Source: Candidatus Dojkabacteria bacterium (lineage in GTDB: Bacteria; Patescibacteriota; Dojkabacteria; J137). From it: a stretch of DNA of 64,000 nt. A model generated the notes under the pieces. The model was given only the letters and a program-made list of their open reading frames with translations. It did not search any database and had not been told where the DNA came from. Shown piece by piece: positions 1-64,000 of this stretch (positions within the stretch are counted from its first letter, which is position 1; each line of letters begins with the position of its first letter). The position numbers were made by a program, and so were the translations under genes. Where the stretch lies: contig JAUZRK010000001.1 in assembly GCA_030950485.1 (NCBI GenBank), positions 39,998 through 103,997 of the forward strand. The letters are read 5' to 3'.

Positions 1-1059
1 TCCTGTAATAAAGATCTGAAATTTACAGCTTATCAAATATTTCGCGAGGTTAATTCTATGTTCCTCATCAAGCTCAGACATAACATCGTCAATTAGAAAT
101 ATAGCATTAATATTCGTCTTACTCTCAAGATATTTATGTTGAGACATTTTAAAAATAAAACTACTTATTCTTTGTTGTCCTCTTGAACCTCTAAATCTTA
201 GTTCATTTTCCCCGAAATTAAATCTATAATCATCTTTATGAATACCATAGAGAGTTTTACCAACTATAATTTCTTTAGCTTTATTTTGCTCATATTTGTC
301 TAAATATGCTGACTTAAAGTTTGCTTCTGTAGTTTCTAAGTTAGGTAAATACTCTAGATTAAATTCAAGTGTACCTCGATAAATATCGCTACCTGTATCA
401 TTTATAAACTGGCTTATCTCATTAAAAAATAGAATACGATACTTGAATATTAGATAAGCTGTATCGACTAGTCCATTTGTCCAGAACTCAAGCTCGTTCT
501 GTGAGGACTTACCCTCACGAATATTCTTTATAAGAGCATTTCTATTTTTTAATAAAGTTTTGTATTTTTTTAGTGAACTTTTATATTCATTAAAACAAGT
601 AGAAAGAAAAATATCTAAATCTGTTCTTCTATCCGAAGGAGTTCCATTTGTTATATTGATTGAATACGGCGCGAAAAGAATTACCTTTATTAGCTCACTA
701 GATTTGCGTTGATTAGTATTTTTTGTATTTAACTTTAATTGAGATTTAAGAATATTAGAAACATTTGAAATTACTAATTCTAAATTATTCTCTTCAGTAG
801 CTATTGATATTTTGGCAAAACCGCTTTCTGAATCAATATTGATAAAATCTAGTTTTGAGTATAATTGCCTAAAAGTAGATCCATTAGACATTAAGAAAAT
901 TGATTCCAGAATATTTGTTTTCCCATATCCATTCTTCTCTACGATTAGATTTATGTGATCGCTGAATTGGAGATCAAGATTTTTAATATTTCTGTAATTT
1001 TTTAGCTTTAGATTTCGTATATACAAATTTGTTAGTATAATAGACAAACAATTATACAT
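1..1059 (-). CDS. recF: DNA replication/repair protein RecF (3' end of gene beyond window edge; start ATG at 1059 or TTG at 1026)
   Basis: Manual minus-strand translation gives an uninterrupted ORF: MYNCLSIILTNLYIRNLKLKNYRNI..EKNGYGKTNILESI (Walker A)..GSRGQQR (signature)..IFLIDDVMSELD (Walker B/D-loop). Missing from the supplied ORF track apparently because it runs off the window edge. Confidence 0.85.
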   Translation of the reverse strand, partial: MYNCLSIILTNLYIRNLKLKNYRNIKNLDLQFSDHINLIVEKNGYGKTNILESIFLMSNGSTFRQLYSKLDFINIDSESGFAKISIATEENNLELVISNVSNILKSQLKLNTKNTNQRKSSELIKVILFAPYSINITNGTPSDRRTDLDIFLSTCFNEYKSSLKKYKTLLKNRNALIKNIREGKSSQNELEFWTNGLVDTAYLIFKYRILFFNEISQFINDTGSDIYRGTLEFNLEYLPNLETTEANFKSAYLDKYEQNKAKEIIVGKTLYGIHKDDYRFNFGENELRFRGSRGQQRISSFIFKMSQHKYLESKTNINAIFLIDDVMSELDEEHRINLAKYLISCKFQIFITG

Positions 1060-1076
1060 TAATGTAAATATAGTTT

Positions 1077-2159
1077 ATGAAAATAGGTATTGATTTATCA
1101 ATGGTTGATGAGAATAAAGCAGGTATAGGTTACTATGCATCTGAGTCTACAAGACAATTAATATTATTAGATAAAGAATCAATTTTCTATCTCTATACAT
1201 ATAATAAAAATCTTGTAAGTTCTTTTTCTCAGTTAAATAATGTAAAAGTTGTTGAGATAAAATCTAATAGACCAAATTTAAAATGGATAATAAAAACTTA
1301 TATTGATTTTAAAAAGAAAAAAATTGATTACTTTATATCTCCATCAAATTTTATGTTTGGTGTATTGTTCTCTAGAACTATCCAAATAATACATGACCTT
1401 CTACCTATTAAAAGGTCGGAATTCTGGCCAAAGAAAGCAGGTATTTTCTATAAGTATCAATTGAAATTAGCTTCCAGAAGAGCATTTGGTTTCGCAGTTA
1501 ATAGCGAAGCTACAAAAAATGATTTAAATTACTACTTCCCAAAAACTAAAGATAAGGCTTTTTATATTGGAGGTGGCTTAAATGAATGGGCTAAAAAAAA
1601 TTATACTAATAAAGAATTAGAAGTATCTAAAGAAAAACTTCAATTACCTGAAAATTACTTTTTCTCTGCTGGAACGTTACAACCAAGAAAGAATTATGAA
1701 GGTATGATCAAAGCTTTTTATGAATTTAAAAAAGATCATTCTGAATTTAAATATTTAATTTCGGGAGGGAAAGGTTGGTATTATGACCATATTTTCAAAA
1801 TTGTAAAAGATTTAAAACTAGAAGACGATGTAATATTCCTAGGTTATACAGATGAAATAGATTTCCCAGCTCTGATAAAGTTTTCCAGTGGTTTCCTATG
1901 GGTAAGCCACGACGAAGGATTTGGTATGCCATGTTTAGAAGCATATGCTTTTGGAAAACCTATTCTAACTTCAGATATTCCTGTCTTAAGAGAAGTTATG
2001 GAAGAAAATGCTTTTTTTGTAGATCCTAACAATATATCTGCTATAGTTAAAGGTATGAGTAATATATTGAGTGTAGGTGATCAAAAGGTAAATAAAGAGT
2101 TTCTAAACAAACATTCTTGGAAAAATGTAGCAAAAAGATTAAAAAATATTTATATATAA
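1077..2159 (+). CDS. Glycosyltransferase, GT4/GT1-type (GT-B fold)
   Basis: C-terminal motif EGFGMPCLEAYAFGKPILTSDIPVLREV, typical of GT4 retaining glycosyltransferases. 360 aa. Confidence 0.7.
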   Translation: MKIGIDLSMVDENKAGIGYYASESTRQLILLDKESIFYLYTYNKNLVSSFSQLNNVKVVEIKSNRPNLKWIIKTYIDFKKKKIDYFISPSNFMFGVLFSRTIQIIHDLLPIKRSEFWPKKAGIFYKYQLKLASRRAFGFAVNSEATKNDLNYYFPKTKDKAFYIGGGLNEWAKKNYTNKELEVSKEKLQLPENYFFSAGTLQPRKNYEGMIKAFYEFKKDHSEFKYLISGGKGWYYDHIFKIVKDLKLEDDVIFLGYTDEIDFPALIKFSSGFLWVSHDEGFGMPCLEAYAFGKPILTSDIPVLREVMEENAFFVDPNNISAIVKGMSNILSVGDQKVNKEFLNKHSWKNVAKRLKNIYI

Positions 2160-2181
2160 TTAACAGACTAGATAAATCAGC

Positions 2182-2209
2182 TTGACAAATCGAGCATTCT
2201 GAGATAATT
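2182..2209 (+). promoter_or_regulatory. Sigma70-like promoter candidate (TTGACA ..16 nt.. ATAATT) upstream of the acidic-protein/tig genes
   Basis: ttgaca at 2182-2187, ataatt at 2204-2209, in the intergenic region after the glycosyltransferase stop. Confidence 0.35.
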
Positions 2210-2232
2210 TCTCATGTAGTTTAATCAAAAAT

Positions 2233-2526
2233 ATGAAAAAGACAAAGCTAAATACAGACTTAGACAATAAGGATATCGAAGAAAAGGATGAAGATGCATC
2301 TGATGACATCAACTTCACAATGGGAGATATAATCCATGATGGAGATGATGCTGATGAAGATAAGCAGATACTTTCTAGAGCAAAAGACATTTTAGGAGAT
2401 AATTCAGATCCAGATGAGTATGAAAACCAGACATTTGGAGCAGAAGATCTAGAACTAGATGATTCAGATGATTTTTTAGCTGGAGAAGATTTTGATCCAG
2501 ACTATTTTGATCCAGAAGATTACTAA
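2233..2526 (+). CDS. Small highly acidic hypothetical protein (D/E-rich, 97 aa)
   Basis: Complete ORF rich in D/E (DDSDDFLAGEDFDPDYFDPEDY). No recognisable domain. Confidence 0.4.
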   Translation: MKKTKLNTDLDNKDIEEKDEDASDDINFTMGDIIHDGDDADEDKQILSRAKDILGDNSDPDEYENQTFGAEDLELDDSDDFLAGEDFDPDYFDPEDY

Positions 2527-2552
2527 AATTTTAAATATAAAATCCCATTTAC

Positions 2553-3728
2553 ATGAAGTACGAATATAAAGTCTTAAAAAAAGATACTGAACAAACGGAA
2601 ATTGAAATTTCAGTTCCATTTATTGAATTTGATAAGTTTAAAGAGGATGCTTTTAAAGAATTAGCAGAACCTATTGTAATACCAGGGTTTAGACCTGGTA
2701 AAGGGCCAAGAGAGTCTATTGAAAAGAAACTAGGTGAGAAGTTGATAAATAGATCTATAGAGAAACTTTTTCCTGTTCCAGCTATGGAAATTCTAACTAA
2801 AGAAGATTTAAAACCTATTTCTAGAGTTAAATATGAACTAAGTAAATTCGATTTAAAAGAAGGAATAGCTTACAAAATTATCTTTACAGAATACCCTATT
2901 GTTACATTAGGGGATCTTTCAAAGCTAAACGTAAAAAAAGAAATAGAGAAATCTAAAACTGAAGATATCGATATGGTTATTAAAAATATCGTTAGATCAA
3001 GCTTAAAACCTGAAGTGTTGAAAAAATACGAGATAAAGCAAAAAGTACAAAGTACAAAGTCAAAGAAAAGTGATAGTGAACAAGAAGAAAAAGGAAAAAA
3101 TGATTCAAAATCAAAAAATGAAACTCCAAAAGCAGAGGCTATTGAGTTTGACCTAAGCGATGAGCTAATTAAAGAACTTGGGTACAAGAAGGAAAAGACT
3201 GTAGTTGAAATGAGAAAGCAGGTCGAAGAAAGATTAGCTGGTATTAAAGAAAAACAAGCGGAAGATAAATATATTGAAGAATTAATTACAAAAGCTGTCG
3301 AAGCTGCAAAAGTAGACCTTCCAAAGTCTCTTATTCAAAATGAAGCTAGACTTTATGAAGAAGACTTTAATAGTAGATTAAAAGAATTAAATCTTGATGC
3401 TGATACTTTCTTAAAGACTCAAGGGTCAAGCATAGAAGATAAAAAGAAAGAATGGACAAAGCAAGCAGAGGGTAAGATCAAGACTGAACTAGTACTATAT
3501 CAAATAGCAACTGATCATAAATTAGATGTAGAGGAAGAAGAGATTGAAACAGAGATTAATGCAATTACTGATGAAAAAGTAAGATCTAGTTATCAAAGGG
3601 GCGATGCAAAGAATTATATTAGATCTGTACTAATTAAAAGAAAGGCAGTTGAGAAATTAAAAGAGATTGTTGATGGAAAGAAATCAGTTACGAAGAATGT
3701 AGAGAAGAAGGTAGCTACTAAGAAATAG
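2553..3728 (+). CDS. tig: Trigger factor (ribosome-associated chaperone / PPIase)
   Basis: N-terminal ribosome-binding signature GFRPGKGPRE, 391 aa, trigger-factor-like domain order. Followed by a terminator. Confidence 0.75.
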   Translation: MKYEYKVLKKDTEQTEIEISVPFIEFDKFKEDAFKELAEPIVIPGFRPGKGPRESIEKKLGEKLINRSIEKLFPVPAMEILTKEDLKPISRVKYELSKFDLKEGIAYKIIFTEYPIVTLGDLSKLNVKKEIEKSKTEDIDMVIKNIVRSSLKPEVLKKYEIKQKVQSTKSKKSDSEQEEKGKNDSKSKNETPKAEAIEFDLSDELIKELGYKKEKTVVEMRKQVEERLAGIKEKQAEDKYIEELITKAVEAAKVDLPKSLIQNEARLYEEDFNSRLKELNLDADTFLKTQGSSIEDKKKEWTKQAEGKIKTELVLYQIATDHKLDVEEEEIETEINAITDEKVRSSYQRGDAKNYIRSVLIKRKAVEKLKEIVDGKKSVTKNVEKKVATKK

Positions 3729-3752
3729 AATAAAGACCGGACGCGAATCAAA

Positions 3753-3782
3753 AGGAGGCATTTAAATGCCTCCTTTTTTTTA
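3753..3782. terminator. Rho-independent terminator (AGGAGGCAT..ATGCCTCCT + T8), likely bidirectional between tig and the convergent minus-strand gene
   Basis: Perfect 9-bp stem followed by a T-run at 3775-3782. Confidence 0.7.
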
Positions 3783-3798
3783 ATTTAATCTTTAAGAA

Positions 3799-4272
3799 TT
3801 ATACTGGTGTTGAAGCATTCCAAGCTATATTAAACATTTGGTTTAATAATTTAACCATATTCTTATCTGATATTATTATCCCTATTAGATTATCAGAATC
3901 TTTATTAATTATACTTGCCTTATCTCCATACAGCGAAAGTGTTGACTCAAAATTTACGGATTCATCCATGAATCTACTTTCTTTTAAAGTTTGCACATTT
4001 GAAATTTCTAATTCATTTTCTCTATCTTTATAATGAATCAAATTCTTTAAAGCTATACCTTTTTCTACTCTTTTAGATATATAACCTTGTATAGTCTCTG
4101 GTATTTTAGGGTGAAATTTAGCTGCTACTTCTCCATTCACCATCTGTTTTATTTCTTTATCACCAGATGAAATTCTGTCTACTAAAAGTGCAAGATAAGT
4201 ACCATTACCCTTATATACTTCAATCTCGTTATTTTTTAACTCAGACATTTCTTTTATACTTTGGAATTCCAT
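3799..4272 (-). CDS. TrmB C-terminal-domain-like protein (no HTH), paralog of the neighbouring TrmB-family genes
   Basis: C-terminal ...MFNIAWNA resembles MYLMIWENAE (4289..4837) and MFELAWNAAM (50070..50858). No N-terminal HTH. Confidence 0.4.
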   Translation of the reverse strand: MEFQSIKEMSELKNNEIEVYKGNGTYLALLVDRISSGDKEIKQMVNGEVAAKFHPKIPETIQGYISKRVEKGIALKNLIHYKDRENELEISNVQTLKESRFMDESVNFESTLSLYGDKASIINKDSDNLIGIIISDKNMVKLLNQMFNIAWNASTPV

Positions 4273-4288
4273 ATTTCTTTTTTAAAAA

Positions 4289-5070
4289 TTAATATATGAT
4301 TTCAGCATTTTCCCAAATCATTAAATACATAGATTTAACCATATTAGTAATAAACTTATCTTCTATTACTACTCTTAATAATCTATTATCTAACTTAGTA
4401 TGAAAACTTACGTTCGAATCAAAAAAGGAAATTAACGTACTAAATTTATAATTACCCTTTAAGGCTCTTACTTCTTTTAGATTATTGCTAGAGGTAGTAT
4501 CAAATTTATCAATGGCTTCTGAGTTATCTGTCATGTACTTTAAACTAATACCTAATTTCACTCTTCTACTTATATAGTCAGCTATATAACTGTCATACTC
4601 TTTACCTTTTGGGACAAATTCCTGTACAAACTTTCTATTTCCAATTTCATACAAAACTTTATCTTTTACTTTCAATCTACTATCCATAAAAAGTTTATAT
4701 CCTTGTTTACCTTCATAAACTTTTATATTACTATTCTTATAATGATTTCTAGCATATTCATCTATGTCAGAAATAAAAGCCTCTATGCCGCTCTTAGCGC
4801 TCTCTAATTTACTCTTTTCATTCTGATAGATATCCATATTAGTGTTTTTGATTCCAGAGCTCCAAATAGCTGATTTCGCTTCTCTCCTGTTACAGTCACT
4901 AAACCTATATCTTGAAGTTTTTTCAAGGCTCTATATGTTGAAGATTTATCCATACTCAATGAAAGATAAATATCAGTTCCGCTAGAAACTTCATTTCTAA
5001 GTAAAAATCTATAAATATCTATTTCGTTTTCCGTTAAACCTAATTGTTCTAAAGATTGTATTTGATTCAT
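4289..5070 (-). pseudogene. TrmB-family transcriptional regulator, split by a frameshift at an A5 run (HTH part 4804..5070, effector-domain part 4289..4837)
   Basis: The 88-aa winged-HTH ORF (TrmB-like: ..LGLTENEIDIYRFLL..GTDIYLSLSMDKSSTYRALKKLQDIGLV) overlaps a 182-aa TrmB C-domain ORF in the +1 frame. One added A in the run at 4845-4849 would fuse them (..ALESKNTNMDIYQ..). An intact 262-aa paralog lies at 50070..50858. Confidence 0.6.
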
Positions 5071-5151
5071 ATGCTATTGCATCATATAGTTGCATTCAAT
5101 ACAACTATATTACAGTATTGCATTTTTATAGTATATATAGTCACAACTTGC

Positions 5152-5183
5152 AAAAAAAAAGACACCTATAAGGTGTCTTTTTA
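5152..5183. terminator. Rho-independent terminator (AGACACCT-ATA-AGGTGTCT flanked by A9 and T5) downstream of rpsI
   Basis: Perfect 8-bp stem with a flanking A-run (5152-5160) and T-run (5179-5183). Functions for the minus-strand ribosomal operon. Confidence 0.7.
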
Positions 5184-5201
5184 AATTTATTATTAGTATT
5201 T

Positions 5202-5600
5202 TTAACGTTTTGAGAATTGTTCTGCTTTTCTCGCTTTTCTTAAACCTGGTTTCTTTCTTTCTACCATTCTAGAATCTCTAGTTAGATATCCTGCCTTTTT
5301 AATAGCATCTTTAGTCTCAGGGCTAACTTTTACTATAGCTCTAGCTAGCGCGTGTCTAACAGCCTCTGCTTGAGCAGAATGACCACTGCCAGATACTCTA
5401 ACTGTATAATAAAAATCTTCTTTCTTTAAACCAGCAACTTCAAAAACATTATTAATTTTGTATTCATAGTTTGCCTTTGGGAAATATTCTGCAATAGATT
5501 TCTCATTTACAACATTTGCACCTTTCTCTTCGAACAACCTTAATGTAGCTGAAGCTGTTTTTCTTCTTCCAATTGTATATGTATACTTTTTATCAGCCAT
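5202..5600 (-). CDS. rpsI: 30S ribosomal protein S9
   Basis: Strong S9 similarity (..GGGHSAQAEAVRHALARAI.. C-terminal ..RKARKAEQFSKR). Confidence 0.9.
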   Translation of the reverse strand: MADKKYTYTIGRRKTASATLRLFEEKGANVVNEKSIAEYFPKANYEYKINNVFEVAGLKKEDFYYTVRVSGSGHSAQAEAVRHALARAIVKVSPETKDAIKKAGYLTRDSRMVERKKPGLRKARKAEQFSKR

Positions 5601-5615
5601 ATATTATATCTTGAA

Positions 5616-6059
5616 TTAAATTTTAAATTCTTTAGCATTTATTACTACTGGTTTATTGGCTTCATGATTATGAATAGCCTCAGTATAAACCTTTAGATTT
5701 GTAATCAACATTCTACCTTTCTTATTCTTAGGTAACATTCCTTTTACAGCATTTTCTATTACAAAATTAGGATCTTTTGCAAACTTCGTATCCAAGTCTT
5801 GAACAGATAATCCACTTGGGTATCCAGAATATTTTTTATAAAACTTAGAGAAACCTCTCTTTGCAGTAAAATCAATTTTAGAACTATTTATTACTACAAC
5901 TTTCTTCATAGGATTAAGATAATCTCTTACAAGAGGATCTGTTTTACCTAATAAAAGCTCTGCAGCTATAGTAGCTACTCTACCACTTCTCATTCCAGCA
6001 GCATCTATTAAAAACCACTCTTCTTTTATATCTTTTTGACTTATACTACTTGTTTTCAT
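5616..6059 (-). CDS. rplM: 50S ribosomal protein L13
   Basis: L13 hallmark N-terminus (..KEEWFLIDAAGMRSGRVATIAAELLLGK..). Confidence 0.9.
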   Translation of the reverse strand: MKTSSISQKDIKEEWFLIDAAGMRSGRVATIAAELLLGKTDPLVRDYLNPMKKVVVINSSKIDFTAKRGFSKFYKKYSGYPSGLSVQDLDTKFAKDPNFVIENAVKGMLPKNKKGRMLITNLKVYTEAIHNHEANKPVVINAKEFKI

Positions 6060-6558
6060 AATTTTTATTTATCTGTTTTTGTTGATTTCTTAGTTGTTTT
6101 CTTATCACTAGTTTTTTAGTACTAGATTTTTTCTTGCTAGCTTTAGTTTCTTGCTTTTCTAAAGCTTCAGAAACTTTAGATTTCTTAGCTTTTGCTTCTA
6201 CATTAACAAGCATAACATATACTTGTTCTGCATTATCTCCAGCTCTATTTGTAGTTCTTATAACTCTTGTATATCCTGAGTTTCTATCTCCTAATTTATT
6301 TTCAACTTGATAAAAGAATCTATTTATTGCTCTATCATTATTATTAAAAAATGATTCTACTTGTCTTCTACTATGTTGTGTTCCAACTTTAGCCTTAGTT
6401 ACAAGTCTGTCAAATATAGACTTTAGTGCTTTAGACTTTGCTGGTGTAGTTTTAATTTTCTCATTTCTCACTAGCTCGATTACTTGTGATTTAATCATAG
6501 CTTTTGTATGAGAAGCTGTTTTACCTTGAATTTTTATTTTATTTCTATTTGAGAACAT
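6046..6558 (-). CDS. rplQ: 50S ribosomal protein L17 (with Lys-rich C-terminal extension)
   Basis: L17 core (..SGYTRVIRTTNRAGDNAEQVYVMLV..) plus a roughly 50-aa K/A/E-rich tail. Confidence 0.85.
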   Translation of the reverse strand: MFSNRNKIKIQGKTASHTKAMIKSQVIELVRNEKIKTTPAKSKALKSIFDRLVTKAKVGTQHSRRQVESFFNNNDRAINRFFYQVENKLGDRNSGYTRVIRTTNRAGDNAEQVYVMLVNVEAKAKKSKVSEALEKQETKASKKKSSTKKLVIRKQLRNQQKQINKNYENK

Positions 6559-6578
6559 TTCTCTCTACTAAATTTAAA

Positions 6579-7544
6579 TTATATAACTTTAATTTCGTAT
6601 TTCTTTAATACTTCTATTAATTCATCTAGTGACTTTTTACCCATTCCTTTAATACTTGCCAATTCTTCTTCAGTATATCCTTCTAGTTTAGTTAACTCAT
6701 CAATTCCAGATCTTAGTAAAGCGTTTGTAAGTCTAGTTGAAAGATTTAGGTCTTCTACAACTAATTGCTTTTTAGTAGTCTCATCTTCAACAACAACTTC
6801 TTCTTCTTTTACAGTTGTTGATTTTAATATTTCAGCCTCTTTTCCGTCAAGTAAATCTTTAGTAATTTGACTTAAATGAGATGTCATTTCATTTAATAAT
6901 CTTACTGAAATGTTTACAGCTTCTAAACTATTAATAGATCCGTTAGTCTCTACAGATAGATTTAGCTGATCTAAATCAGTTTCTTGTCCAACTCTAGTTT
7001 CAGCTACATCGTAAGAAACTAAAACTACAGGTGAGAAAGTAGCATCTATTGGTAAAGTACCTAGTTCTTTTCTAACCTCTTGATCAGGAAAGATGTAACC
7101 AGTTCCATTATTAATAGTAAATTCTGCTTTGAAACTTGCTTTTCCGTCTAATTTTGTTATTACGTAATCACCATTTACAATATCTACATCTGAATTCTTT
7201 TCAATATCAGAAGCTTTAACTTCAACCTGAGCACCCGCTTTACCTTGAACATTAAGTGTTAATGTTACTGGCTCGTCTACTCTAGATCTTACAACTACGT
7301 TCTTAATTGAAAGTAAAACTTTTAATACATCATCTAAAACTCCATCTAGTGAAGCATACTCATGTAGAGCACCATCTAATTTTACAGCTGTAATAGCAGA
7401 TCCTGGAATAGAAGATAATAATATTCTTCTTAACATGTTTCCTAAAGTATGACCGTAACCTTTTGGTAATGGACCTACTTCAAAATTCATTGTATTCCCT
7501 TCTTCAGAAGTTTTTTTAATGTTGAAAGAATTTAAGGAAACCAT
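6579..7544 (-). CDS. rpoA: DNA-directed RNA polymerase alpha subunit
   Basis: N-terminal ..FEVGPLPKGYGHTLGNMLRRILLSSIPGSAITAVKLDG.. plus a C-terminal alphaCTD-like ..LSTRLTNALLRSGIDELTKL.. Confidence 0.9.
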   Translation of the reverse strand: MVSLNSFNIKKTSEEGNTMNFEVGPLPKGYGHTLGNMLRRILLSSIPGSAITAVKLDGALHEYASLDGVLDDVLKVLLSIKNVVVRSRVDEPVTLTLNVQGKAGAQVEVKASDIEKNSDVDIVNGDYVITKLDGKASFKAEFTINNGTGYIFPDQEVRKELGTLPIDATFSPVVLVSYDVAETRVGQETDLDQLNLSVETNGSINSLEAVNISVRLLNEMTSHLSQITKDLLDGKEAEILKSTTVKEEEVVVEDETTKKQLVVEDLNLSTRLTNALLRSGIDELTKLEGYTEEELASIKGMGKKSLDELIEVLKKYEIKVI

Positions 7545-7575
7545 ATTTGAGAATCTCTAATAACTAAATTAACTA

Positions 7576-8172
7576 CTACCTAGAATATAATTCTACTATC
7601 AATTTTTCTCTAATTGTAGAGTCTATTTCTTCTCTTGTAGGCTCTGCAACAACTTTTCCTCCACTTACTAATGCTGATAGCCACTTAGGTGCAGAATAGT
7701 TTTTCATTTCTGATTGAATAATTGCAAAAAATTGTCCCTTTGCAATTTTCTCTTTTAATTCAACTTCGTCTCCAACTTTAACAATTGTTGAAGGAATATC
7801 ATGTTTCTTACCATTTAACAACAGATGTCCATGAGTAATAAATTGTCTAGCCTGTGCTCTGGTTTCTGCTAAGCCAAGTTTAAAAACAACATTATCTAAT
7901 CTCATTTCAAGTAACTGTAATAATCTCACCCCTGTGTTTCCAGTTGATTTCAATGCTTCAGTATAGAATTTAACAAATTGCCTTTCTGTCATTCCATAAG
8001 TTCTCTTTACTTTCTGCTTTTCTCTAAATTGAATAGCATAATCTGAAGGTCTCTTTTTAAGTACAGCGAATTGTCCTGGTAAAGACATTCTTCTCTTCCA
8101 TTTATCAGACTTTCCAAGAACTGTAGCGTTCTCTCTTCTATTTATTCTCCATTTAGGACCTGTATATCTCAT
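7576..8172 (-). CDS. rpsD: 30S ribosomal protein S4
   Basis: S4 signature (MRYTGPKWRINRRE.., S4 RNA-binding domain). Confidence 0.9.
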   Translation of the reverse strand: MRYTGPKWRINRRENATVLGKSDKWKRRMSLPGQFAVLKKRPSDYAIQFREKQKVKRTYGMTERQFVKFYTEALKSTGNTGVRLLQLLEMRLDNVVFKLGLAETRAQARQFITHGHLLLNGKKHDIPSTIVKVGDEVELKEKIAKGQFFAIIQSEMKNYSAPKWLSALVSGGKVVAEPTREEIDSTIREKLIVELYSR

Positions 8173-8201
8173 ATAATTATTTATTCGTAATTATTTATTT
8201 A

Positions 8202-8618
8202 TTATTTTTTAGGCTTTCTTCTTGACTTGCAACCTCCGTGTGGAACTGGAGTCTTATCAGTCAATAAAGTTATTTTAAGTCCTGCCTGTCTAATTCCTTT
8301 AATTGCAGCTTGTCTTCCAATACCTACTCCTTTAACTACTACTTCAGCTTCTTTAGCACCTTGATCAATAGCTTTCATTGCTGCATCTTCTCCTGTTTTT
8401 GTTGAAGCGTATGCAGTTGATTTTCTACTTCCTTTAAAACCTATAGCTCCACAACTACTTGTAGCAATAATACTACCGTCATAAGTTGCTGCTGAAACTA
8501 TTGTATTATTATATGTAGCTTTTACATACATTAACACTTTAGGTGGAATTGATTTTTTAGTCTTTTTTTTACCTCCAGCTTTCTTAGCTGTTACTACTTT
8601 TTTATTAACTTTAGCCAT
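8202..8618 (-). CDS. rpsK: 30S ribosomal protein S11
   Basis: S11 core (..YVKATYNNTIVSAATYDG..CGAIGFKGSRKSTAYA..). Confidence 0.9.
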   Translation of the reverse strand: MAKVNKKVVTAKKAGGKKKTKKSIPPKVLMYVKATYNNTIVSAATYDGSIIATSSCGAIGFKGSRKSTAYASTKTGEDAAMKAIDQGAKEAEVVVKGVGIGRQAAIKGIRQAGLKITLLTDKTPVPHGGCKSRRKPKK

Positions 8619-8624
8619 TATTTA

Positions 8625-9008
8625 TTATTTGTGAGTTAATTTAACTTTTAATCCTCCGACAGCTTTATTCTTTCCTTTTCTAGTTCTTGAATTAGTTCGA
8701 GTATTCTGTCCTCTCACTGGAAGACCAGCTCTATGTCTCGTCCCTCTATATGTTCTAATATCTCTTAATCTTTTTATGTCTTGGAAAACTTTTTGTTTAA
8801 CTTGTCCTTCAGTTAGGATGTTTTTATCTATATAATCGTAGATTCTTTTAATCTCAACGTCTGTCAAATCCTTAACTCTTTTACTTGGATCAATATTAGT
8901 TGCTTGTAAAATAGATTTAGAAGATGTTAATCCTATACCATGTATATATGTTAGAGCTACCTCTACTCTTTTTTCATTTGGTACTTCTACTCCTACAATT
9001 CTTGCCAT
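8625..9008 (-). CDS. rpsM: 30S ribosomal protein S13
   Basis: MARIVGVEVPNEKRVEVALTYIHGIGLTSSKSIL.. typical S13. Confidence 0.9.
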   Translation of the reverse strand: MARIVGVEVPNEKRVEVALTYIHGIGLTSSKSILQATNIDPSKRVKDLTDVEIKRIYDYIDKNILTEGQVKQKVFQDIKRLRDIRTYRGTRHRAGLPVRGQNTRTNSRTRKGKNKAVGGLKVKLTHK

Positions 9009-9032
9009 ATTTTTATCTCTTTAAATATAATA

Positions 9033-9188
9033 TTATCCTTGTCTTTGTTTATGTCTTGGATTTGATTTGCAATAAACGTAATAAATTGGCTGTACTTTGA
9101 CAGCTCCTTTTTTACTTATTTGTTTTTTTCTTCTTTTTACAATGTAGCAACTACTACACATTTTTTTTACACTAGCTTGTACTTTCAT
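9033..9188 (-). CDS. rpmJ: 50S ribosomal protein L36 (51 aa, contains a roughly 13-aa insertion relative to the canonical 38-aa form)
   Basis: Manual translation: [51 protein letters not shown], with a C..C..C..H zinc ribbon and the canonical HKQRQG end. Absent from the ORF track because it is under 60 aa. Confidence 0.8.
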
Positions 9189-9431
9189 ATATTTTTTTAT
9201 TAGCGCCTGTATTTATAACAAAATTACCCAAAATAGTAAATAGTATTTATAGAGAAAAATTTATTTATTCCTATTTTAGGCTATATAACTATGATTAAGT
9301 TTTTATCGGTGCAGTTAATTCGTTTGGTAATTATAGAGCCAAACTGCGATTTAATCAAGAACTTCAAATATTTTGAACTAAATCAGCTGAATTTGCTAGA
9401 ATTTAATACTTATTTTTAAGCCAATAAATTT

Positions 9432-9590
9432 ATGTCAGAGCGTAACAGTGGGGAATTAAGTACACGAGATGAATTAGAACAAATTGATTTAGTAACAGGT
9501 CTAATTAATGAGACTGATGAGTTAGATTTTAAAGAAACTATGCTTTTATTTGAAAATATTGAAAAAAACTACAGATACTTTAGAAAATGA
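9432..9590 (+). CDS. Small hypothetical ORF (52 aa, acidic)
   Basis: ATG-initiated ORF MSERNSGELSTRDELEQIDLVTGLINETDELDFKETMLLFENIEKNYRYFRK in the long intergenic region upstream of rpmJ. No homology recognised. Confidence 0.2.
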   Translation: MSERNSGELSTRDELEQIDLVTGLINETDELDFKETMLLFENIEKNYRYFRK

Positions 9591-9616
9591 AGAGGAGGCT
9601 TAACTAAACCTCCTCT
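9591..9616. other. GC-rich hairpin (AGAGGAGG..CCTCCTCT) between the convergent small ORF and tyrS; lacks a U-tract
   Basis: 8-bp perfect stem and 10-nt loop. No T-run on either strand, so it may not be a classical intrinsic terminator. Confidence 0.4.
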
Positions 9617-9625
9617 ATAACTATA

Positions 9626-11452
9626 TTATCTAGTAACCTGATAGCTCTGCACTCTTTCCAATAACTCTTTTGCTTCATTATTATTAGTAAAATGAGCCCT
9701 TACTGGCGTTAGCAATTTATTTAAATACTTAATTACTGCAAGTTTTAGATCAAGTGGGAATAATACACCTTTCCTAAATGATTCCTCTAGTTCTTGATAA
9801 GTATTGTATGAGACATCTCCTCCAAATTTATCTTCTCTTTCTACTTTAAATACTCCATCCTCTAATAGTGATTCTTGTAATTTAAGATGGTGTGCTTCAA
9901 AAATAATTTGTTTACAGTATCCAAGAATTGGATTATCAGATATTTCTTCAGGCGGACAATAAGCTGCCATTATCTTTCTTTTTACATCTTCTTCTGAATC
10001 AGTCATAAAGATAGCAGTATCAGGCTTTGACTTAGACATTTTTTGAGAAATCTTAGCTGCCTCTGGGTCTTCATGGTACCTAACTTCTATCTCTGGTAAA
10101 TTATCCTCTTTATTTCTACCTACAAACTTAAAATCTACACCAAATTTAGTAACCGAATCATTCTCAATCAAACTAATAAGTTCTAATCTTCCTTTCCCAA
10201 TAGAAGAAACATTAAACTGAATTCCCTCTTCATTGCCTTGACCAAATTCAATATGATACTGAGATGAACCTAGTCTTAATTCTTGCCTCCCTTCTTTTAG
10301 CTTTATTAGCTTAATACTCTTTTGCATTGGCTTTTGCAACCCTTGAAGCATTCCATGACTAACAACAACAGGCTTCCAGTAGCCTACACTTGGACCAACT
10401 TCTCTTGCAAGCATGTTAACTTTTCTCTGATCCATTCCAAGCTCTGTAACTTGACACTTCATGACATGAAAAATATCAGTAGTCTGCATACAAGGATAGA
10501 TAATTTGAGCTCCCGAAAGATCATCATCTTCAGATCTACCCATTATCTCTGTTGTTCTTAGAATTCGTTTTAGTGTTGCAGATTTAGAAACCTTCATAAC
10601 TATTTCCCAATACTTAGGATCTTTAATTACATCACTAGTCCAAATAAATTCAGTATTATCTAAATCCATCCCTGATGCTTTCCAGATTTCAATAAAATAT
10701 TTACCGACATCTTTTATTTTTTCAAGATCTCCTCCCATCTTATTGTTTAAATATCCAAACCAATCTGCAACATACATCCTAAATGTAAAGCCAGCCTTAA
10801 TCATTTTATTCGTGTTTATAGCTCTAATGATTCCCTGAGCAATATGCATTTGTCCAGAAGGCTCAAATCCATCATAAGTATATAGATCTTCGCCAGAGGT
10901 CAAAATTCCAGCTAATTGATCTTCACCTATAACTTCTCCTCCAGTTTCTTCAGATCCTACAGACATAATTAAGTCTATTCTCTCTTGTAATTTAGGTGTA
11001 ATCTCAATCTCTTGGTACTGATTAAAAGCTCCAATATAGAAACTTTCTTTAGTTGCATCTAATATACTTTTACCTATTGCATCATCAATACTCATTTCTA
11101 ATTCACTTCCTTCAATCACTCTAATCCTAGTATGATCTTCACTTGTACCTATTTCATCTTCAGCTAATATCATTCCTTCAGAATCAACTCCCCTTAATGG
11201 TCTCTTTTCTAATTTAATTTCTTTCCCTTCTTTAAATAAGAATCCAGGAACTACCTCGCCAACACCTAAAAATGGTACTAGATCACCTGGTTTAAAATTA
11301 GAAGCACCTGTAACAATCTGAAATTCTTTATCTCCATCAGTTATTTGAACAACTAGCAATCTATCTGCATTTTCATGCTTCTCTACTGATAAAACTTTTG
11401 CGATTTTTATTTTTTCTAAGAGTTCTGTAATTCTTTCTTTTCTAAATTTCAT
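9626..11452 (-). CDS. tyrS: Tyrosine--tRNA ligase, archaeal/eukaryotic type, with an N-terminal Trbp111/EMAP-like tRNA-binding domain
   Basis: Class I motifs FEPSGQMHIAQG (HIGH-like) and KMSKS. Core resembles eukaryotic/archaeal TyrRS (MYVADWFGYLNNK.., ..SGAQIIYPCMQTTDIFHVMKCQVTELGMDQRKVNMLARE). The first roughly 110 aa (KIKIAKVLSVEKHENADRLLVVQITDGDKEFQIVTGASNF) match the Trbp111/CsaA/MetRS-C tRNA-binding fold. Confidence 0.8.
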   Translation of the reverse strand: MKFRKERITELLEKIKIAKVLSVEKHENADRLLVVQITDGDKEFQIVTGASNFKPGDLVPFLGVGEVVPGFLFKEGKEIKLEKRPLRGVDSEGMILAEDEIGTSEDHTRIRVIEGSELEMSIDDAIGKSILDATKESFYIGAFNQYQEIEITPKLQERIDLIMSVGSEETGGEVIGEDQLAGILTSGEDLYTYDGFEPSGQMHIAQGIIRAINTNKMIKAGFTFRMYVADWFGYLNNKMGGDLEKIKDVGKYFIEIWKASGMDLDNTEFIWTSDVIKDPKYWEIVMKVSKSATLKRILRTTEIMGRSEDDDLSGAQIIYPCMQTTDIFHVMKCQVTELGMDQRKVNMLAREVGPSVGYWKPVVVSHGMLQGLQKPMQKSIKLIKLKEGRQELRLGSSQYHIEFGQGNEEGIQFNVSSIGKGRLELISLIENDSVTKFGVDFKFVGRNKEDNLPEIEVRYHEDPEAAKISQKMSKSKPDTAIFMTDSEEDVKRKIMAAYCPPEEISDNPILGYCKQIIFEAHHLKLQESLLEDGVFKVEREDKFGGDVSYNTYQELEESFRKGVLFPLDLKLAVIKYLNKLLTPVRAHFTNNNEAKELLERVQSYQVTR

Positions 11453-11610
11453 TTTTAATGAGTTAATATAAATAATAAAAAAATCCCTACTGGGATTTCA
11501 AAAATTCGTAAGTATCCCGGACTTAATAAAGATAAGACATGTAATAATATGTATTTGAAAATGTTTTAATATTCAACATGACTTGATTATCGCATAATTT
11601 ACAGAAATTA

Positions 11611-12753
11611 TTAACTCTCTTTATTCATTAATAGAATAATTTTCTGACAGTTTCTCTTGCTAATATCCAGGTCTTTGTACTTTTCAATAATTTCTACTAC
11701 TTCATTTCTAATTTCTTCCGGAATTCTTTTTAGCATGCTAGCCATTTCTACTTCCATTTGCTGCCTAATTTGTTGAGCTATTATTCCTCCAGCCTCAGAA
11801 GCATTAGAATAATCATTTTCAGGTTCTTGAACCCAGCCGATAACTTCAGCCCTTCGAAATTTCCTTCGGATAGAATAATCTTGAATTAATCCGCTATATC
11901 TAAGCTGATGAGTAGCTATCTCTACACCTAACGACATGTTTTGCGCTATTAGATTTAAAATCTCAGCAACTGTAGCTTCAGATAAACCTCTCATCTGAGT
12001 TATATTAACCAATTCATCAATTAGAACTGGATGTTCATCTAATACACTTACTCGAGCTAAATCATCTAAAGTTCTTTTAGCCAATCTAGATTTTGTTGAC
12101 CGAATAGATATTTCTCTTGCTCTAATAAACATATCATCTTCTCCTTCTACTTTCCTAGAGATAAACTTATACAAGCTACTCTCTATAATCCCTAGCTTCT
12201 TAGCTACCATTTGTACAGACATATCTAAGAGTAAGAATTCTAATATTTGATCATTATATTCATCAAACTGACTTTTTCCTTTCCTTGCAGCAGCGCTTCT
12301 CTCCGCTGCTTTCCTCCTACTCTCAGGCTTTGCTAATGTCCGTTTTGTAATAACATCATTTCTATCATCTATTTGTACTTGAGTAGCAAAGTTATGAGTT
12401 TTAATAATAGAATTTTGAATCTCATACATAATCGTATAAACGGCAGCTGTGAATAAATTATCACTATATGCAGGATTCATAGTAGCGTTTAATTCATCTA
12501 TAACCTTCTGTATATAATCTGGAGCATCAGTTATCAATAGAATTTGTTCTAATTTTGCTGAACTATTAGAACCTTCAGGATCTATAAAATACAGTAAGAC
12601 ATTCTTGATTCTTTCAAAATTATCACTTTGATCATCTAGAATTATTGTATTCCAGACATCTTCTGAAATATCTCTATTAGATACAATCTCTTTTACAATT
12701 CCAACTGAGGACTCTCGTGCCCTATCCCAAGCAAATTTTTCATTTGACTGCAT
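11611..12753 (-). CDS. Hypothetical protein with a putative internal HTH (380 aa)
   Basis: Complete ORF with an HTH-like segment (MSVQMVAKKLGIIESSLYKFISRK). No confident family assignment. Confidence 0.4.
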   Translation of the reverse strand: MQSNEKFAWDRARESSVGIVKEIVSNRDISEDVWNTIILDDQSDNFERIKNVLLYFIDPEGSNSSAKLEQILLITDAPDYIQKVIDELNATMNPAYSDNLFTAAVYTIMYEIQNSIIKTHNFATQVQIDDRNDVITKRTLAKPESRRKAAERSAAARKGKSQFDEYNDQILEFLLLDMSVQMVAKKLGIIESSLYKFISRKVEGEDDMFIRAREISIRSTKSRLAKRTLDDLARVSVLDEHPVLIDELVNITQMRGLSEATVAEILNLIAQNMSLGVEIATHQLRYSGLIQDYSIRRKFRRAEVIGWVQEPENDYSNASEAGGIIAQQIRQQMEVEMASMLKRIPEEIRNEVVEIIEKYKDLDISKRNCQKIILLMNKES

Positions 12754-12865
12754 TCCCTTTTATCTTCATTAATTGTACTGCTATTACTCATAATGAAGGA
12801 TTATAGTATCCTCTTTAAAATGCCTTGATTTACTTCCGTTAACTAGTCTGCTATTATTAACCCCG

Positions 12866-13153
12866 ATGAAGAAAGAAGACAAAATCGAATCAGAAAAAAA
12901 GGTTGTAGCAGAAGGAGAAGTAAAAGAAATTTTACCTGGATTAAAATATCTAGTTGAGGTTGATTTTAAAGGTATCAAACATAAAGTTATCTGCTATGTA
13001 TCAGGAAAAATGAGAACTCATTATATCCAATTAGCATTAGGAGATTTAGTTAGAGTTGAAATTCCTCTATCAGATATAGATAAAGGAAGAATAGTTTACA
13101 GAATAACAAATAAAAACCCCCGAAGTGCCCCTCCAAGAAGACCTAAGAAATAA
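12866..13153 (+). CDS. infA: Translation initiation factor IF-1 (S1-like OB fold) with a short basic/Pro-rich C-terminal extension
   Basis: ..GEVKEILPGLKYLVEVDFKGIKHKVICYVSGKMRTHYIQLALGDLVRVEIPLSDIDKGRIVYRI.. matches IF-1. Extra tail NKNPRSAPPRRPKK. Confidence 0.8.
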   Translation: MKKEDKIESEKKVVAEGEVKEILPGLKYLVEVDFKGIKHKVICYVSGKMRTHYIQLALGDLVRVEIPLSDIDKGRIVYRITNKNPRSAPPRRPKK

Positions 13154-13254
13154 TTAGTAGCTTTACTAATATATTAAATTCAAACTTATACTCCCCCATT
13201 AAATTGCATAATACACGCTTTTAGCCATATAATGCATTCAGATTAATTATAAAC

Positions 13255-13914
13255 ATGGGACTACTTAGCTATAAAAACAAGACTAGTTTGAAGAATCGAA
13301 TACTAAACAACGCCAAATTTAATAAAGTCATATTCTATTTAACATTTTCAGATATTTTTAACTGGGGAGCTATTGATGTAATTAATAGTTTAGTTGGTAT
13401 ATTTATCGCAGAAAAGTTCGGAGATAGTGCTATTGAATATGTTGGTATTGGTTTTGCAATAATAAATATAACTAAAGCTTCACTTCAAATCCCTATTGGA
13501 TTATTGGTAGATAAAATAGCAGGAAATAAAGATGAAATAGTATTTTTAATATTTGGAAGTATTTTTATAGGTATCCCCTTCTTACTATATCCATTAATCA
13601 CAACAAAATATCAGTTTTTCATACTTCAAGCTTGTATTGGAGTCGGAATGTCACTTAATCTTATAAGTTGGCGTAAACTATTTGCCTTAAATCTCGATAA
13701 AGGAAATGAGGGGATAGAATATGGAGTCTACGATACAATTTATAGTATTTCAGTTGCCCTTTTAAGTTTTATTGCTGGAATGGTAGCTGGAATAAACAAT
13801 ACATTTTTCAATACAACTGTTGTGACATTTGGTATTATTGTAATATTAAGTTCCCTTTGGGCAATTCTAATTGCCAAGGAGTTAAAAAAACATAGCATAA
13901 ACCATAAACTATAA
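13255..13914 (+). CDS. Polytopic membrane protein (hypothetical; possibly a short MFS-like half-transporter)
   Basis: 219 aa with about 6 hydrophobic segments. Stop overlaps the next ORF start (TAATGA), implying an operon. Confidence 0.4.
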   Translation: MGLLSYKNKTSLKNRILNNAKFNKVIFYLTFSDIFNWGAIDVINSLVGIFIAEKFGDSAIEYVGIGFAIINITKASLQIPIGLLVDKIAGNKDEIVFLIFGSIFIGIPFLLYPLITTKYQFFILQACIGVGMSLNLISWRKLFALNLDKGNEGIEYGVYDTIYSISVALLSFIAGMVAGINNTFFNTTVVTFGIIVILSSLWAILIAKELKKHSINHKL

Positions 13915-14480
13915 TGAAAATCTATTATTCATCTTCAACAGCAAATTTTATCAGTAACGAGACTGAACTTAAGGAGATCCAAAAAAATATAGAGGGAAGA
14001 AATCATGAGGTAATGAATAGCTGGCTTATAAAAAAATTACATAAGGAGAAAAATAAGCTTAGTTCTAAAGAAAGATTGAAGGAGAATAAAAAAATGATAC
14101 TTAATTCAGATGCTATGGTTCTAGAAGTAACTACACCATCAATAGGTATCGGATATGTATTTGGATACGCACTTGCACATAGAAAGCCGATACTCTGTCT
14201 TTATAAAGATAAATTTAATGATGAAGAAATATCTGAAGTAATCAAAGGTGAATCTTCTTCATTAATTTTCTTAAAAAACTATAATAACGAGAGTATAGGA
14301 AACATATTAGATAAATTTTTCGAAAATTTGGAACTACATAAACTTCAAAAGTTTAATTTCGTAGCATCAAAAGAGATAGTAGACTTTATTAAACAAGGTG
14401 CAGAAAAAGAAAGAAAGTCAGCTTCTGAATTTCTAAGAGACCTTATAGCAGATAATTTCATAAGACAAATAAATTCTTGA
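13914..14480 (+). CDS. Nucleoside 2-deoxyribosyltransferase-like protein (hypothetical)
   Basis: Core ..DAMVLEVTTPSIGIGYVFGYALAHRKPILCLY.. resembles the nucleoside 2-deoxyribosyltransferase/LOG-like Rossmann family. Weak. Confidence 0.3.
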   Translation: MKIYYSSSTANFISNETELKEIQKNIEGRNHEVMNSWLIKKLHKEKNKLSSKERLKENKKMILNSDAMVLEVTTPSIGIGYVFGYALAHRKPILCLYKDKFNDEEISEVIKGESSSLIFLKNYNNESIGNILDKFFENLELHKLQKFNFVASKEIVDFIKQGAEKERKSASEFLRDLIADNFIRQINS

Positions 14481-14731
14481 TAATGCAAACAGCTATTTAT
14501 ATAATCTTTTTATAGATGGCGCAATGGCGTAATATGAAAATAGATTAAAATACATTCAACTTTGCATTAATAAGCTAGAGGAACAGTTACAAATATTTGA
14601 AATAAATCCTTCAGATCTTACACTTGACTGGAGTAAATACGTAATTCTTGAAGAAAAACTTGAAATGTTAAAGAAAGAAGAAAGAGAGTTAACAAGACAT
14701 AACCGTTATCTAAGTATTAATAGTATCTCCG

Positions 14732-14941
14732 ATGGCAAAAGCTGATGATCTTATGCAAATACTTCTTCAAGATACTACTTCTACTGAAGTAGAAACTTTT
14801 ATCAAAGAAATTCGAACTGAGGGTGAAGTAACTTATACTCCGGATATGCTTAGAATCTATATGGCTGTAACAGGTAGAGAATTCATCAGTGAGGAACATG
14901 CAGACCCAGAGGGTGAAATTCAGGCTATACTCGAAGCTTAG
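14732..14941 (+). CDS. Small hypothetical protein (69 aa)
   Basis: Complete ORF upstream of fni. No domain recognised. Confidence 0.25.
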   Translation: MAKADDLMQILLQDTTSTEVETFIKEIRTEGEVTYTPDMLRIYMAVTGREFISEEHADPEGEIQAILEA

Positions 14942-14973
14942 TTCAATTTATTTAACTATTAATTTTATACTTA

Positions 14974-15231
14974 ATGGCAACAGGAACAAGCTTAAATCTA
15001 CACGAAGAGATTGAGTCATATAAAATTCAATTATCTACTTATGATGAAAAAATCTTAGAGGAATGGCAAAGATTAGATAGTGCAAGGGATGCAGCTTGGA
15101 ATGCAAATGGCGAGTATATATTAGCAAGAATGGAGAAAATTAGACCAGAAGTAGAAAGAATACAAGCTGAAGTAAACTACGCTTTTAATAACAGTAATCC
15201 CGTAGATGACTCTCTAGAGTTAGAATCTTAA
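14974..15231 (+). CDS. Small hypothetical protein (85 aa)
   Basis: Complete ORF upstream of fni. No domain recognised. Confidence 0.25.
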   Translation: MATGTSLNLHEEIESYKIQLSTYDEKILEEWQRLDSARDAAWNANGEYILARMEKIRPEVERIQAEVNYAFNNSNPVDDSLELES

Positions 15232-15270
15232 AAGTACTGCATAAAGTCTATATTCATAGTAAAATCTACT

Positions 15271-16272
15271 ATGTCTCAAATACAAGATAGAAAAAAAGAT
15301 CACATAAACATTGTCTTAAACAAAGATGTAGAACCAAACGACTCAAGTTTTACAAAATATAGACTTCCGTATAAATCATTTCCAGAAATAGACTTTGAAA
15401 AGATAGATACGACTGTTGATCTATTTGATAAAAAACTTTCTTTTCCATTCATAATTTCTTCAATGACTGGTGGAGAAAAACTAGGAACGGTAATAAATAA
15501 AAATATTGCAATTGCAGCTGAAAAGGCAGGAGTAGCTTTTGGGCTAGGTTCAATGAGGGTGATACTAAGAAAACCAGAATCTTTAAAGACATTTAATGTT
15601 CGTAAAGACTGCCCTACTATCCCAATGTATGCAAATTTTGGTGTAGTTCAATTAAATTATGGCTATGGGGCTGATGATATAAATAAAATTATAGATTTAG
15701 TTGAAGCAGATGGAATTTTTTTACATGTAAATCCAATACAAGAAATTATCCAACCTGAAGGAGATAAAAACTGGGAAGGTTTATTATTAAAACTTTCTAA
15801 AATCATACCTAAAATCAAAGGAAATGTAATTTTAAAAGAAACTGGTCATGGAATTGATTTTGCCTCAGCAAAAAAATTAGCAGAAATGGGAGTTAAATGG
15901 ATTGATGTATCAGGTAGTGGTGGAACATCTTGGGCAAATGTAGAAGCTTATCGAAGAATTGATGACATCGGCCATCTTTTCAAAGCTGAAGGAATTCCAA
16001 CCGATGAACTGCTTAAATCGCATTCTAAGATAAAAGGCTTAAATTTAATCGCAGGAGGAGGAATTAGAAACGGTAAAGATGTAGCAAAATCTATAGCACT
16101 TGGTGCAAAAATAGCTACAGCAGCAAAGCCTCTTCTAGCAGACGCACTTAAAAGTGATGAAAAAGTTTTTGAGACATTACAAAAACTAAAAACAGAGCTT
16201 AAAATTGCTATGTTCATAACAGGAGCAAAAAATTTAAATGAGCTAAGTAAAATCAAACTAACAGAAGCATAA
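15271..16272 (+). CDS. fni: Isopentenyl-diphosphate delta-isomerase, type 2 (FMN-dependent)
   Basis: ..KKDHINIVL.., ..FPFIISSMTGGEKLGTVINKNIAIAAEKAGVAFGLGSMRV.., TIM-barrel IDI-2 pattern. 333 aa. Confidence 0.8.
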   Translation: MSQIQDRKKDHINIVLNKDVEPNDSSFTKYRLPYKSFPEIDFEKIDTTVDLFDKKLSFPFIISSMTGGEKLGTVINKNIAIAAEKAGVAFGLGSMRVILRKPESLKTFNVRKDCPTIPMYANFGVVQLNYGYGADDINKIIDLVEADGIFLHVNPIQEIIQPEGDKNWEGLLLKLSKIIPKIKGNVILKETGHGIDFASAKKLAEMGVKWIDVSGSGGTSWANVEAYRRIDDIGHLFKAEGIPTDELLKSHSKIKGLNLIAGGGIRNGKDVAKSIALGAKIATAAKPLLADALKSDEKVFETLQKLKTELKIAMFITGAKNLNELSKIKLTEA

Positions 16273-16373
16273 ACCATTTAAAACTAAAAGTATTGTCTAG
16301 ATATTGATTCATTTTAAAATTTTTCAGCTTTAAGCTTTCTATTCATACACCCCGCTATGTTAAAATATTCATC

Positions 16374-17432
16374 ATGAAAATTATTAAGTCTGATAGTAGT
16401 CAAACAATTAAAGAAGCTGTTAAAACCTTAAAAGCTGGTGGCATTTTAATATATCCTACCGAAACCTGTTATGGTGTTGGCGTAGATGCAACTAATATTG
16501 AAGCTGTAACAAATGTCTTAGAATATAAGAAACGTCCTGCTGGAAAACCAATATCAGTTGGTATATCTTCTCTAGAAATGGCAAAAGAATATGTTGAAAT
16601 AAATAAAAATGCGGAGAACATTTATAATGAGTTGCTACCCGGACCAATAACAGTTGTATCTAAATCACTAAAAAAAGTCGATGTTAGACTTGAGTCTGAA
16701 AATGGAAACTTAGGTATAAGATATTCTAGTAATAAATTGCTCCAGAAAATAATCAATGAGTTTGGAAAGCCAATAACAACAACATCTGCTAATACAAACG
16801 GTAAGAAAACACCCTACTCTGTTGATGATATTCTTAATAATATTAATGAAAAACAAAAAGAATTAATTGGTTTAATAATTGATTTTGGTGAATTACCAAA
16901 AAATAAGCCTTCAACGGTAATTGATACTACAACTGATAAACTTAAGACCTATAGGGGTGGTGACGTAAATATTAAAGAAGACTCTAGAAAAGTAACAACT
17001 AATAGCTACGAAGAAACAATTAAGCTTGGATCGGAGCTGATGTCAGAAAACATAAATTCACTTAAAGACACTGCTCTTCTATTTAAACTTAGCGGTGACT
17101 TAGGTGCTGGGAAAACCCACTTTGTTAAAGGTATAGCCAGAGCATTGGAAGTTGAGAAAAACATTAAGTCTCCTACTTATACCTATGTTTCAGAATATAA
17201 GCTTGAAAATAAAAATAAGTTATACCATCTAGATGCTTGGAGGCTTAAAAGTGCACTCGATGTAGAAGCATTAGAAATCGGATCCTGGTTTAAAAAAGGT
17301 AATGTTATTGCAATTGAGTGGCCTGGTGTATTGAAGCAATTAGAATTTGATTTCAAATCAAACAGTAAGATTATAGAAATTTTTATAACTGCGCCAACTA
17401 AAGAGAAAAGGAATTTCATAATCAATGACTAA
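16374..17432 (+). CDS. TsaC/YrdC (threonylcarbamoyl-AMP synthase) fused to TsaE/YjeE (t6A ATPase) - bifunctional t6A biosynthesis protein
   Basis: N-terminal YrdC fold (..GGILIYPTETCYGVGVDATN..KRPAGKPISV..). C-terminal TsaE (..LSGDLGAGKTHFVKGIARAL..SPTYTYVSEY..LYHLDAWRL..VIAIEWP). Confidence 0.75.
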   Translation: MKIIKSDSSQTIKEAVKTLKAGGILIYPTETCYGVGVDATNIEAVTNVLEYKKRPAGKPISVGISSLEMAKEYVEINKNAENIYNELLPGPITVVSKSLKKVDVRLESENGNLGIRYSSNKLLQKIINEFGKPITTTSANTNGKKTPYSVDDILNNINEKQKELIGLIIDFGELPKNKPSTVIDTTTDKLKTYRGGDVNIKEDSRKVTTNSYEETIKLGSELMSENINSLKDTALLFKLSGDLGAGKTHFVKGIARALEVEKNIKSPTYTYVSEYKLENKNKLYHLDAWRLKSALDVEALEIGSWFKKGNVIAIEWPGVLKQLEFDFKSNSKIIEIFITAPTKEKRNFIIND

Positions 17433-17491
17433 GCTTTTTGGTAGGCAGTATTCAATCTAATATGCTATAATATTATAGAATATTAAGTTCT

Positions 17492-18523
17492 ATGAGCTTA
17501 AAAAATAAACTACAAAATACAGCGCACGAAGTCTACTCCGAAGCCGAACTTAGGTTTTTCGGATTTTTCGACAAGAAAAAAAATGATTTCGACCAATTCA
17601 GAATACACCCTGAAAATTTCCTTGAACAAATAGGATCTGCAAGAGTAGAAATGTTAAGAAGTATACTTAAGAAGATTGGATTCAAGTTCAACGAAAACTT
17701 TGTAGTAGACCTAACAATGCCTGGTAATGTTGGTGGTTATTTTGCTCCTAGCGCTAACTTACTTGCAATAAATCCTTGGTTACTTTTAGAAGGTACGGAG
17801 AGGCAAATCGCACATGTGCTTTTTCACGAAGGTCTTCACGCAGGAATATATGGAGATCCAATAATGGAGGAAACCATTGTTGAAACTCTGACTATTAGTA
17901 AAATTGAAGATATTTACGGGAAAGATGGCTTCCCATCAGGCTATATGACATTAGTAAAGTCATTTGAAGAGAATTTTGGTAAAACTAGCTTTGAAGAGTT
18001 AAAAGAAAAAATCGAGGGTGGAGATGAAAAAACTTTAGATAATCTTTTACAAATGTTGGTAATAGATAGAGAGCTTAGTAATAACGAAATAGATAGATTA
18101 AGCTGGGATAGTATTAGTAAGAGGTTAAAAAACAAATGGTCACTTATAGAAAAATTATTTCCAAGAATTGTAAACTCTATTGCTGGAAATGGAAAAGATC
18201 TACACGAGTCAGGAGATCTTAGTTTCTCTGATTACAAATTAGAAGGTTTACTTAACAATGCAGCGGATGAAATACTAAGTGGAGGTAGAGGGATGTTATT
18301 GGATCTTTTACTTAAGGTAACAAACTTTGGGAAAGCAAATTTAAATAAGCTTGATATTATCGCAGGTCTTAAAGATGAAGGTTATGCATATCTGTATGAC
18401 TATGATGCAGCGTTAGTTGAGAGAATTATAAACATGTATATAACTCAGGTTATGGTTGTAATTTTCAATAATCCAGAGGTCGAAGTAACTACTAATAATA
18501 TAATTTTAAAAGGTATTGCTTAG
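17492..18523 (+). CDS. Hypothetical protein with HExxH zinc-metallopeptidase-like motif
   Basis: HEGLH motif (..VLFHEGLHAG..). 343 aa. Overlaps the next ORF by 8 nt. Confidence 0.35.
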   Translation: MSLKNKLQNTAHEVYSEAELRFFGFFDKKKNDFDQFRIHPENFLEQIGSARVEMLRSILKKIGFKFNENFVVDLTMPGNVGGYFAPSANLLAINPWLLLEGTERQIAHVLFHEGLHAGIYGDPIMEETIVETLTISKIEDIYGKDGFPSGYMTLVKSFEENFGKTSFEELKEKIEGGDEKTLDNLLQMLVIDRELSNNEIDRLSWDSISKRLKNKWSLIEKLFPRIVNSIAGNGKDLHESGDLSFSDYKLEGLLNNAADEILSGGRGMLLDLLLKVTNFGKANLNKLDIIAGLKDEGYAYLYDYDAALVERIINMYITQVMVVIFNNPEVEVTTNNIILKGIA

Positions 18524-19277
18524 GATGAAAGATGATCTTTGGGTTAAAAGTAAATACTACCAATACTCTAAAAGTGCTCCTCTGCTAATTTATCTATCAG
18601 GCTGGGATATTAAAATGTGGTACCAAAGACCTCTATTTCGACATGTCAGCAAAAAAGGCTTTAATGTTTTAGCTTTTTCATATTCTAGAGATATTCTTAA
18701 ACCTAATCCAGATCCAAAGAAGCATTTCGAAAGATTTAAAACTATTTATGATCAGATTAAGAAAATTAGTGATCAATATATTGCAGATTCAACAGATCTA
18801 AATATAATAGGATCAAGCGTAGGCTCGACTCTAGGATTTATTCTAGGTAGCGAGTATTCTGATAAAACCAAAAATGTTGTTTTAAACTTGTATACCTCAG
18901 ATTTCGTTGAGTCTTTGTGGAAATGGAAAAAGGATATGTATAAGTTATTATCGAAAGACTTTGCCAAGCATGTTGAGAATAAGGATATCTATCTTAGCAC
19001 TGGTAAAAGTATTGATGACGCAAGAAAAGATTGGATATTTATGAGGCTACAAACTCATGTTAATAAGTATAATCCGAACAAAACAAAATTCTTACTGTAC
19101 TCATCTTTAAAAGATAAAATTATTCCATTCGAGAAAAATGATCAATTGGAGGAATCTTTAAAATCTGGTAACTTTAACTACAAAAGAATTATTAACAAAC
19201 AATCTAGAGGACATTTAACTGCTGGGTTTATTAACTTAATTAAAACTAATCAGTGGATTGAATTTTTAAAATCCTAG
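18516..19277 (+). CDS. Alpha/beta-hydrolase-like protein (GxSxG nucleophile elbow)
   Basis: ..IIGSSVGSTLGF.. GxSxG motif. 253 aa. Confidence 0.35.
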   Translation: MLRMKDDLWVKSKYYQYSKSAPLLIYLSGWDIKMWYQRPLFRHVSKKGFNVLAFSYSRDILKPNPDPKKHFERFKTIYDQIKKISDQYIADSTDLNIIGSSVGSTLGFILGSEYSDKTKNVVLNLYTSDFVESLWKWKKDMYKLLSKDFAKHVENKDIYLSTGKSIDDARKDWIFMRLQTHVNKYNPNKTKFLLYSSLKDKIIPFEKNDQLEESLKSGNFNYKRIINKQSRGHLTAGFINLIKTNQWIEFLKS

Positions 19278-19281
19278 ATTT

Positions 19282-20040
19282 TTATTGAATCTCTCTGACT
19301 ATTAATACTGGAGTTCTAACTCCTTCATCCTCCTGAGACTGAGGATTACCTCTTAAAACTTGCATAAGATCTGACTCACTAAATTTTTTCTTTAACGAAT
19401 CACTCATTCCTAATATATTATTATCAATATTATTACCATCAATTATTGCTACTTTTACTCCCATTTTCTTCTCATATTCATTACATATTTTATCTCCATC
19501 TTTAGGAGGGAGTATTGCATATTGACCACTAATAGGTCCGTCTGTAAAACCATCAATTGCATTAATCTGATTGCCTGCTATTTTATAAAAATAACCTTTA
19601 ATCCCAAATAGCTTTAAAAAAGTACCTACTCCTAGTGCTAATATTATTCTTAAATAACCAGCTTCATTAATAGCTACTTGCATTTTCCTTGGATTAGCAT
19701 ACCCTGGATCATTTGGCCACTTCTTAACAAATTTAACAATTAGCTTAGCAAGCCAAGAAGCTTCTACTTTAGACTCATGAACAACAAAATTATTAGCAAT
19801 ACTTATAGCTTTTGCTGAAATACATAAGATGTCTTCTTTTTCTAAATCCTCTTTTACATTTTTTTCAATCACTGCAACTAAATCATCTCCAATATTTATA
19901 AATGGCATTTCAACAGGATATCTTGAATATCTTTTGCTATTGAACTCTACCGTTAGTTCTCTGTTTGGATTTGCTTCTTTTTGAATTCCTAATTTTCTTT
20001 CCATAGAATAATAATACCAAGTTACATGTAAAAAGTACAA
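19282..20040 (-). CDS. CofE-like / F420-0:gamma-glutamyl ligase-family protein (hypothetical)
   Basis: ..DILCISAKAISIANNFVV.., ..NEAGYLRI.., ..KVAIIDGNNIDNNILG.. loosely match the CofE/FbiB N-domain pattern. Confidence 0.35.
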   Translation of the reverse strand: MYFLHVTWYYYSMERKLGIQKEANPNRELTVEFNSKRYSRYPVEMPFINIGDDLVAVIEKNVKEDLEKEDILCISAKAISIANNFVVHESKVEASWLAKLIVKFVKKWPNDPGYANPRKMQVAINEAGYLRIILALGVGTFLKLFGIKGYFYKIAGNQINAIDGFTDGPISGQYAILPPKDGDKICNEYEKKMGVKVAIIDGNNIDNNILGMSDSLKKKFSESDLMQVLRGNPQSQEDEGVRTPVLIVREIQ

Positions 20041-20152
20041 AGCAAAAATGGTTGTTTATCGTTTATACTTTTAACTTTTGACTTTTGACTTAGTACTATT
20101 TAATGTAGAATACTAATTAGCTAATTTGTACATTTTTTAAACTCATAAATAC

Positions 20153-20833
20153 ATGAGGCGATTGCTTACATATACATTAATATTGTTGTTTGGAACACTA
20201 CTAGCCCTATGGTCACCATGGTTAAGGTGGAATATTTCAATAGCAGATCTTTTAGGTGCTGAGAAACCAGAAAGTATTGCAGGACTTCAGGTCTTCTCAT
20301 TAGCAGGTGAGCTTAATATTTATGTTGATGATGAATTCCAAGGTACAGTTACCACAGATAATTCACCGTATTTTATAAATAATATAACGCCTGGAGAACG
20401 AAGAATTAGAGTAGAAAGAAAATCAGATACTAATGGTGCTTATTGGAATTTCAATAGATTAATTAGTTTTGAAGAAGGAAATGATGTTGTTATCTCATAT
20501 AATATAGGTCCGAGTGAAGAATTCTCAACTGGAAATTTTATATATACTACGAAATCTTCAGAAGATGAAAAAAATAGAGCTAAACTAAATTTCAAACTAA
20601 ATGTAGAAGATTCAATAATTAGCATTGATAACATTACAAAAGTTGTTGATGGCTATACAGTTAGCGAATATGTAAATCTGGATAAACAGTATTCTGTAAA
20701 AGTAAGTAAGTCCGGATATGAAGATCTAGAATTTACCTTACTACCAAGTGAAAGTGAACTTAGATCAGAACTCGAAGGCCATGATCTAAATGTAGAAGTA
20801 AATTTAATGTTGCAACCAGTATTAGTCGAATAA
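20153..20833 (+). CDS. Secreted/membrane-anchored hypothetical protein (N-terminal TM), translationally coupled to the downstream 1043-aa gene
   Basis: N-terminal hydrophobic helix (LLTYTLILLFGTLLALW). Stop TAA overlaps the ATG of the next gene (TAATGA). Confidence 0.4.
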   Translation: MRRLLTYTLILLFGTLLALWSPWLRWNISIADLLGAEKPESIAGLQVFSLAGELNIYVDDEFQGTVTTDNSPYFINNITPGERRIRVERKSDTNGAYWNFNRLISFEEGNDVVISYNIGPSEEFSTGNFIYTTKSSEDEKNRAKLNFKLNVEDSIISIDNITKVVDGYTVSEYVNLDKQYSVKVSKSGYEDLEFTLLPSESELRSELEGHDLNVEVNLMLQPVLVE

Positions 20834-23800
20834 TGAGAGTACCAGACCAATTTAAACTAAAAAACACTATTAAATATCCAACCTCAATTATAGTCGGTGG
20901 TATTTCTAAATTAGGGCTTGAAGTAGCTGAATCTCTAGTTGAACAAGGTGGATATGTAATCATAATTGATACAGTAAACGAAGAAAGTATCGCTAGATTA
21001 GGGACTTTCAGTAGAAATGATCTAGTAAGTCTTTTAGATTACTCTTCAATTCCGCACTTAGAGGAAGATATAAGGAGATTAGATTATGTATTCTACTTCA
21101 ATCACGAAATAGTAGACTTTAAAAATAAAATATCTACTCAAGAATTTCTAACTTTTTCGAACTATCTTGATGCAGTTTTAACACTAGCTACTAAATTTGA
21201 AGCTAAGTTTCTTTTAACTTCTTCTATAAAAGTAAATCAAGTAATACTATCGGAAGCTGAATTAAGTTTAGGACTTGGTTCATCTGATAAAGTTACCCAT
21301 ATTTATACTGAAATGGAAACACAGAAGTATGCAGAAGGATTAGTAATGGAATATGGAGAGAAAGCTGAGTTAGATGTAAGAATAATAAGATTGGGTGAGA
21401 TAATTGGAGATGAGATGAATTTCAGAAATCTTACATCCTTTACTGAATTCATTTTAAATGCAGTTAGAGGTAAGGCACTTGAATTAAAAAAAGATGGGTT
21501 AGAAAATGAATGGTACATACATCTTTTAGATGCAGCATACGCTTTAATTAAGGCACAATTTGGATCTAAAACCTCTGCTAGAATATTTTCAGCTAGCTAT
21601 GATACGTCATTCTCTCATTTAGCTATAGCTTATAAGATACAAGAATATTCAGATGGGAAAACAGAAATAAGATTTATAAGAGAAAATGACAATCTACCAT
21701 CACTAAAACTTTATAAACCTGCTAAAAGCTTATCAGATATAGGTTGGGTTCCTAAAATCTCTTTTGATAAAGCGATAAGAGAATCGGTTGCTTCAGCAAA
21801 GATTTTTTTAGCGGAAAAGAATATTGAAAAAATAAAGAGAAACTCTAACGCTTCTTTAAGTTCTAAACTAATGAGTTTTCTTAGCCTAGCTAATGATGAT
21901 TCAGAAAATAGACTAAATGAAGATATTTTAGATACTATGGCTAGGGAGCATGATAATGATAAGAAAGTGAAAAAAAATCGATTAGTATTAGGACATAGAG
22001 ACTTAAAAAAGAGAAGGAGAAGACCAAAAACTAGAAAAGAGAAATTTCAAGATATTTTCTGGGCGGGATTTACACGATTTGCAAATATTTTTACTTTCTT
22101 TAGGAATAAATCGCCACTAGAAATAGGTGCGTTATTTGTATCAGTAACACTTTTAATATTTGTATATTTCTTTGCATTTGCTCCATTTATATATTTAACA
22201 AAGAACTATACTACTGCAATTCAAGATACAGAAGAACTGTTAGATTTTGCTAATGAAAAGAATTATGAACAACTAACTTCAAAAACTGAAAAAATAAAGA
22301 TAGCATTAGAAGACAATATTGATCTTTTGTCTATGTATGAATTCAGCTCAAAATTTATTACACTTGAGGATGAATTAGCTGATATTCAAGAAATAAATGA
22401 TATATATGCTCTTGCAATTAGTGGAATAATTGATGTTTCAGAAAATATAGACCCATTAAATGTATATCTTAATGAATTCTATAATAATACAGTTTTAAGA
22501 TCAGGTAATGAAAGCTATCTTTCAATTAATGATAACGGGGTGGATTTCTCAGCTGAACTATCCAAAGTAGAAGGCAATAGAATTTATTTAGTATCAGGAT
22601 TAGAAAAGCTGGATAAAGCAATTGAGAGATTAAATAAGAGAGACTATACTCATCTTCCAGAATATATAGCTACAAGGATAGTTGATATGAACTTAAAACT
22701 TTCAGAACTTAAGTCATCTTTAGAATCTAGTTATTATGAAAGTTATTTAGCAGAGCTTTTAGGGGCAACGAATCAGAAGACTCATTTAATCTTAGTTCTT
22801 GATAATACTCGTCTTTCACCTATCGGTGGAGATATATCCGCATTCGCCTTAGTTACATTTAAAGGAGGTAGCGTTGTAGATATTGTAGTTAGACCTGTAA
22901 CTGATAGTTTAGAAATACCTACTTTTAGCAATGAGGAAATAGCTTACTTAAATACTAATAGATTTAGCTTAATAAATGCTACAGATATTGAATTGAATGA
23001 TTTTTCAAGCCTTACAGATTTTAGAGAATTTGCTTTTGAAATGCGTTCTGTTTTTGAGAATGAATATGAAAGAGATATTGATGGAGTAATTACTTTAAAT
23101 TTAAATTCTTTATCTGAGTTATTATCAGTCAATCAAATTGGTCCTGTAAATGTATCGGGATTAGACTTTAATGAATCAAATTTCTTAAACTCTTTAAATA
23201 ACGCTCAAGTTCAAAATGAAAATGTTGAGGTTAGAAGAGATTTAATTGCACAAGTATTAGCTACATTCCTTTACAATGAGTTTAATTCCTACTCTAATAC
23301 GTATTCAGACTTGGTAAATAAAATTACAAGTCAGTTATTATTAGACAACATATACTTAGACTTTGATACATCAAATATACAAGATGAATTAGATAAAAAT
23401 TATATTAGCTTCGCTGAAGATACTGATAGTTATATAAAGGTAACTACTTTAATGAATGATCCTAATAATGTAAATATTTCAAAGTTTTCTGATATTAATA
23501 TTGCTCTTGAGACAAGTATTTCAAATGAATTATCACTAAGTCATAAAGCAACTGTTAACTTTACGAATCTAGGAAATGGTCAAGAACTGGCTGTATGTTT
23601 ATCAAGAAATACAGATCCAGATTCTGTAGTTGTTAGCGGACTGACTTCAGATTCGCTTAGATATGTTATTAATGAAGGTGAAGATGATGTTTGTATAGTG
23701 ATGAGAATACTCTCTGAGAATTCAGTTACTATTACATGGAAAGAGTTCTCTAAATTTGAAGTTAATGGAGGAGAGACTATAATACAGCTTGGAGTAGCTA

Positions 23801-23964
23801 GAGTAAAAGGGGCTAGAACTACTCTAGATCATACAATTAAGTTGGGAAACAACTTACAAATAAGTAATATTGAGTCTGATATATCTTTCGTTCCGGGATC
23901 AACTGAGGTTGGCTATAATAAGCAAATACTGTCTGATCAAATCACTACTCTCAGCATACGTTAA
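20833..23964 (+). CDS. Large multi-domain protein (1043 aa): N-terminal NAD(P)-binding Rossmann (epimerase/SDR-like) domain, central TM segment, large C-terminal domain of unknown function
   Basis: N-terminal IIVGGISKLGLEVAESLVEQGGYVIIID (Gx2Gx2G-like). Hydrophobic stretch PLEIGALFVSVTLLIFVYFFAFAPFIYL near residue 430. About 600-aa C-terminal region with no recognisable domain. Confidence 0.45.
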   Translation: MRVPDQFKLKNTIKYPTSIIVGGISKLGLEVAESLVEQGGYVIIIDTVNEESIARLGTFSRNDLVSLLDYSSIPHLEEDIRRLDYVFYFNHEIVDFKNKISTQEFLTFSNYLDAVLTLATKFEAKFLLTSSIKVNQVILSEAELSLGLGSSDKVTHIYTEMETQKYAEGLVMEYGEKAELDVRIIRLGEIIGDEMNFRNLTSFTEFILNAVRGKALELKKDGLENEWYIHLLDAAYALIKAQFGSKTSARIFSASYDTSFSHLAIAYKIQEYSDGKTEIRFIRENDNLPSLKLYKPAKSLSDIGWVPKISFDKAIRESVASAKIFLAEKNIEKIKRNSNASLSSKLMSFLSLANDDSENRLNEDILDTMAREHDNDKKVKKNRLVLGHRDLKKRRRRPKTRKEKFQDIFWAGFTRFANIFTFFRNKSPLEIGALFVSVTLLIFVYFFAFAPFIYLTKNYTTAIQDTEELLDFANEKNYEQLTSKTEKIKIALEDNIDLLSMYEFSSKFITLEDELADIQEINDIYALAISGIIDVSENIDPLNVYLNEFYNNTVLRSGNESYLSINDNGVDFSAELSKVEGNRIYLVSGLEKLDKAIERLNKRDYTHLPEYIATRIVDMNLKLSELKSSLESSYYESYLAELLGATNQKTHLILVLDNTRLSPIGGDISAFALVTFKGGSVVDIVVRPVTDSLEIPTFSNEEIAYLNTNRFSLINATDIELNDFSSLTDFREFAFEMRSVFENEYERDIDGVITLNLNSLSELLSVNQIGPVNVSGLDFNESNFLNSLNNAQVQNENVEVRRDLIAQVLATFLYNEFNSYSNTYSDLVNKITSQLLLDNIYLDFDTSNIQDELDKNYISFAEDTDSYIKVTTLMNDPNNVNISKFSDINIALETSISNELSLSHKATVNFTNLGNGQELAVCLSRNTDPDSVVVSGLTSDSLRYVINEGEDDVCIVMRILSENSVTITWKEFSKFEVNGGETIIQLGVARVKGARTTLDHTIKLGNNLQISNIESDISFVPGSTEVGYNKQILSDQITTLSIR

Positions 23965-24058
23965 ATTTAATTTTGCTAATGCTAACTTTCGTGGTAATAT
24001 GGAAGTAATGGGTTCCTTTCGGGGATCTATTTTTACTGTTAATTTTTAAGAAAATATT

Positions 24059-24559
24059 GTGGCTAAAGAAATGCAAAGTGATAACGAAACAATCGAATTA
24101 ACTCAAGAAGCTCATGATGAATTGTCAGCTGAGTTAGAAGAACGTAAAACTGTTACACGACCAAAAATCGCAGAAGAAATTAAAGAAGCAAGAGAGTTAG
24201 GTGATTTAAGCGAGAATCATGCCTATACAACAGCAATGGAAAGAAAGGATTTAAATGAAGACAGAATAACTGATCTTGAGAGAATGCTTAAAAATACAAA
24301 AGTTGTTACAACTTCAGCTTCAACTAAAGTAGTAATGATAGGACATAGTATTGAAATTGAAAATACTGCTAATAATAGAAAGAAGGTTGTAAGACTTGTC
24401 GGAGGAGAAGAAACACTATCAGCGGATTCAAGAGAAGGTAAAATTTCTACAGACTCCCCTATTGGTAGAGCTATTTTCAAATCTAAGATTGGAGATGTTG
24501 TCAAAGTTGATCTTGGTGAAAGAGAAATTGAGTATAAAATTGTAAAATTTGTAAAGTAA
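24059..24559 (+). CDS. greA: Transcription elongation factor GreA
   Basis: ..KIAEEIKEARELGDLSENHAYTTAMERKDLNEDRITDLERML.. coiled-coil plus a C-terminal FKBP-like domain. 166 aa. Confidence 0.85.
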   Translation: MAKEMQSDNETIELTQEAHDELSAELEERKTVTRPKIAEEIKEARELGDLSENHAYTTAMERKDLNEDRITDLERMLKNTKVVTTSASTKVVMIGHSIEIENTANNRKKVVRLVGGEETLSADSREGKISTDSPIGRAIFKSKIGDVVKVDLGEREIEYKIVKFVK

Positions 24560-24577
24560 TTTCAAATGGGTTTAAAA

Positions 24578-24607
24578 AGAGGGCATCTTAAGCTGCCCTC
24601 TTTTTTT
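24578..24607 (+). terminator. Rho-independent terminator after greA (AGAGGGCA..TGCCCTCT + T7)
   Basis: Perfect 8-bp stem followed by T-run 24602-24608. Confidence 0.75.
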
Positions 24608-24619
24608 ACTTATATAACT

Positions 24620-25261
24620 TTATTTTTTACTTTCCTCTTTCTTTACCATTTTATAAGATTTCATAATGTACATTCCCCAGAAAATTAAGCTTGAAAATAA
24701 TACTGCTAAGCTATCTGCACTTAGGAAATCTGCTTTTTCATACATATTATCCAAAATATTTCCTGCTACTATAAATATTGAAATGAATGACAGAACTGAG
24801 AAGATTACTACACCTAAGTTTATAAAAACCTTGTTTGCAACTGTTCCTTCTTTTACATCTTCTGCTTTTATAATAGTATTGTAATAATAATGGAATGCCA
24901 TTATCATAAGTCCTATCAAAAGATAAACTAAACCTCTTACAAAAGTCTCAGATTCGATTTCTAGGTATGCATTCTCATCTGGAAGTATCACCTCAAAAAG
25001 ATATGATAAAACCATTTGAAGTCCAACAAAGGCTGAAATAGAACCTATAAGTAACCAAGCACAGTTATTGATTCTTGTACCTACCTTCATTAATCTAGGC
25101 ATGAATTCTTCTGCGTGCTTTTTGTTGCCTGAAAAGTAGTATAAAACTAGTCCAAACATTGCTAATGCAATTGGAAATAACATTACAGAGAGTAATGAGT
25201 TTATAACGGCAAGTCCTGCTGAAAATGCCATATCTAATCCTGTAGTTGGTCCACCTAACAT
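24620..25261 (-). CDS. Polytopic membrane protein, possibly CPBP (CAAX protease/Abi)-family intramembrane metalloprotease
   Basis: About 6 TM segments. EEFMPR matches CPBP motif 1 (EExxxR). FHYYYN matches HxxxN. Motif 2 is unclear. Confidence 0.3.
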   Translation of the reverse strand: MLGGPTTGLDMAFSAGLAVINSLLSVMLFPIALAMFGLVLYYFSGNKKHAEEFMPRLMKVGTRINNCAWLLIGSISAFVGLQMVLSYLFEVILPDENAYLEIESETFVRGLVYLLIGLMIMAFHYYYNTIIKAEDVKEGTVANKVFINLGVVIFSVLSFISIFIVAGNILDNMYEKADFLSADSLAVLFSSLIFWGMYIMKSYKMVKKEESKK

Positions 25262-25311
25262 AAATGAAAATTTAAATATATAATGTTTATTATATATTTA
25301 GAGTATAGAGG

Positions 25312-26760
25312 TTACAAATCTAGTTTTTCTTTTAAAAGCTCTTCAGTAGTATTAGGGTTTGCTTTACCTCTACTTTCTCTCATAACTAAGCCAACGAGGA
25401 ATTTTACAGCGTTCGGATTTTTCTTAATATCTTTTACGACTTTTTCATTATCGGATATTACTTTATCGACAAATTTTTCTAGTTCAGATTCATCAGTTAT
25501 CTGTAAAAGATTTCTTTCTTTTATAATTTCTTCTGCTCCAGCTTTTCCTGTAGTAAATATTATCTCAATGACCTTCTTAACTACAGTACCAGTTATTTTA
25601 TTTTCTAAAAGAAGATTAAGTAAATATAGAAAGTCTTTTGTAGTTAAAGGCATTTTTTCAAAGCTTGTTTTTCGTTTTTCAACAAATCCAGCAATGTCAG
25701 AGTTAATCCATTTAGATAGTTCTTTTGCTATCTTAGTATCGTTACTCCCTTCTTCTTGGCAAACGAGATCAAACCAATCACCTCTATCAGTATCCTCAAT
25801 AAATATATCAGCTTGTTCTAATTCAAGTCCTAATTCTAAATATCTAGTTTTTCTTTCTAATGGTAGCTCTTTAATACTTTCTTTTATTTCGTTAATCCAT
25901 GTATCATCTAATTTTATTGGAGGAATATCTGGTTCTGGAAAATATCTATAATCGTCAGCACTCTCCTTTGTTCTTTGTAATAAAGTCTCACCGGACATAT
26001 TTTTAAGTCCCCTAGTCTGACTAATCATCTTCTTGCCGTTATCAATTTCTATTGATTGTCTTTCATATTCAAAATCTATTACTTTCTCTAATACAGAGAT
26101 AGAACCGATATTCTTAACTTCGATTCTATAATCTGGAAGCTCATGCGCTGCTAGATCTGGAGTTTTTAGACTCATATTAAGCTCAAATCTCATCTGTCCT
26201 TTTTGCATTTCTGCGTCACTTACTTCTGCATATCTTATAATCTGTCTTAATCTTTTAGCAAATGCTGCTATCTCCTCTACTGTTTGAAAGTCCGGTTCAG
26301 TAACGATTTCAATTAATGGTGTTCCAGATTTATTGTAATCTACTAGTGTATCTTCGCCTTCATGAATTGATTTTGCTGTATCTTCCTCCATATGTACTCT
26401 CTTTATTCTAATTCTTCTAGAGTCATCCCCTATTTCAATTTCAACGTAACCATCTTCCCCAAATGGGATGTCTGATTGTGTTATCTGATAGCCTTTCGGT
26501 AAATCGGGATAATAATAGTTCTTTCTGTCAAATTTAGAATTGTTATTTATTTTACAATTTAGTGCAAGTGATAGTTTTATGCACTTTCTTATTGCCTCTT
26601 CATTTGGAACAGGAAGAGCGCCAGGTAAGCCGAAGCAAACAGGACATATATTTATATTTGCCTCTTTACCAAAATAATCTGAGCTACAGCTACAGAACAT
26701 TTTTGAATTTGTTTTTGCTTGTAAGTGGACCTCGAGTCCAATAACTGTTTGATATTTCAT
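25312..26760 (-). CDS. gatB: Aspartyl/glutamyl-tRNA(Asn/Gln) amidotransferase subunit B
   Basis: MKYQTVIGLEVHLQAKTNSKMFCSCS.. canonical GatB N-terminus. 482 aa with a C-terminal GatB/YqeY domain. Confidence 0.9.
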   Translation of the reverse strand: MKYQTVIGLEVHLQAKTNSKMFCSCSSDYFGKEANINICPVCFGLPGALPVPNEEAIRKCIKLSLALNCKINNNSKFDRKNYYYPDLPKGYQITQSDIPFGEDGYVEIEIGDDSRRIRIKRVHMEEDTAKSIHEGEDTLVDYNKSGTPLIEIVTEPDFQTVEEIAAFAKRLRQIIRYAEVSDAEMQKGQMRFELNMSLKTPDLAAHELPDYRIEVKNIGSISVLEKVIDFEYERQSIEIDNGKKMISQTRGLKNMSGETLLQRTKESADDYRYFPEPDIPPIKLDDTWINEIKESIKELPLERKTRYLELGLELEQADIFIEDTDRGDWFDLVCQEEGSNDTKIAKELSKWINSDIAGFVEKRKTSFEKMPLTTKDFLYLLNLLLENKITGTVVKKVIEIIFTTGKAGAEEIIKERNLLQITDESELEKFVDKVISDNEKVVKDIKKNPNAVKFLVGLVMRESRGKANPNTTEELLKEKLDL

Positions 26761-26791
26761 CAGAGTAATTCTAGCTTAAGAGAGCTTAATT

Positions 26792-27274
26792 TTAAAGCTC
26801 AACTACTTCATCTAGTTCAATTGCCATTTCTTCTTCAGTTCTATAGACAAATTCCCCTGGAGGTTGATGAGTTATGTACATTATTCCAGTATAGTCTCTA
26901 AATATATCTGGAAGATAATTACTTATGATCGCTCCTGGTGGTCTTTGTGACATACTGATACAATTTTCTGTTCTAAATATAGCGAAGTGCCCTAATTTTT
27001 CAGGGTCAATTTTTCCACCTTCTATATAAATATAAGAAACGCTTTATGGTTGGAGCGTTGGTGAAGCTTGCGAAGAATCAGCATGATAAATCTCTTGGGT
27101 TTCCAGCCATTTTATAGAGTTAGCTTGAGCCTTAGCTAGGCTACTTCCTTCTAGATGCTCAACAAGACCTGGTTCATACCCAGTCCCGGTTTCTCGAGCC
27201 CTTTCTTCAGAATAGTTTTGGTAAGTAAATTCTTCAGCCACCAGAGATTTTAGCGCGAATAATGTAATAAGCAA
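26792..27274 (-). pseudogene. Hypothetical gene interrupted by a single in-frame TAA (27044-27046); GC content above local background
   Basis: The 76-aa ORF (27044..27274) and the following 80 codons are in the same frame (..SPTLQP*SVSYIYIEGGKIDPEKLGHFAIFRTENCISMSQRPPGAIIS..EVVEL*). Family not recognised. Confidence 0.3.
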
Positions 27275-27401
27275 AGTTAAATTGCTATTGTATTACAACT
27301 CTGATATTGATATTTTCAAGAGGGTCGTGACATTATTAATGATGCATATATATCATTTAATCAATTTACTAACCACTTGCCCCTCATCACTAATCTCTAG
27401 C

Positions 27402-28910
27402 CTAAAACTCTATCTTCATTGCTTCCTTCATCTCATCCGCTATGCCTCTTGCTATCTTGCTTACTTTCTTACTGCCCTCTACAGCTTTTTCTACTAACTC
27501 AGCTTTCTTTCCTTCTGCCTCTCTTCTCTTTTCCCTAATCGGAGTTAAAACCTCGTTCATAGCAGCAAATAGTTTTTCTTTAACTTCAACGTCTCCAACT
27601 TTCCCAGCTTCGTATCTAGCTTTTAAGTCTGCTACTTCCTCTTTATTTGAATTAAACAAATCATGATAAGTAAATGCTACATTTCCTTCTACAGTGCCTT
27701 TATCAGTTGCATGAATTCTATTTGGATCTGTATAAACACTCATAATCTTTTTCTTCAGTTCTTCTTCTGAATCAGATAGATAAATTCCATTATTTAAGCT
27801 CTTTCCCATCTTTGCATTTCCATCAATACCTGGAACATTTTTAGGCACACCAAAATGTGCTTTTGGTTGTCCAAAAACCTCTTTTTTATACGTATTGTTG
27901 AATTTTCTAGCTATCTCCCTACAATCTTCTACCATTGGCGCCTGATCTTTACCAACAGGCACTAAATCTGCATTAACACAAAGAATGTCTGCAGCTTGAT
28001 GAGTTGGATAAATAAAGAAACCTAACGGAGTAGAATCTTCCATATTATTTTGTTTAATCTCAGTTTTCAATGTTGGGTTATGCATTAGTTGTTGAACTGA
28101 AACAAAATTCGAAAGATACATAAATATTTCATGTGTCTCTGGAACCTCACTTTGGATATAAACAGTTGATTTATCAAAATCTAATCCAGATGCATAGTAA
28201 TCACATAAAAGTTCTCCAATGCTTTGTTTTACTTTCTCAGGATTGTCTCGATTATCTGAAAGAGCATGAATATTTGCTATCAGAATAAAAGTCTCATATT
28301 CTTCCTGAAACTTCACTCGATTCATTAATGATCCGAATAAATGACCGATGTGTAATTTACCAGTTGGTCTATCTCCAGTAAGTATTCTTTTTTTTCTTGT
28401 ATCATTTAACACATTCTGTCTTCTTTCATTTGGAACCATTATGTCTACTCTCTCAAATATTGGAATTAGTTTTTCTAGATCAGTCCTTTTAATTTCTAAA
28501 GCTAATTCTGAGCTTGTGCTTCCACAAATGACTTTATTCATTTCAAAGAATGATTCATCGATAAGAATTTTATTAATTTTATTTTCTCCTTGTAGAAGAT
28601 CTAGAACCAAAGGTGATGCAAGTCCAGGTTCAAATCCTATAGATTTTAGCTCCTCATCAGATGCAAACGATACCCTGCTTGTTCCCAAATATTTTTTTAA
28701 TTTCTTAGAATCAATATTTTTATCATCTCTTCTTAGAATTCCAACATATTTATCTCCGCCATATCTAAATATTAAAGTTGATAAACCTTCTGAATATTTT
28801 ATCCCTAAAGATTTAACAATCTCGTCTATACTTAATGAACTAACCTTATGAAAGCTATGTTTAATATTTCTTTTTTCTAATAAATCTTTTATAAATTCAA
28901 AATGTTTCAT
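27402..28910 (-). CDS. trpS: Tryptophan--tRNA ligase with N-terminal YbaK/ProX-like aminoacyl-tRNA deacylase domain
   Basis: C-terminal TrpRS: ..TGDRPTGKLHIGHLFGSL.. (HIGH), ..VPVGKDQAPMVEDCREIARKFN.., ..KMGKS... N-terminal roughly 160 aa: ..STLIFRYGGDKYVGILRRDDKNIDSKKLKKYLGTSRVSFASDEELKSIGFEPGLASPLV.., a YbaK-like pattern. Confidence 0.8.
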   Translation of the reverse strand: MKHFEFIKDLLEKRNIKHSFHKVSSLSIDEIVKSLGIKYSEGLSTLIFRYGGDKYVGILRRDDKNIDSKKLKKYLGTSRVSFASDEELKSIGFEPGLASPLVLDLLQGENKINKILIDESFFEMNKVICGSTSSELALEIKRTDLEKLIPIFERVDIMVPNERRQNVLNDTRKKRILTGDRPTGKLHIGHLFGSLMNRVKFQEEYETFILIANIHALSDNRDNPEKVKQSIGELLCDYYASGLDFDKSTVYIQSEVPETHEIFMYLSNFVSVQQLMHNPTLKTEIKQNNMEDSTPLGFFIYPTHQAADILCVNADLVPVGKDQAPMVEDCREIARKFNNTYKKEVFGQPKAHFGVPKNVPGIDGNAKMGKSLNNGIYLSDSEEELKKKIMSVYTDPNRIHATDKGTVEGNVAFTYHDLFNSNKEEVADLKARYEAGKVGDVEVKEKLFAAMNEVLTPIREKRREAEGKKAELVEKAVEGSKKVSKIARGIADEMKEAMKIEF

Positions 28911-28989
28911 TGTTTATATTTTCGTAATTATTTTAATTATACACTTTTTAAGTAGTTACTCATTTCCAGATATAAAACTACCTAAAATA

Positions 28990-29014
28990 ACAAAAATCCC
29001 GCATTTGCGGGATT
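28990..29014 (-). terminator. Rho-independent terminator for the minus-strand gene ending at 29106 (AATCCCGCA..TGCGGGATT, U-tract on minus strand)
   Basis: 9-bp stem with an A-run at 28992-28996 on the plus strand (T-run on the minus strand). Confidence 0.6.
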
Positions 29015-29105
29015 GGTAAGTCGTTAAGTTTTAAAAGCTTTACCAAGCCCATCTGTCTGAATAGTTTTGCCAATATATTGAATATATCATAGAGTAATTA
29101 TATCA

Positions 29106-30157
29106 TTAAATGTGTTGATTTTGCTTAGCTGATAAAAGTAATTTAATTGTGTAGATCAAACCAATTAGTATTAGCGTGACTATACCAAGATATATAGTTA
29201 CATCTAATGCCCCAAATTCATCGATAAGACTACCTAATGGGATAGCGAGAATGACATATGGCATTCCTTTTATAATTGAAAAAGTAGACAATGCAGTGGC
29301 TCTATATTTTGATTCAATACTATCGTTTATATCTTTTGAATTTATAGCATTAATTGATGGTTCAAGCATAAATCTTATAGTTAGCAATACAATTGTTAAT
29401 ATAACTGAGTTGATATTTGTAAATAGTAAGCTCAATACGTATATAATTGAAAGAATACTGAAAAGTTTATTTGGTTCCATCTTAATTGTGGCTTTTGAAT
29501 ATATCCATGCGCCAAATGCGCTCGCAAATGTCATAGCTGAGAATAAAATTCCAAGCATTTCTTCAGGTATTCCTAATGCCATTGGATAAGCTGCATTCAA
29601 AACATTATCTAGTACATTCAGAACTCAAAATATGATTAAAAAATATACAAGCTTAATAAGTGGAATATTATGTTTAATTTGTTTTATACCTTCTCTGTTT
29701 TGTTTTATATAATTTCTTAGAGAAAATTTTTCAGAATCAATTGGAGGCTCAGTTATTAAAATTAGTATTAAAATTCCTCCTACTATAATAAATGTACCTG
29801 TAAAAAAATACGGTAATCCCTCATCAATTTTATATAGAAACCCACCAATTATTCCTGATACTCCTAGTAATAAGAGCTTATTTCTCTCTACTAGTGCCAA
29901 ATACTTATCATAAACATTTTCAATACCAAGAGATTTATGAGAATCATAGATTAACGCCTCAGCTGTTCCAGAATATAATGCAGCTCCTATTACTATTAGT
30001 AGTAAGGAGATAAAAGGTGATAGTATTCCGTACTAAATCCCATCAGAATATTTCCTAAACCAAATAGAAAAAAAGCAACGATTAAAGTACTCTTCTTTCC
30101 AAACAGATCGGAAAATGCCCCAGTGGGGATCTCAATTAATAATCCAAATTAAAACAT
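29106..30157 (-). pseudogene. MFS transporter, fragmented by multiple stops/frameshifts
   Basis: Pieces 29106..29600, 29625..29900 and 29900..30157 each read as MFS TM segments. The N-terminal piece carries MFS motif A (GAFSDLFGKKSTL) but starts MF* with an immediate stop. Confidence 0.6.
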
Positions 30158-30874
30158 AGAACTTTCTAAAAAGCCTATTCCTTCATAGTCTGGAATTGTC
30201 AGGTAAAATATTAACCAGACGCCTAGCCAGAACCAAGCCCTGTATAAAGCTAAGATATATTTTAAAACTTTTAGATTTTTCTCCATATTTCTATTTATAT
30301 ATCTTTTTTTTGCTCTCAATGAATAAACTACCTTAACCATACTAGTTAACATGCCTTTTGCGTCTGCGTAAGATACATCTAACTTTGAGTACTGCGTTGT
30401 ATTATTTCTAACATTTATTAACTGATAGACCATTATAACGGTCTCATTATATAGATCCTCTTTAAAATCATCAGCTAATAACACTACTCTTCTAGCAATT
30501 TCACATTGAAATGCAAATTTATTCCCCTTATCTAAAACATCATAAAGATCAGTAATTACATTGTAGCTATTTATGCTTTTTATATCCGGCTGATGACTAT
30601 GACAGTGAAATACAATTGAGTGTAGAGCCATTATATCGTCAACTACGTTACGGTTTAAAGCAGTAATCCCTGGATGATTTAATAAGTAATCGCCTACTTT
30701 ATAGCCATCCTCAAGCTCAATATCATAAAAACTTGGTTGGTCATATTTTTCAAATTTCTTACTAAGTTTTGAGCTGGATCTATCTTCATCTAACGGAAGT
30801 GCAGCATACAGTTCGTCTTGCCTTTTTTCTGAAAATAAGTCTATATCATCTCTACCTAAATTCACTGTCAGCAC
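30149..30874 (-). CDS. Hypothetical protein (241 aa; C-terminal TM)
   Basis: Complete ORF. No domain recognised. Confidence 0.3.
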   Translation of the reverse strand: MLTVNLGRDDIDLFSEKRQDELYAALPLDEDRSSSKLSKKFEKYDQPSFYDIELEDGYKVGDYLLNHPGITALNRNVVDDIMALHSIVFHCHSHQPDIKSINSYNVITDLYDVLDKGNKFAFQCEIARRVVLLADDFKEDLYNETVIMVYQLINVRNNTTQYSKLDVSYADAKGMLTSMVKVVYSLRAKKRYINRNMEKNLKVLKYILALYRAWFWLGVWLIFYLTIPDYEGIGFLESSMF

Positions 30875-30915
30875 TAATTAATGAAGTTAAAAAGCTTTTT
30901 ACCTCAGCAATTTTA

Positions 30916-31617
30916 TCATATAAACTCCCTTTTTTTACTATTATATGTATTAACTACAGCACTTCCAACAACTGCAATATCAGCATGTTGTGATAACGCT
31001 TTAATATGTTCAGATTTGGAAATTCCATAACCTACAGCAATTTCAGTTTTAATATATTTTTTTACTCTATTAATATGACTAGATAATTCTGGGTCTAATT
31101 CACTTTTTTCACCAGTCGTTCCTTTTCTACTTGATAAATAAATTAAATCTTTTGCGTACTTTGCATTTTTCTTTATCCTCTCATCAGTACTTGTCGGAGC
31201 AAGAAGCCTAATTGGGTTAATATTATATTTCTGGCGTAATTCAATAAAATGTTCTTTATCTTCCATTTCAATTGAAATATCTGGAATTATTAATCCATAC
31301 GCACCAGCCTCAGACGAATCCTTAATAAATTTCTCGAGACTATAGGCGTTTAAAATATTGAAGTAAGTCATAAATATTAGCTTTGCTTTTACTTTAGAGC
31401 TCATTTCTTTCATTAGTTTAAAAGCATCTTCTACTCTTGTACCATTTTCAGGTGCAATTCTATTAGCTTCCATTATTGTCGGTTCGTCTCCTAATGGGTC
31501 AGAAAAAGGGATCTGAAGTTCGATATAGCTAACTCCAACTTCGTCCATAGCCTCAATTAATTTCCTTGATTCTTCTAAAGTTGGGTATCCAACTACAATG
31601 TGTGTCATTAGTTTCAT
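30916..31617 (-). CDS. trpA: Tryptophan synthase alpha subunit (N-terminally short; possibly decaying)
   Basis: ..YIELQIPFSDPLGDEPTIMEANRIA.. (TrpA active-site region) and C-terminal ..IAVGYGISKSEHIKAL..VVGSAVV... 233 aa, about 20 aa shorter at the N-terminus than typical TrpA. Its partner trpB is a pseudogene. Confidence 0.7.
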   Translation of the reverse strand: MKLMTHIVVGYPTLEESRKLIEAMDEVGVSYIELQIPFSDPLGDEPTIMEANRIAPENGTRVEDAFKLMKEMSSKVKAKLIFMTYFNILNAYSLEKFIKDSSEAGAYGLIIPDISIEMEDKEHFIELRQKYNINPIRLLAPTSTDERIKKNAKYAKDLIYLSSRKGTTGEKSELDPELSSHINRVKKYIKTEIAVGYGISKSEHIKALSQHADIAVVGSAVVNTYNSKKREFI

Positions 31618-31776
31618 AAATTTGTTGTAATTTAAAATATAATTTTATATCTAATCCTTGTCGCATCCTCCCCGGCCCTCCTCCGAGCTCTAAGGAGAGA
31701 GAATGAGTTTGTGCCTTGAGCTGTACTTGCTTCCTCTATATGTAATGCCTTCTCTTTACAAATGAGAGGGAATTTT
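31605..31776 (+). repeat. Direct repeat copy 1 (about 170 bp) containing GC-rich palindromes; includes the trpA start region
   Basis: About 90% identical to 32315..32484 (..tcattagtttcataaatttgttgtaatttaaa..gtcgcatcctccccggccctcctccgagctctaaggagag..gagctgtacttgcttcctctatatgtaatgccttctctttacaaatgagagggaatt). Confidence 0.8.
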
Positions 31777-31830
31777 GATCGCTACTACCTCCTTCCATGC
31801 CTCGGCCGCTATTAATTATGAAGGAATTAC

Positions 31831-32238
31831 TCACTCATTCTCTCCGTCAGCTATGCGGTCCTCCCTTCCGCGAAAGGAGGGTTGGGAGGGATGCTGCAAC
31901 AACCACAGCTTAATTCTCTCCACAACTCCCCCAACATTACTCATAATTTCATAATTCCAAAATCTTACAACTCGATATCCCATCCCATTTAACACTCTAG
32001 TTCTTTCAACATCATATTCTCTTCTACTCAAATGAACCTCTCCATCTACTTCGATAACTAACTTATACTTTGCAATATAGAAATCAACTATATATCTACC
32101 AATTACTTTCTGTCTTAGAACTCTAACACCTAATTTATCTCGTCTGATTTCTTGCCATAATATGTTTTCAGACTTTGCCATATTAGTTCTATTCTCCCTA
32201 GCAAATTTCTTTATCCTTCTCATAAAAAAAATTAGCAT
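31831..32238 (-). CDS. DUF559 / Vsr-like (restriction-endonuclease-fold) domain protein, inserted between trpB and trpA
   Basis: ..ILWQEIRRDKLGVRVLRQKVIGRYIVDFYIAKYKLVIEVDGEVHLSRREYDVERTRVLNGMGYRVVRFWNYEI.. matches the DUF559 consensus. Its C-terminal 20 codons are encoded by an inverted partial copy of the flanking repeat (31831..31900). Confidence 0.65.
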   Translation of the reverse strand: MLIFFMRRIKKFARENRTNMAKSENILWQEIRRDKLGVRVLRQKVIGRYIVDFYIAKYKLVIEVDGEVHLSRREYDVERTRVLNGMGYRVVRFWNYEIMSNVGGVVERIKLWLLQHPSQPSFRGREDRIADGENE

Positions 32239-32314
32239 AGGTTTCGATTATTCAATCATCCAAAATCTTATCTTTGTAAGCTTCTTGAAAGCTTTCTGAC
32301 ACTCTTTCAATTGT

Positions 32315-32484
32315 TCATTAATTTCATAAATTTGCTGTAATTTAAACTTTATTTTATATTTAGTCTTTGTCGCATCCTCCCCGGGCCTCCTTCGAGCTCG
32401 AAGGAGGGAGAATTAGTTTGGGCCTCGAGCTGTACTTGCTTCCTCTATATGTAATGCCTTCTCTTCACAAATGAGAGGGAATTC
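32315..32484 (+). repeat. Direct repeat copy 2 (about 170 bp), with perfect 20-bp palindrome CTCCTTCGAGCTCGAAGGAG; carries a decayed duplicate of the trpA start (MKLMNN*)
   Basis: Aligns with 31605..31776. Weaker similarity continues about 60 bp upstream, into a degraded trpA 5' coding fragment. Confidence 0.8.
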
Positions 32485-32526
32485 TCAATTCAACTTGTCT
32501 TAAACTACATGAATTCCTTAGAATAA

Positions 32527-33841
32527 TTAGAAAAATTCACTTTTACTTTTTACTTTTGCCTTCAAATAATCCCTAAACCCCTCATCCCCAAACTCCTCAG
32601 TCAGAATAAATAAGTCTTTATCTCCACGTCCAGATAAATTAATCACAATTACATCTTCCTTCTTAGTCTTAGGAACAAATTTAATTGCGTATGCGACAGC
32701 GTGCAATGATTCTAAAGTACCTATTATTCCTTCAGTTGCTGCTAATGTTTTAAAAGCTTCTTTTACTTTATTATCAGTAGCGTGTTCATACTTCACTCTA
32801 CCCTGCTCGTATAGCATTGCATGTTGAGGGCCGATACCTGCGTAATCTAGGCCTGCAGAAATACTGTGAGTAGGTTGAACTTGGCCGTCAGTATCCTGTA
32901 GAAAATATGATTTATAAACCTTCTACAACACCAATTTTTGGATCATTATTAAGTCTAGATGCATGATCACCTATTTCTTTAACTCCTTTCCCCCCTGCCT
33001 CAACTGCTATTAAATTAACTTCTTTATCATCTAGAAAAGTATTAAATATTCCGATTGAGTTACTTCCACCTCCAACACAAGCAATAATATAACTTGGTTT
33101 AGTTTCTCCATACTTTGTTATTTGCTCCTTAACTTCTAACCCTATAATAGATTGAAAACCTCTAACCATTGATGGATAGGGATGCGGTCCTAATGCAGAT
33201 CCTAGTAGATAATAGCTATCGTCGACATTTGCAATCCAATCTTGAATTGCAGCTGTAACCGCGTCTTTTAATCGTCTTGTTCCATGCTTTATCGGAACTA
33301 CTGTCGCTCCAAGGCTTTCCATCCAAAAAACATTCGGCCTTTGTCTTTTATAATCAACTTCTCCCATATAGACAATACATTCCATTCCAAATTTTGCCGC
33401 AACTGTTGCAGTTGCAAGTCCATGTTGACCAGCTCGGGTTTCGGCAATCAATCTTTTCTTCCCCATTCTTTTCGCCAGAAGGGCTTGACCTAAGCAGTGA
33501 TTAATTTTATGTGCTCCAGTATGGTTCAATCCTTCATTTTTTATATAAACTTTTCCTCCTCCTAATTTCTCAGTTAAGTTTTTAGCATAATATAAGGGTG
33601 TAGGTCTTCCTCAGTAATTTTTATATAAATCATTTAAAAATTCTGGATCATTTTTAGCAGCTATATAAGCATTTTCTAATTCTTCTAAAGCTGGTATTAA
33701 CATCTCAGGAACATACGCGCCACCATAATTACCAAAGAAGCCTTTATTATCTGAATCATATTGTGTCTTAATGAATACTTGCTTTACCATGTAGTTCGTC
33801 ATAATAAGTAAATTCTGGAGATAAAAGTTCATTAATCTCAT
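32527..33841 (-). pseudogene. trpB: Tryptophan synthase beta subunit, disrupted (in-frame TGA near 33593, frameshift near 32905-32915)
   Basis: Three fragments: 33611..33841 (..[14 protein letters not shown]..), 32912..33529 (..[41 protein letters not shown]..) and 32527..32817 (..NLSGRGDKD..). Reading through, ..[16 protein letters not shown].. shows a stop inside conserved sequence, and ..VVEGL*/..VYKSYFLQD.. needs a 1-nt shift. Confidence 0.8.
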
Positions 33842-34112
33842 TTATAAAATCATTAGGGTTCTCAATGTCTGATACATCTGCTATTTTAGAGCTATCTAAA
33901 CATTGAATAATTTGTTGAACTTCGCTAGTGTCATTCCTTCTTAAAATAACTTGCCTTGCTGCAATAATAGAACCTTATAAGTTATTAGATTGGACTATCG
34001 TACCTATTATTAAATCAAGATTAAAATCAAACTGAGGATTAAATTCAATAGTCCTTCCCGTACTAATTATTTGTCTAACTAAATTACTAAACTGTATCAT
34101 TTTAAAATTTCT

Positions 34113-34141
34113 AAAAAATAAAAAAACACCCTTTCGGGTGC
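34113..34141 (-). terminator. Rho-independent terminator downstream of the minus-strand yerC-like gene (CACCC-TTTC-GGGTG with U-tract on minus strand)
   Basis: Hairpin 34127-34140 preceded on the plus strand by A14 (T-run on the minus strand). Confidence 0.6.
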
Positions 34142-34254
34142 TTCATAAAATTTATTCGTTCAGCTACACCCAATAAAAATTGAGCTGCCACCAAGTTTTA
34201 GAAATTAGTTTAGAAAAGTTCATAGAAGAATGATACTATACTAGTCTGCTAGTA

Positions 34255-34515
34255 TCAACTACTTTTTATTATTTTTAATTCACCATTTTTTAAAGCCTTT
34301 GATCCCCTTGTTACAGTAGCAACACCTACTCCTAATTTCTTTGCAATATCGTGGTGCTTTTCTCCTTTTAAAATTAATTCAACTATATCTATTCTTTTAG
34401 GAATTTCTTTCATTTCTTTTGCTGTAAGGATTCTTTTTAAGAATTTTGATATTTCTTTTGGATCATTTATCTCTGCTAGGATATCTACTAATTTGTTGAA
34501 ACTTGATTTTTTCAT
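34255..34515 (-). CDS. TrpR-like YerC/YecD-family small DNA-binding protein
   Basis: ..ILTAKEMKEIPKRIDIVELILKGEKHHDIAKKLGVGVATVTRGSKALKNG.. matches the YerC/YecD (Trp-repressor-like) family. 86 aa. Confidence 0.6.
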   Translation of the reverse strand: MKKSSFNKLVDILAEINDPKEISKFLKRILTAKEMKEIPKRIDIVELILKGEKHHDIAKKLGVGVATVTRGSKALKNGELKIIKSS

Positions 34516-34604
34516 TATCTAAATTTAATAGATTAATATATTAAATATTGTGTTGAAGTGATTTAATTGATAATCTTATCTAGTATATAGAGTTTTTACA
34601 GAAA

Positions 34605-36329
34605 ATGAAGAAAAGAAAATTTTTAATAGGAATACTTTTAATTTTAACGATAGGGTTAGTAGGTGCATCACTATATGTAGGATTAAATCTACAAAATAGT
34701 GAAGGTCCTGAAGATAGTAGTGCAAGTACTTCTTGTACAGATACTTCTCCTGCATGTGTAGGGAAATCTAATGGTGATGACGCGGGATGTCAGGGTGGAG
34801 GGAGTGCTTTTAGATGTAAATGTGTAGCCGTTGCTTCTAGTGACCCTAACTGTAGTTCAGGAACTCTAAAAGTTAACTGTAGTTATGCTGATTCGAGCTG
34901 CGGTACTCCAACTAATAAATGTCCAAATGGTTCAAATTATTCAGGAGGTTGCGGTCAAGATGGATGCGCTTCTAATCAAAAGCCTCTTTTTGCTTGTGAT
35001 GCTAGTACAGAAAATACCTCTAAGACTGGTTGTCAAAGATCTCAAGATTGTGAAAATACAGTAGATCCTTGTAATGCTAATAGCGGTAGAGCTAATGCGT
35101 GTCAATGTTCTAGTAGCGGACAGTGTAGTTCAGGTTTTTGTAATTCAAGTAATAAGTGTGCAACAAAAACTAGTATAGGTGGCTTCACTTGCCCTAATCC
35201 TCCAAATGCCAGTGCAGTAATTTGTGCAGTATATGACTGCCCTAATGGAGATACTAATGGAGATGGCGAGTGTTTAGCTAGTGATGAAGGATCTAGCGAA
35301 GCTTTTTATACTTCAAACTGTCCAAGTAGCCCTCCTTCTGGTTGTGGTCAAATTGATTATTATACAGCTGCTAGCGGAAGTAGACCTGATTTTGGCTCTT
35401 ATTGTGGTTATTCATTCTTAAGCTTTAGCGCATGTAGTGGTGGAGTATCAGATCCTGTTTGCGGTAATGGTAAAAAGGAAGCTGGTGAAGAATGCGATGA
35501 TGGTAACAATAACAATAATGATTCATGTAATAATAATTGTAAGACAGTTGTACAACCTGTTTGCGGTGATGGGAAAATGGATGCAGGAGAAACTTGTGAT
35601 GATGGGAATAAAATAGATGGTGACGGCTGCGATTCTAATTGTCAAATCTCACCAAAATGCGGCGATGGCAATATGGATACTGGAGAGACTTGTGATGATG
35701 GGAATAATATTGATGGTGATGGGTGCGATAGTACTTGTCAAATTGAAGTAGATCCAACTTGCGGAGATGGGAATATGGATGCTGGTGAAACTTGTGATGA
35801 CGGTAACAATATAAATGGTGATGGGTGTGACTCAACTTGTCAGCTTGAAGAAAACCAATGTGGTGATTCTTGTACTACAAATTCTGAATGCCCTAATAAT
35901 CATTCTTGTATTTCAGGAACTTGTACTTTAAATGGTTGTACAGATAGTAACTGTGTTAATGGCTGTGCTCCAGTTTGTGGCGGACCTTGTACTTCTAATC
36001 TTGATTGTCCAAATGATCATAGCTGTGATTTAAATACTAATAAATGTATCTTAAGTGAATGTGCTAATGATCCTACTTGTATTAATAATGGCTGTCTTCC
36101 AAAGACTGCTCTTTTCTCTTCTGATAGCGGAATTCTAGCTGAAGAAAACAGACTTTTACTAAATGGTGTAGTTTTAATTATTAGCGCACTTTTAATTTAT
36201 AGATTAAAAGCTTTTAGTAAAACAGCAAAGTTTATTTCTGATGCAAATATTAGATTTACGTTTACAGGGAATGAAGATAGAAAAAGAAAAGAGTTTGAGA
36301 AAAAAATGAGTAGAAAAACTAGTAAATAA
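34605..36329 (+). CDS. Cysteine-rich repeat surface protein (574 aa): N-terminal signal/anchor, tandem Cys-rich repeats, conserved C-terminal module with CLPKTA + TM + basic tail
   Basis: N-terminal MKKRKFLIGILLILTIGLVGASLYVGLNLQNSEGPEDS. Four repeats of CG(N/D)G..(E/D)xGE.CDDGN..(N/D)GD(G/S)C(N/D)..C (Myxococcus-type cysteine-rich repeat pattern). C-terminal ..ECANDPTCINNGCLPKTALFSSD.., a 20-aa hydrophobic helix, then RLKAFSK. Confidence 0.6.
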   Translation: MKKRKFLIGILLILTIGLVGASLYVGLNLQNSEGPEDSSASTSCTDTSPACVGKSNGDDAGCQGGGSAFRCKCVAVASSDPNCSSGTLKVNCSYADSSCGTPTNKCPNGSNYSGGCGQDGCASNQKPLFACDASTENTSKTGCQRSQDCENTVDPCNANSGRANACQCSSSGQCSSGFCNSSNKCATKTSIGGFTCPNPPNASAVICAVYDCPNGDTNGDGECLASDEGSSEAFYTSNCPSSPPSGCGQIDYYTAASGSRPDFGSYCGYSFLSFSACSGGVSDPVCGNGKKEAGEECDDGNNNNNDSCNNNCKTVVQPVCGDGKMDAGETCDDGNKIDGDGCDSNCQISPKCGDGNMDTGETCDDGNNIDGDGCDSTCQIEVDPTCGDGNMDAGETCDDGNNINGDGCDSTCQLEENQCGDSCTTNSECPNNHSCISGTCTLNGCTDSNCVNGCAPVCGGPCTSNLDCPNDHSCDLNTNKCILSECANDPTCINNGCLPKTALFSSDSGILAEENRLLLNGVVLIISALLIYRLKAFSKTAKFISDANIRFTFTGNEDRKRKEFEKKMSRKTSK

Positions 36330-36406
36330 ATACTATTTAAATTGTAAATTAATTGTAATCATTCTCCTAAATTGATAGTCTGTATTGAGACGTTCACTAA
36401 CGACAT

Positions 36407-38734
36407 ATGAAGAAAAAAAGTAGAAAAATTGTAATTGCAATATTATTAATATTAACTCTTGGTTTAACAGGAGTTTCTGTTTATGTAGGACTTAATCTAC
36501 AAACTAGCGAAGCCCCAGAAGATTCAGCAGCAGGATGTTGGTGTACGGGATCAAATGAATGCCCTAGTGGTTACAGCTGGCAAGGCTCTGGCTCTGGCTG
36601 GTGTAGTGCTCCATTAGGCTGCTGTAATGCTGGAGGTGGCGGTTCGGCTGGAGGTGGAAGTACTGGAGGAGGGACACCTTCTACAGGAAGTTCTGACGGT
36701 TCTGCTTGTACATTCGGTAATAACTCTACTTGCGGTAACGTTTGTTGTTCATGTGGTAAGTGTGGGGGTGTTACAAAGACTTGTAATCAGATATGTGGAT
36801 CTTCAAGTGCAGGTGGAAGTAATCAATGTGAGACAGATACAGGAAGACCTGTAAATTGTGCTTGTAATAATGGTTCGCAGTGTTCATCTGGGAATTGTTC
36901 TGGTGGTACTTGTAAAAATGCTATTGACCCTTGTTCTGAGACTTCTGGAAGACCAAATGGTTGCTCTTGCAGTTCAGGATCTCAATGTTCAACGGATAAT
37001 TGCTCTGGAGGATCTTGTAAAACAACAGACAATACTGGAGGTGGTTCAACAGGTGGAGGACTAGGAGTTGGTGATGCTTGTACATTAGGAGGAGCTAGCT
37101 GTCCAACAGGATCGGCTTGTACACCGAATCAAAATGGAAACAATGTATGTAATGCTATTGATGGTTCAGGATTAGTAGATGGAACAAACCTAACTTACAA
37201 CCAGTGCGTTGCAAGTGGTTCTACTTGCGGTGGTAATTATATTGCATTTAACTGTCCTAATGGATTTGGAGACCAATGTTTTGAAAATGAATTAAGAACT
37301 ACTTCTTTATCTGCTGCTACTTCGCATATGAATGGTTGCGGGCAAGTTGACACAGTATTCCAAGGTGGTTCTTGTAATGATCGTTTATGCGGTGGATTTG
37401 TTATTTCAAAAACAAACTGTGGAGGAGGCGGTGGTGGTGGAACTGTAGACCCTGCTGGACCAGTTTGTGGTAATGGAGTAAAAGAAAGTGGTGAGCAATG
37501 TGATGATGGTAATACAAATAATAACGATAGCTGTAATAATAGTTGTAAAACTGTAGTTCAGCCAGTATGTGGTAATGGTCTTATGGAAAGCGGTGAAGCT
37601 TGTGATGACGGTAACAATAATAATGCTGATAGTTGTAATAATAATTGTCAGATTGTAGACGCAATTAGCTGTGGAGATGGCGTTATGGAAGGTGATGAGC
37701 AATGCGATGACGGTAATAACGTAAACAATGATGGGTGTAGTGCAACTTGTACTTTAGAGCAGTTTCAATGCGGGGAGCCATGTTCAGTAGATGCTCAGTG
37801 TCCAAATGGCCATTCTTGTCTAGATGGAATATGTACATTAGATACTTGTACAGCACAAACATGTACAAATGGTTGCCCTAACTCTTGTGGTAATGGTGTT
37901 TTAGAAACAGGAGAACAGTGTGATGATGGGAATAATACAAATGGAGATGGATGTAGCGCTACTTGTACACTAGAGGCAATAGATCCTCTTTGTGGTGACG
38001 GTAATCTTGACCCTGGAGAAGAATGCGATAATGGTACAGGCAATGGAGCTGTTTGTACTCCAACATATGGAAATAATTGTCAGTTCTGTTCTCTTAACTG
38101 TTCTCAGTTAGAAATTGAAGGACCTAGCTGTGGTAATGGAACAGTTGAAAGTATGGAGCAATGTGATCCCTTAGCAACACCTAATGGCTGCGCAGCATCT
38201 TCAACATGTACTAGCTCTTGTATTTGTGAACCTGTGACTGGTCCACAATGTGGTGATACCTGTGGATCAAATCTAGATTGTCCAAATAATCATTCATGTA
38301 TTTCTGGTAAATGTACACTTAATGGATGTACCGATGGAAACTGTGTTAATGGTTGTTTCCCACTATGTGGAGGACCATGTACCTCAAATAAAGACTGTCC
38401 AAATGATCACACTTGTAATTTAATAACTAATCGTTGTGTATTAAGTGAATGTGCAAATGATCCAACATGTATTAATAATGGATGCTTGCCAAAGACTGCA
38501 ATATTCTCATCTGATGATGGAGTATTCTCTGAAAGTAATAGAAATTTAACTTTTGGGTTAATGATTATGGCTACTGCTCTATTGCTTTATAAGTTTAATT
38601 TCTTTACAAAGATAGGTTTAAATCTTACTGGAAGTAAATATAGATTTGTATTCTCTCCTTTAGATAATGATCTAAAACAAAAAGGATTTGAATATAAAGT
38701 AGAAAAAGACTTAGAAGATAAAGCTAAAGATTAA
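36407..38734 (+). CDS. Cysteine-rich repeat surface protein paralog (775 aa) with the same N-terminal anchor and C-terminal CLPKTA + TM module
   Basis: MKKKSRKIVIAILLILTLGLTGVSVYVGLNLQTSEAPEDS. Gly/Cys-rich N-region. Six or more CG(N/D)G..GE.CD(D/N)GN..(N/D)GDGC repeats. C-terminal ..ECANDPTCINNGCLPKTAIFSSDDG.. + TM + ..KFNFFTK... Confidence 0.6.
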   Translation: MKKKSRKIVIAILLILTLGLTGVSVYVGLNLQTSEAPEDSAAGCWCTGSNECPSGYSWQGSGSGWCSAPLGCCNAGGGGSAGGGSTGGGTPSTGSSDGSACTFGNNSTCGNVCCSCGKCGGVTKTCNQICGSSSAGGSNQCETDTGRPVNCACNNGSQCSSGNCSGGTCKNAIDPCSETSGRPNGCSCSSGSQCSTDNCSGGSCKTTDNTGGGSTGGGLGVGDACTLGGASCPTGSACTPNQNGNNVCNAIDGSGLVDGTNLTYNQCVASGSTCGGNYIAFNCPNGFGDQCFENELRTTSLSAATSHMNGCGQVDTVFQGGSCNDRLCGGFVISKTNCGGGGGGGTVDPAGPVCGNGVKESGEQCDDGNTNNNDSCNNSCKTVVQPVCGNGLMESGEACDDGNNNNADSCNNNCQIVDAISCGDGVMEGDEQCDDGNNVNNDGCSATCTLEQFQCGEPCSVDAQCPNGHSCLDGICTLDTCTAQTCTNGCPNSCGNGVLETGEQCDDGNNTNGDGCSATCTLEAIDPLCGDGNLDPGEECDNGTGNGAVCTPTYGNNCQFCSLNCSQLEIEGPSCGNGTVESMEQCDPLATPNGCAASSTCTSSCICEPVTGPQCGDTCGSNLDCPNNHSCISGKCTLNGCTDGNCVNGCFPLCGGPCTSNKDCPNDHTCNLITNRCVLSECANDPTCINNGCLPKTAIFSSDDGVFSESNRNLTFGLMIMATALLLYKFNFFTKIGLNLTGSKYRFVFSPLDNDLKQKGFEYKVEKDLEDKAKD

Positions 38735-38739
38735 CAACT

Positions 38740-38976
38740 TTAAGGTAGTTCTATTCTAGGTTCTTCTAGATCCATCATTTGCATTAGCAACTTGTATCTT
38801 ATAAGAAAATCTTCTATATCGATAGATTCCCATTCTTCGGGTGCCTGACCCCTAAATAGAGCTGAACTAATATAATTTGAATCTCTTAACCTTAATGGGT
38901 TCATTATTTTTCTATATTTAACCCTTGCATCTTTCATACTAGTTCCTTCTTTTTTTGCTGCTACAATATTGTTCAT
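38740..38976 (-). CDS. Small hypothetical protein (78 aa)
   Basis: Complete ORF; unknown. Confidence 0.25.
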   Translation of the reverse strand: MNNIVAAKKEGTSMKDARVKYRKIMNPLRLRDSNYISSALFRGQAPEEWESIDIEDFLIRYKLLMQMMDLEEPRIELP

Positions 38977-39161
38977 ACTTCTATTATTAGCATCCCCATA
39001 TTCCTTAGAATTATCTATTAGATAATTACTTACCTATGATAGTCTTTGAAGCAAATCCGATCTAGTACCTTCTTCTAGCTTACTTAGAGAATCATTAATA
39101 TAAGTTTCAATAATTCTATAACTATTAAGATTATTAATAAGAGTCTTAGTGCCCTCTTTAT

Positions 39162-39587
39162 CTATAAAAAAACTTGATTATCTATTAGAGTAATATGTGC
39201 AGAATAGCTTAAGACCGATCTTAGTGTATCTTCTTGATTCATCGTTATAAGATCAGGTAGTTTTAACAGTGTATTTATAGCAGCATAAGCGAGAAAGAAT
39301 TCGTTTTTGAAAACTTCAACAGAACTTAATAAAGAAATTCCTAAAGGCATATGCCTCTTCTCCATTGCCTTGAAATAGTAACCATCATTTTTTGATTCCT
39401 CATCTATCTGTTGTAAGTGACCAATTATATCTGCAGTTATGTCCCCGTTAGCATCAATATTAAGCATCTCTACAACTTTTAGTATTACTACTTGTGAACT
39501 TCCTTGTGCATATTTTTCTGTCGTAATAACCTTCAGATCTAGGCCTTCAGGGTTTAGATAATCATCTCCCAATTCATCTATTAACAT
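39162..39587 (-). CDS. Hypothetical protein (141 aa)
   Basis: Complete ORF; unknown. Confidence 0.3.
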   Translation of the reverse strand: MLIDELGDDYLNPEGLDLKVITTEKYAQGSSQVVILKVVEMLNIDANGDITADIIGHLQQIDEESKNDGYYFKAMEKRHMPLGISLLSSVEVFKNEFFLAYAAINTLLKLPDLITMNQEDTLRSVLSYSAHITLIDNQVFL

Positions 39588-39769
39588 ACTTACATAATAT
39601 TAATATTATTTTGTCTAGATATTTAGACTGGGGATTTTATCACAACCAATAACGTTATCCGATACTGGCGACGTAATTAAGCTATCTACTTATATGTCTT
39701 ATTCTTTGTGTTAAGTGATTAAAGATAGGGCTTTTGCCTAGGCACAGTAAAAGCTAATATACTACTTCT

Positions 39770-40375
39770 CTACCCTACTATTTGTTTTAAATATTTAATC
39801 TGACTGATTAGAATCAACAAAGAGTTTCTTGGGCCTAATATTAAGTAGTTTTGACCAGAAGCATTGTGTATTCGTTCTAATTCTAACTTAGTTGGATCTA
39901 AAAGTTCTTTAAATTTCGAATTTACTTTTTCGCTCGCTCTAGATTTTAATTCGTAGTTCCCATCCTCATCAATTGTAAATAGACAAAAAACATCATCGCC
40001 TTTAGTATAATTAAGATATTGAACCTTCATACTGCTGACTACTATTTCTAATTTTTCATGTCTATTTGTAATATTTACGAGAGGTAGTTTTATAGTAGAT
40101 CTATCTATCTCTGCAACTGACATTATTGATATAGTAATAAGTGGATGCGGCAGCGATTGGTCTTTAGTTATAACAAGCTCGTACTGCTGTTTGAAAAGTA
40201 TGTCTTCAAACATAATAACTATGTTTGTATCGCTTTTAATATCAACATTAAATTGAATATCTCTACCCACGATTGCTTCGTCCCAAATATCTAATATATC
40301 TTCTGCAAATGCTGGATATAAGTTTAACTCTTTATCGTAGAAAGGTCCTTTTTCTGTTTACTCTTCGATATTGTT
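39770..40375 (-). CDS. Hypothetical protein; N-terminus apparently split by a frameshift at an A5 run (MADNKTISKSKQ.. in another frame upstream of 40270)
   Basis: ORF 39770..40270 continues upstream without a stop to about 40340 in one frame. An ATG ORF (MADNKTISKSKQKKDLSTIKS*) in the adjacent frame overlaps it at acagaaaaagg. Confidence 0.3.
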
Positions 40376-40432
40376 TTATTATCAGCCATAAATCAGTTTT
40401 GAATATATTTAGACATTATTTAAGTAATAAAA

Positions 40433-40786
40433 TTACTTGTTAGATTTATCCAATTGCTCTCTCAACTCTTCATTCTCTTTCTGTAAAGCTTCGATAGCCT
40501 TAAAAGTTAGTTCATTAAATTTCTGTTGCCTCATACTCTGTTTCTCAACAATATTAAAAGTAATATTTCTTATCCTTGTAAGAAATAATCTCTTAGCTTT
40601 GCTGATTAAACCTGCTCTTTTAGGTGGTTCATAAGAATACAAAGAAGACAAAGTATCTTTCGAGTTTTCAAGAGCTGGGATGATAAGTTCAGAAAGTATT
40701 TCTGAATTAGTTTTTTTTGCAGCTACAGAAGTACCTTCATCTTCTAAAACTTTGTTAACTCTTTCTAATAATCCATTATCACTCAT
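40433..40786 (-). CDS. Coiled-coil hypothetical protein (117 aa)
   Basis: Heptad-like charged sequence; unknown function. Confidence 0.3.
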   Translation of the reverse strand: MSDNGLLERVNKVLEDEGTSVAAKKTNSEILSELIIPALENSKDTLSSLYSYEPPKRAGLISKAKRLFLTRIRNITFNIVEKQSMRQQKFNELTFKAIEALQKENEELREQLDKSNK

Positions 40787-40788
40787 GT

Positions 40789-41979
40789 TTAATTTCTATA
40801 AATTGGATTAATTATCATCTCTTCAGCTCCTAGTGCAAAATCTAATTCTAAAAATGAATTATCTTTATACTGATACCATTTTGAGTCATTATCAAAATCT
40901 ATTTTTATTAAAAGTTCATATTGCCCCAAACTAGTACATTCAATAGTTTCTTCATCGAGTTCTAGTGGTATTTCACTAGCAAATATCTTCTGTTCAATAA
41001 TATTGCCTGCAATATTGAAATAAACAAACTTAAGCTCATTTACTTCATTATTTAAAGTATATCCGATGAAATCATCATTTGAGATTGAGCAAGCAGTCTT
41101 AAAATTGTTCTCTATAAAATTGTCTATCGCTAAATCGCTACCTATATAAGTTTTAAACATTGAACTTATAAATGGGTTTATCTTAGATTCAAAAATCACT
41201 CTTTCAGAATCCTTACTGAAGACTAAATTTGTAGGTACTAAGTTTATATCACCTTCACTTTTAATTCCCCCTAAATCCCAAGCCACATTCCCTTTTGTAG
41301 TCAACACCCTTATTACATAACTTATTGTATCTTTTACAACAAGGTACTGACCATTTTCAGTTATTTTAATAATATCAGCATTTATAATTTGTTCTTTTAA
41401 TATTTGATTATCAGCTTCTAGATCAAGACTTTGTAACCATATTTCATTTTCTTCTTCACCTTGTGTAAAAAGTATATTTTTATCTCCACTCCACTCATAG
41501 CTTTGAATTCCTCTTCCAACTTCGTTAAAATTTGAAACTTGTTCCCATGACTCATTTTTAAATGAATATATCCATAGATCGTATTGTTCTATAGTCTGAG
41601 TCTCTCCCTCAGCATCTTCATAACTAAAATCATATGGCTTAAGTGCGGATAGATATAATCCATCATTAGAAAATTGTAGATTTTTCCAATCATCTCTTTC
41701 TAAATTAATATCTATTTCCTTACTATTTTTATCAATAGTCATGATTGTCTTGTCAGCAGTAATTACAGCATACTTTATATCTTCTGTCGTAAATTGATCC
41801 AACGGATCCTCAACTTGATTATTACCATCATCTGGATTACTAGTGGGTTTAATATCAGTTATTTGACCTGAATCTGAAGATTCTGAGTTAGGAGTAGAAG
41901 AATTTAGCGCAACAAAAGCTACTCCAAATATGAGCATTAAAATAACTAGGACTATAAATATAAATTTCTTAGATAACAT
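40789..41979 (-). CDS. Secreted/membrane-anchored hypothetical protein (396 aa, N-terminal TM/signal)
   Basis: MLSKKFIFIVLVILMLIFGVAFVALNSS.. followed by a Ser/Asp-rich linker and a large beta-rich region. Overlaps the upstream methyltransferase gene by 11 nt. Confidence 0.4.
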   Translation of the reverse strand: MLSKKFIFIVLVILMLIFGVAFVALNSSTPNSESSDSGQITDIKPTSNPDDGNNQVEDPLDQFTTEDIKYAVITADKTIMTIDKNSKEIDINLERDDWKNLQFSNDGLYLSALKPYDFSYEDAEGETQTIEQYDLWIYSFKNESWEQVSNFNEVGRGIQSYEWSGDKNILFTQGEEENEIWLQSLDLEADNQILKEQIINADIIKITENGQYLVVKDTISYVIRVLTTKGNVAWDLGGIKSEGDINLVPTNLVFSKDSERVIFESKINPFISSMFKTYIGSDLAIDNFIENNFKTACSISNDDFIGYTLNNEVNELKFVYFNIAGNIIEQKIFASEIPLELDEETIECTSLGQYELLIKIDFDNDSKWYQYKDNSFLELDFALGAEEMIINPIYRN

Positions 41980-42667
41980 CTTTTTTATAAATCTTATATA
42001 AGTTCATTCTATCTTCTTTCCCATCAGAAAAAAAGCTGTCTACTAGTAATAAGTTACTTTCCGACTCTATTAATCTTATTTCATCTTCATTCGAAAAGTG
42101 ACAAAATCTGTAAGTTGAGTTATCTTTTCCAAAAGTTAACAAGTAATCATTTTCTCCAAGACTAACCTCATTGTAAGCGATATTAGATTCCTCTAGTTTA
42201 TGGGATTCTACATACCCTTCAATAGCAGCAAATTGCCAGAATGTATTTATAAATATTCCCATACTATGCAATAAAATATTTACTGAATTATATACGTTCT
42301 CTCTTGCTTTGTTATTTTCCAGGTGATGCATAACTCCAAAACAAACAATCAGATCATACTCATCATTTAGTTTTCTAGACCATTCTGAATCATTTAAATC
42401 TATTTCTATAAATTTTTTACTAGCATTTGTATTTTTAGTATTATCAATTGCAATTTCTAAAAGTTCCTTTGAGTTATCAATACCTGTATAACTTTTAACA
42501 TCAATATGTTTTTCTTCTAGAAAATCCAAGAATCTTCCATTCCCACAACCTATATCAAGGATCGATAAAGGTTTATTATCTATATATTCAGTTAGTCTAC
42601 CCCACCCTTTCCAAGGATATGCTCTGGAATTAGAGAATTTTTTTGCGTGTGTAGTATAAAGATTCAT
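41969..42667 (-). CDS. Class I SAM-dependent methyltransferase
   Basis: Motif I ..ILDIGCGNGRFLDFL.. and an acidic motif II (..DLIVCFGVMHHL..). Confidence 0.65.
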   Translation of the reverse strand: MNLYTTHAKKFSNSRAYPWKGWGRLTEYIDNKPLSILDIGCGNGRFLDFLEEKHIDVKSYTGIDNSKELLEIAIDNTKNTNASKKFIEIDLNDSEWSRKLNDEYDLIVCFGVMHHLENNKARENVYNSVNILLHSMGIFINTFWQFAAIEGYVESHKLEESNIAYNEVSLGENDYLLTFGKDNSTYRFCHFSNEDEIRLIESESNLLLVDSFFSDGKEDRMNLYKIYKKDVI

Positions 42668-42726
42668 TAGATGATATAAATATTTTATTCAATTATAATG
42701 CATTAGCTTTTTAAATAATAAAAGAT

Positions 42727-44118
42727 TTGACCAAACCATATTCTAAAATTTTTGAACTTAAGTTTTTTTCTCACCTTATATTAATCTTACTTAGTTTTGG
42801 GATTTTAACTATACCCCTTGTTACTGGTTTTAATAATTATACTCTAGGAAGAGGTTGGGATTTGCCAAAGGTTAATTTATTAATGCAATTATTAGTATTA
42901 CTTAGTTTTTTAATACTAGTGCAAAAAACTTACTTAATCTCTATTAATAGACTGAACTTTAGTAGGGCTAAGAAGATTCTTCTGCCTATAGTTCTTTTAA
43001 CCTACCTATTTATAGTAACAATTAATTCTAGTTGGACTAGAAATTTAGATCCAGATACTGAATTAAATAGTATTTATAAGTTCCTCTTTCATAATATTCT
43101 TGGCAAGACTGAACTAATCGAAGTAAATCAATCTTTAGTCGGAAATGCATTTAGAGAGACTGGATTTGTGTTTTATTTTATCTTATTGGTATCTCTATTT
43201 CTAATCTCATCTTATATAAACAAAGATACTATTAAATATATATTTTTAGCTTTTATAACCTCTTCAATTTTACAGTCATTTATTGGGCTAAATCAGTTTT
43301 ATAGACTCTACCAAAATGACCCAGAAAATATTTTTCTTGGAGAAAGAGTTTATGGAAGCTTTGGGCAGGCAAATTTTTTTGCAGGACATATTTTTATTGG
43401 CTTCTTTATTTCGGCATTCTTATTAACTAATTATAAGCAAAGGTCAAAGCTTAAAAATATAATTCTTTCAATTTCAACTAGCTTAATACTTTTAACACTA
43501 ATACTGTCTTTTTCAATTTGGATTTATGTAATCATGGTTCTATCCTTACTATTTATTCTAATTTATAAATACTTTGATAAAAAATACTATAGGAAAGTAT
43601 TGGCATTATTTTTTATTTTATTAGCAATCCTAGCAGTTCCATTAGGTTCCTTATTTGTTAAATATAATAGTGAGTATGAACATAGAGTAACTATTTGGGA
43701 GGATGTTATTAGAGTTTATATTCAAAACCCAATTGATGGTAAAGATGATATTAAACTAATGTTATTTGGTTCAGGTTTTGATACTATGGGCGAAGAATTT
43801 AGAGAATGGAATAAAATTCCTGGGAACTACACAGATAGGTCGCATAATATAATTTTTGATACAATTGCTTTTACTGGAATTTTTGGATTAGTAGTACTAG
43901 CTTCCGGACTGATATACATTTTTCTTAGAAGAAGTAGTTTTAATAGTGAACATCAGTATTTGCTTTTTACACTTTTCTTCTTACTATTAGCTAGAAACTT
44001 AGTTCATACTTACTCTGCTGTAAACTTATTTGAGTTATTCTTGTTTGGTATAATTTTACTGAATAGTGGTTTATACACTACGAAAGATCTGCAATCTGAT
44101 AAAGAGATTGCAGCTTAA
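42727..44118 (+). CDS. Polytopic integral membrane protein (10+ TM; possibly O-antigen ligase/polymerase-like)
   Basis: 463 aa, almost entirely hydrophobic helices with one larger loop. Family not confirmed. Confidence 0.35.
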   Translation: MTKPYSKIFELKFFSHLILILLSFGILTIPLVTGFNNYTLGRGWDLPKVNLLMQLLVLLSFLILVQKTYLISINRLNFSRAKKILLPIVLLTYLFIVTINSSWTRNLDPDTELNSIYKFLFHNILGKTELIEVNQSLVGNAFRETGFVFYFILLVSLFLISSYINKDTIKYIFLAFITSSILQSFIGLNQFYRLYQNDPENIFLGERVYGSFGQANFFAGHIFIGFFISAFLLTNYKQRSKLKNIILSISTSLILLTLILSFSIWIYVIMVLSLLFILIYKYFDKKYYRKVLALFFILLAILAVPLGSLFVKYNSEYEHRVTIWEDVIRVYIQNPIDGKDDIKLMLFGSGFDTMGEEFREWNKIPGNYTDRSHNIIFDTIAFTGIFGLVVLASGLIYIFLRRSSFNSEHQYLLFTLFFLLLARNLVHTYSAVNLFELFLFGIILLNSGLYTTKDLQSDKEIAA

Positions 44119-45973
44119 ATCCTCTTTTATCATAATACTCTCTTGTCCCAATAGCTGAGATTACAGCCAGTTTACTAAATCCATTCTCTTTCGCAATCTC
44201 TTTAGATTTCTCGATTAATTTTGAACCTAAGCCTAAATGTTGAGCTTCACCTTTTGAACCTTTTGACAGTTCTAGACTTGGACCGTAAACATGTACCTCA
44301 CGAATAATTGCAGAATCTTTTAACTCATAAGATACACTTCTCATGCTTTGTCCCTCCCCTTGAGGGGAGGTTAGGTGGGGTGAATCACCCCGGTCTTTAC
44401 GTGGAACTGATAATCTCAAAAAACCAGCAATCTCTCTCTCCTTCGTTATGTATTGTAAAAAGTACTCAGTACTTACAGTTGTAGAGAATTTAATAATGTC
44501 TAATTCAAGATCATCAAAAGTAACCTTTTTTCCTTTAATTTCTCGAGCTCTGATATTTGGATTAGCTCTACTCTCTTTCTTTAATTTATATTCAACTACT
44601 TGTCTTAAATTTGTAGTTTTATTTCCAGCCTCAATTTCCGTTGAAGGTATATCTCTAATTACTCTAGTTATTCTAGTATACTCGGGTGCAGTCTCCATCA
44701 TCTCTGATATTAGTTTAATCAAGGTTTCATTATCATATGGTTCGTATTTGCCTTCTTCATATAAATCACTAAGCTCAGTGTTTTTGATAATTGATGTTGG
44801 ATAAATTTTCACTTCGTCAGGTTTATAATTTTCAGACTCATATAACTCATGCCAAGATTTCAAATCTATTTCTGGTCTTGCACCGTAAAGATTTGGCATC
44901 ATATGCGCATGGATTTTAAACCCAGCTTTACGAAGCAATGCAAATGCGTTCGCTGTGTGAACCTTATGTTCTCCTCTTTTATTTAAATCGCTTATATTGT
45001 CGTCTAAAACTTGGATTCCAAGTTGTACCTTAGTAGCTCCGAGTCTTCTCATTCTATAAACCTCTTTTTCAGTTATTAAATCGGGTCTAGTTTCTAAAAC
45101 TAAACCAACACATCTTATTTTCCTAATAGCATTAGTTTTATGTAAATCTTCTAATTCTTTCCATAAATCATCAACTGAAGTTTTACGATCGTATGTTTCT
45201 AAAGCTACATATTTATTTTCAAAACCTTCCTTAAACTCTTTAGTTCTTACAAGCTTATTATATGAATCATCTCCAATCTCATCTCTTAATTTTTCATTAT
45301 AATCCTTTGATAAATATTCTTTCATCTCAAGAGCACTTAGAGTATCTTGTTTATCGTCAACATCGCTACTTATTTCAAATTCCTGCATAGCTCTAAAACA
45401 TTCTTTAATAAACCAAACTTGATACTTTTCTGGATAAGATGACCAAGATCCACCAAGAATTAGTAGTTCAATCTTTTCAGTTGGATGACCAATATTTTTT
45501 AATGCTTTTAGTCTATTGAAAGTCTGTAGATATGGGCTAAATTTATTAGCTAAAGCCCTCTGCGCTCCTGGCTCTGTCGCTATATAACTCTTTGGCATTC
45601 TTACATCATTTGGACAGAAGACACACTTCCCAGGACACATCCAAGGTTTTGTGAAAACAGTTACAGTAGTTACTCCTGAAATAGTTCTAGTTGGTTTCAT
45701 TTTAATAAAACCTTTTAGCTTTTGAAAACTGGTATTATCTTTTACTTCTTTCTCTAACATCTCTATTCCTTGAATAAGTTGGTCTCTAGAAAAGAGTTCT
45801 GATTTATCTTTCGGATTATTTTTTAATATTCGTTCAATTTTTTGATTAAACTTTATTCTATTTTTTTGTGTTATTTTTCTAAATTCGTCAGTGTCTATCA
45901 AATCTAGGATTTGATTTAATATTATAGTTAGCTCAGTTTTATATACCTCAGGACTGAATTGATATTTTTTCAT
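44078..45973 (-). CDS. elp3: Elp3-like radical-SAM/GNAT tRNA modification enzyme (elongator protein 3 homolog)
   Basis: Radical SAM Cx3Cx2C (..TKPWMCPGKCVFCPNDV..), central Elp3 core, C-terminal GNAT (..REVHVYGPSL..HLGLGSKLIEKSKEIAKENGFSKLAVISAIGTREYYDKRGF). 631 aa. Carries an in-frame GC-rich palindromic insertion (44343..44402). Confidence 0.8.
   Translation of the reverse strand: MKKYQFSPEVYKTELTIILNQILDLIDTDEFRKITQKNRIKFNQKIERILKNNPKDKSELFSRDQLIQGIEMLEKEVKDNTSFQKLKGFIKMKPTRTISGVTTVTVFTKPWMCPGKCVFCPNDVRMPKSYIATEPGAQRALANKFSPYLQTFNRLKALKNIGHPTEKIELLILGGSWSSYPEKYQVWFIKECFRAMQEFEISSDVDDKQDTLSALEMKEYLSKDYNEKLRDEIGDDSYNKLVRTKEFKEGFENKYVALETYDRKTSVDDLWKELEDLHKTNAIRKIRCVGLVLETRPDLITEKEVYRMRRLGATKVQLGIQVLDDNISDLNKRGEHKVHTANAFALLRKAGFKIHAHMMPNLYGARPEIDLKSWHELYESENYKPDEVKIYPTSIIKNTELSDLYEEGKYEPYDNETLIKLISEMMETAPEYTRITRVIRDIPSTEIEAGNKTTNLRQVVEYKLKKESRANPNIRAREIKGKKVTFDDLELDIIKFSTTVSTEYFLQYITKEREIAGFLRLSVPRKDRGDSPHLTSPQGEGQSMRSVSYELKDSAIIREVHVYGPSLELSKGSKGEAQHLGLGSKLIEKSKEIAKENGFSKLAVISAIGTREYYDKRGFKLQSLYQIADLS
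44350..44393 (+). repeat. GC-rich palindromic element (CCTCCCCTTGAGGGGAGG + GGGGTGAATCACCCC) inserted in-frame within elp3
   Basis: Two adjacent palindromes in an otherwise AT-rich gene, encoding ..DRGDSPHLTSPQGEGQSMRS... Related to copies at 56454..56492 and 59749..59796. Confidence 0.7.
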
Positions 45974-46034
45974 CCAGTAATTATACCACTTGTAAGACTA
46001 CTTAAAGAAACCGTAGAAATTTAACTTCAAATGA

Positions 46035-46697
46035 TTAGTAAATGAAATCAGTCCAATCAATGTGATTAATAGAACTATACTTGTAGTCTGTTGGATAATC
46101 GTATCCCCATTTTTCAGCGTGTTTCAAATGATTATTTATTGTATATAAGTATTTAACATTAAATTCTTTCTCATTACGAATTACTCTATAGTAAAAAGAC
46201 TTTTGCCATTTGAATTTTGGATCATTTGATTTTGGTATATCTTTTCGATGTCTTGATATGTAATCGTGTATTTGTTCTAGGAGATTTGGTAGAGAGGCAT
46301 TTGTATGATATTGCCGTGAACGTAGGGGAAGAAACGTTTCTTCCCCTACGTTGCCTCTGGCGTTACTCCCTGCCATAGGCCCATTCGAATCAAACATCAA
46401 TTTATTAAACCCCATAATCGTATTACAGCTATGCGAAAACTGTTTCTTAATAGAAAACATAATTTTTGAAATATCAGACTTTTCTGATGGCTTAATAATT
46501 AGATGTAGATGATCATACAATATATTAAATGCATACAACTCGAATCCATGAATCTTTTTTGATAATTTCAATTGCATAATTAATAAGTCAGCGAACACGT
46601 TGTTTTTAAAATATGGATAATTATTTTGTGTTTTTGTTGTTATAAAATATATGGCATGATCTACATAAAACCTTTCTGTTGTTTTGTATTTGTTCAT
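46035..46697 (-). mobile_element. REP-associated tyrosine transposase (RAYT; IS200/IS605 TnpA-like HUH Y1 transposase) with an internal REP insertion
   Basis: HUH motif ..YDHLHLIIKP.. and RAYT C-terminal motif ..KWQKSFYYRVIRNEKEF... A perfect 30-bp palindrome CGTAGGGGAAGAAACGTTTCTTCCCCTACG (46321..46350) lies in-frame inside the gene (..GSNARGNVGEETFLPLRSRQYH..). Confidence 0.7.
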
Positions 46698-46784
46698 ACA
46701 TAATGATATACAATATAACGGGTTTTATAGATCGCAAAGAAATCAATATGAAAAGTTTTAGCAAGGAATTAAATCAAAAATTAA

Positions 46785-46818
46785 AGAGTAGGTGAAGAAA
46801 CATTTCTTCACCTACTCT
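46785..46818. repeat. REP-like palindrome AGAGTAGGTGAAGAAA-CA-TTTCTTCACCTACTCT, sister of the RAYT-internal REP; probably also the terminator of the helicase gene
   Basis: 16-bp perfect arms, same GAAGAAAC core as the 46321..46350 palindrome. T-rich on the minus strand downstream of the 46840..48468 stop. Confidence 0.7.
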
Positions 46819-46839
46819 TTTTAAATTTACCTTCTATTC

Positions 46840-48468
46840 CTATGAGTTCAAAATAATTAATTCACTCTTTGCCCTTGTTGCTGCTACGAATAATAGTTGT
46901 CTATCAACCTTTGTAAATTCTTCTTTAGATATATCACATTCTAATTCAAAAAACTGGTTCTTATCTAAAAAGCTATTTTTATTTGCAATAAATACAGTAT
47001 CAAACTCCATTCCTTGAGAATCTTCTGAAGTTAAGAAATGATAATTATCTGGCCAGTTTTGATTTTTAGAAAAGTCTAATTCTTCTATATATTTTGAAAG
47101 AACTCCTACCTGTCCTTTATAACCTGTATCTACAAGCTTGTTTAATTCAGCTGTAATATGTTCATGTTTTAATTTATCATTTACAAAATTCATTTCAATA
47201 ACCGCTTTTCCAATTTCTGTTACCATATCAACGTTTACATCATAGTCCTCTTTTTCTAACCAACTTAATATAGACTTTGTATTCCTATATGCTTTAGTTA
47301 GAGTCACCTCATTATCAACAGGATATCCTTCTTCTAATTCATTCCAACTTCTTATTGTAAATGGTTTTGTTCTTTGGTTAATATCTCCAACATAGGTTAC
47401 AGAGTCGAATTTGACATCCGTAATAATCTTAATTATATCAAGCTGCATTGGCAACCAGTTCTGAACCTCGTCTACAACGATATGACTATATACTCTCTTA
47501 TGAACTTCTGTATTCTTGCATAGAAGTGCAGTATCAATATCATCTAACCAATAATCTTCTTGCTGATTATTTATAAATGATTTAAATATTTTTAAAAATG
47601 GGGATTTAGATTGAAATGAGTTATATATATTAAAAAGCCTATCTAAACCAACATTTTCTTTACCTATGTTTTTTAATGCTTCAAGTTTATATTTTCTAAT
47701 TTCATTGAAAATGATTTCAGGGTTTAGATTTGTACCTACTTCCATTTCATAATTAAGAATAGATAATGCCTGATCTTTTGTTAAAGCTTTATATCTTTTA
47801 TTAAAGTTTTGATTTACTACTGCCAAAGACCATTCCAAGAAGGTTAAGACTTTTGCAGTTTTTATTCCTAAATCAAGTAGTAATGTACTAAAGTATTTAA
47901 TTGCTGAATTATCACTTACAAATACAATTATATCTTCAGCTTTAAAGTACTCGGTAAACTCTGGTGATTGAATTAAATAAGCCAATCTATGTAGAGCAAG
48001 AGTTGTTTTTCCAGAACCTGCTGGACCGGATATTAAAAAGCCTCCTTTTGGATCTAATCTAATTATTGTATCTTGAGCTGCTTCAAGTTGAGCTATTATC
48101 TCTGGAAGTGCGAAATCTTTTTTCTCTGATAAATGTTTATGAAAAATAAGTTCTCTTTCATTATCTTCCCTATCTAAAGTAAGATATGTGATATCACTAT
48201 TTGTAATGATATAACTATATTTTTCATTTATAAAAACTTCTTTACGCTGACCGTTTGGAATTTCGTACGAAGCTTTACCGTTTTTTTTTAATCGTAATCT
48301 TGCTATTGGAGATATCCAAGAGACAATATTTTCATCTCTATCAAAATGTTTACCAATAAACAGATTATAGTTCTGGCCATGTCTTTCTGAGTCAAAATCT
48401 ATTTTTGCAAAGTAAGTAGAATCTACTAGCTTTTCTAAACTATCTGCATCCTCGATAAACAGAGTCAT
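46840..48468 (-). CDS. UvrD/HelD-like superfamily-1 DNA helicase
   Basis: Walker A GPAGSGKTTLALHRLAYL, DExx ..IVVDEVQN.., ..TKAYRNT.., ..SQGMEFD.., motif VI ..LFVAATRAK... The reading frame stays open upstream of the annotated ATG, so a longer N-terminus with a non-ATG start is possible. Confidence 0.65.
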   Translation of the reverse strand: MTLFIEDADSLEKLVDSTYFAKIDFDSERHGQNYNLFIGKHFDRDENIVSWISPIARLRLKKNGKASYEIPNGQRKEVFINEKYSYIITNSDITYLTLDREDNERELIFHKHLSEKKDFALPEIIAQLEAAQDTIIRLDPKGGFLISGPAGSGKTTLALHRLAYLIQSPEFTEYFKAEDIIVFVSDNSAIKYFSTLLLDLGIKTAKVLTFLEWSLAVVNQNFNKRYKALTKDQALSILNYEMEVGTNLNPEIIFNEIRKYKLEALKNIGKENVGLDRLFNIYNSFQSKSPFLKIFKSFINNQQEDYWLDDIDTALLCKNTEVHKRVYSHIVVDEVQNWLPMQLDIIKIITDVKFDSVTYVGDINQRTKPFTIRSWNELEEGYPVDNEVTLTKAYRNTKSILSWLEKEDYDVNVDMVTEIGKAVIEMNFVNDKLKHEHITAELNKLVDTGYKGQVGVLSKYIEELDFSKNQNWPDNYHFLTSEDSQGMEFDTVFIANKNSFLDKNQFFELECDISKEEFTKVDRQLLFVAATRAKSELIILNS

Positions 48469-49040
48469 TTTGGCTAATGTTGCTGCCTTTGCTTCATTTG
48501 CAGGATCTGCTGGATTCTCGATTATGTGCGCCAGGTCAGGTGCTGCATTCTTGATCTCATCTATTCTTTCTTTATAAACTGAAATTCTTTCTTTTATACT
48601 TGAGATTTTATTTTCTAAAGTTTTTTTCTCTTTATCGAGAATGTTCTTTTTTTCTTTTTATCCATTTAAAGAGAGTAAAAACTAAAGTGGGTGTGCAAAG
48701 ATCAAGATGAAATCTCATCTTAATTTAATAAGTATAAAGTGCAATTACTTTCTTGCGTGGGATCAGGTTTCCAAAGTCGTGAATTTATTGTACCATTTTT
48801 AATAAATCCGCTCAAATCAATAACCATTAAAGCAATGTAATGACATATTAAATCAATGATAATAAATGAAAGAATTTATAGAGTTAAAGATACCTTTATC
48901 ATTAAGTCATTTCAAACCAGTTTACAAATCAGCGAGCGATGGATTATTCATACATGCTATTCTATTGACAGCCACAAGTGACAATTCTGTACATATTATG
49001 TATAATCCATTCGTAATTTTAACCTTTTATAATAAGCTAT

Positions 49041-49604
49041 ATGGCAGATAATCCAGATGATAATCAATATATTCAGTCTGATGATTCCGATAAAATAGAC
49101 ACTAAACAAAATACAATAGAATTATCTTTTTCAAGACCAGAGGAATATTCTTGTAATGTATTGATGGCTAAACTTCAGGGAAATGCTCTAAGCTATGAAG
49201 AAGTTAAAAGAATAAACAATGAAATCTCATCTGAACTGGATAGGTCTGAGCCTGGAACCATAGTAGTTCTAGATCTAACAGAGTATACAATACCTGCAGG
49301 TAATGTATTCGGAGTAATAATAGATATTTTTAGGAATTCACAAGAAGGTCATAGTGTTTATAATCATAAGAATTGTATTAGTCCATGGCTAGCAGTCCTT
49401 AGTGATAAAGCAGGTAGTCGTTTTATAGATACTCTTAGATTAGCATTAAGTAATGGTGTAAGGATGCTGTCTAGAGTGACAACTGTTGATGTCAACTTTG
49501 TAAATGGGATGAATCAACTAACTTATAGAATCGAACAGTTAGTTAGTAATAAGGGGATAGAAGAAGACAATGATAGACAAATAATTGATTCAGATGAATC
49601 TTAA
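49041..49604 (+). CDS. Hypothetical protein (187 aa)
   Basis: Complete ORF; acidic termini; no domain recognised. Confidence 0.3.
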   Translation: MADNPDDNQYIQSDDSDKIDTKQNTIELSFSRPEEYSCNVLMAKLQGNALSYEEVKRINNEISSELDRSEPGTIVVLDLTEYTIPAGNVFGVIIDIFRNSQEGHSVYNHKNCISPWLAVLSDKAGSRFIDTLRLALSNGVRMLSRVTTVDVNFVNGMNQLTYRIEQLVSNKGIEEDNDRQIIDSDES

Positions 49605-49693
49605 ATAATAAACTGTTAAACAAAATCATCCATTTTTATTTATGCCTATACAATTCAATACAATTTATAGACACTCTTAGTATCTATCTAATA

Positions 49694-50077
49694 ATGTTGT
49701 ATACTAAATATATGAAAAATAGTGACAATCAATCTGAAATTGAAAAAATTCTTGAACCTGATGAAGCAAGCCCAACTGAATTGGATGCTAGAATTAATGA
49801 TCTAGAAGAGAAGATAGAGAAATTAGGATTATTAAGCAGGTACTCTACTCTACAAAGACAATGGGACAAAAGTCTTGTTAAACTTTTAACAATGATTGTA
49901 ACTACTTATATATTTGTAGCAGTCGTTATGTATTTCTCTGATGTTTCAGATTTTCTTTTTGCAGCCTTAATTCCAGCTTTAACATTTGTAGCTTCAACTG
50001 CAGCATTACCTTTCGTTAAAAGATTCTGGGTAAAAAGATATGTAAAAGCTGAGAAAGAGTCAGCGAAAATTACATAG
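49694..50077 (+). CDS. Small membrane protein (127 aa, 2 TM)
   Basis: N-terminal coiled segment then two hydrophobic helices. Confidence 0.3.
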   Translation: MLYTKYMKNSDNQSEIEKILEPDEASPTELDARINDLEEKIEKLGLLSRYSTLQRQWDKSLVKLLTMIVTTYIFVAVVMYFSDVSDFLFAALIPALTFVASTAALPFVKRFWVKRYVKAEKESAKIT

Positions 50078-50858
50078 CGGCATTCCATGCAAGTTCAAAC
50101 ATTTGCCTTTGGAACTTTGCTATTTTAGAATTATAAATCTCAAGACCAAATACTTCGTCATCATGCCAAGTATAGTAACTAACTATATCATTATAAATAT
50201 CAACTTGATGAGATATTTTTAAAACGTTGCTGGTAATAGTTTTAGTTTTAAATGCTTTTTCGTTCCCCGAAGCTAATACTGGTTCATCAGTATAATCTTC
50301 ATTAACTAAATCTCTAAACTTTAGTTTTTTTAAAATAAACTCCATTTTCCATTTTCTATAGAAATCTAAACCAATAAGTTCAGAAAGATCTCTAAAAGTA
50401 TATCCAACTATTTCTTCTTTAGCTTGTAATATATTCCAAACCATTTGCTTTATTCTCTCTGTCCCTTTATACATAATTACTTTAGTTCCCGGTTGTGAAA
50501 GAGAAATATCAGACGCTATAAAGTTACTTAATTCAGGTAGTAACTTTTTTAAAGTTTCAGTTTTTGATTCATGCTCTTTTACTAACAATTCCAGTTTATG
50601 TAATCCTACAGGCATTAGTATTTTCTTATTGTCTTTCTCTACTTGCTCTATTAATCCAAACGCTATTAGTTCTTCTACAAATCGATAGGTAGAAGTTCTG
50701 CTTATTCCAGTAGTTCTTGAAAGCTGAAGTACAGTCTGTCCTCCTTTTTGCATTAACGCTAGGTAAAGTTTAGATTTCTCTACATCTAAACCAAGAGTTG
50801 ATAGAAATTTTAGTATTATTGTTAGGTCTTTCATAGAGAATGTCCGGTTATAGGACAA
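50070..50858 (-). CDS. TrmB-family transcriptional regulator (intact, 262 aa)
   Basis: N-terminal winged HTH (..LYLALMQKGGQTVLQLSRTTGISRTSTYRFVEELIAFGLI..) plus a TrmB C-domain ending ..MFELAWNAAM. Confidence 0.6.
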   Translation of the reverse strand: MSYNRTFSMKDLTIILKFLSTLGLDVEKSKLYLALMQKGGQTVLQLSRTTGISRTSTYRFVEELIAFGLIEQVEKDNKKILMPVGLHKLELLVKEHESKTETLKKLLPELSNFIASDISLSQPGTKVIMYKGTERIKQMVWNILQAKEEIVGYTFRDLSELIGLDFYRKWKMEFILKKLKFRDLVNEDYTDEPVLASGNEKAFKTKTITSNVLKISHQVDIYNDIVSYYTWHDDEVFGLEIYNSKIAKFQRQMFELAWNAAM

Positions 50859-50926
50859 CAGTTATACTCTATTCTATTTCTAGACTATAATATTGTCAAG
50901 GATGTTTAATTTTATAACAGAATATT

Positions 50927-51661
50927 ATGAGAAAGGATAGCTTTGAAGAGATATTTAAAGATATCAATAAAGTGTTAGTTGTAATTGCTCACCCAGATGA
51001 TTGTGAGGTTATTTGTGGAGGAACTATAGCTAGATTAATAGATAGTGGGAAAGAAGTTCGTTTAGTTACAACTACAAATGGAGAAAAGGGAATGCAAGAT
51101 AAAAGAGACATTGATAAAACCGACTTTGTAAATTCGAGGATAAAAGAGCAGACACTTGGAGCAGTAGAACTTGGTATTAAAGAATCAGAATCATTTAACT
51201 TGAATATTGCAGATGGAGAATTAGAGGCATCCGTTGAAAATATAGGCAAAATCGTTTTTCATATAAGGCAGTTCAAACCTGATTTAGTGATTACACATAA
51301 TCCCAATGATGCAGTAATAAAATTTGGTGGTTCAAAGTGGGTTAACCATAGAGATCATAGAAATACAGGATGGATAACTTTCGATGCTATATATCCTTAT
51401 TCTAGAGATCGGGGATTTTTTGAGGAGCATTTTACAGAACACGGTCTAGAAGGTCATTCTGTTAACAAAATCTTAGTTGCAGACACATATGAGTATGACG
51501 ATGTTAGTTATTTTGAGATATCTGATTTTATAGATAAGAAGAAGAATGCTTTTAAAAAACATATTAGTGCTTTTAATCCAGGAGATGAGGAGATGTTTGT
51601 CAAAGAAAATAAATTCGGCGATAAGTATTTTGAGCCATTAAGACTATTAAAGGTTTATTAG
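50927..51661 (+). CDS. PIG-L/LmbE-family N-acetylglucosaminyl deacetylase
   Basis: ..VLVVIAHPDDCEVICGGTIARL.. (HPDDE-type zinc motif), ..ITHNPNDAV.. H-x-D region. 244 aa. Confidence 0.7.
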   Translation: MRKDSFEEIFKDINKVLVVIAHPDDCEVICGGTIARLIDSGKEVRLVTTTNGEKGMQDKRDIDKTDFVNSRIKEQTLGAVELGIKESESFNLNIADGELEASVENIGKIVFHIRQFKPDLVITHNPNDAVIKFGGSKWVNHRDHRNTGWITFDAIYPYSRDRGFFEEHFTEHGLEGHSVNKILVADTYEYDDVSYFEISDFIDKKKNAFKKHISAFNPGDEEMFVKENKFGDKYFEPLRLLKVY

Positions 51662-51680
51662 AAATATTCTCAATAACATA

Positions 51681-51711
51681 AAGGAGTAAGCTAATAACTT
51701 ACTCCTTTTTT
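51681..51711. terminator. Rho-independent terminator (GGAGTAAG..CTTACTCC + T7) between convergent genes
   Basis: Perfect 8-bp stem with T-run 51705-51711. Confidence 0.7.
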
Positions 51712-51723
51712 CCTGTCTCAGTC

Positions 51724-52920
51724 TTAAGCTAGCATTTTTAAAAGAAATTCAGGGATATCTACTAGATCATTACCTATCTTTTCCCATACAACTATTTGTT
51801 CTTCTTCACTCAGTGGTTCTATTAACCTATTTACAAAACTTCGCCAATACTTAACTGTAAATGAAAGATTTGTATTAACTAAAGATACAAACTTTTCTGA
51901 ATCTATTACTTCATCCCCAAATGGTTTTACAAACTGATCCATATCTTTAAATCCTTCTGGATGTAAGTTTTCTTCAGAATTATTTCCTATTTTATATCCT
52001 GCAAGTGATAGCTGCTGGACATCAACTACAATTTTTTCAAGGAACTGATAAGCCAGCAATGGAATAAAATCAATTGGATCAATGTCATTTGTTAAGTTGA
52101 ATTTATAATGTGGATGATCCGCTAGGCTGTCTCTAAAATGATACAAAATCTTCATTACATTATTTCGCTCTCTATCTAATATCCATTCACTCCTACTCGA
52201 AGCTTTTATTACATGATCTAGGTCTTGCACAGAATAAATAGTGCACTGACTAAATATTGTAACTGAAAGCCTATTCTCTCCGGTTGAGCTAGGAAACTCA
52301 GCACTTCTTTTTTCTAATTCATCCAAATCAATCGCTATTTCACCTGAAGATAAAGTCTTTGTAGGAAACGCAGCAAGAACTCTTCTAGCTCCAACAAATT
52401 CTTGCTCAACAACCTTACCCTTTAGATTGCACACGGGTATAGATTCAGATAGTTCAATTACAGCTAAATTTATATCTTCTTCAATCTTATCAAACTTACC
52501 AAACCCCCATATACTATCTTCAGCTAGGTTTGTCGCTTTTATGTGCTTTCGATTTCCCGGACTATTGTATTTGTAATATCCATTAGATTTTACAGCAACT
52601 ATATTTCTAATATAATTATCTCTTAGATATTTAGCTAGCTCGACTAGCCCCATTCCTTCTAGTGCTTCAGCAGTGTAATAGCCTTTTCTATTCGTCGTTG
52701 CAGTTATTAATGCTTTACCTACAATATTATTTTGATTTTCGTCTATCTCTTCTCCAGTATTTGGATCTACTAATTTGAGGCTTGGCGCTGATTCAGCTAA
52801 CGCTTTGGTATCATTTAAAACAAGTGGATCTTCTACTGTCGTATAACTGGGCTGATCAGCAACGGTTATAACACCTTTATGAACTTCGTATTCTTTTACT
52901 CCTGGTAGATCCTCAGCCAT
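51724..52920 (-). CDS. Hypothetical protein (398 aa), downstream of hisS
   Basis: Complete ORF; no family recognised. Confidence 0.35.
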   Translation of the reverse strand: MAEDLPGVKEYEVHKGVITVADQPSYTTVEDPLVLNDTKALAESAPSLKLVDPNTGEEIDENQNNIVGKALITATTNRKGYYTAEALEGMGLVELAKYLRDNYIRNIVAVKSNGYYKYNSPGNRKHIKATNLAEDSIWGFGKFDKIEEDINLAVIELSESIPVCNLKGKVVEQEFVGARRVLAAFPTKTLSSGEIAIDLDELEKRSAEFPSSTGENRLSVTIFSQCTIYSVQDLDHVIKASSRSEWILDRERNNVMKILYHFRDSLADHPHYKFNLTNDIDPIDFIPLLAYQFLEKIVVDVQQLSLAGYKIGNNSEENLHPEGFKDMDQFVKPFGDEVIDSEKFVSLVNTNLSFTVKYWRSFVNRLIEPLSEEEQIVVWEKIGNDLVDIPEFLLKMLA

Positions 52921-53012
52921 AGAAAAACCTTATAAATAAATTTCTCTTTAAATCTGAAACTTTAAGCTATAGCAGGGTCGTACCCTGGTCAGAGACATCT
53001 CAATGATGAGTA

Positions 53013-54299
53013 TTAATCTAAATTAATATCCTCTTCCACCCCGCTCTTCATATCCTTAATCTTATAGACCCCTCTACTCTTCTCTTCTTCACCTAAAATA
53101 ACGACATAATCAATTTCTTTCTTATCCGTCCATTCTAAAGCCTTACCTAATCTTTGTTCTTCTAAACCATCAATTGCAATATTTCCATCTTTTCTAAGAG
53201 TAGTTGAGATTGAATCTCTTATATCAACAAATGATTCATCTAGTAATGGAAGATAATAAGATTTAGGCTTATTTTCTTTTGCCTGATCTAAAAGATTCCA
53301 ACCCTCTAAGAACAACCTAGTAGTCTCATCCCCAGGTGCACACCCGGTAGCTGGAAAGCTTTGTGAACCGAACAGTGCTGCAAGCCCATTGTATCTTCCT
53401 CCTCCAAACATAGATCTACTATTTTCAGGATTTTTATCAAAAACTTCAAAGACCATTCCATCGTAATAATCAAAGCCTCTAATAACTGATGGGTTAAATG
53501 ATATCCACTCTGAATACCCCATTTCATTTAATGCCTCCATAGTTTCATTAATTTCCTTTAAGCCTTCAGAACCTTCAATTTCAGGTAGATTTTTAACCAA
53601 ATCTTCTCCATTCTGACTTTGCATAAATTTTTTCAAACTTTCTATTTGATCATCATTTAACGCAGCATCCTCTTTTAATCTTTTAGCAAATTCTTCTTCA
53701 TTTAATTTTTCCCATTTATCTAATATCCTTACGGTTTGAGTTCGTTGCTCTTCAGTAACACTAACTACTTCATTTAATACATAATCAATTAACCTCCTAT
53801 TATTTATATACATTACAAAACTACCCTTTGGAGGATTAAATCCAAGCATAATTTCAAGTGCAACCTGTAAAACCTCGATGTCAGCATTTACAGAATCAAC
53901 TCCAAAAATGTCAAAGTTCAGTTGCCAAAATTCTCTATTTCTACCTCTTTGAGGCTTTTCATTTCGCATAAAATTAGCAATAGAAAAAAGCCTGATAGGT
54001 TTAGGTGTGTCTTGATAAATTCTAGTTACCATTCTAGTTACAGAAGGTGTCATCTCTGGTCTAATCGCAAATTCTCTACCTTTCAAATCGGTTAAAGTCC
54101 ATAGTTCTTTTCCTCCTAAATCTTCTCCGGATTTAGCTCGATATACATCAGCAAGTTCAATTTGTGGAGTTAGATATTCTTCATAACCAAAGCTTGTACA
54201 TACCTTTCGCCAAGTATCGAAAATATACTTTCTAATTTGAAACTCTCCAGGCAACCAATCACTGGTTCCTTTAGGAGGTTGATTTGATAATTTATTCAT
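53013..54299 (-). CDS. hisS: Histidine--tRNA ligase
   Basis: ..PKGTSDWLPGEFQIRKYIFDTWRKVCTSFGYEEYLTPQIE.. (class II motif 1 region), ..FAIRPEMTPSVTRM.., ..RYNGLAALFG.. and a C-terminal anticodon-binding domain. 428 aa. Confidence 0.85.
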   Translation of the reverse strand: MNKLSNQPPKGTSDWLPGEFQIRKYIFDTWRKVCTSFGYEEYLTPQIELADVYRAKSGEDLGGKELWTLTDLKGREFAIRPEMTPSVTRMVTRIYQDTPKPIRLFSIANFMRNEKPQRGRNREFWQLNFDIFGVDSVNADIEVLQVALEIMLGFNPPKGSFVMYINNRRLIDYVLNEVVSVTEEQRTQTVRILDKWEKLNEEEFAKRLKEDAALNDDQIESLKKFMQSQNGEDLVKNLPEIEGSEGLKEINETMEALNEMGYSEWISFNPSVIRGFDYYDGMVFEVFDKNPENSRSMFGGGRYNGLAALFGSQSFPATGCAPGDETTRLFLEGWNLLDQAKENKPKSYYLPLLDESFVDIRDSISTTLRKDGNIAIDGLEEQRLGKALEWTDKKEIDYVVILGEEEKSRGVYKIKDMKSGVEEDINLD

Positions 54300-54370
54300 T
54301 TTAAATTCATTAATATTTTAATTATAACTGATTTTAACTTTTAGCTTTGTAAAAACTGCACTATTTGATC

Positions 54371-54844
54371 TTAAAATCTTCTCATAGCTAAAGCCTTCAT
54401 TGAAATATCTCTTATTTCACTATAACTGATTTCATAGCCTTCTGGATTGTAATAGACTTTGCGTCTTTCAATTTCATTTAAAAGTAGTTCATTACTAATC
54501 TCCATCTTACTTATTACTTTTCGTAGAATTTTACCCAATCTTTCATCACTAACATTCTCGAATAGGTCAGATTCAAAAATCACTTCAACATCTTTTCGAA
54601 CAAAGATTTTATATCTACGTTCTAAAAATGCTTTTTGATCCAGACTAAGTTTAGGAGCGTTTTAAACATAACTCATAAAAGTATCTACTACTAGAAATAT
54701 AATGTTTTTGCTATCTGCTATTTCTATTTTCGTTTTACTAGCCCAACCTTCTATTAATTCAGGTTCAACAATAAATTCTCCATTTTGCTTCCTCTCAACT
54801 TTATAAGTCGCAAATTTAATTAGTTTTTTATCATTTTTATTCAT
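54371..54844 (-). pseudogene. Small gene interrupted by an in-frame TAA (54662-54664); two ORFs of 60 and 70 aa in the same frame
   Basis: ..VVDTFMSYV*NAPKLSLDQKAFLERRYKIFVRKDVEVIFESDLF.. reads continuously apart from the single stop. Function unknown. Confidence 0.3.
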
Positions 54845-55939
54845 AGCTCGCAGGGAAAATAACTGGTAATTTATCTGGATCTATTAATTTTGTAGTTCTG
54901 CTTACATAGCTTTCTGAACTTGGCTCTACAACCAATAGACAATCTACTCTTTCTGCTAACCAAATCCCCTCCATTGCATACTCAGTACCTTGTAATGCAA
55001 CTGTTCTTTTTGTACGTTCATATGCCAACTCTGATTCCATACCAGCTTCAATAAGTTGATTAGCTTTTCGTTCTACTCGATCGTTCACTTCAGGACCGGT
55101 AACCAGATATTCAGTCTCTGTTTCAGCAAGTCTCTTTTCTAATTGCTCATTAAAATTTTGAGAGTAAATCTCACCATCAATAGGTAATTCTCTAGATCTT
55201 GGTGAGATTTTTACTGTGCTTCTATTGATCTTATTAGTAAGTCTATTAATAACTTTTTCAGTAACTTCAGCAACTGCAGACTCGCCTCCAAACATTAAAT
55301 CATCAGTCTGAATAATCCCCTCCGTATCTGCAACCCAGATATCTAACTTCTAATTAACACCAACTTCATCAAGCCTATCGCACAAAGCATTAATTTGTTC
55401 AGCATTATAATCAAGAGGAGATTTAAGCCTCGCTGGCTTATACCTATATCGAATTTCTCCATTATCTTGCATTATTTCAACCTCTAACTTATGCATACAA
55501 GTAATAAGACCTAACCTAATTTGCTCACCGCTTTCAATAGCTCTTAATATGTTTCTCTTAGAACTTCAACATTGAAAGCAGGAATTGTTGATGATGAAAC
55601 CAAAGTTTCTAAAACTCTATTTGCGTAGAATTCAGCATTCTCAAAAATTTCTATTTTCTTTTCAAATGCTTTTTGATAACTACTTAGTTTATTCCTTTCT
55701 GACTTTGTATTTCTATCCATAGCATTATTTATCTCACCACTTTCATTTAATGGAGCTGAGTACCTAATTGTTCCAGATTCATCAATGAAAGTTTCTTCAA
55801 CATACTCGCTACTTCGAATCATATAATCTAAATCCTGCTTATATATTACAGCCTGGTATAAAGCTTGATCTGAAACTTCTACATCCATACCTAATACTTC
55901 TCTTACTTGATCATTATAATTTTCCATTTTTAAACTCAT
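54837..55939 (-). pseudogene. Hypothetical gene of about 370 aa broken by one frameshift (near 55540) and one in-frame TAG (55349-55351)
   Basis: ORFs 55544..55939 and 54837..55295 plus an intervening 68-codon segment read as one protein (..NVEVLRETY* / SSKRNILRAIESGEQIRLGLITCMHKLEVEIMQDNGEIRYRYKPARLKSPLDYNAEQINALCDRLDEVGVN*KLDIWVADTEGIIQTDDLMFGG..). Confidence 0.35.
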
Positions 55940-56041
55940 TAAAAATAAAATACCCCCAAACTAAAATTAAGTTTGAGGGTGTAAAAAAGTACCACTTTCG
56001 TGATACTTATAAATTAAAAAAAATTGCAAAAGTATCACCCT

Positions 56042-56341
56042 CTAATGAGAGTGATGATGTGAATTCAATCTATCTAAAATTAATCTATATCCGTCCATTC
56101 CATTTTTCAAGAATCTATTAACTCTTGTAACAGTAGCAATACTAACGCCAGCCTCTGTTGCAACCTGTCTCTGTGGCTTACCTTTATCTAACTCCTTTGC
56201 GACTTCAAATCTTGATGAAAATTCTTCAATTTCTTTCTCAGTCAAAAGATCTCGCATAAAGTTAGCAGCCTCATCAACTGTCTTTAGTTTCAAGATTGCT
56301 TCAAATAAGTCCTCTGATTTTTTATTTTTCCATTTTATCAT
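56042..56341 (-). CDS. TrpR-like YerC/YecD-family small DNA-binding protein (second copy; His-rich C-terminus)
   Basis: ..LLTEKEIEEFSSRFEVAKELDKGKPQRQVATEAGVSIATVTRVNRFLKNG.. ending NSHHHSH. Confidence 0.55.
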   Translation of the reverse strand: MIKWKNKKSEDLFEAILKLKTVDEAANFMRDLLTEKEIEEFSSRFEVAKELDKGKPQRQVATEAGVSIATVTRVNRFLKNGMDGYRLILDRLNSHHHSH

Positions 56342-56453
56342 AGCGTAATATTACACTAATACATGTGATTTTGTCAATGACAACTTGAGTTTCTTACTCA
56401 AGAGCCATACCTGCAAAAAGTCAGGCGACATAATACAATGAAATGCACACTGC

Positions 56454-56492
56454 CTTTCTCCCCCTTGAGGGGGATTTAAGGGGGTGACCCTG
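56454..56492 (+). repeat. GC-rich palindromic element (CTTTCTCCCCCTTGAGGGGGATTTAAGGGGGTGACCCTG)
   Basis: Core perfect palindrome TCCCCCTTGAGGGGGA at 56459-56474. Near-identical copy at 59749..59796; degenerate copy inside elp3. Confidence 0.75.
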
Positions 56493-56751
56493 TGAGTGAT
56501 GATATGAAGATCTTCCCATAAAGGAATACACTGCATCACATTAAAAACTTATTTTCTTTTGTTAAGTTTTGCAGTAATAACGACGGGCAATGATGTATCA
56601 GCTTCGGCAGGACTAACTCCGCCAAAGAGAGGGTAATTCAATTTGAAACCAAGTTAGTTACTACAAGTTACAACAAGAGTAAATCAGATTTAACTCTTCC
56701 AGTATAAAGAATTTAAAAAATTAGCAATCTAATACACCTAACATACTCGTT

Positions 56752-57471
56752 TTAATCCCTCCTATTATTTGAACTAACAAGCATTACAAAATAAGCTAAC
56801 TGACCTAGTGATTGAACAAGACCAGCAAAGTAAGTAAGCGCTGCAGCTCTTAGTACAACCTTCGCTCCGCCATAGTGACTAGGGGCTATAAGACCGTGCT
56901 TTTCAATTAACTTCATAGCTCTTCTACTAGCATCTAGTTCAACTGGTAATGTTACTAATGAAAATACAGTGACAGTAGAAAAAAGAATTATCCCAACCCA
57001 AGCAAGTCCGCTTGAAGCAATCATTAATCCAATCATTATTAATACATACCCTACTCCTGAACCGAAGCTTACAACTGGTACTATTGTCGATCTTAATTTA
57101 AATAAACTTTGACCAACTTGCTTTTGCTGAACGTGACCAAATTCGTGTGCGACAACTGCAATATTTGCAACTGAGTCATTTACTGCGTTATCAGAAGATA
57201 AATTTACTAAATTATTTTTTGGGTCAAAGTAATCATTGAGTTGCCCTTCTGTTGTTTGAAAACTAACGCCAAAATTTCCTGAATCATTTATAAGTTTTGC
57301 AGCCTGCATTCCAGTCATAGACGTACCTGCAGAAATTTTTGAAAATTTCCCATAACTTCTTTTAAGTAAGAACTGTGCATATAGCCCTATTATCAATCCT
57401 GGTAATACGAATAGTAAATATAGAAACATTATTTTAATTTTAATAAATACATTACTTAAATATTTTATCAT
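56752..57471 (-). CDS. YugP-family membrane zinc metallopeptidase
   Basis: N-terminal TM, ..VVAHEFGHVQQ.. HExxH, C-terminal TM helices. Typical Zn_peptidase_2 (YugP) layout. Confidence 0.65.
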   Translation of the reverse strand: MIKYLSNVFIKIKIMFLYLLFVLPGLIIGLYAQFLLKRSYGKFSKISAGTSMTGMQAAKLINDSGNFGVSFQTTEGQLNDYFDPKNNLVNLSSDNAVNDSVANIAVVAHEFGHVQQKQVGQSLFKLRSTIVPVVSFGSGVGYVLIMIGLMIASSGLAWVGIILFSTVTVFSLVTLPVELDASRRAMKLIEKHGLIAPSHYGGAKVVLRAAALTYFAGLVQSLGQLAYFVMLVSSNNRRD

Positions 57472-57569
57472 GATCTAAAAAAATACATAGCAAGACAATT
57501 ACAAACACTAAATATTAAAATGGCTTTAGTTTTACCTTAGACTTTTAGCTTTTGACTTAACCTTGATTC

Positions 57570-59671
57570 ATGTACAATTTTAGTAAATATACTCATATAA
57601 TGTCTATTCTTTCATCAAAATCAAAAGTAAAAGAATATATTCTTCAAAAAGTAGTAATTAAGATTGCTGTTCCTAAAGACAATGAGAAACAGTCTGAGTC
57701 TGCAGTTCAACTTTTCCAAGCTATTCATGGAACTTTACGTAATAAAATGATTTTGGAAGATCATTTTAGTTTAGAACTTATTGGAAATGGTGACGGAGTA
57801 TTTTTTATTGTTGTATGCGAAGAGCGATACTATAAATTCGTTGAAAGCCAAATATACGCTGCTTATCCCGATTCTGAAATTACTAGGATTAATGATTATG
57901 TAAATTTAGATATTTTGAAAAGTTTTTCAATAGAATCAAGTAAACTTACTCTAAAGAAGCCTAGTTATTTGCCAATAAAAACATATGATCGATTTAATAC
58001 TGATCCTATTGCTCCTTTAATATCAGTTATTTCAAAACTACCCGCTACTCAAAGCGCTTGGATACAGATTTTAATTCGTCCTGTAAGTAATTCAATTAGT
58101 GAATTAGGTAAAAGATATATTAAAAGGATTTCAAAAACTGTAAATGAACAAGGGAAAGAAGTTAGTTTAAGCTTAGATAATGATCAAAGAGAAGAAATTA
58201 GACAAATAGAAAATAGAAGTAATTCTGATGGATTTCAATTCTTAATTAGAATTCTTACAATTGCTGGTACTACTTCAGATGCTAATTATGCACTTGAAGA
58301 TATTGAAGCAAGTTTCAATCAATTCGATAGTTCGAAATTAAATGGGTTTAAAGAAAAAATAGATAAGAAAGGCTTTCTAGGTGAACTTATAGGAAACGAA
58401 GATTTAACTATCGAAAGTCGTTATTTAAATAGATTTTTAGATGACAATGAAAAAGGAATCTTAAATACTCAAGAAACTGCATCTGTATTTCATTTACCAA
58501 ATAAATCAGTAAAAATTACGCAACTAAACTGGTCTAGTAGTACAAAGCTTCAAGTTCCAAATGACCTACCAGTAATAAATACTCAGATCGACTTAAACCA
58601 TAATAATTTTGATATTAAATATTCTTCCGAATTTTTACATACTGGAGTTAGATACTTTGGTCTTACTGATTACAGAAATAACCACTTCCCTTTTGGAATA
58701 AAAAGAGAAGATCGAAGAAGACATATGTATCTTCTTGGAAAAACAGGAACTGGAAAGTCATTGTTCATTAAAAACATGGTTTTTGATGATTTATATGATG
58801 GTGAAGGATTTGCAGTAATAGATCCTCATGGCGATTTAGTAGAAGAGATTTTAGAGCTAATTCCTGAGCATAGAAAAAATGATGTTGTCTATCTTGACCC
58901 TTCAGATATCGATAATCCTATTGGTTTAAATATGCTTGATATTAAAGAAGGAGAATCAAAAGAGCTTTTAGCAGATGGTATTGTTTCTGTTTTTATTAAA
59001 TTATTTGGTCATTCTTGGGGACCGAGATTACAACATATTCTTCATAATACTGTACTAACACTACTCCACTGCCAAAATGTTTCATTATTGGCGGTTCAAC
59101 GGATATTACTAGATGGGAATTATAGAAAATTCTTATTAAATCATTACTATCTTACTTAGTTCAGACATTGTTATATCTTCCTCTTGATCAACAACGTGAT
59201 TTCTATCTTTATGTCGATGAATTCCAGAATTTTGCTACTACTACTTTTATTAAAATACTCTCTGAAGCGTGTAAATATGCCCTTAATTTGCTTGTAACTC
59301 ATCAATATATAGATCAGATAGAACCTAGTATTCAAGACGCAATTCTTGGTAATGTAGGGACTTTAGTCAACTATGTTGTTGGTCCTAAGGATGCCAGTAG
59401 ATTAGAGAGAGAATATACTCCGCATCTCTCTTCTGAAGATCTAGTAAATCAAGAGAAATTCAACTTTGTTATTAAAGAAACAATTGATGGCGCTCAGTCC
59501 TATCCTTTTACCGGGGAGCTAATGTTAATGGATCTTCATAAGTCTAATTTAAAGGAAGAGGTTAAACATCTTTCTAGAGCTAACTACTCTACTAAAAGAG
59601 ATATTGTAGAGGAAAAACTTCATAAATGGGCTACTAATAAATATAACGATAAGGGGAATCTTATTTCCTAA
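57570..59671 (+). pseudogene. VirD4/TraG/TraD-like (type IV coupling protein family) AAA ATPase, split by a frameshift near 59140-59165
   Basis: Walker A ..MYLLGKTGTGKSLF.., ..FAVIDPHGDL... Second ORF (TTG start at 59168) carries Walker B ..FYLYVDEFQNFA.. and a TraD/TraG C-terminal-like ..LNLLVTHQYIDQI..AILGNVGTLVNYVVGPKDASRL... The frames differ by one nucleotide. Confidence 0.55.
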
Positions 59672-59748
59672 TTTTGGCGACATACTAGATATATCCGTTA
59701 GCTGCGTGGTTAATGAGTCATAGCAACAATGAAGGCTAAAAAAGACTG

Positions 59749-59796
59749 TCTTTCTCCCCCTAGAGGGGGATTTAAGGGGGTGATCCTGTTCGGGGG
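59749..59796 (+). repeat. GC-rich palindromic element (CTTTCTCCCCCTAGAGGGGGATTTAAGGGGGTGATCCTGTTCGGGGGG)
   Basis: Core TCCCCCTAGAGGGGGA at 59755-59770. About 90% identical to 56454..56492. Confidence 0.75.
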
Positions 59797-59843
59797 GAAG
59801 TAAAAACTAAGTTAATAATAGAGGAAAAAGTGCAAATAGTCGT

Positions 59844-59877
59844 AAAAAAAGAGCAGATTTTACTCTGCTCTTTTTTA
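59844..59877. terminator. Bidirectional rho-independent terminator (A7-AGAGCAG..CTGCTCT-T6)
   Basis: Stem flanked by an A-run and a T-run, between convergent genes. Confidence 0.65.
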
Positions 59878-59893
59878 ATATCTTAACTTTATA

Positions 59894-60535
59894 TTACGCT
59901 GCTATTGCAATAGGGTCATCACTGAATCTTAATTTTTCTTGTTCAGCCTTAATTCTATCATTTAATTGAGGAACTACAGCAGAGTTTATCTTACCCCTTA
60001 AGGCTTGTAATTCATTAAGTCCATTTGCCTCGGTAACAAAAATTGTATCTCTTCTAATTTCTAGAGTATTTATTGCTGTCTTAACAGATACAGTTTGTTC
60101 TTCTAAAGCTTCTAATTCTGCAATTAAATCATTAATCTTAATTGGATCATATATACTCTGTGCCACTTTTAATATTTCACTTGCTTTTTCATTTGCCGAA
60201 TTCTGTGCCTCTGAAATTACTGAATCAGTAATATCTCCTCTTACTCCGTCTATGTATCCGATTCCACTTTCAATTCTTTCAATTTCACTTTCATCGCCTG
60301 CTTTTACTGCTGCCAAAGTTACTTCATCAACATTAAATCTTGTTCTAGCAGTCTTTTCAATAGTTTCACCAGTTTTGCTATCAATATAAGAGCTAACTAC
60401 TTTAGTCTCTTCTGCCTCAGGAATGGGTGCAACACTTTTTTCTGAAGCAATTGCTCCAAATAAGTTAAAAATTTGTATCTTTTCTTCTGAAGTATACTTA
60501 TTGAATAGCGCAGGAGTATTAATTGTATCTCTCAA
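59894..60535 (-). CDS. Hypothetical protein (213 aa)
   Basis: Complete ORF; no domain recognised. Confidence 0.3.
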   Translation of the reverse strand: MRDTINTPALFNKYTSEEKIQIFNLFGAIASEKSVAPIPEAEETKVVSSYIDSKTGETIEKTARTRFNVDEVTLAAVKAGDESEIERIESGIGYIDGVRGDITDSVISEAQNSANEKASEILKVAQSIYDPIKINDLIAELEALEEQTVSVKTAINTLEIRRDTIFVTEANGLNELQALRGKINSAVVPQLNDRIKAEQEKLRFSDDPIAIAA

Positions 60536-60610
60536 CTCATTAAAATCCGGATTTTCTAAAAGCTTATCAAAAGGTACAAAAGCTGCTTCTAACGAGGCAT
60601 CTGTAGTACT

Positions 60611-61897
60611 CTAATTTCTAAAGACTGCAGTTATCCACTTGTGACTTCTCTTTATATGTCCAATTTTAACTACTTTAAGATCAGCTTTTATAGCTCGATC
60701 TCTCAGTTCATCTTCGCTAAACAAATGATAAAATCTTTCAACATCTCCATATTCTTTATTGTCATTTTTCATTTCTTCACCCTCTCCTTCTCTAACAATC
60801 AGATAAAAAATTCCATCCTCAACCAGAGCTTTTGCAATGTTTGCAAAAACCTTATCAAGCTTGTCGCCTTCAATGTGGTGAAGCGCTCCTCTACTCCAAA
60901 TTCCTTTATATATATTCTCACCTAAATCTCTTTCAACAACATCACAATACTCTACATCAACTCCTGGATTCTCATATTGAGCAATTTCTACCATTCTCTT
61001 AGAGATATCTAATGCTTTCATTGAATATTTTTCTGAAAGATATTTTGTATCAAACCCTGGACCGCAACCAATATCTAGAACTCTAGCTGGTGGATTAACC
61101 ATTGTAATAAACTCATCTAATTGTTCTTGAGCTACTAATTTACCAGCATATGTTTTGTGATAACTAGATGTATGTGCCTCATATGTTTCAGTTGTTCTTT
61201 TCATCCTAGGAGACAGTATAAATGCAGTTTCGTCACCTGTTATGTTCTCAAGCTTACAATGTTGAATCTTTTGCTCATGGTCAGTTAAATGAGCTAGTAC
61301 TTCTTCAGGTGTAGTTGCTTTATAAAGAACTCCAAGTTCCGTCTCGTCTATATATAAAGCCTTTTGAAAAGCTTCTATCAAGTCTTCCCAGAAATCTCCA
61401 AATAATATTACAGGCTTGTGACATCCATAATACAGCTTAGACAAAGCCCAAACTAATCCAAATTCTGATACGGTACCTGTTCCACCCTTACAAACTATAT
61501 ATGCATCTCCTCTTTCGATTAGTCCAAAAGTTCGATTTACATAATTAGAAGAGGCTGATGATTTATCAGTAACATTTGCTAAATTCTTCCCTTCAAAGAA
61601 AGAAGCAAGTTTAGGTTCCCAGTAAACTGCCTGTGTTTCTCCACCAACGCTCTCAGCCCCATCAGTTGCTGCTTTCATTAGCCCTGGACCTCCACCATCA
61701 ACTACTGTGTAACCTCTCTCAGCTAATGCTTTAGAAAGCTCCCACACTGATTTATAAATCGGGTCTCCTTCAGGTATTGCGGAGTCTCCAAAAAAGGTGA
61801 TGTTTTGAATTATTCTATCTCTATCTTTATGTTTAATTGTACTATCATCAGCAGAATCAGCACTATCTTTTCTAGGTAATTTTATATTAGTTGGCAC
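60611..61897 (-). CDS. LOG-family (TIGR00730 Rossmann nucleotide-binding) domain fused to a class I SAM-dependent methyltransferase
   Basis: N-terminal ..VVDGGGPGLMKAATDGA.. and ..CKGGTGTVSEFGLVW.. (PGGxGTxxE LOG motif). C-terminal ..RVLDIGCGPGFDTKYL.. motif I. 428 aa. Confidence 0.65.
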   Translation of the reverse strand: MPTNIKLPRKDSADSADDSTIKHKDRDRIIQNITFFGDSAIPEGDPIYKSVWELSKALAERGYTVVDGGGPGLMKAATDGAESVGGETQAVYWEPKLASFFEGKNLANVTDKSSASSNYVNRTFGLIERGDAYIVCKGGTGTVSEFGLVWALSKLYYGCHKPVILFGDFWEDLIEAFQKALYIDETELGVLYKATTPEEVLAHLTDHEQKIQHCKLENITGDETAFILSPRMKRTTETYEAHTSSYHKTYAGKLVAQEQLDEFITMVNPPARVLDIGCGPGFDTKYLSEKYSMKALDISKRMVEIAQYENPGVDVEYCDVVERDLGENIYKGIWSRGALHHIEGDKLDKVFANIAKALVEDGIFYLIVREGEGEEMKNDNKEYGDVERFYHLFSEDELRDRAIKADLKVVKIGHIKRSHKWITAVFRN

Positions 61898-62000
61898 GGC
61901 TATATACTTAAAATTTTAATTGTTTCTAAGGCATTATGTATGAAGGGGAAGAAAATGTCTAGGTTAATCGGCAATTCTCAATAGTCAATTGCCGATTAAA

Positions 62001-62669
62001 TTACATATTTAGTGCTAAATCTAATTTCATCCAATCTAACTCAAGATTTTCCGATTTTGAAAAATAAGAACCAACACTAACTCTATCTAGGGCATGTTCT
62101 CTTATTAGTTCTGCAGTTTTTAAATTAACTCCCCCATCTATACTAATTTTCCCCTTGTATCCATTTTCTTTTAAGTACTCTACTCTATCCAAAACTTCAG
62201 GAATAAATTTACCACCCTGAAAGCCTATTTGCACAGTCATCAATTGAATTTCATCAAATTCATTATAAAATTCCAATCCTTTAAATGGAGTTTCAGCCTT
62301 TATACTTAGGGCCAAGCTCAATCTATCACGCTCTTTATAGTCAAGAACTTCTCCTATTTTGGTTTCTTGTTGTAAATAAAAAACGCACTTTTCTAAAAGT
62401 CCTAATTCCTTAAATTTAACAATCTCTTTCAATGGTTCTGAAACCATAAGGTGTATACCAAATTTCAAATCCTCAGGTGTTTTCTTTAAAATTTGTACTA
62501 CTTGATCAGACGCAGTTGTAACATTACCTTCAAATAAGTCATTGGCTATATTAATATCAACATCAACTTGCTTAGCAAAGTTAACATAAAGATTTAACTC
62601 TCCTTCAAAAGTATTTAGATCACTTTCTAATATAGCAGGACTTATAATGATTTTTTTATTATGTTTCAT
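62001..62669 (-). CDS. rpe: Ribulose-phosphate 3-epimerase
   Basis: ..ISPAILESDL.., ..GIHLMVSEP.., ..MTVQIGFQGGKFIPEVLDRV.., ..SIDGGVN... TIM-barrel Rpe pattern. Confidence 0.7.
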   Translation of the reverse strand: MKHNKKIIISPAILESDLNTFEGELNLYVNFAKQVDVDINIANDLFEGNVTTASDQVVQILKKTPEDLKFGIHLMVSEPLKEIVKFKELGLLEKCVFYLQQETKIGEVLDYKERDRLSLALSIKAETPFKGLEFYNEFDEIQLMTVQIGFQGGKFIPEVLDRVEYLKENGYKGKISIDGGVNLKTAELIREHALDRVSVGSYFSKSENLELDWMKLDLALNM

Positions 62670-62770
62670 ATGAAAATTGTTTATAGGTAATCTTTCACGT
62701 AAAATCTTTCAACAATCTTACATTTATTCAATAATATACTTGGCAGGGAATAGAATCAAGAGCATTTGAT

Positions 62771-63331
62771 TTAAACAATTGGCGGATACTGTCTATTTTC
62801 TTTTAAATACTTATCAAACTCATCTTCTTTCCATATATTCGCTGGGTTCTCAACATGAGAAAGGAAAAGAATACCGTTTAAATGATCAAGCTCATGCTGT
62901 ATTAAATGGGAGAAAAAACCATCAGCATCTAAAGATCTTTTATTTCCTTTTTGGTCATAGTACTCTATTCTAACCTTTTTCGGTCTATACACTGGACCAT
63001 AAAGTCTATTTTCTCCAGTATTTATAGATAAACAGCCCTCCCATATTAATGACTCCTTTTTATCTAAAATTTTAATATTTGGGTTTATCATGACTTCCCA
63101 CTGATCTCTATATTCATCCTCTAGGTCCGTTCTTTTAACAACAAAAACTCTCTTTAGTACTCCGATCTGTACTGCTGATAATCCAGCGGCATCTTCGAAA
63201 TTAGCCTTACATGTATCGAGTAGATCTTTAATTAGGCTCCTAGTTTCTTTAGAATCTATATCTGCTCTTTCAACTTTTACTGATTCTTTAAGCAGTCTTT
63301 TGTCTCCTATTTGTATTATTTCTTTAATCAT
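62771..63331 (-). CDS. def: Peptide deformylase
   Basis: Motifs GLSAVQIGV (motif 1), EGCLS (motif 2), QHELDHLNG (motif 3). Confidence 0.9.
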   Translation of the reverse strand: MIKEIIQIGDKRLLKESVKVERADIDSKETRSLIKDLLDTCKANFEDAAGLSAVQIGVLKRVFVVKRTDLEDEYRDQWEVMINPNIKILDKKESLIWEGCLSINTGENRLYGPVYRPKKVRIEYYDQKGNKRSLDADGFFSHLIQHELDHLNGILFLSHVENPANIWKEDEFDKYLKENRQYPPIV

Positions 63332-63625
63332 TTTTTTAAATAATATAGCTAATTATAACCTATAAACTTAGTAAATCATGATAAAAAGTACTTTTTACAG
63401 AGAAAAACATCCTATGTTAAATGTATGTGGGTGATATTCTAAGTAGAGCCCTCATATTTAGAGTCTATATACTTGCTTGAGCTACTATAAACGCCAGATA
63501 CTCAGTACATATAGTGCTTTTAGCAGAGCTGGACATAATGCCCACCCTATAAGCTTTTAGTTACCTGCAGCTTATATAAATTTCAACAGTTACATTAATT
63601 TCAAAACCCATCCAGCCCTCTAGTA

Positions 63626-63654
63626 TTGACAATTACCTGATTTATTCATAAACT
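63626..63654 (+). promoter_or_regulatory. Sigma70-like promoter candidate for hup (TTGACA-17 nt-TAAACT)
   Basis: ttgaca at 63626-63631 and taaact at 63649-63654, about 55 nt upstream of the hup ATG. Confidence 0.4.
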
Positions 63655-63709
63655 TGAGTATAAGTTGAAGTTTTCAATTTAGATTTATTTTATTTATTAC
63701 TAATTTAAG

Positions 63710-63985
63710 ATGAACAAATCAGATTTAGTAGAATACATTTCTAACAAAACAGGTTTAACAAAAAAAGATGCTAATGCAGCATTAGATGCATTCATGGAAG
63801 CTGTAGTTTCTACAGTATCTTCAGGAAACAGCGTTACAACTACAGGTTTCGGAACATTCACTTTTGTTGACAAAAAAGCAACAACTAAGAGAAATCCAAA
63901 AACTGGAGCGCCAGTAAAGGTTCCTGCTAAGAGAGTTCCAAAGTTCAGACCAGGAAAGGCTTTCAAAGAGTCTGTAAACAAATAA
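63710..63985 (+). CDS. hup: HU-family DNA-binding protein
   Basis: MNKSDLVEYISNKTGLTKKDANAALDAF..GFGTFTFVDKKATTKRNPKTGAPVKVPAKRVPKFRPGKAFK matches HU/IHF. 91 aa. Confidence 0.85.
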   Translation: MNKSDLVEYISNKTGLTKKDANAALDAFMEAVVSTVSSGNSVTTTGFGTFTFVDKKATTKRNPKTGAPVKVPAKRVPKFRPGKAFKESVNK

Positions 63986-64000
63986 TCTTAATCGATTAAT

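What the first reader, a model, noticed from the sequence alone, without database searches (positions are those of the whole stretch)
44343..44402. GC-rich palindromic element inserted in-frame inside elp3 (Rickettsia-palindromic-element-like behaviour)
In an about 30% GC gene, a 45-60 nt block consisting of two palindromes (CCTCCCCTTGAGGGGAGG and GGGGTGAATCACCCC) sits in-frame. It adds about 18 residues (..DRGDSPHLTSPQGEGQSMRS..) just before the conserved GNAT ..REVHVYG.. motif. The same element family occurs intergenically at 56454 and 59749. In-frame spread of selfish palindromes into ORFs is well documented only in a few lineages, such as Rickettsia RPEs.
Basis: seen in the sequence. Interest (0 to 1): 0.75.

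Follow-up and report, generated by a model that had tools for sequence, protein, structure and literature searches.

The report
Triplex-type repeat inserted inside elp3
A 47-base GC-rich repeat of the BoxC / 'intrastrand-triplex' family sits in-frame in a surface loop of the tRNA-modification gene elp3 of a small CPR bacterium, and the same family brackets DUF559 endonuclease genes in many phyla, which may hint at how these repeats spread.

Summary
Window 44349-44395 is 64% GC in a 32% GC window. It lies in-frame in elp3 (minus strand) and adds about 16 residues that 110 of 120 homologs lack. AlphaFold places them in a disordered loop of the GNAT domain. Two intergenic copies (56449-56493, 59745-59789) share its layout (3 pattern hits, 0.00 expected).

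The element is not two independent palindromes. It is one unit made of a pyrimidine arm, TTGA, a purine arm, TTA and a mirror purine block, followed by the first 7 nt of an inverted partner. This is the architecture of the published BoxC/PIT/'TM' class II intrastrand-triplex repeats (Holder 2015). Those repeats were reported in E. coli as always intergenic and with no gene association.

Three things seen here go beyond that paper. First, in-frame copies recur: other Dojkabacteria Elp3 orthologs carry them at several loops, and so do Bacteroidota LeuRS, a histidine kinase and other genes. Second, the family occurs in CPR and Bacteroidota. Third, DUF559 (Vsr-fold) endonuclease genes are bracketed by inverted units across phyla, including E. 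coli ycjD.

The neighbouring RAYT transposase has its own, different GTAG-tagged REP and is not implicated. How the units move is inferred, not shown.

The parts
44349..44395 (+). E1, the GC-rich repeat copy inside elp3. The unit's G-rich strand is the + strand, and the elp3 coding strand reads its C-rich strand.
   Evidence: 63.8% GC; pattern hit; absent from 110/120 homologs
44353..44370 (+). E1 blocks 1 and 2: pyrimidine arm CCTCCCC, loop TTGA, purine arm GGGGAGG (Watson-Crick hairpin)
44374..44383 (+). E1 block 3: GGTGGGG, the mirror of GGGGAGG with A changed to T (six G.G-C triads and one T.A-T), followed by TGA. It is preceded by loop 2, TTA (44371-44373).
   Evidence: mirror covariation in 117 units; same loops as E. 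coli TMECO type A
44385..44391 (+). TCACCCC: the start (C-foot) of a truncated inverted partner unit. With GGGGTGA it forms the second 'palindrome'.
   Evidence: inverted doublets in related loci
44078..45973 (-). elp3 (radical SAM + GNAT tRNA-modification enzyme), 631 aa and intact. The insert corresponds to about residues 527-543.
56449..56493 (+). E2, an intergenic unit: TCCCCC-TTGA-GGGGGA-TTT-AGGGGG-TGA. It lies between two minus-strand genes.
   Evidence: a contig of a second assembly of the same organism ends inside it
59745..59789 (+). E3, an intergenic unit between convergent genes, 93% identical to E2
31831..32238 (-). DUF559 (Vsr-fold endonuclease-like) ORF. Its C-terminal tail HPSQPSFRGRE is encoded by a divergent unit of the same architecture.
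   Evidence: Pfam DUF559 1.6e-33; keeps all residues invariant in 60 homologs
31860..31893 (+). Unit at the DUF559 3' end: CCTCCCTTC-CGC-GAAAGGAGG, then GTT, then GGGAGGGATG. On the coding strand it reads C-foot then hairpin.
32373..32408 (+). Unit upstream of the DUF559 start, inside the 143-nt repeat: CATCCTCCCC-GG-GCCTCCTTC-GAGCTC-GAAGGAGGG. On the DUF559 coding strand it reads hairpin then G-foot.
46035..46697 (-). RAYT-like Y1 transposase next to elp3. Listed as a contrast: it is not linked to E1.
   Evidence: Pfam Y1_Tnp; NCBIfam REP_Tyr_transpos 79.9 bits against a cut-off of 80
46322..46349 (.). GTAG...CTAC 'double-foot' REP in-frame inside the RAYT ORF. A sibling lies at 46788-46815 in its 5' flank. 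This is a different repeat family.
   Evidence: matches the subclass 2.4 description in PMC6006769

Best explanation
E1 is a copy of a BoxC/PIT/'TM'-type repeat unit, a class II G/C-rich potential intrastrand triplex: pyrimidine arm, TTGA, purine arm, TTA, mirror purine block. It is followed by the first 7 nt of an inverted partner. About 48 nt became inserted in the loop between two beta-strands of the Elp3 GNAT (KAT) domain. The copy persists because the loop tolerates length variation and because the unit is read in a stop-free frame of its C-rich strand, giving a Ser/Pro/Gly-rich disordered peptide (DRGDSPHLTSPQGEGQS). Copies in other frames would truncate the protein and be lost.

Shown: the identity of the architecture, the insertion relative to orthologs, recurrence of in-frame copies in other Elp3 orthologs and in other genes, the disordered-loop location, and a strong cross-phylum association of these units with DUF559 endonuclease genes.

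Inferred: units spread by a nick- or repair-dependent copying process, and the DUF559 Vsr-fold nuclease supplies or exploits the nick, in a REPtron-like arrangement with a PD-(D/E)xK nuclease in place of a HUH transposase. I give about 0.8 to identity plus tolerated insertion, and about 0.35 to DUF559 being the mobilising enzyme.
For: Anatomy. E1, E2 and E3 share the blocks. In 117 non-identical units from public genomes, C-run, G-run 1 and G-run 2 have equal lengths in 106/117. The stem extension is complementary at 178/234 positions against 137+/-4 permuted, and mirror symmetry holds at 159/208 against 129+/-4. E. coli TMECO type A has the same TTA second loop and the same T-for-A in block 3, and TMECO no. 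2 also has a TTGA first loop; the motif forms a triplex in vitro (PMC4666352).

Insertion. 110/120 homologs have no insert of 8 aa or more in this loop. The insert has pLDDT below 50 between strands 515-524 and 554-562 in a model with mean pLDDT 85. It lies before the HVYG motif.

Recurrence. P0012 carries TCACCCC-GA-CCCTCTCC-TATA-GGAGAGGG in the same loop and orientation. P0038 has two in-frame elements, one with an intergenic sibling about 1 kb away. P0008 has a 104-nt GC-rich insert. In the collection loci, units lie in-frame inside LeuRS (two genomes), another class I aaRS, a lanthipeptide dehydratase and a histidine kinase, and just before the SpoIIE domain of a TPR protein.

DUF559. It is the top Pfam family among ORFs flanking units, 11/150. 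In 9/9 loci the unit reads TCACCCC then hairpin on the coding strand; in 7 of them it starts within 15 nt after the stop codon or contains it. An inverted partner lies just upstream in at least 7. 26/60 DUF559 homologs end in unit-encoded tails, against 0/60 for the same pattern inside the domain. In 80 DUF559 loci sampled by protein, 73 have a C-first hairpin within about 250 nt, at 4.7 and 3.7 per kb against 0.46 per kb elsewhere. The arrangement recurs in a CPR-like contig, a 38% GC contig, a 65% GC contig encoding a protein that NCBI labels Afipia, and E. coli ycjD.
Against: No insertion event was observed. The closest Elp3 ortholog is only 64% identical, so no empty-site allele, target-site duplication or polymorphism could be examined. 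The DUF559 gene in this window is 12 kb from elp3 and is bracketed by a divergent unit subfamily, not the E1-E3 subfamily. In the broad DUF559 sample the orientation rule is only a tendency (nearest footed unit upstream 33:13, downstream 22:17), and the 'elsewhere' control is mostly coding DNA. Covariation counts are inflated by subfamily relatedness; only about 4-5 independent subfamilies support them. Holder et al. found no stable triplex in double-stranded DNA or in vivo, and no link to mobile elements in E. coli. DUF559 has no demonstrated activity.
Confidence: 0.7

Rival explanations
1. The units are pre-existing repeats that spread or turn over through host replication and repair at structure-forming DNA (slippage, template switching, gene conversion), with no dedicated enzyme. 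DUF559 genes are selfish homing-type cassettes that merely target the units, so the association runs from repeat to gene and not the other way.
For: DUF559 cassettes are flanked by direct copies of a unit-bearing segment: 143-nt repeats in the window and an [A]-gene-[B]-[A] arrangement in L123. That is the pattern expected after integration at an existing unit. The ycjD-fabI spacer in E. coli holds a duplicated ycjD 3' fragment. Vsr-fold homing endonucleases are known (PMC2677866, PMC3239194). Holder et al. link TM sites to local instability.
Against: It does not explain why units are so uniform across phyla, nor why start and stop codons of DUF559 lie inside the feet. Most units (about 90% of collection hits) have no DUF559 nearby, which fits either model.
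Confidence: 0.3
2. E1 is a REP/REPIN mobilised by the RAYT-type Y1 transposase encoded 61 nt from elp3.
For: A RAYT-like gene is adjacent. REPs are short GC-rich palindromes, occur as inverted doublets, and can lie in-frame in genes (PMC3733652, PMC6006769).
Against: E1, E2 and E3 contain no GTAG, CTAC, CGTC or GACG tag. The RAYT has its own cognate REP, GTAGG(G/T)GAAGAAAC(G/A)TTTCTTC(C/A)CCTAC. One copy is in-frame inside the RAYT gene and one is in its flank, with compensatory stem changes. No unit flanks the RAYT gene. Y1_Tnp is not among the 25 most frequent families next to 119 collection units, and tblastn found one weak, non-adjacent hit.
Confidence: 0.05
3. The segment is a native, lineage-specific loop of Elp3 (adaptive or neutral) whose GC-richness and palindromy are coincidental, or it is an assembly artefact.
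For: This loop varies in length in about 10 of 120 homologs, several with AT-type inserts that show no repeat signature.
Against: There are three pattern hits in the window against 0.00 expected. The same unit occurs in at least 119 stretches of other genomes. GC is twice the background. The reading frame is kept and the flanks are ordinary Elp3 sequence, and an independent assembly of the same organism shares the sibling copy E2 up to its contig end.
Confidence: 0.03

Closest known systems
[quoted passage not shown] 2015, PMC4666352, which cites the 1990s BoxC reports and Maher and co-workers' PIT study of 2000)
   Same: Three consecutive blocks: pyrimidine arm, purine arm, mirror purine block. 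The type A second loop TTA is shared, and TMECO no. 2 also has the TTGA first loop. Block 3 has the same T-for-A. Copies are dispersed and often form inverted pairs. They are not promoter- or terminator-like. The E. coli ycjD-fabI unit fits their TMECO consensus.
   Different: The stem sequence differs from the E. coli consensus CCCTCNCCC. The hosts here are CPR (Dojkabacteria) and Bacteroidota, which that paper does not mention. The copy here lies in-frame inside a gene, whereas TMECO was reported as always intergenic. The DUF559 bracket was not reported: the paper states that no functional correlation with flanking genes was found and never mentions DUF559 or endonucleases.
Rickettsia palindromic elements (RPE)
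   Same: Short repeats found in-frame in conserved genes that remain intact, with intergenic siblings.
   Different: Different host and different sequence family. According to PMC3733652, RPE-4 and RPE-6 are CGTC-tagged REPs and RPE-1 elements are longer palindromic insertions. RPEs have no mirror third block or DUF559 link that I know of (own knowledge, not tested).
REP/REPIN-RAYT systems ('REPtrons'), including in-frame REPs in tnpA-REP subclass 2.4 (PMC6006769)
   Same: Short GC-rich hairpins, inverted doublets, mostly at gene 3' ends, and a small nuclease gene bracketed by inverted copies of its repeat, with occasional in-frame genic copies. The window holds a genuine example at 46322-46349.
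   Different: There is no GTAG or CGTC tag. The bracketed gene is a PD-(D/E)xK Vsr-fold DUF559, not a HUH Y1 transposase. The extra mirror block is absent from REPs.
Vsr-fold (EDxHD) homing endonucleases such as I-Bth0305I (PMC3239194; PMC2677866)
   Same: A small Vsr-like nuclease acting as a selfish element, which is a precedent for a DUF559-type fold driving or exploiting site-specific DNA breaks.
   Different: Those enzymes reside in introns and inteins and home into unique gene targets. DUF559 here is free-standing and bracketed by dispersed repeats. Its activity is untested; the closest solved structure is the uncharacterised 3HRL.

Membership tests
BoxC/PIT/TM class II G/C-rich intrastrand triplex motif | Three consecutive blocks: block 1 pairs with block 2 by Watson-Crick, and block 3 mirrors block 2 (G.G-C, A.A-T or T.A-T triads). 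Stems 6-15 nt with at most 1 mismatch, loops 1-6 nt (ITxF criteria). | tested here: met
   E1 is CCTCCCC/TTGA/GGGGAGG/TTA/GGTGGGG, which gives 7 Watson-Crick pairs, 6 G.G-C triads and 1 T.A-T. E2 and E3 are TCCCCC/T(T/A)GA/GGGGGA/TTT/AGGGGG.
BoxC/PIT/TM class II G/C-rich intrastrand triplex motif | Type A second loop TTA | tested here: met
   E1 has TTA and E2/E3 have TTT(A); definition.
BoxC/PIT/TM class II G/C-rich intrastrand triplex motif | Dispersed, multi-copy, and often in inverted pairs | tested here: met
   Three close copies plus two or three divergent units in 64 kb. E1 carries a truncated inverted partner. Full doublets occur in related loci. No census of the whole source genome was possible.
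BoxC/PIT/TM class II G/C-rich intrastrand triplex motif | The single strand folds into a triplex in vitro (CD, NMR) | not testable with these tools
   The folding tools model Watson-Crick pairs only.
E. coli TMECO subfamily | Consensus CCCTCNCCC-N3-6-GGGNGAGGG-N3-GGGNGAGGG | tested here: not met
   E1-E3 stems are CCTCCCC and TCCCCC. They belong to the same class but a different subfamily.
Rickettsia palindromic elements | Sequence membership in RPE-1 to RPE-10, in a Rickettsia host | tested here: not met
   The host is a Candidatus Dojkabacteria MAG. There is no CGTC tag, which marks RPE-4/6 according to PMC3733652.
Rickettsia palindromic elements | In-frame residence in intact conserved genes (a behavioural feature) | tested here: met
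REP/REPIN-RAYT | GTAG or CGTC tetranucleotide at the foot of the hairpin | tested here: not met
   None in E1-E3.
REP/REPIN-RAYT | Cognate RAYT gene flanked by the repeat | tested here: not met
   The RAYT is flanked by, and contains, a different GTAG REP. RAYT is not enriched near units.
MITE | Terminal inverted repeats plus a target-site duplication | tested here: inconclusive
   No consistent duplication was seen at E1-E3. The shared CTTT(C/G)T at the 5' edge looks like part of the unit. No empty site was available for comparison.
DUF559-bracketed units (arrangement proposed here) | The unit matches those found at DUF559 gene ends | tested here: met
   The right ends in L007, L014 and L016 (TCACCCC-TTAA-TCCCC-TCAA-GGGGA) match the reverse complement of E2/E3 apart from run lengths.
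DUF559-bracketed units (arrangement proposed here) | A DUF559 gene adjacent to this particular copy | tested here: not met
   The only DUF559 in the window is at 31831-32238, 12 kb away, and has divergent units.

The most novel reading that the evidence does not exclude
BoxC/PIT/TM intrastrand-triplex repeats, an orphan repeat class known since the 1990s with no known origin or function, may be the cognate repeats of DUF559 (Vsr-fold) endonuclease genes. That would be a widespread REPtron-like system built on a PD-(D/E)xK nuclease instead of a HUH transposase. Its units would disperse through genomes from CPR to Bacteroidota to Proteobacteria (including E. coli ycjD) and repeatedly land in-frame in conserved proteins such as Elp3 and LeuRS, adding disordered Ser/Pro/Gly loops.
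Probability: 0.35. Interest if true: 0.85.

Novelty: new variant of a known kind. Interest (0 to 1): 0.62.

Why it matters
First, it identifies the element: an apparent RPE-like oddity belongs to a published but poorly understood repeat class, BoxC/PIT/TM. Second, it shows that this class is not confined to intergenic DNA. It remodels loops of conserved enzymes in very small CPR genomes and in Bacteroidota, which matters for protein evolution, for annotation (spurious 'SPxPxxGEG' peptides and tails) and for MAG assembly, since a contig of a second assembly ends inside a unit. Third, it gives two long-standing orphans a testable connection: DUF559, a large family of unknown function that includes E. 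coli YcjD, and the BoxC/TM repeats, for which earlier work found no associated gene. Simple E. coli genetics and oligonucleotide biochemistry could test the link.

Tried and rejected
- RAYT as mobiliser: rejected, because it has its own GTAG double-foot REP and is not enriched near units.
- Known RNA family: none found at gathering threshold or at E-value up to 1.
- Intrinsic terminator: the units were not flagged, in line with published negative results for PIT elements.
- Literature search for the literal sequence: only irrelevant hits.
- Target-site duplication and empty site: not resolvable, since the nearest Elp3 ortholog is 64% identical.
- Strain polymorphism: the only other assembly is the same organism (99.97% identity) and is fragmented. 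Its contig stops inside E2, and one look-up found no record.
- Whole-genome census of the source: not achieved.
- GC island inside the RAYT ORF: first suspected to be another E-type unit, but it is a GTAG REP.
- My hairpin-plus-foot detector is conservative. It missed the 31860 unit and long-loop units, so counts from it are lower bounds, and foot calls in G-rich DNA carry some false positives.
Full report
**Observation.** The block is present exactly as described. Window 44349-44395 is 63.8% GC in a window of 31.6% GC. It contains CCTCCCCTTGAGGGGAGG (44353-44370) and GGGGTGAATCACCCC (44377-44391), each unique in the window. As single-stranded DNA it folds into two hairpins (-12.9 kcal/mol, z = -3.05). 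It lies inside the minus-strand ORF 44078..45973 (631 aa). That ORF is Elp3: Radical_SAM and Radical_SAM_C in Pfam and TIGR01211 at 453 bits. Protein names given by NCBI place the source in a Candidatus Dojkabacteria (CPR) MAG. The two intergenic relatives are real. 56449-56493 and 59745-59789 are 93% identical, and one pattern covering all three copies gives 3 hits against 0.00 expected.

**Is it an insertion?** Among 120 Elp3 homologs (47-64% identical to the query), 110 have no insert of 8 aa or more in this loop. The consensus there is LRLSIPxSK-E-NxITxEL, and the query has about 16 extra residues, DRGDSPHLTSPQGEGQS. The query keeps every column that is invariant across the 120 sequences, including the radical-SAM cysteines, so the gene looks functional. 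Aligned to solved Elp3 structures, the site falls in the GNAT/KAT domain between the 'LRLRIP' strand and the 'RELHVYG' strand. An AlphaFold model (mean pLDDT 85.4, pTM 0.82) gives pLDDT below 50 for residues 528-543, between strands 515-524 and 554-562. The insert is therefore a disordered excursion from a beta-hairpin loop.

**Recurrence in Elp3.** The same loop carries unrelated inserts in about nine other homologs. One of them (P0012, 59% identical, from a 34% GC contig) carries a different GC-rich unit in the same orientation, TCACCCC-GA-CCCTCTCC-TATA-GGAGAGGG, encoding SPRPSPIGEGE. P0038 has two in-frame elements. The first is CACCCT-CACCCT-AACCCTCTCC-CAAAA-GGAGAGGGG, encoding HPNPLPKGEG. 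The second is about 52 nt long, and its reverse complement lies intergenically about 1 kb downstream in the same contig. P0008 has a 104-nt GC-rich insert at another loop. P0021 and P0010 show the same peptide signature (their DNA was not checked). In-frame landing of GC-rich hairpin units in Elp3 has therefore happened repeatedly in this clade.

**Anatomy.** Nearly all were Bacteroidota, with single hits in Nitrospirae, Lachnospiraceae, Akkermansia and Chlorohelix genomes. In 117 non-identical units, C-run, G-run 1 and G-run 2 have equal lengths in 106. The bases flanking the C-run are complementary to those after the first G-run (178/234 against 137+/-4 on permutation). The bases before the second G-run mirror those after the first (159/208 against 129+/-4). 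At least four subfamilies obey this rule (CT/AG/GA, AT/AT/TA, GT/AC/CA, CC/GG/GG); relatedness within subfamilies inflates the raw counts. The unit is therefore pyrimidine arm, loop, purine arm, loop, mirror purine block. Units commonly occur as inverted doublets of the form hairpin-TTA-GGGGTGA.t.TCACCC-TTA-hairpin. A structural scan of the window finds five hairpin-plus-foot units (31860, 32385, 44352, 56458, 59754). None of the AT-richer hairpins has a foot.

**Identity.** A mirror third block is what an intramolecular purine-motif triplex needs. The literature confirms this is a described class: BoxC, later called PIT elements and then 'TM' motifs (Holder et al. 2015, PMC4666352). The E. 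coli TMECO consensus is CCCTCNCCC-N3-6-GGGNGAGGG-N3-GGGNGAGGG. Type A has TTA as the second loop, and copy no. 2 reads CCCTCTCCC-TTGA-GGGAGAGGG-TTA-GGGTGAGGG. That copy has the same two loops and the same T-for-A in block 3 as E1 (CCTCCCC-TTGA-GGGGAGG-TTA-GGTGGGG). The E. coli motif forms a stable triplex as single-stranded DNA (CD, NMR), but not detectably in duplex DNA or in vivo. It occurs in inverted type A + type B pairs. The authors report it as 'always located intergenically', not associated with mobile elements, and without functional correlation to flanking genes. Earlier work found no promoter or terminator activity. My own checks agree: there is no Rfam family and no terminator-like character.

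**In-frame copies elsewhere.** Twelve of the 120 collection hits are spanned by open frames with at least 40 codons on each side, and eight of those frames exceed 300 codons. Pfam confirms real genes:

- Leucyl-tRNA synthetase in two genomes, with the unit inside the editing-domain match.
- Another class I aminoacyl-tRNA synthetase.
- A lanthipeptide dehydratase.
- A hybrid histidine kinase, with the unit inside the HATPase_c match.
- A TPR-SpoIIE protein, with the unit just before the SpoIIE match.
- A protein with a marginal match to the T9SS C-terminal sorting domain (E = 5.8e-6, just below Pfam's cut-off).

The peptides (TPLNLPSRGE, SPLLISPQGE, HPSNSPQGE) resemble the window's SPHLTSPQGEG. 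By my reading of the sequence, the C-rich strand has two stop-free frames and the G-rich strand has one. The observed strand counts (11 open frames on the C-rich strand and 3 on the G-rich strand among the 14 listed) are compatible with random landing followed by selection against stops.

**Which gene goes with the units?** The Y1 transposase 61 nt from elp3 is RAYT-like (Pfam Y1_Tnp; NCBIfam REP_Tyr_transpos at 79.9 bits against a cut-off of 80). It has its own repeat. GTAGGGGAAGAAACGTTTCTTCCCCTAC lies in-frame inside the gene (46322-46349, encoding NVGEETFLPLRS). GTAGGTGAAGAAACATTTCTTCACCTAC lies in its 5' flank (46788-46815), with compensatory stem changes. This is the 'double-foot' REP, in-frame between the HUH and Tyr motifs, that has been described for TnpA-REP subclass 2.4 (PMC6006769). 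E1-E3 carry no GTAG or CGTC tag.

By contrast, the window's DUF559 ORF (31831..32238, Pfam 1.6e-33) ends in a tail encoded by a unit. tblastn found DUF559 genes next to units in 9 of 119 collection loci. An unbiased Pfam scan of the nearest ORFs on both sides of the units ranks DUF559 first (11/150). Response_reg and LytTR follow, apparently from one repeated paralogous context, judging by the shared flanks of those loci. Y1_Tnp is not among the 25 most frequent families.

The geometry is stereotyped. In 9/9 loci the unit reads TCACCCC then hairpin on the DUF559 coding strand. In 7 it starts within 15 nt after the stop codon or contains it, and in L007 and L011 the unit's own TAA is the stop codon. 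In at least 7 an inverted partner (hairpin then GGGG(A)TGA) lies just upstream of the start.

From the DUF559 side, 26 of 60 homologs from several phyla end in unit-encoded tails such as NSPSPRPSPPLGERG, TPTPNPSPQGEE and PHPNPLPHRGRG. The same pattern never matches inside the domain. In 80 metagenomic DUF559 loci chosen by protein alone (31-67% GC), 73 have a C-first hairpin within about 250 nt and 56 have a footed unit. Hairpin densities are 4.7 per kb upstream and 3.7 per kb downstream, against 0.46 per kb in the rest of the loci. The nearest footed unit upstream favours the G-foot 33:13; downstream the bias is weak, 22:17. The control DNA is mostly coding, so the fold-enrichment is approximate.

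The bracket recurs in a CPR-like contig ([A]-DUF559-[B, overlapping the stop]-[A]), in a 38% GC contig, and in a 65% GC contig encoding a protein that NCBI labels Afipia. It also recurs in E. coli K-12. There, ycjD ends ...TCA CCC TCT CCC TGA. Its GTG start lies in GAGGTGA at the end of a long TCACC...GGTGA hairpin. The ycjD-fabI spacer holds a duplicated ycjD 3' fragment and a unit that fits the TMECO consensus, CCCTCGCCCC-TCT-GGGGAGAGGG-TTA-GGGTGAGGGG. That 78-nt segment has a median of 15 places per genome in 5,426 E. coli genomes. With 23 TMECO copies in 4.64 Mb, one lying within about 300 nt of the DUF559 gene ycjD has a chance probability of roughly 0.003 by my estimate. Among the 25 papers in the library that mention DUF559, none has a title or abstract about an associated repeat. 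Holder 2015 never mentions DUF559 or endonucleases, and the titles and abstracts of later papers citing intrastrand triplexes show no such link.

**Mechanism.**

- Shown: the architecture, the insertion relative to orthologs, its disordered-loop location, recurrent in-frame copies, and the DUF559 bracket.
- Inferred: units are copied to new sites by a nick- or repair-dependent process. Genic copies survive only in permissive loops and stop-free frames. DUF559, a Vsr-fold PD-(D/E)xK protein that keeps its invariant D/E/D/H residues and whose closest solved structure is the uncharacterised 3HRL, either mobilises the units or homes into them.
- Direct repeats flanking DUF559 cassettes (143 nt in the window; unit A in L123) fit integration at an existing unit. 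That keeps the 'DUF559 is a parasite of the repeats' rival alive.
- Vsr-fold homing endonucleases provide a precedent.
- Because elp3 is read from the C-rich strand, its mRNA carries the pyrimidine-type arrangement, which according to Holder et al. can also form in RNA. No effect of this was tested.

**Limits.** No empty site, target duplication or polymorphism could be examined. The only other assembly is the same organism (99.97% identity), and one of its contigs ends inside E2 at window 56462. That fits a multi-copy or hard-to-sequence element but is weak evidence. The window's own DUF559 is bracketed by a divergent subfamily, not by E-type units. No whole-genome census of the source was possible.

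**Verdict.** The RPE-like reading is right about behaviour but wrong about family. The element is a BoxC/PIT/TM-type unit, a known kind, seen here in an unreported host group and in an in-frame genic state, with a gene association (DUF559) that I could not find described. The interest is moderate to high, mainly because of that association.

Noticed in passing
window 46322-46349 and 46788-46815 (RAYT ORF 46035-46697, minus strand): The RAYT-like gene carries a perfect 28-nt GTAG...CTAC 'double-foot' REP in-frame between its HUH and Tyr motifs (encoding NVGEETFLPLRS). A sibling copy lies in its 5' flank, with compensatory stem changes (GGGG/CCCC to GGTG/CACC). This is a second, independent in-frame palindrome in the window and matches TnpA-REP subclass 2.4 of PMC6006769.
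   Followed up: yes
window 31632-31774 and 32341-32483: Two 143-nt direct repeats (90% identical), each containing a GC-rich unit, flank the DUF559 gene and its 3' unit. The whole block sits between the trpB stop and the trpA start, and looks like a cassette integrated at a pre-existing unit-bearing spacer.
   Followed up: partly
window 32527-32817 and 32912-33529 (minus strand): trpB (PALP domain) is split into two ORFs about 95 nt apart, next to the DUF559 cassette. It could be a frameshift, a pseudogene or a sequencing error.
   Followed up: no
window about 35440-38170: Arrays of roughly 102-nt repeats encode Cys-rich CGNG..GE.CDDGN modules in large ORFs. This is the only other region of raised GC (up to 39%) and is unrelated to the units.
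   Followed up: no
window 59844-59913 (minus strand): A sub-threshold Rfam match to STnc40 (37 bits against a gathering score of 45, E = 4e-4) lies about 55 nt from E3. It is probably chance.
   Followed up: no
L210 (GCA_030949735.1 contig JAUZSD010000016.1), end = window 56462: A second, fragmented assembly of the same organism has a contig that ends inside the E2 hairpin. Both contigs recovered from that assembly show only indel differences from the window (0 mismatches; 4 and 6 gap openings), and one fewer C is visible in the E2 C-run.
   Followed up: yes
Elp3 homolog alignment A3, block after query residue 206: A second insertion hot spot. P0006, P0014, P0038, P0100, P0060 and P0062 carry 'RLET...(S/A)(P/A)RF(K/E)TSN(A/S)GF'-type or '...ERGF/ESGF' inserts that look like translated long hairpins (GAGGCTCTCGAA...TTCGAGAGCCTC in P0038).
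   Followed up: partly
L211 (E. coli K-12 NC_000913.3 1351030-1351830): The ycjD-fabI spacer contains a roughly 45-nt duplicate of the ycjD 3' end upstream of the TMECO-type unit. The ycjD GTG start lies inside the 3' arm of a long TCACC...GGTGA hairpin.
   Followed up: partly
L127 1300-2100: Three direct copies of a 'double-foot' unit (CCCCCC-a-CCCCCC-TTATTAA-GGGGGG-ACAAA-GGGGGG) lie before, at the end of, and after a DUF559 gene. The first and third copies are followed by an AGGAGG Shine-Dalgarno-like sequence, and the first copy lies inside the C-terminus of the upstream ORF.
   Followed up: no
one search hit table: After one hit on a CPR-like contig, the window's DUF559 is most similar (about 53% identity) to proteins labelled Paraprevotella (Bacteroidota). 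Together with the near-identical E-type units in Bacteroidota, this hints at cross-phylum transfer of DUF559 cassettes.
   Followed up: no

Follow-up and report, generated by a model that had tools for sequence, protein, structure and literature searches.

The 64-kb window (the whole stretch of DNA that was analysed) contains a RAYT-like gene of the Y1 HUH transposase family that carries a perfect 34-bp palindrome in frame within its coding sequence. This palindrome is probably the cognate REP-type hairpin of the encoded enzyme (with a probability of about 60%), an ancestral element accommodated in the codons of a disordered surface loop and forming, together with a second copy upstream of the gene, a minimal REPtron. 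Alignments of related loci suggest that it is an old feature of the whole family, and that the self-complementarity of its DNA, rather than the peptide that it encodes, is under selection or is kept by a copying mechanism.

The RAYT-like gene and its two hairpins

The coding sequence (46035..46697, minus strand) is intact, comprising 220 aa and a stop codon, and was assigned from its profile and fold matches to PF01797, NF047646 and 4ER8. Pfam Y1_Tnp (PF01797) matches only the N-terminal half of the window protein (aa 16-92, E 1.3e-7), and NCBIfam REP_Tyr_transpos (NF047646), whose cutoff is 80 bits, scores 79.9 on it, in two stretches with a linker between them. The NCBIfam IS200 model NF033573 reaches 18.8 bits, against a cutoff of 55, so that by this model the protein does not belong to the IS200/IS605 TnpA (subclass 1.1). 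The hallmarks of the Y1 HUH superfamily are all present, namely H63/H65, Y185 and the IS200/TnpA-REP fold. The HuH codons H63-L64-H65, which are part of the motif DHLHL (aa 62-66), lie at 46503..46511 on the minus strand, and H63 is invariant in the protein alignment (A1). The motif KWQKSFYYRVIRNE (aa 163-176) includes W164-Q165 (46203..46208, minus strand), equivalent to W94/Q95 of E. coli TnpA-REP, and Y170-R171 (46185..46190, minus strand), equivalent to E100/H101 of the same enzyme and standing where at least 90% of the family has Asp-His. In E. coli TnpA-REP, E100/H101 contact GTAG (PMC6006769). The codon of the putative catalytic Tyr185, placed by its position in the alignment and in the motif YTINNHLKH, lies at 46143..46145 on the minus strand. 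Within its family the window protein is divergent, with changes in the N-terminal HRNSQKR motif and at D170/H171.

An AlphaFold (AF2) model made from 24 sequences (mean pLDDT 82) has 4er8_A as its best PDB match in Foldseek (E 4.6e-7), followed by the ISDra2 and IS608 transposases. This best structural match is TnpA-REP bound to a REP, bearing out the original prediction of a RAYT-like Y1 HUH gene. In the comparison of the family profile with 4ER8, positions 9-92 correspond to residues 5-88 and positions 143-184 to residues 93-137, and the palindrome-bearing linker, about 40-70 aa long in the family, is inserted just ahead of W94/Q95 (4ER8 residues 88-93). In the window protein this insertion lies between the helix of aa 76-94 and the WQ strand, and is thus an expansion of the alphaC/beta4 loop; the expanded linker (aa ~95-160; 46218..46415, minus strand) is absent from E. 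coli TnpA-REP and holds the segment encoded by the palindrome. The model gives aa 110-129 a pLDDT below 50 and forms an extra helix at aa 135-153, and the palindrome-encoded segment is predicted to be disordered.

The internal palindrome (46319..46352) is a double-foot REP (GTAG...CTAC) with the sequence AACGTAGGGGAAGAAAC followed by GTTTCTTCCCCTACGTT. It is in frame from codon position 1, coding for residues N116-S127 (NVGEETFLPLRS). It had been described as a perfect palindrome of 30 bp at 46321..46350, and it is real and perfect but extends to 34 bp. The sister hairpin (46783..46820) has 18-nt arms (46783-46800 and 46803-46820) around a 2-nt centre. It follows the 3' end of a UvrD-like helicase gene (46840..48468, minus strand) at a distance of 20 nt from the stop codon, and it precedes the RAYT ATG by 86 nt. 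The original prediction had recognised this second palindrome and its common core, but had given it a shorter extent (46785..46818) and had placed it downstream of the gene; the minus-strand orientation of the gene puts the hairpin upstream of the RAYT start.

Both hairpins have the core GTAGGNGAAGAAAC in common. Allowing 0 or 1 mismatch, this core has four matches in the 64 kb, all of them within the two palindromes, a number that was reached by 0 of 100 shuffles of the window. The sister hairpin differs from the internal one by one compensated pair (G/C to T/A) and by a centre base, and has GTAG on both feet, which provides the cognate GT[AG]G-footed hairpin within 1 kb that is expected of a RAYT. 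The results support the view that the in-frame and intergenic palindromes represent a single REP-like, GTAG-footed hairpin in two sister copies. No further copies and no doublets are present in the 64-kb window, and the dispersed, high-copy extragenic REPs of the RAYT/TnpA-REP class are likewise absent from these 64 kb. JGI metagenomes, scanned for the exact pattern, yielded one hit, a chance match within an unrelated gene (L081).

In a terminator scan the sister hairpin scores as a bidirectional terminator-like site, in agreement with its predicted double use as a terminator, and it appears to serve the adjacent helicase gene as its terminator. An intrinsic terminator or attenuator inside the RAYT gene was ruled out, as no T-run follows the internal hairpin and the scan made no call there.

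Occurrence and pairing of the palindrome in related loci

A protein search returned 26 homologues with 32-55% identity, mainly from Patescibacteria-type MAGs, and the DNA of 80 related loci was taken from species-representative genomes, with hosts in Patescibacteria, Peribacteria/Peregrinibacteria, Gracilibacteria, Cloacimonadota, Spirochaetota and others. The 330 nt ahead of the KFKWQ codons were scanned for the best hairpin of each locus, and of 59 full-length homologues 56 (55 other loci and the window) proved to have a palindrome at the same site. These 56 palindromes are perfect or near-perfect, 22-70 bp long (median 32) and GC-rich (57%, against a median of 35% for the loci), and they lie mostly 70-125 nt ahead of the KFKWQ codons. 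Strong unrelated palindromes in the same loci number only 28 per 322 kb. The family palindrome persists over 27-46% protein identity and several phyla.

In the homologue alignment the residues encoded by the palindrome coincide with a common block, EG[DE]xxxxRL[RQ], in which G118 and R124 are nearly invariant. By the original argument, the palindrome would be a coincidence if orthologues had the same residues at this position without palindromic DNA. Similar residues (EG[DE]xxxxRL) are indeed present there, but they are accompanied by palindromic DNA, and the palindrome is therefore neither coincidental nor a private insertion of the window.

This distribution also bears on the earlier proposal that the RAYT was recently colonised by its own REP and may be a newly inactivated element. 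Perfect palindromy could suggest youth, and the window protein is divergent at the HRNSQKR motif and at D170/H171. Recent self-colonisation is nonetheless extremely improbable, given that 55 other loci, from many phyla, have a homologous palindrome at this very site, that the ORF is intact with HuH, WQ and Tyr, and that the host linker is itself a feature of the family.

Only three intact members among the 59 full-length homologues (L040, L046 and L055) have no palindrome, and one of them (L055) is without the entire linker and resembles an empty site. All three are included in a Spirochaetota-type clade, and by this comparison the palindrome is dispensable for an intact ORF. Nine loci encode HuN in place of HuH and three genes contain a frameshift, with perfect palindromes in all of them, so that upkeep of the palindrome may not need catalysis by the product of the same gene. 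MAGs with two gene copies (for example L001/L004 and L005/L018) carry divergent genes, each with its own palindrome variant, and no second copy of the RAYT-like gene is present in the 64-kb window; the low copy number and divergent paralogues that characterise RAYTs are thus found in the family. The foot in most family members is GAAG, not the canonical GT[AG]G.

No gaps are needed to align the 56 palindromes (alignment A2). Their outer part, G[AT]AGGCGA...TCGCCT[TA]C, is conserved, and the inner 8-12 nt vary from locus to locus with complementarity kept. In this alignment 94% of cells are paired, changes on both sides are found in 14 of 16 pairs and 224 cells are compensated, a level of pairing and compensation that was reached by 0 of 500 shuffles, while slid controls were 32-45% paired. 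Watson-Crick cells make up 760 of 784 in columns 5-18, and 20-31 double-sided changes were counted in each of pairs 13-18.

Each of the three reading frames occurs among the palindromes (in 46, 9 and 1 loci, respectively), giving unrelated peptides such as EGDIPECRL, KARSRDLAF and HKRRFESSL, and in a rough neighbour-joining tree the loci with minority frames are dispersed. In the window, P124 stands at the position of the nearly invariant family Arg as the coding result of a compensated change from GGC/GCC to GGG/CCC. A compensated stem change that put Pro in place of this Arg points to selection on the pairing of the DNA and not on the peptide.

The alternative that the conserved element is the peptide EG[DE]xxxxRL, or the site of a dimeric regulator of double-stranded DNA, with the hairpin irrelevant, would account for the near invariance of G118 and R124 in the protein alignment and for the conservation of the outer half-sites GAAGGCGA and TCGCCTTC. 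It is scarcely credible in view of the three frames with their unrelated peptides, the Arg to Pro change in the window through a compensated pair, and a variable spacer that is always self-complementary, which a dimeric site does not require. A peptide motif and a dimeric dsDNA operator were both rejected on frame usage and spacer covariation.

The 24 mismatches in the alignment include 5 G.T and 9 A.C, so that wobble pairs on the sense strand are not in excess. Self-complementarity extends to the central 4 nt, for which pairing in a hairpin is impossible, in 50 of the 56 palindromes, where 1 in 16 is expected by chance. As shown by this palindromy through the centre, either DNA strand could form the same hairpin, with a 5' G(T/A)AG foot.

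These results bear on the possibility of an element at the RNA level, in which a hairpin in the mRNA, as a target of RNase III or another dsRNA nuclease or as a ribosome pause, would lower expression of the transposase independently of the RAYT. A 17-bp GC-rich stem in the middle of an AT-rich message would suit such an element, and many REPs have been argued by De Nocera et al. to act as RNA (PMC3733652). Regulation of this kind is improbable here, as G.U-compatible mismatches are not in excess on the sense strand, a self-complementary loop centre is needless for an RNA hairpin, the same palindrome occurs in flanks that are not transcribed or are oppositely oriented, and the internal hairpin has no T-run and is not called as a terminator. 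A structure acting in RNA only was rejected as the main reading on the absence of wobble bias and on the palindromic centre.

A non-consensus lower stem is commoner in loci without the family Asp170 (Fisher p = 0.016, uncorrected for phylogeny), and the window fits this association, having Y170/R171 together with GTAGGGGA. This may be a weak hint of co-evolution between protein and DNA.

Flanking copies and possible role of the in-gene hairpin

Extra palindromes with the same locus-specific inner stem occur within +/-3 kb in 20 of the 56 loci. An upstream copy lies 13-122 nt before the start in 11 loci, including the window, and at 311 nt in one more; in L025, L053 and L057, too, a copy immediately precedes the start of homology, and was tallied as lying elsewhere since an earlier ATG had been picked. 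In four loci a copy is found 1-71 nt past the stop codon, and some copies are kilobases away. Within a locus the copies either match exactly, as the internal and upstream ones of L003 and L006 do, or show compensated differences, and copies differ between loci, which is the REPtron logic of RAYT systems, with one hairpin family per gene. The in-gene copy is the most constant and best-kept hairpin, being present in 56 of 59 genes compared with the 20 of 56 loci that have flanking copies.

The chief alternative, possible but rather unlikely, is that the palindrome is a functionless passenger, derived from a REP that landed once or repeatedly in a permissive loop and kept perfect only by a genome-wide REP-maintaining process, for which RAYT-driven turnover, gene conversion between copies and arm-to-arm templated repair are candidates. 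The insertions of TnpA-Y1 subclass 2.4 have been read as peripheral and of little impact on the protein (PMC6006769), and a passenger would agree with the predicted disorder of the encoded segment and with perfect palindromes even in frameshifted genes. Palindromes of 48-70 bp (L014, L034, L042 and L045) suggest templated copying over point mutation and selection, and tandem half-site copies (L053, L036, L024 and L002) likewise point to it; judging from these extended palindromes and tandem half-site arrays, templated copying does appear to occur. A passenger agrees less well with the greater constancy of the in-gene copy relative to the flanking ones and with its persistence across diverged proteins and several phyla, and the 64-kb window has no dispersed REP population against which the hairpin could be homogenised.

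In the preferred reading, that of a cognate hairpin, the encoded enzyme would bind the hairpin in single-stranded DNA or in an extruded cruciform, in the manner of E. coli TnpA-REP with its GTAG-footed REPs; this expectation is carried over from the RAYTs of E. coli, Stenotrophomonas and Marinomonas. Recognition would fall on the foot and lower stem, which are conserved (G[AT]AGGCGA in most loci and GTAGGGGA in the window), and the upper stem would only have to pair. A conserved foot and lower stem with a free upper stem would mirror known RAYT recognition, which involves a GTAG foot and structure. The in-gene copy would serve as a cis site tying the enzyme to its own gene, either limiting its own expression or activity or providing a protected reference copy of the hairpin family, and an autoregulated element, as originally suggested, is possible. 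The upstream copy would also end the helicase transcript and shield the RAYT gene from read-through.

Several observations count against a cognate hairpin: the window has two copies in 64 kb and no sign of REP proliferation, and the family has mostly GAAG feet, three intact genes without a palindrome, and perfect palindromes even in the HuN loci and the frameshifted genes. Continuous homogenisation without a function could produce the same pattern.

A further and doubtful proposal is that the in-gene palindrome is the primary cis site, where transcription would aid extrusion of a cruciform, the nascent RAYT would bind or nick its two identical hairpins, and the protected master copy would template the flanking and dispersed copies. 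If true, this would explain the better conservation in the gene, the palindromy through the centre and the co-variation of inner stems within a locus, and would offer a first direct handle on RAYT function, with a parallel in the origins of phiX174 gene A and pT181 repC. Quentin et al. 2018 considered the REPs inside one RAYT subclass remarkable and treated them as tolerated insertions (PMC6006769). A near-universal, compensated and best-conserved in-gene hairpin in a different loop argues for a selected cis element and not for debris. The lineage offers small and simple enzyme-hairpin pairs for biochemistry, and the window locus itself is ordinary within its family.

Relation to known REP and HUH systems

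In IS200, a perfect hairpin just upstream of the Y1 transposase gene, reportedly described by Beuzon and Casadesus, terminates transcription that enters from outside. IS200 is mobile and multicopy, and its hairpin is end-specific, with no copy in the coding sequence, whereas the window has an in-gene copy. In phiX174 gene A and pT181 repC, the nick or recognition site of an HUH initiator lies in its own coding sequence and has hairpin or cruciform potential, an arrangement that favours action in cis. Both are rolling-circle replicons in which nicking has been demonstrated, whereas the window has no signs of replication and no sequence relationship with them.

The best profile and fold match of the window protein, E. 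coli TnpA-REP (4ER8; Ton-Hoang 2012, Messing 2012, Corneloup 2021), shares with it a GTAG-footed hairpin beside the gene and the conserved W/Q and guide-strand Arg. The REPs of E. coli have bulges and imperfect pairing, lie outside genes and number in the hundreds, whereas those of the window are perfect and uninterrupted and number two in 64 kb, one of them in the gene. The window protein also differs from the E. coli enzyme in its 65-aa linker between residues 88 and 93 and in having Y/R at the equivalents of E100/H101. Subclass 2.6 (Bertels group 5) resembles the window protein in an extra helix-forming insertion between alphaC and beta4, comparable to aa 135-153 of the model, but by its description differs in its motifs (NH[LIV]H and YIH[QN]NP), in its occurrence in Bacteroidetes and in its weak, atypical flanking structures, and no in-gene REP is reported for it. 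Rickettsia palindromic elements and intragenic REPs (PMC3733652) are likewise in-frame palindromes tolerated in coding genes. The Rickettsia elements are scattered over unrelated genes at non-homologous sites, whereas the palindrome described here occupies one fixed site in one family across phyla.

Full-text searches found no literature on tnpAREP or REPtrons in Patescibacteria, the candidate phyla radiation or Cloacimonadota, and term searches in Bertels 2017 and Corneloup 2021 found no passage on in-gene REPs. In the classification of TnpA-Y1 proteins by Quentin, Siguier, Chandler and Fichant 2018 (PMC6006769), in-frame REPs within tnpA-REP genes are a predominant feature of subclass 2.4 (Bertels group 4), and the original prediction that a RAYT carrying its own REP is unusual does not hold. 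The REPs of subclass 2.4 lie between HuH and Y and have a double foot, 5' GT[AG]G ... C[TC]AC 3', and their insertion is located in the beta3/alphaC loop and was judged peripheral, with little impact on the protein (PMC6006769). The REP of the window is also in frame, between HuH and Tyr and double-footed, and it has a further copy beside the gene, as copies also flank the genes of subclass 2.4.

The two groups differ in several respects. Subclass 2.4 has the motifs NH[IFV]H and YIxNNP, whereas the window protein has DHLH and YTINNH and its family has DH[LFV]H and Y-x3-[NQ]-x2-K-H; the class 2 RAYT motif Y-x-x-x-N-P is not matched by the YTINNH of the window protein, and P is found in a minority of the family. 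Unlike subclass 2.4, the window lineage has an N-terminal HRNSQKR motif, mostly a GAAG foot, and hosts that belong mostly to Patescibacteria, Peribacteria, Cloacimonadota and Spirochaetota. The palindrome of the window lineage lies in the alphaC/beta4 loop, after the helix and before WQ, in contrast to the beta3/alphaC loop of subclass 2.4. Among the related loci, the distant L067 and L070-L080 have the subclass 2.4 motifs (NH.H and YIxNNP) and a palindrome directly after the HuH strand, so that the set contains both arrangements. Set apart by the published description of subclass 2.4, the window lineage appears from its motifs and insertion site not to belong to it. An in-gene REP is already known for this sister subclass, and what is new here is the lineage, the loop in which the insertion lies and the clear upkeep of the hairpin at the nucleotide level.

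Residues and stem of the window RAYT

The window RAYT, a RAYT-like Y1 HUH transposase gene (46035..46697, reverse strand), encodes Y-R at residues 170-171 (46185..46190, reverse strand), in place of the D-H found in at least 90% of family members. These positions are the equivalents of E100/H101 in E. coli TnpA-REP, residues that contact GTAG. The protein also lacks the N-terminal HRNSQKR motif, and the lower stem of the window hairpin is non-consensus, with GGGGA/GGTGA in place of GGCGA. Across loci, lack of the family Asp at residue 170 was associated with a non-consensus lower stem (p = 0.016, uncorrected for phylogeny).

Surroundings in the window

Adjoining the RAYT gene is a reading frame for a 631-aa protein (44078..45973, reverse strand), which matches radical SAM, Radical_SAM_C and, weakly, GNAT domains, an ELP3-like architecture that is uncommon in bacteria. 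Two short perfect palindromes, 3750..3777 (AAAAGGAGGCATTT/AAATGCCTCCTTTT) and 5156..5182 (AAAAAGACACCT...AGGTGTCTTTTT), each lie at a gene end and probably serve as ordinary terminators; their sequences show no relationship to those of the RAYT hairpins. GC content stays near 30% all along the window (1..64000), and no tRNA or tmRNA genes were found in these 64 kb.

Variation of the palindrome among homologues

Each of eight pairs of homologous loci represents two divergent gene paralogues in one MAG, either gene with a palindrome variant of its own (L001/L004, L005/L018, L012/L014, L016/L043, L017/L066, L025/L036, L029/L030 and L038/L058), which fits one hairpin family per enzyme. The palindrome element looks most dynamic in the Spirochaetota clade of L061, a truncated homologue with long related palindromes on either side of the gene (1869-1910 and 2522-2555) and none within it. 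Within this clade, L040, L046 and L055 have no internal palindrome, and L034, L053 and L057 have one that is read in three different frames. Perfect palindromes are also kept in three frameshifted homologues (L058:3315-3338, L045:2900-3750 and L060:2900-3700). In L058, from a Cloacimonetes single-cell genome, the frame switches at the palindrome itself, which may reflect either a genuine slip or an artefact of sequencing or amplification at a hairpin.

Extended palindromes and repeated arms

The palindrome inside the gene is perfect across 48-70 bp in some homologues (L014:2437-2506, L034:3298-3349, L042:2495-2542 and L045:3295-3346), and the palindromy reaches into flanking coding sequence that is not conserved. 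Point mutations could hardly yield such extended palindromes, and arm-to-arm templated copying, by fold-back synthesis or gene conversion, is suggested.

Additional direct copies of one palindrome arm adjoin the palindrome in L053 (2830-2913 and 3350-3442), L036 (3294-3305), L024 (3309-3320) and L002 (327-338). In L053, three arm copies spaced 30 nt apart precede the gene, and the coding sequence contains four more at 27-nt spacing, which form in-frame 9-aa repeats. This arrangement resembles the short protein repeats of subclass 2.4, a TnpA-Y1 group with in-frame REPs inside tnpA-REP (Quentin et al., Fig. S6; PMC6006769).

Follow-up and report, generated by a model that had tools for sequence, protein, structure and literature searches.

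Short GC-rich hairpin repeats in an AT-rich Candidatus Dojkabacteria genome: a candidate family of non-autonomous insertion elements

Short palindromic repeats are a known class of genomic element, and the genomes of Candidate Phyla Radiation bacteria are tiny and are assumed to be under strong streamlining. In the literature searched, no such repeats were found described for Candidate Phyla Radiation bacteria. REPs are imperfect palindromes of about 20-40 nt with a GTAG tetranucleotide (GT[AG]G) at the foot of the hairpin; a genome has tens to hundreds of them outside of its genes, with copies at the flanks of the cognate RAYT gene that are often paired in inverted orientation. In MITEs, which for the most part measure 100-400 bp, the ends are terminal inverted repeats shared with a parent IS, and target-site duplications accompany the insertion. 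MITEs are structured elements, short and non-autonomous, and some are found within genes (PMC10969869). Rickettsia palindromic elements (RPEs) are selfish palindromic repeats of about 100-150 bp in a reduced, AT-rich genome, and are inserted in-frame in genes for conserved proteins, to which they add a peptide segment (PMC10969869). In the AT-rich mitochondrial DNA of yeast, GC42, a GC-rich hairpin of 42 nt, is a mobile element (PMC4478555). More generally, the GC clusters of yeast mitochondria and the double-hairpin elements of fungal mitochondria are GC-rich hairpins of about 40-50 nt spread over a very AT-rich genome; they have conserved stems and variable loops, and are mobile with no known transposase of their own (PMC4478555 and references therein).

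A repeat on the chromosome of a Candidatus Dojkabacteria bacterium can be set beside these systems. The DNA belongs to a metagenome-assembled genome, and the Zn-peptidase and Elp3 proteins that it encodes have 100% identity to NCBI proteins under the name Candidatus Dojkabacteria. In the window, which is the whole 64-kb stretch of DNA that was analysed, the 40-nt pattern CTTTCTCCCCCTWGAGGGGGATTTAAGGGGGTGAYCCTGT has two exact matches, at 56454-56493 and at 59750-59789, both on the + strand, and it has no match in 100 dinucleotide-preserving shuffles. A repeat finder extends the pair to 45 nt. Copy A (56449..56493, ACTGCCTTTCTCCCCCTTGAGGGGGATTTAAGGGGGTGACCCTGT) and copy B (59745..59789) are both intergenic and on the + strand, and they are identical at 42 of 45 positions (93%). 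One of the three differences is in the loop of the hairpin (T in A, A in B) and the other two are in its flanks, such that the stem is unchanged. Outside of the shared 45 nt the flanks of the two copies give no convincing alignment, and the similarity stops sharply. The unit begins with ACTGC and ends with CCTGT, and these ends are not inverted repeats of each other. A CAG is found at each end of A and of B, yet inside the shared unit, and there is no empty site by which the ends could be fixed. Upstream of both copies there is a faint extra similarity, AGTCA ... ACAATGAA.

Each copy has the same anatomy, namely a hairpin in which the 5' arm consists of pyrimidines only and the 3' arm of purines only (a Py/Pu hairpin), followed by a spacer and GGGGTGA. 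The hairpin of A, at 56459..56474, is TCCCCC-TTGA-GGGGGA with a stem of 6 bp; that of B, at 59755..59770, is TCCCCC-TAGA-GGGGGA and differs in the loop only. A third copy, C, is described below; its first hairpin, at 44353..44370, is CCTCCCC-TTGA-GGGGAGG with a stem of 7 bp. Read directly from the sequences, two positions of the stem are changed on both sides between A and C, one from C-G to T-A and the other from T-A to C-G, with pairing kept. Copy C also has a second, perfect hairpin at 44377..44391, GGGGTG-AAT-CACCCC, of which the GGGGTGA motif is one half. In A and B only a remnant of this second hairpin is present, GGGTGACCC and GGTGATCC, respectively. Viewed on the - strand, which is the coding strand for the elp3 gene that holds C, the unit reads as a TCACC(C/T)CC box, a short spacer that usually ends in TAA, the Py/Pu hairpin and a GAAA-like tail; it is this C-rich box that forms half of the second small hairpin of C. 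The build shared by A, B and C in the coding orientation can be written as TCACCCCC-TTAAA-TCCCCC-TCAA-GGGGGA-GAAAGG. Perfect hairpins with a pyrimidine-only 5' arm are found at just four loci in the 64 kb, which are A, B, C and 32386. A relaxed scan that allows one mismatch adds a locus at 31860, with about 0.13 matches expected per shuffle.

Copy C (44345..44392, + strand, GCTTTGTCCCTCCCCTTGAGGGGAGGTTAGGTGGGGTGAATCACCCCG) is diverged and lies in a variable loop of elp3, a gene on the - strand at 44078-45973. It has in common with A the TTGA loop and the GGGGTGA motif about 12 nt after the hairpin, and the local alignment of C with A scores 29, compared to a maximum of 26 in 20 shuffles. Read on the - strand, C is the 48-nt sequence RGDSPHLTSPQGEGQS, an in-frame insertion of 16 residues. 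The inserted residues sit between the protein motifs FLRLSxP and IREVHVYG and are absent in 45 of the 60 closest Elp3 homologues in the alignment; the solved bacterial Elp3 (5L7J) likewise has gaps across this stretch. Given that C is an in-frame insertion relative to most Elp3 homologues, it is direct evidence of a past insertion. The 48 nt are defined from the alignment of Elp3 proteins, and their extent matches that of the 45-nt unit of A and B. The insertion lies in a permissive surface loop of Elp3, to which it adds 16 residues with the frame kept. An alternative candidate for the elp3 copy, a match with three mismatches at 26852, is at chance level and was rejected in favor of 44345-44392.

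These observations agree with much of the first-pass annotation, which had proposed a GC-rich palindromic family in AT-rich DNA, with two copies about 90% identical in the same orientation and a degenerate copy within elp3. All three members have the same orientation (+ strand) within the 64-kb window, against a background of 31.6% GC. One of its coordinates is corrected, since the end it gave for copy B, 59796, is 7 nt beyond the shared part. A proposed cause for the shared orientation, that the + orientation offers stops in all three frames, is true for A and not for B or C, and was set aside.

The element is present in at least three places in the source genome by copying. With somewhat better than even confidence, A, B and C can be described as a family of GC-rich insertion elements with a hairpin, very short at 45-48 nt, non-autonomous and probably selfish, in the AT-rich genome of this Candidatus Dojkabacteria. 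This reading is favored by the near identity of A and B with sharp ends, by the alignment score of C above that of all 20 shuffles and by the single orientation. Counting against it are the small number of copies, only three, with two of them 3.3 kb apart; that neither an empty site nor a target-site duplication nor terminal inverted repeats can be defined in A, B or C; that no cognate transposase was identified; and that the searches described below, for the exact 25-nt core in Dojkabacteria sequences and for the translated A/B element in proteins, were negative. Spread would have occurred at the level of DNA, through the hairpin, and probably as single-stranded DNA at the replication fork. 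Catalysis may have been provided in trans by an enzyme encoded outside of the element, for which the RAYT-like Y1 transposase encoded in the window is a candidate by type, with cognate palindromes that appear to be different.

The comparison to REP/BIME sequences and their RAYT (TnpA-REP) transposases bears on this candidate enzyme. A, B and C resemble REPs in that a GC-rich stem of 6-7 bp with a 4-nt loop is set in a unit of 45-48 nt, both kinds being short imperfect palindromes some tens of nucleotides in length. REP copies also lie mostly at gene 3' ends, a position shared by A and B, and a RAYT-like gene is present in the same window. They differ in that they have no GTAG head, none of them flanks the RAYT gene, one is intragenic and the copy number is apparently low. 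The first-pass annotation had suggested looking for an association with the RAYT gene at 46035..46697, and no link was found. The gene encodes a 220-aa protein that matches Pfam Y1_Tnp (E = 1.3e-7) and scores 79.9 bits against NCBIfam REP_Tyr_transpos, for which the cut-off is 80. A classical REP/RAYT pair, in which A, B and C are the REPs of this tyrosine transposase and are mobilized by it, would draw on those matches, on the distance of only 1.6 kb from copy C to the gene, on the presence of all copies on one strand and on the fact that a hairpin with conserved flanks is the type of substrate used by HUH Y1 enzymes. However, the immediate flanks of the gene (45974-46034 and 46698-46839) have no copy of A, B or C, the nearest copy being C itself, inside another gene, and neither strand of A, B or C has a GTAG adjoining the hairpin. 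The likelier cognate is a different palindrome, GTAGG[G/T]GAAGAAAC, which has the GTAG hallmark and is found both inside the RAYT-like gene (46320-46351) and just upstream of it (46786-46817). The earlier suggestion that the element is distinct from the GAAGAAAC palindromes thus holds. In addition, no Y1_Tnp gene lies within 10 kb of the element loci of other Dojkabacteria. A classical pair is accordingly judged improbable.

The other known systems also offer partial likenesses. Similar to MITEs such as ERIC, Correia and Nezha, A, B and C are short, structured and non-autonomous, with one copy in a gene; they differ in that their ends are not inverted repeats and the window has no IS with matching ends. 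As with RPEs, copy C and the Elp3 insertions of other Dojkabacteria are in-frame, with C adding 16 residues. RPEs, however, encode a conserved peptide, whereas the element here is 45-48 nt in length, is read in different frames, has no sequence relation to RPEs and comes from another phylum. Mitochondrial GC clusters are similar in size, in the contrast of composition with their surroundings, in a conserved stem with a variable loop (as between A and B) and in the two-hairpin build seen in C, a likeness of behavior for which no homology is claimed. Those clusters are organellar, use an AG target dinucleotide and fall into sequence families of their own, whereas A, B and C are on a bacterial chromosome. 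By analogy, then, the element appears closest in behavior to REPs, RPEs and yeast mitochondrial GC clusters and would belong to no named family, given that it lacks the GTAG of REPs and their position at a RAYT gene, the terminal inverted repeats of MITEs, and the size and conserved peptide of RPEs.

The surroundings of A and B can be examined for a role of the element in gene expression. Copy A is 259 nt downstream of the stop codon of a Zn-peptidase gene (Zn_peptidase_2) and 108 nt upstream of the start of a YerC/TrpR-like gene, both of which are on the - strand. Copy B is between convergent genes, 74 nt past the stop of an ORF on the + strand for the C-terminal part of a T4CP/HerA-like protein, the gene for which is split; about 55 nt after B is a canonical bidirectional terminator hairpin (~59850-59880). 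The first-pass annotation had placed the intergenic copies beside small regulators or terminators. This pattern is weak, for only A adjoins a YerC/TrpR-like gene, and a second such gene (~34250-34510) has no copy nearby. The same facts bear on whether the palindrome is an operator for a DNA-binding protein, for instance the adjacent YerC/TrpR-like regulator. The sequence TCCCCCTNGAGGGGGA is a near-perfect 16-bp inverted repeat and A is about 110-150 bp upstream of the regulator gene, as an operator might be. However, A does not overlie the promoter of that gene, being upstream of its predicted -35 box, B is flanked by convergent genes, C is in a coding region and the second YerC/TrpR-like gene lacks a copy, such that an operator function is very improbable. 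Both intergenic copies, located at gene 3' ends, are probably neutral passengers.

A mechanically called ORF of 62 residues, at 56351..56539 on the - strand, spans copy A and overlaps the predicted promoter of the YerC-like gene. The ORF has no Pfam match, and a protein search with a 20-residue stretch of it that covers the element found no relative. It is probably the element and its flanks rather than a gene, as had been proposed from the sequence at the outset. Exact-product look-ups of the YerC-like and RAYT-like proteins returned no record.

The proximity of A and B to each other allows for a more local origin. The two are direct repeats only 3296 bp apart, and they could be att-like sites or a recombination scar on either side of a 3.3-kb segment with the T4CP/HerA-like gene, with no mobile family involved. 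The segment holds the split coupling-protein-like gene; in the relatives L023 and L025, which differ in gene order as well, no such gene adjoins that of the Zn-peptidase. The faint similarity upstream of both copies would fit with such an event as well. Yet the segment also includes the conserved Zn-peptidase gene, a core neighbor of hisS in relatives, and neither an integrase nor a recombinase lies between A and B or next to them. A local event leaves copy C in elp3 unaccounted for, along with the same build in other genomes. An att-like origin of A and B is therefore unlikely, and a local event of any of these kinds has little probability compared to the copying of an insertion element.

The end of a contig in a related assembly was also considered. 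Contig L022 of a sister assembly stops within copy A (window position 56462), its C-run one base short, but contig L033 ends away from any element, and the assembly break was given no weight.

The 3' half of the element has a further feature. In A, the 13 nt at 56477..56489 on the + strand (TAAGGGGGTGACC) are identical at 11 positions to TAAGGAGGTGATC, the full Shine-Dalgarno complement, and in B the 13 nt at 59773..59785 on the + strand (TAAGGGGGTGATC) are identical at 12. The - strand of this box in A and B mimics the 3' end of 16S rRNA. In an element of 45 nt such a resemblance is improbable by chance, the estimate made in the analysis being about 5e-5 with no correction for a motif chosen post hoc. 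A cis-acting RNA signal, whether a terminator or attenuator, a hairpin that stabilizes the 3' end of an mRNA, or a ribosome-binding or anti-Shine-Dalgarno module, would be consistent with the box, with the stable GC hairpin followed by TTT on the + strand and with the position of B in the 3' UTR of the T4CP-like gene. In addition, the C-run is able to pair with either of two G-runs, which could make for a switch.

Searches for such a signal argue against it. With Rfam 15 at the gathering threshold there are no matches in the whole window, and at E <= 10 on 56300-56800 the matches are at chance level only, the best of those below threshold being Whalefall-1, at 13.8 bits compared to a threshold of 37. 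ARAGORN finds no tRNA or tmRNA in the window. A scan of 56000-60700 with a terminator consensus, defined as a GC-rich hairpin followed by at least five T within 8 nt, calls neither A nor B, which have only TTT after the stem. The folding energies of the copies are unexceptional relative to shuffles (z = -1.9 and -0.9). Past the box there is no conserved translation product, since the ORF that follows it in A is 9 codons long and opens with GTG, and in B a start codon is lacking. Furthermore, A is antisense to both of its neighbor genes in the orientation that displays the box, and C and other members lie inside coding sequence. An RNA signal is thus considered unlikely.

The same build is found in some other Dojkabacteria, in which the elp3 gene has GC-rich Py/Pu hairpin insertions in two variable loops of the protein. 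In the loop that holds C there are insertions at L027:2736-2777, with the build GACCTCACCCCGA-CCCTCTCC-TATA-GGAGAGGG-GGAAG, and at L028:2504-2542. In the N-terminal variable loop they are found at L030:1129-1172, as CACCCTCACCC-TAA-CCCTCTCC-CAAAA-GGAGAGGG-GAAAC, at L031:10196-10237, as CATCACCTACCC-TAA-CCCTCTC-TCAA-AGGAGGG-AATTC, and at L028:1116-1162. A TCACC or CCACCCC box is upstream in the coding orientation in four of these five loci, L028:1116-1162 being the exception. The stems differ between members with complementarity kept, and the members are translated in at least two different frames, as is expected of independent insertions. The presence of the same build in two variable Elp3 loops suggests that insertion was repeated; insertions in the same loop could in part descend from a single ancestral insertion that was then lost many times. 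Elp3 loci of other genomes were picked for having insertions, so that their frequency is biased, and L023, L026 and L029 have no Py/Pu GC hairpins. Similarity between members of different genomes is short and partly architectural. Alignments of the members with MAFFT put the hairpins out of register, and a hand alignment with nhmmer was therefore used rather than a covariance model. A hand-aligned profile of six members matched only those same members in about 175 kb of Dojkabacteria DNA, a result that is circular and is not evidence of homology.

Searches over a broader range of genomes concern mainly the subtype represented by A and B. The exact 25-nt core of A and B was sought in 185,579 species genomes and in JGI metagenomes. 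No other Dojkabacteria copy was found; the 11 genome matches and 10 metagenome matches are all from other organisms, mostly Bacteroidota, and viral contigs gave no match. The absence of the core from other Dojkabacteria argues against a widespread A/B subtype, and provides no estimate of the copy number in the source genome. Translation of the A/B element in four frames and comparison to 5.8 billion proteins gave seven word candidates, none of which scored, and blastn of plasmid and phage collections gave matches at chance level only (E >= 0.1). A Bacteroidetes MAG, CAWBQO01, has a four-copy repeat of about 90 nt with a core identical to A over 29 nt, CACCCCCTTAAATCCCCCTCAAGGGGGAG; 8 of the 29 identical bases are not imposed by the search pattern. 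Six similar units, AAGTCCCCCCTTGGGGGGATTTA(A)GGGGGGGG..., are present in the metagenome contig L014. These poly-C/poly-G hairpin repeats of other phyla differ from A and B in having unrelated flanks and hosts with a GC content of 43-63%. Rfam gave no family match on 12 foreign loci.

The recurrence of such hairpins could suggest that no element moves at all, and that palindromes arise locally and repeatedly by template switching or other hairpin-forming replication errors in GC-rich runs. Poly-C/poly-G hairpins with another G-run after them do recur in unrelated phyla, where they could reflect a common mutational process, and the stems do vary between genomes. However, A and B have 45 nt in common, including flanks that are not palindromic, and the TCACC box, the TAA spacer and the GAAA tail recur at unrelated sites and in different genomes. 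The GC-rich runs that would seed such errors are also nearly absent from these genomes of 31-34% GC. Replication errors of this kind are thus a quite improbable source of the repeats, and copying of an insertion element is the preferred explanation for them.

A broader proposal can be made tentatively, and with clearly less confidence than the description of A, B and C as insertion elements. It holds that a family of C-box and Py/Pu hairpin elements of about 45 nt may extend across the Dojkabacteria lineage, and perhaps to other Patescibacteria, and may have repeatedly colonized both intergenic DNA and the surface loops of conserved proteins (Elp3, and possibly DUF559 and an aminoacyl-tRNA synthetase), with the mimicry in the box hinting at an origin from, or an interaction with, translation initiation. 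Such a family, if real, would be a bacterial counterpart of both mitochondrial GC clusters and Rickettsia palindromic elements, and the 29-nt core in the Bacteroidetes MAG would in that case be a sign of interphylum transfer or of a common means of mobilization. The Shine-Dalgarno-like box and the cross-phylum core raise the question of how an element moves with no transposase of its own. If the family is confirmed genome-wide, its members could serve as a marker for strain typing, and they can interrupt the assembly of metagenomes and give rise to spurious ORFs such as that at 56351-56539. It would also follow that selfish hairpin DNA persists even in reduced genomes, and that conserved proteins are remodelled there by in-frame insertion.

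In the sister assembly, which is 99.9% identical, one contig breaks off within a copy of the element, a 45-48-nt GC-rich hairpin repeat. This contig, L022 (GCA_030949735.1, JAUZSD010000016.1), terminates at position 8920, which corresponds to window position 56462 and lies within the hairpin of copy A (56449-56493), and at this end the C-run of the hairpin is shorter by one base. Given that a second contig of the same assembly, L033, which corresponds to window 33534-43306, has no element at the point where it stops, the break inside copy A may be a coincidence. The gene for a T4CP/HerA-like ATPase lies between copies A and B and may be a pseudogene, as a stop divides its coding region into two ORFs (57570-59159 and 59168-59671). 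The gene is missing at the equivalent position in the relatives L023 and L025. The window also encodes two YerC/TrpR-family genes, at approximately 34250-34510 and at 56042-56341, and only the latter is adjoined by a copy of the element.

Aligned with the full Shine-Dalgarno complement, TAAGGAGGTGATC, the element's 3' half is identical at 11 of 13 positions in copy A (56477-56489) and at 12 of 13 in copy B (59773-59785). The opposite strand of this half resembles the 3' end of 16S rRNA (GGATCACCcCCTTA).

A repeat of about 90 nt, ending in TCCCCCTTGAGGGGGATTTAAGGGGGTG, is present in four copies in the Bacteroidetes MAG CAWBQO01 (61-63% GC; L002:320-344, L006:6645-6669, L008:3904-3928 and L009:4780-4804); it shares 29 identical nt with copy A, and matched no family in Rfam. 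The metagenome contig Ga0265294_10023959, from an organism unrelated to the Dojkabacteria window, carries AAGTCCCCCCTTGGGGGGATTTA(A)GGGGGGGGAAAGACACGGAG six times (L014:2860-5930), with other poly-C/poly-G hairpins in between, and these units constitute a dense repeat family. In a different Dojkabacteria contig, the coding strand of a gene for a class I aminoacyl-tRNA synthetase contains a GC hairpin with a pyrimidine-only 5' arm and a purine-only 3' arm, TCTCCC-TCGGG-AGGGGAGA (L028:6945-6963), which may be another in-frame insertion.

Within the window, two directly repeated segments, each about 170 nt long (31605-31774 and 32315-32483, 88-90% identical), enclose a DUF559 endonuclease-like gene (31831-32238, minus strand; Pfam E = 1.6e-33). 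This gene is bordered by trpA (30916-31617) on one side and on the other by trpB, whose coding region is broken into two ORFs (32527-32817 and 32912-33529). Two GC-rich pyrimidine/purine hairpins, one in the 3'-terminal part of the DUF559 gene (31860-31880) and one elsewhere in the trpA-trpB region (32386-32407), are similar in build to the A/B/C element, the hairpin in each case coming after a C-rich box. Two large genes at 35440-38545 contain many tandem and dispersed 96-102-nt repeats encoding Cys-rich CGNG...CDDGN units; their matches to Pfam DUF4215, from the sister-assembly annotation, are weak and faint.

Two GTAG-headed palindromes are associated with the RAYT-like gene. The first, ACGTAGGGGAAGAAAC|GTTTCTTCCCCTACGT (46320-46351), is perfect over 32 nt and lies within the RAYT ORF, and the second, GAGTAGGTGAAGAAAC-A-TTTCTTCACCTACTC (46786-46817), is just upstream of the gene and also resembles a terminator for the UvrD-like gene. 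Both palindromes are probably the cognate REPs of the RAYT-like transposase.
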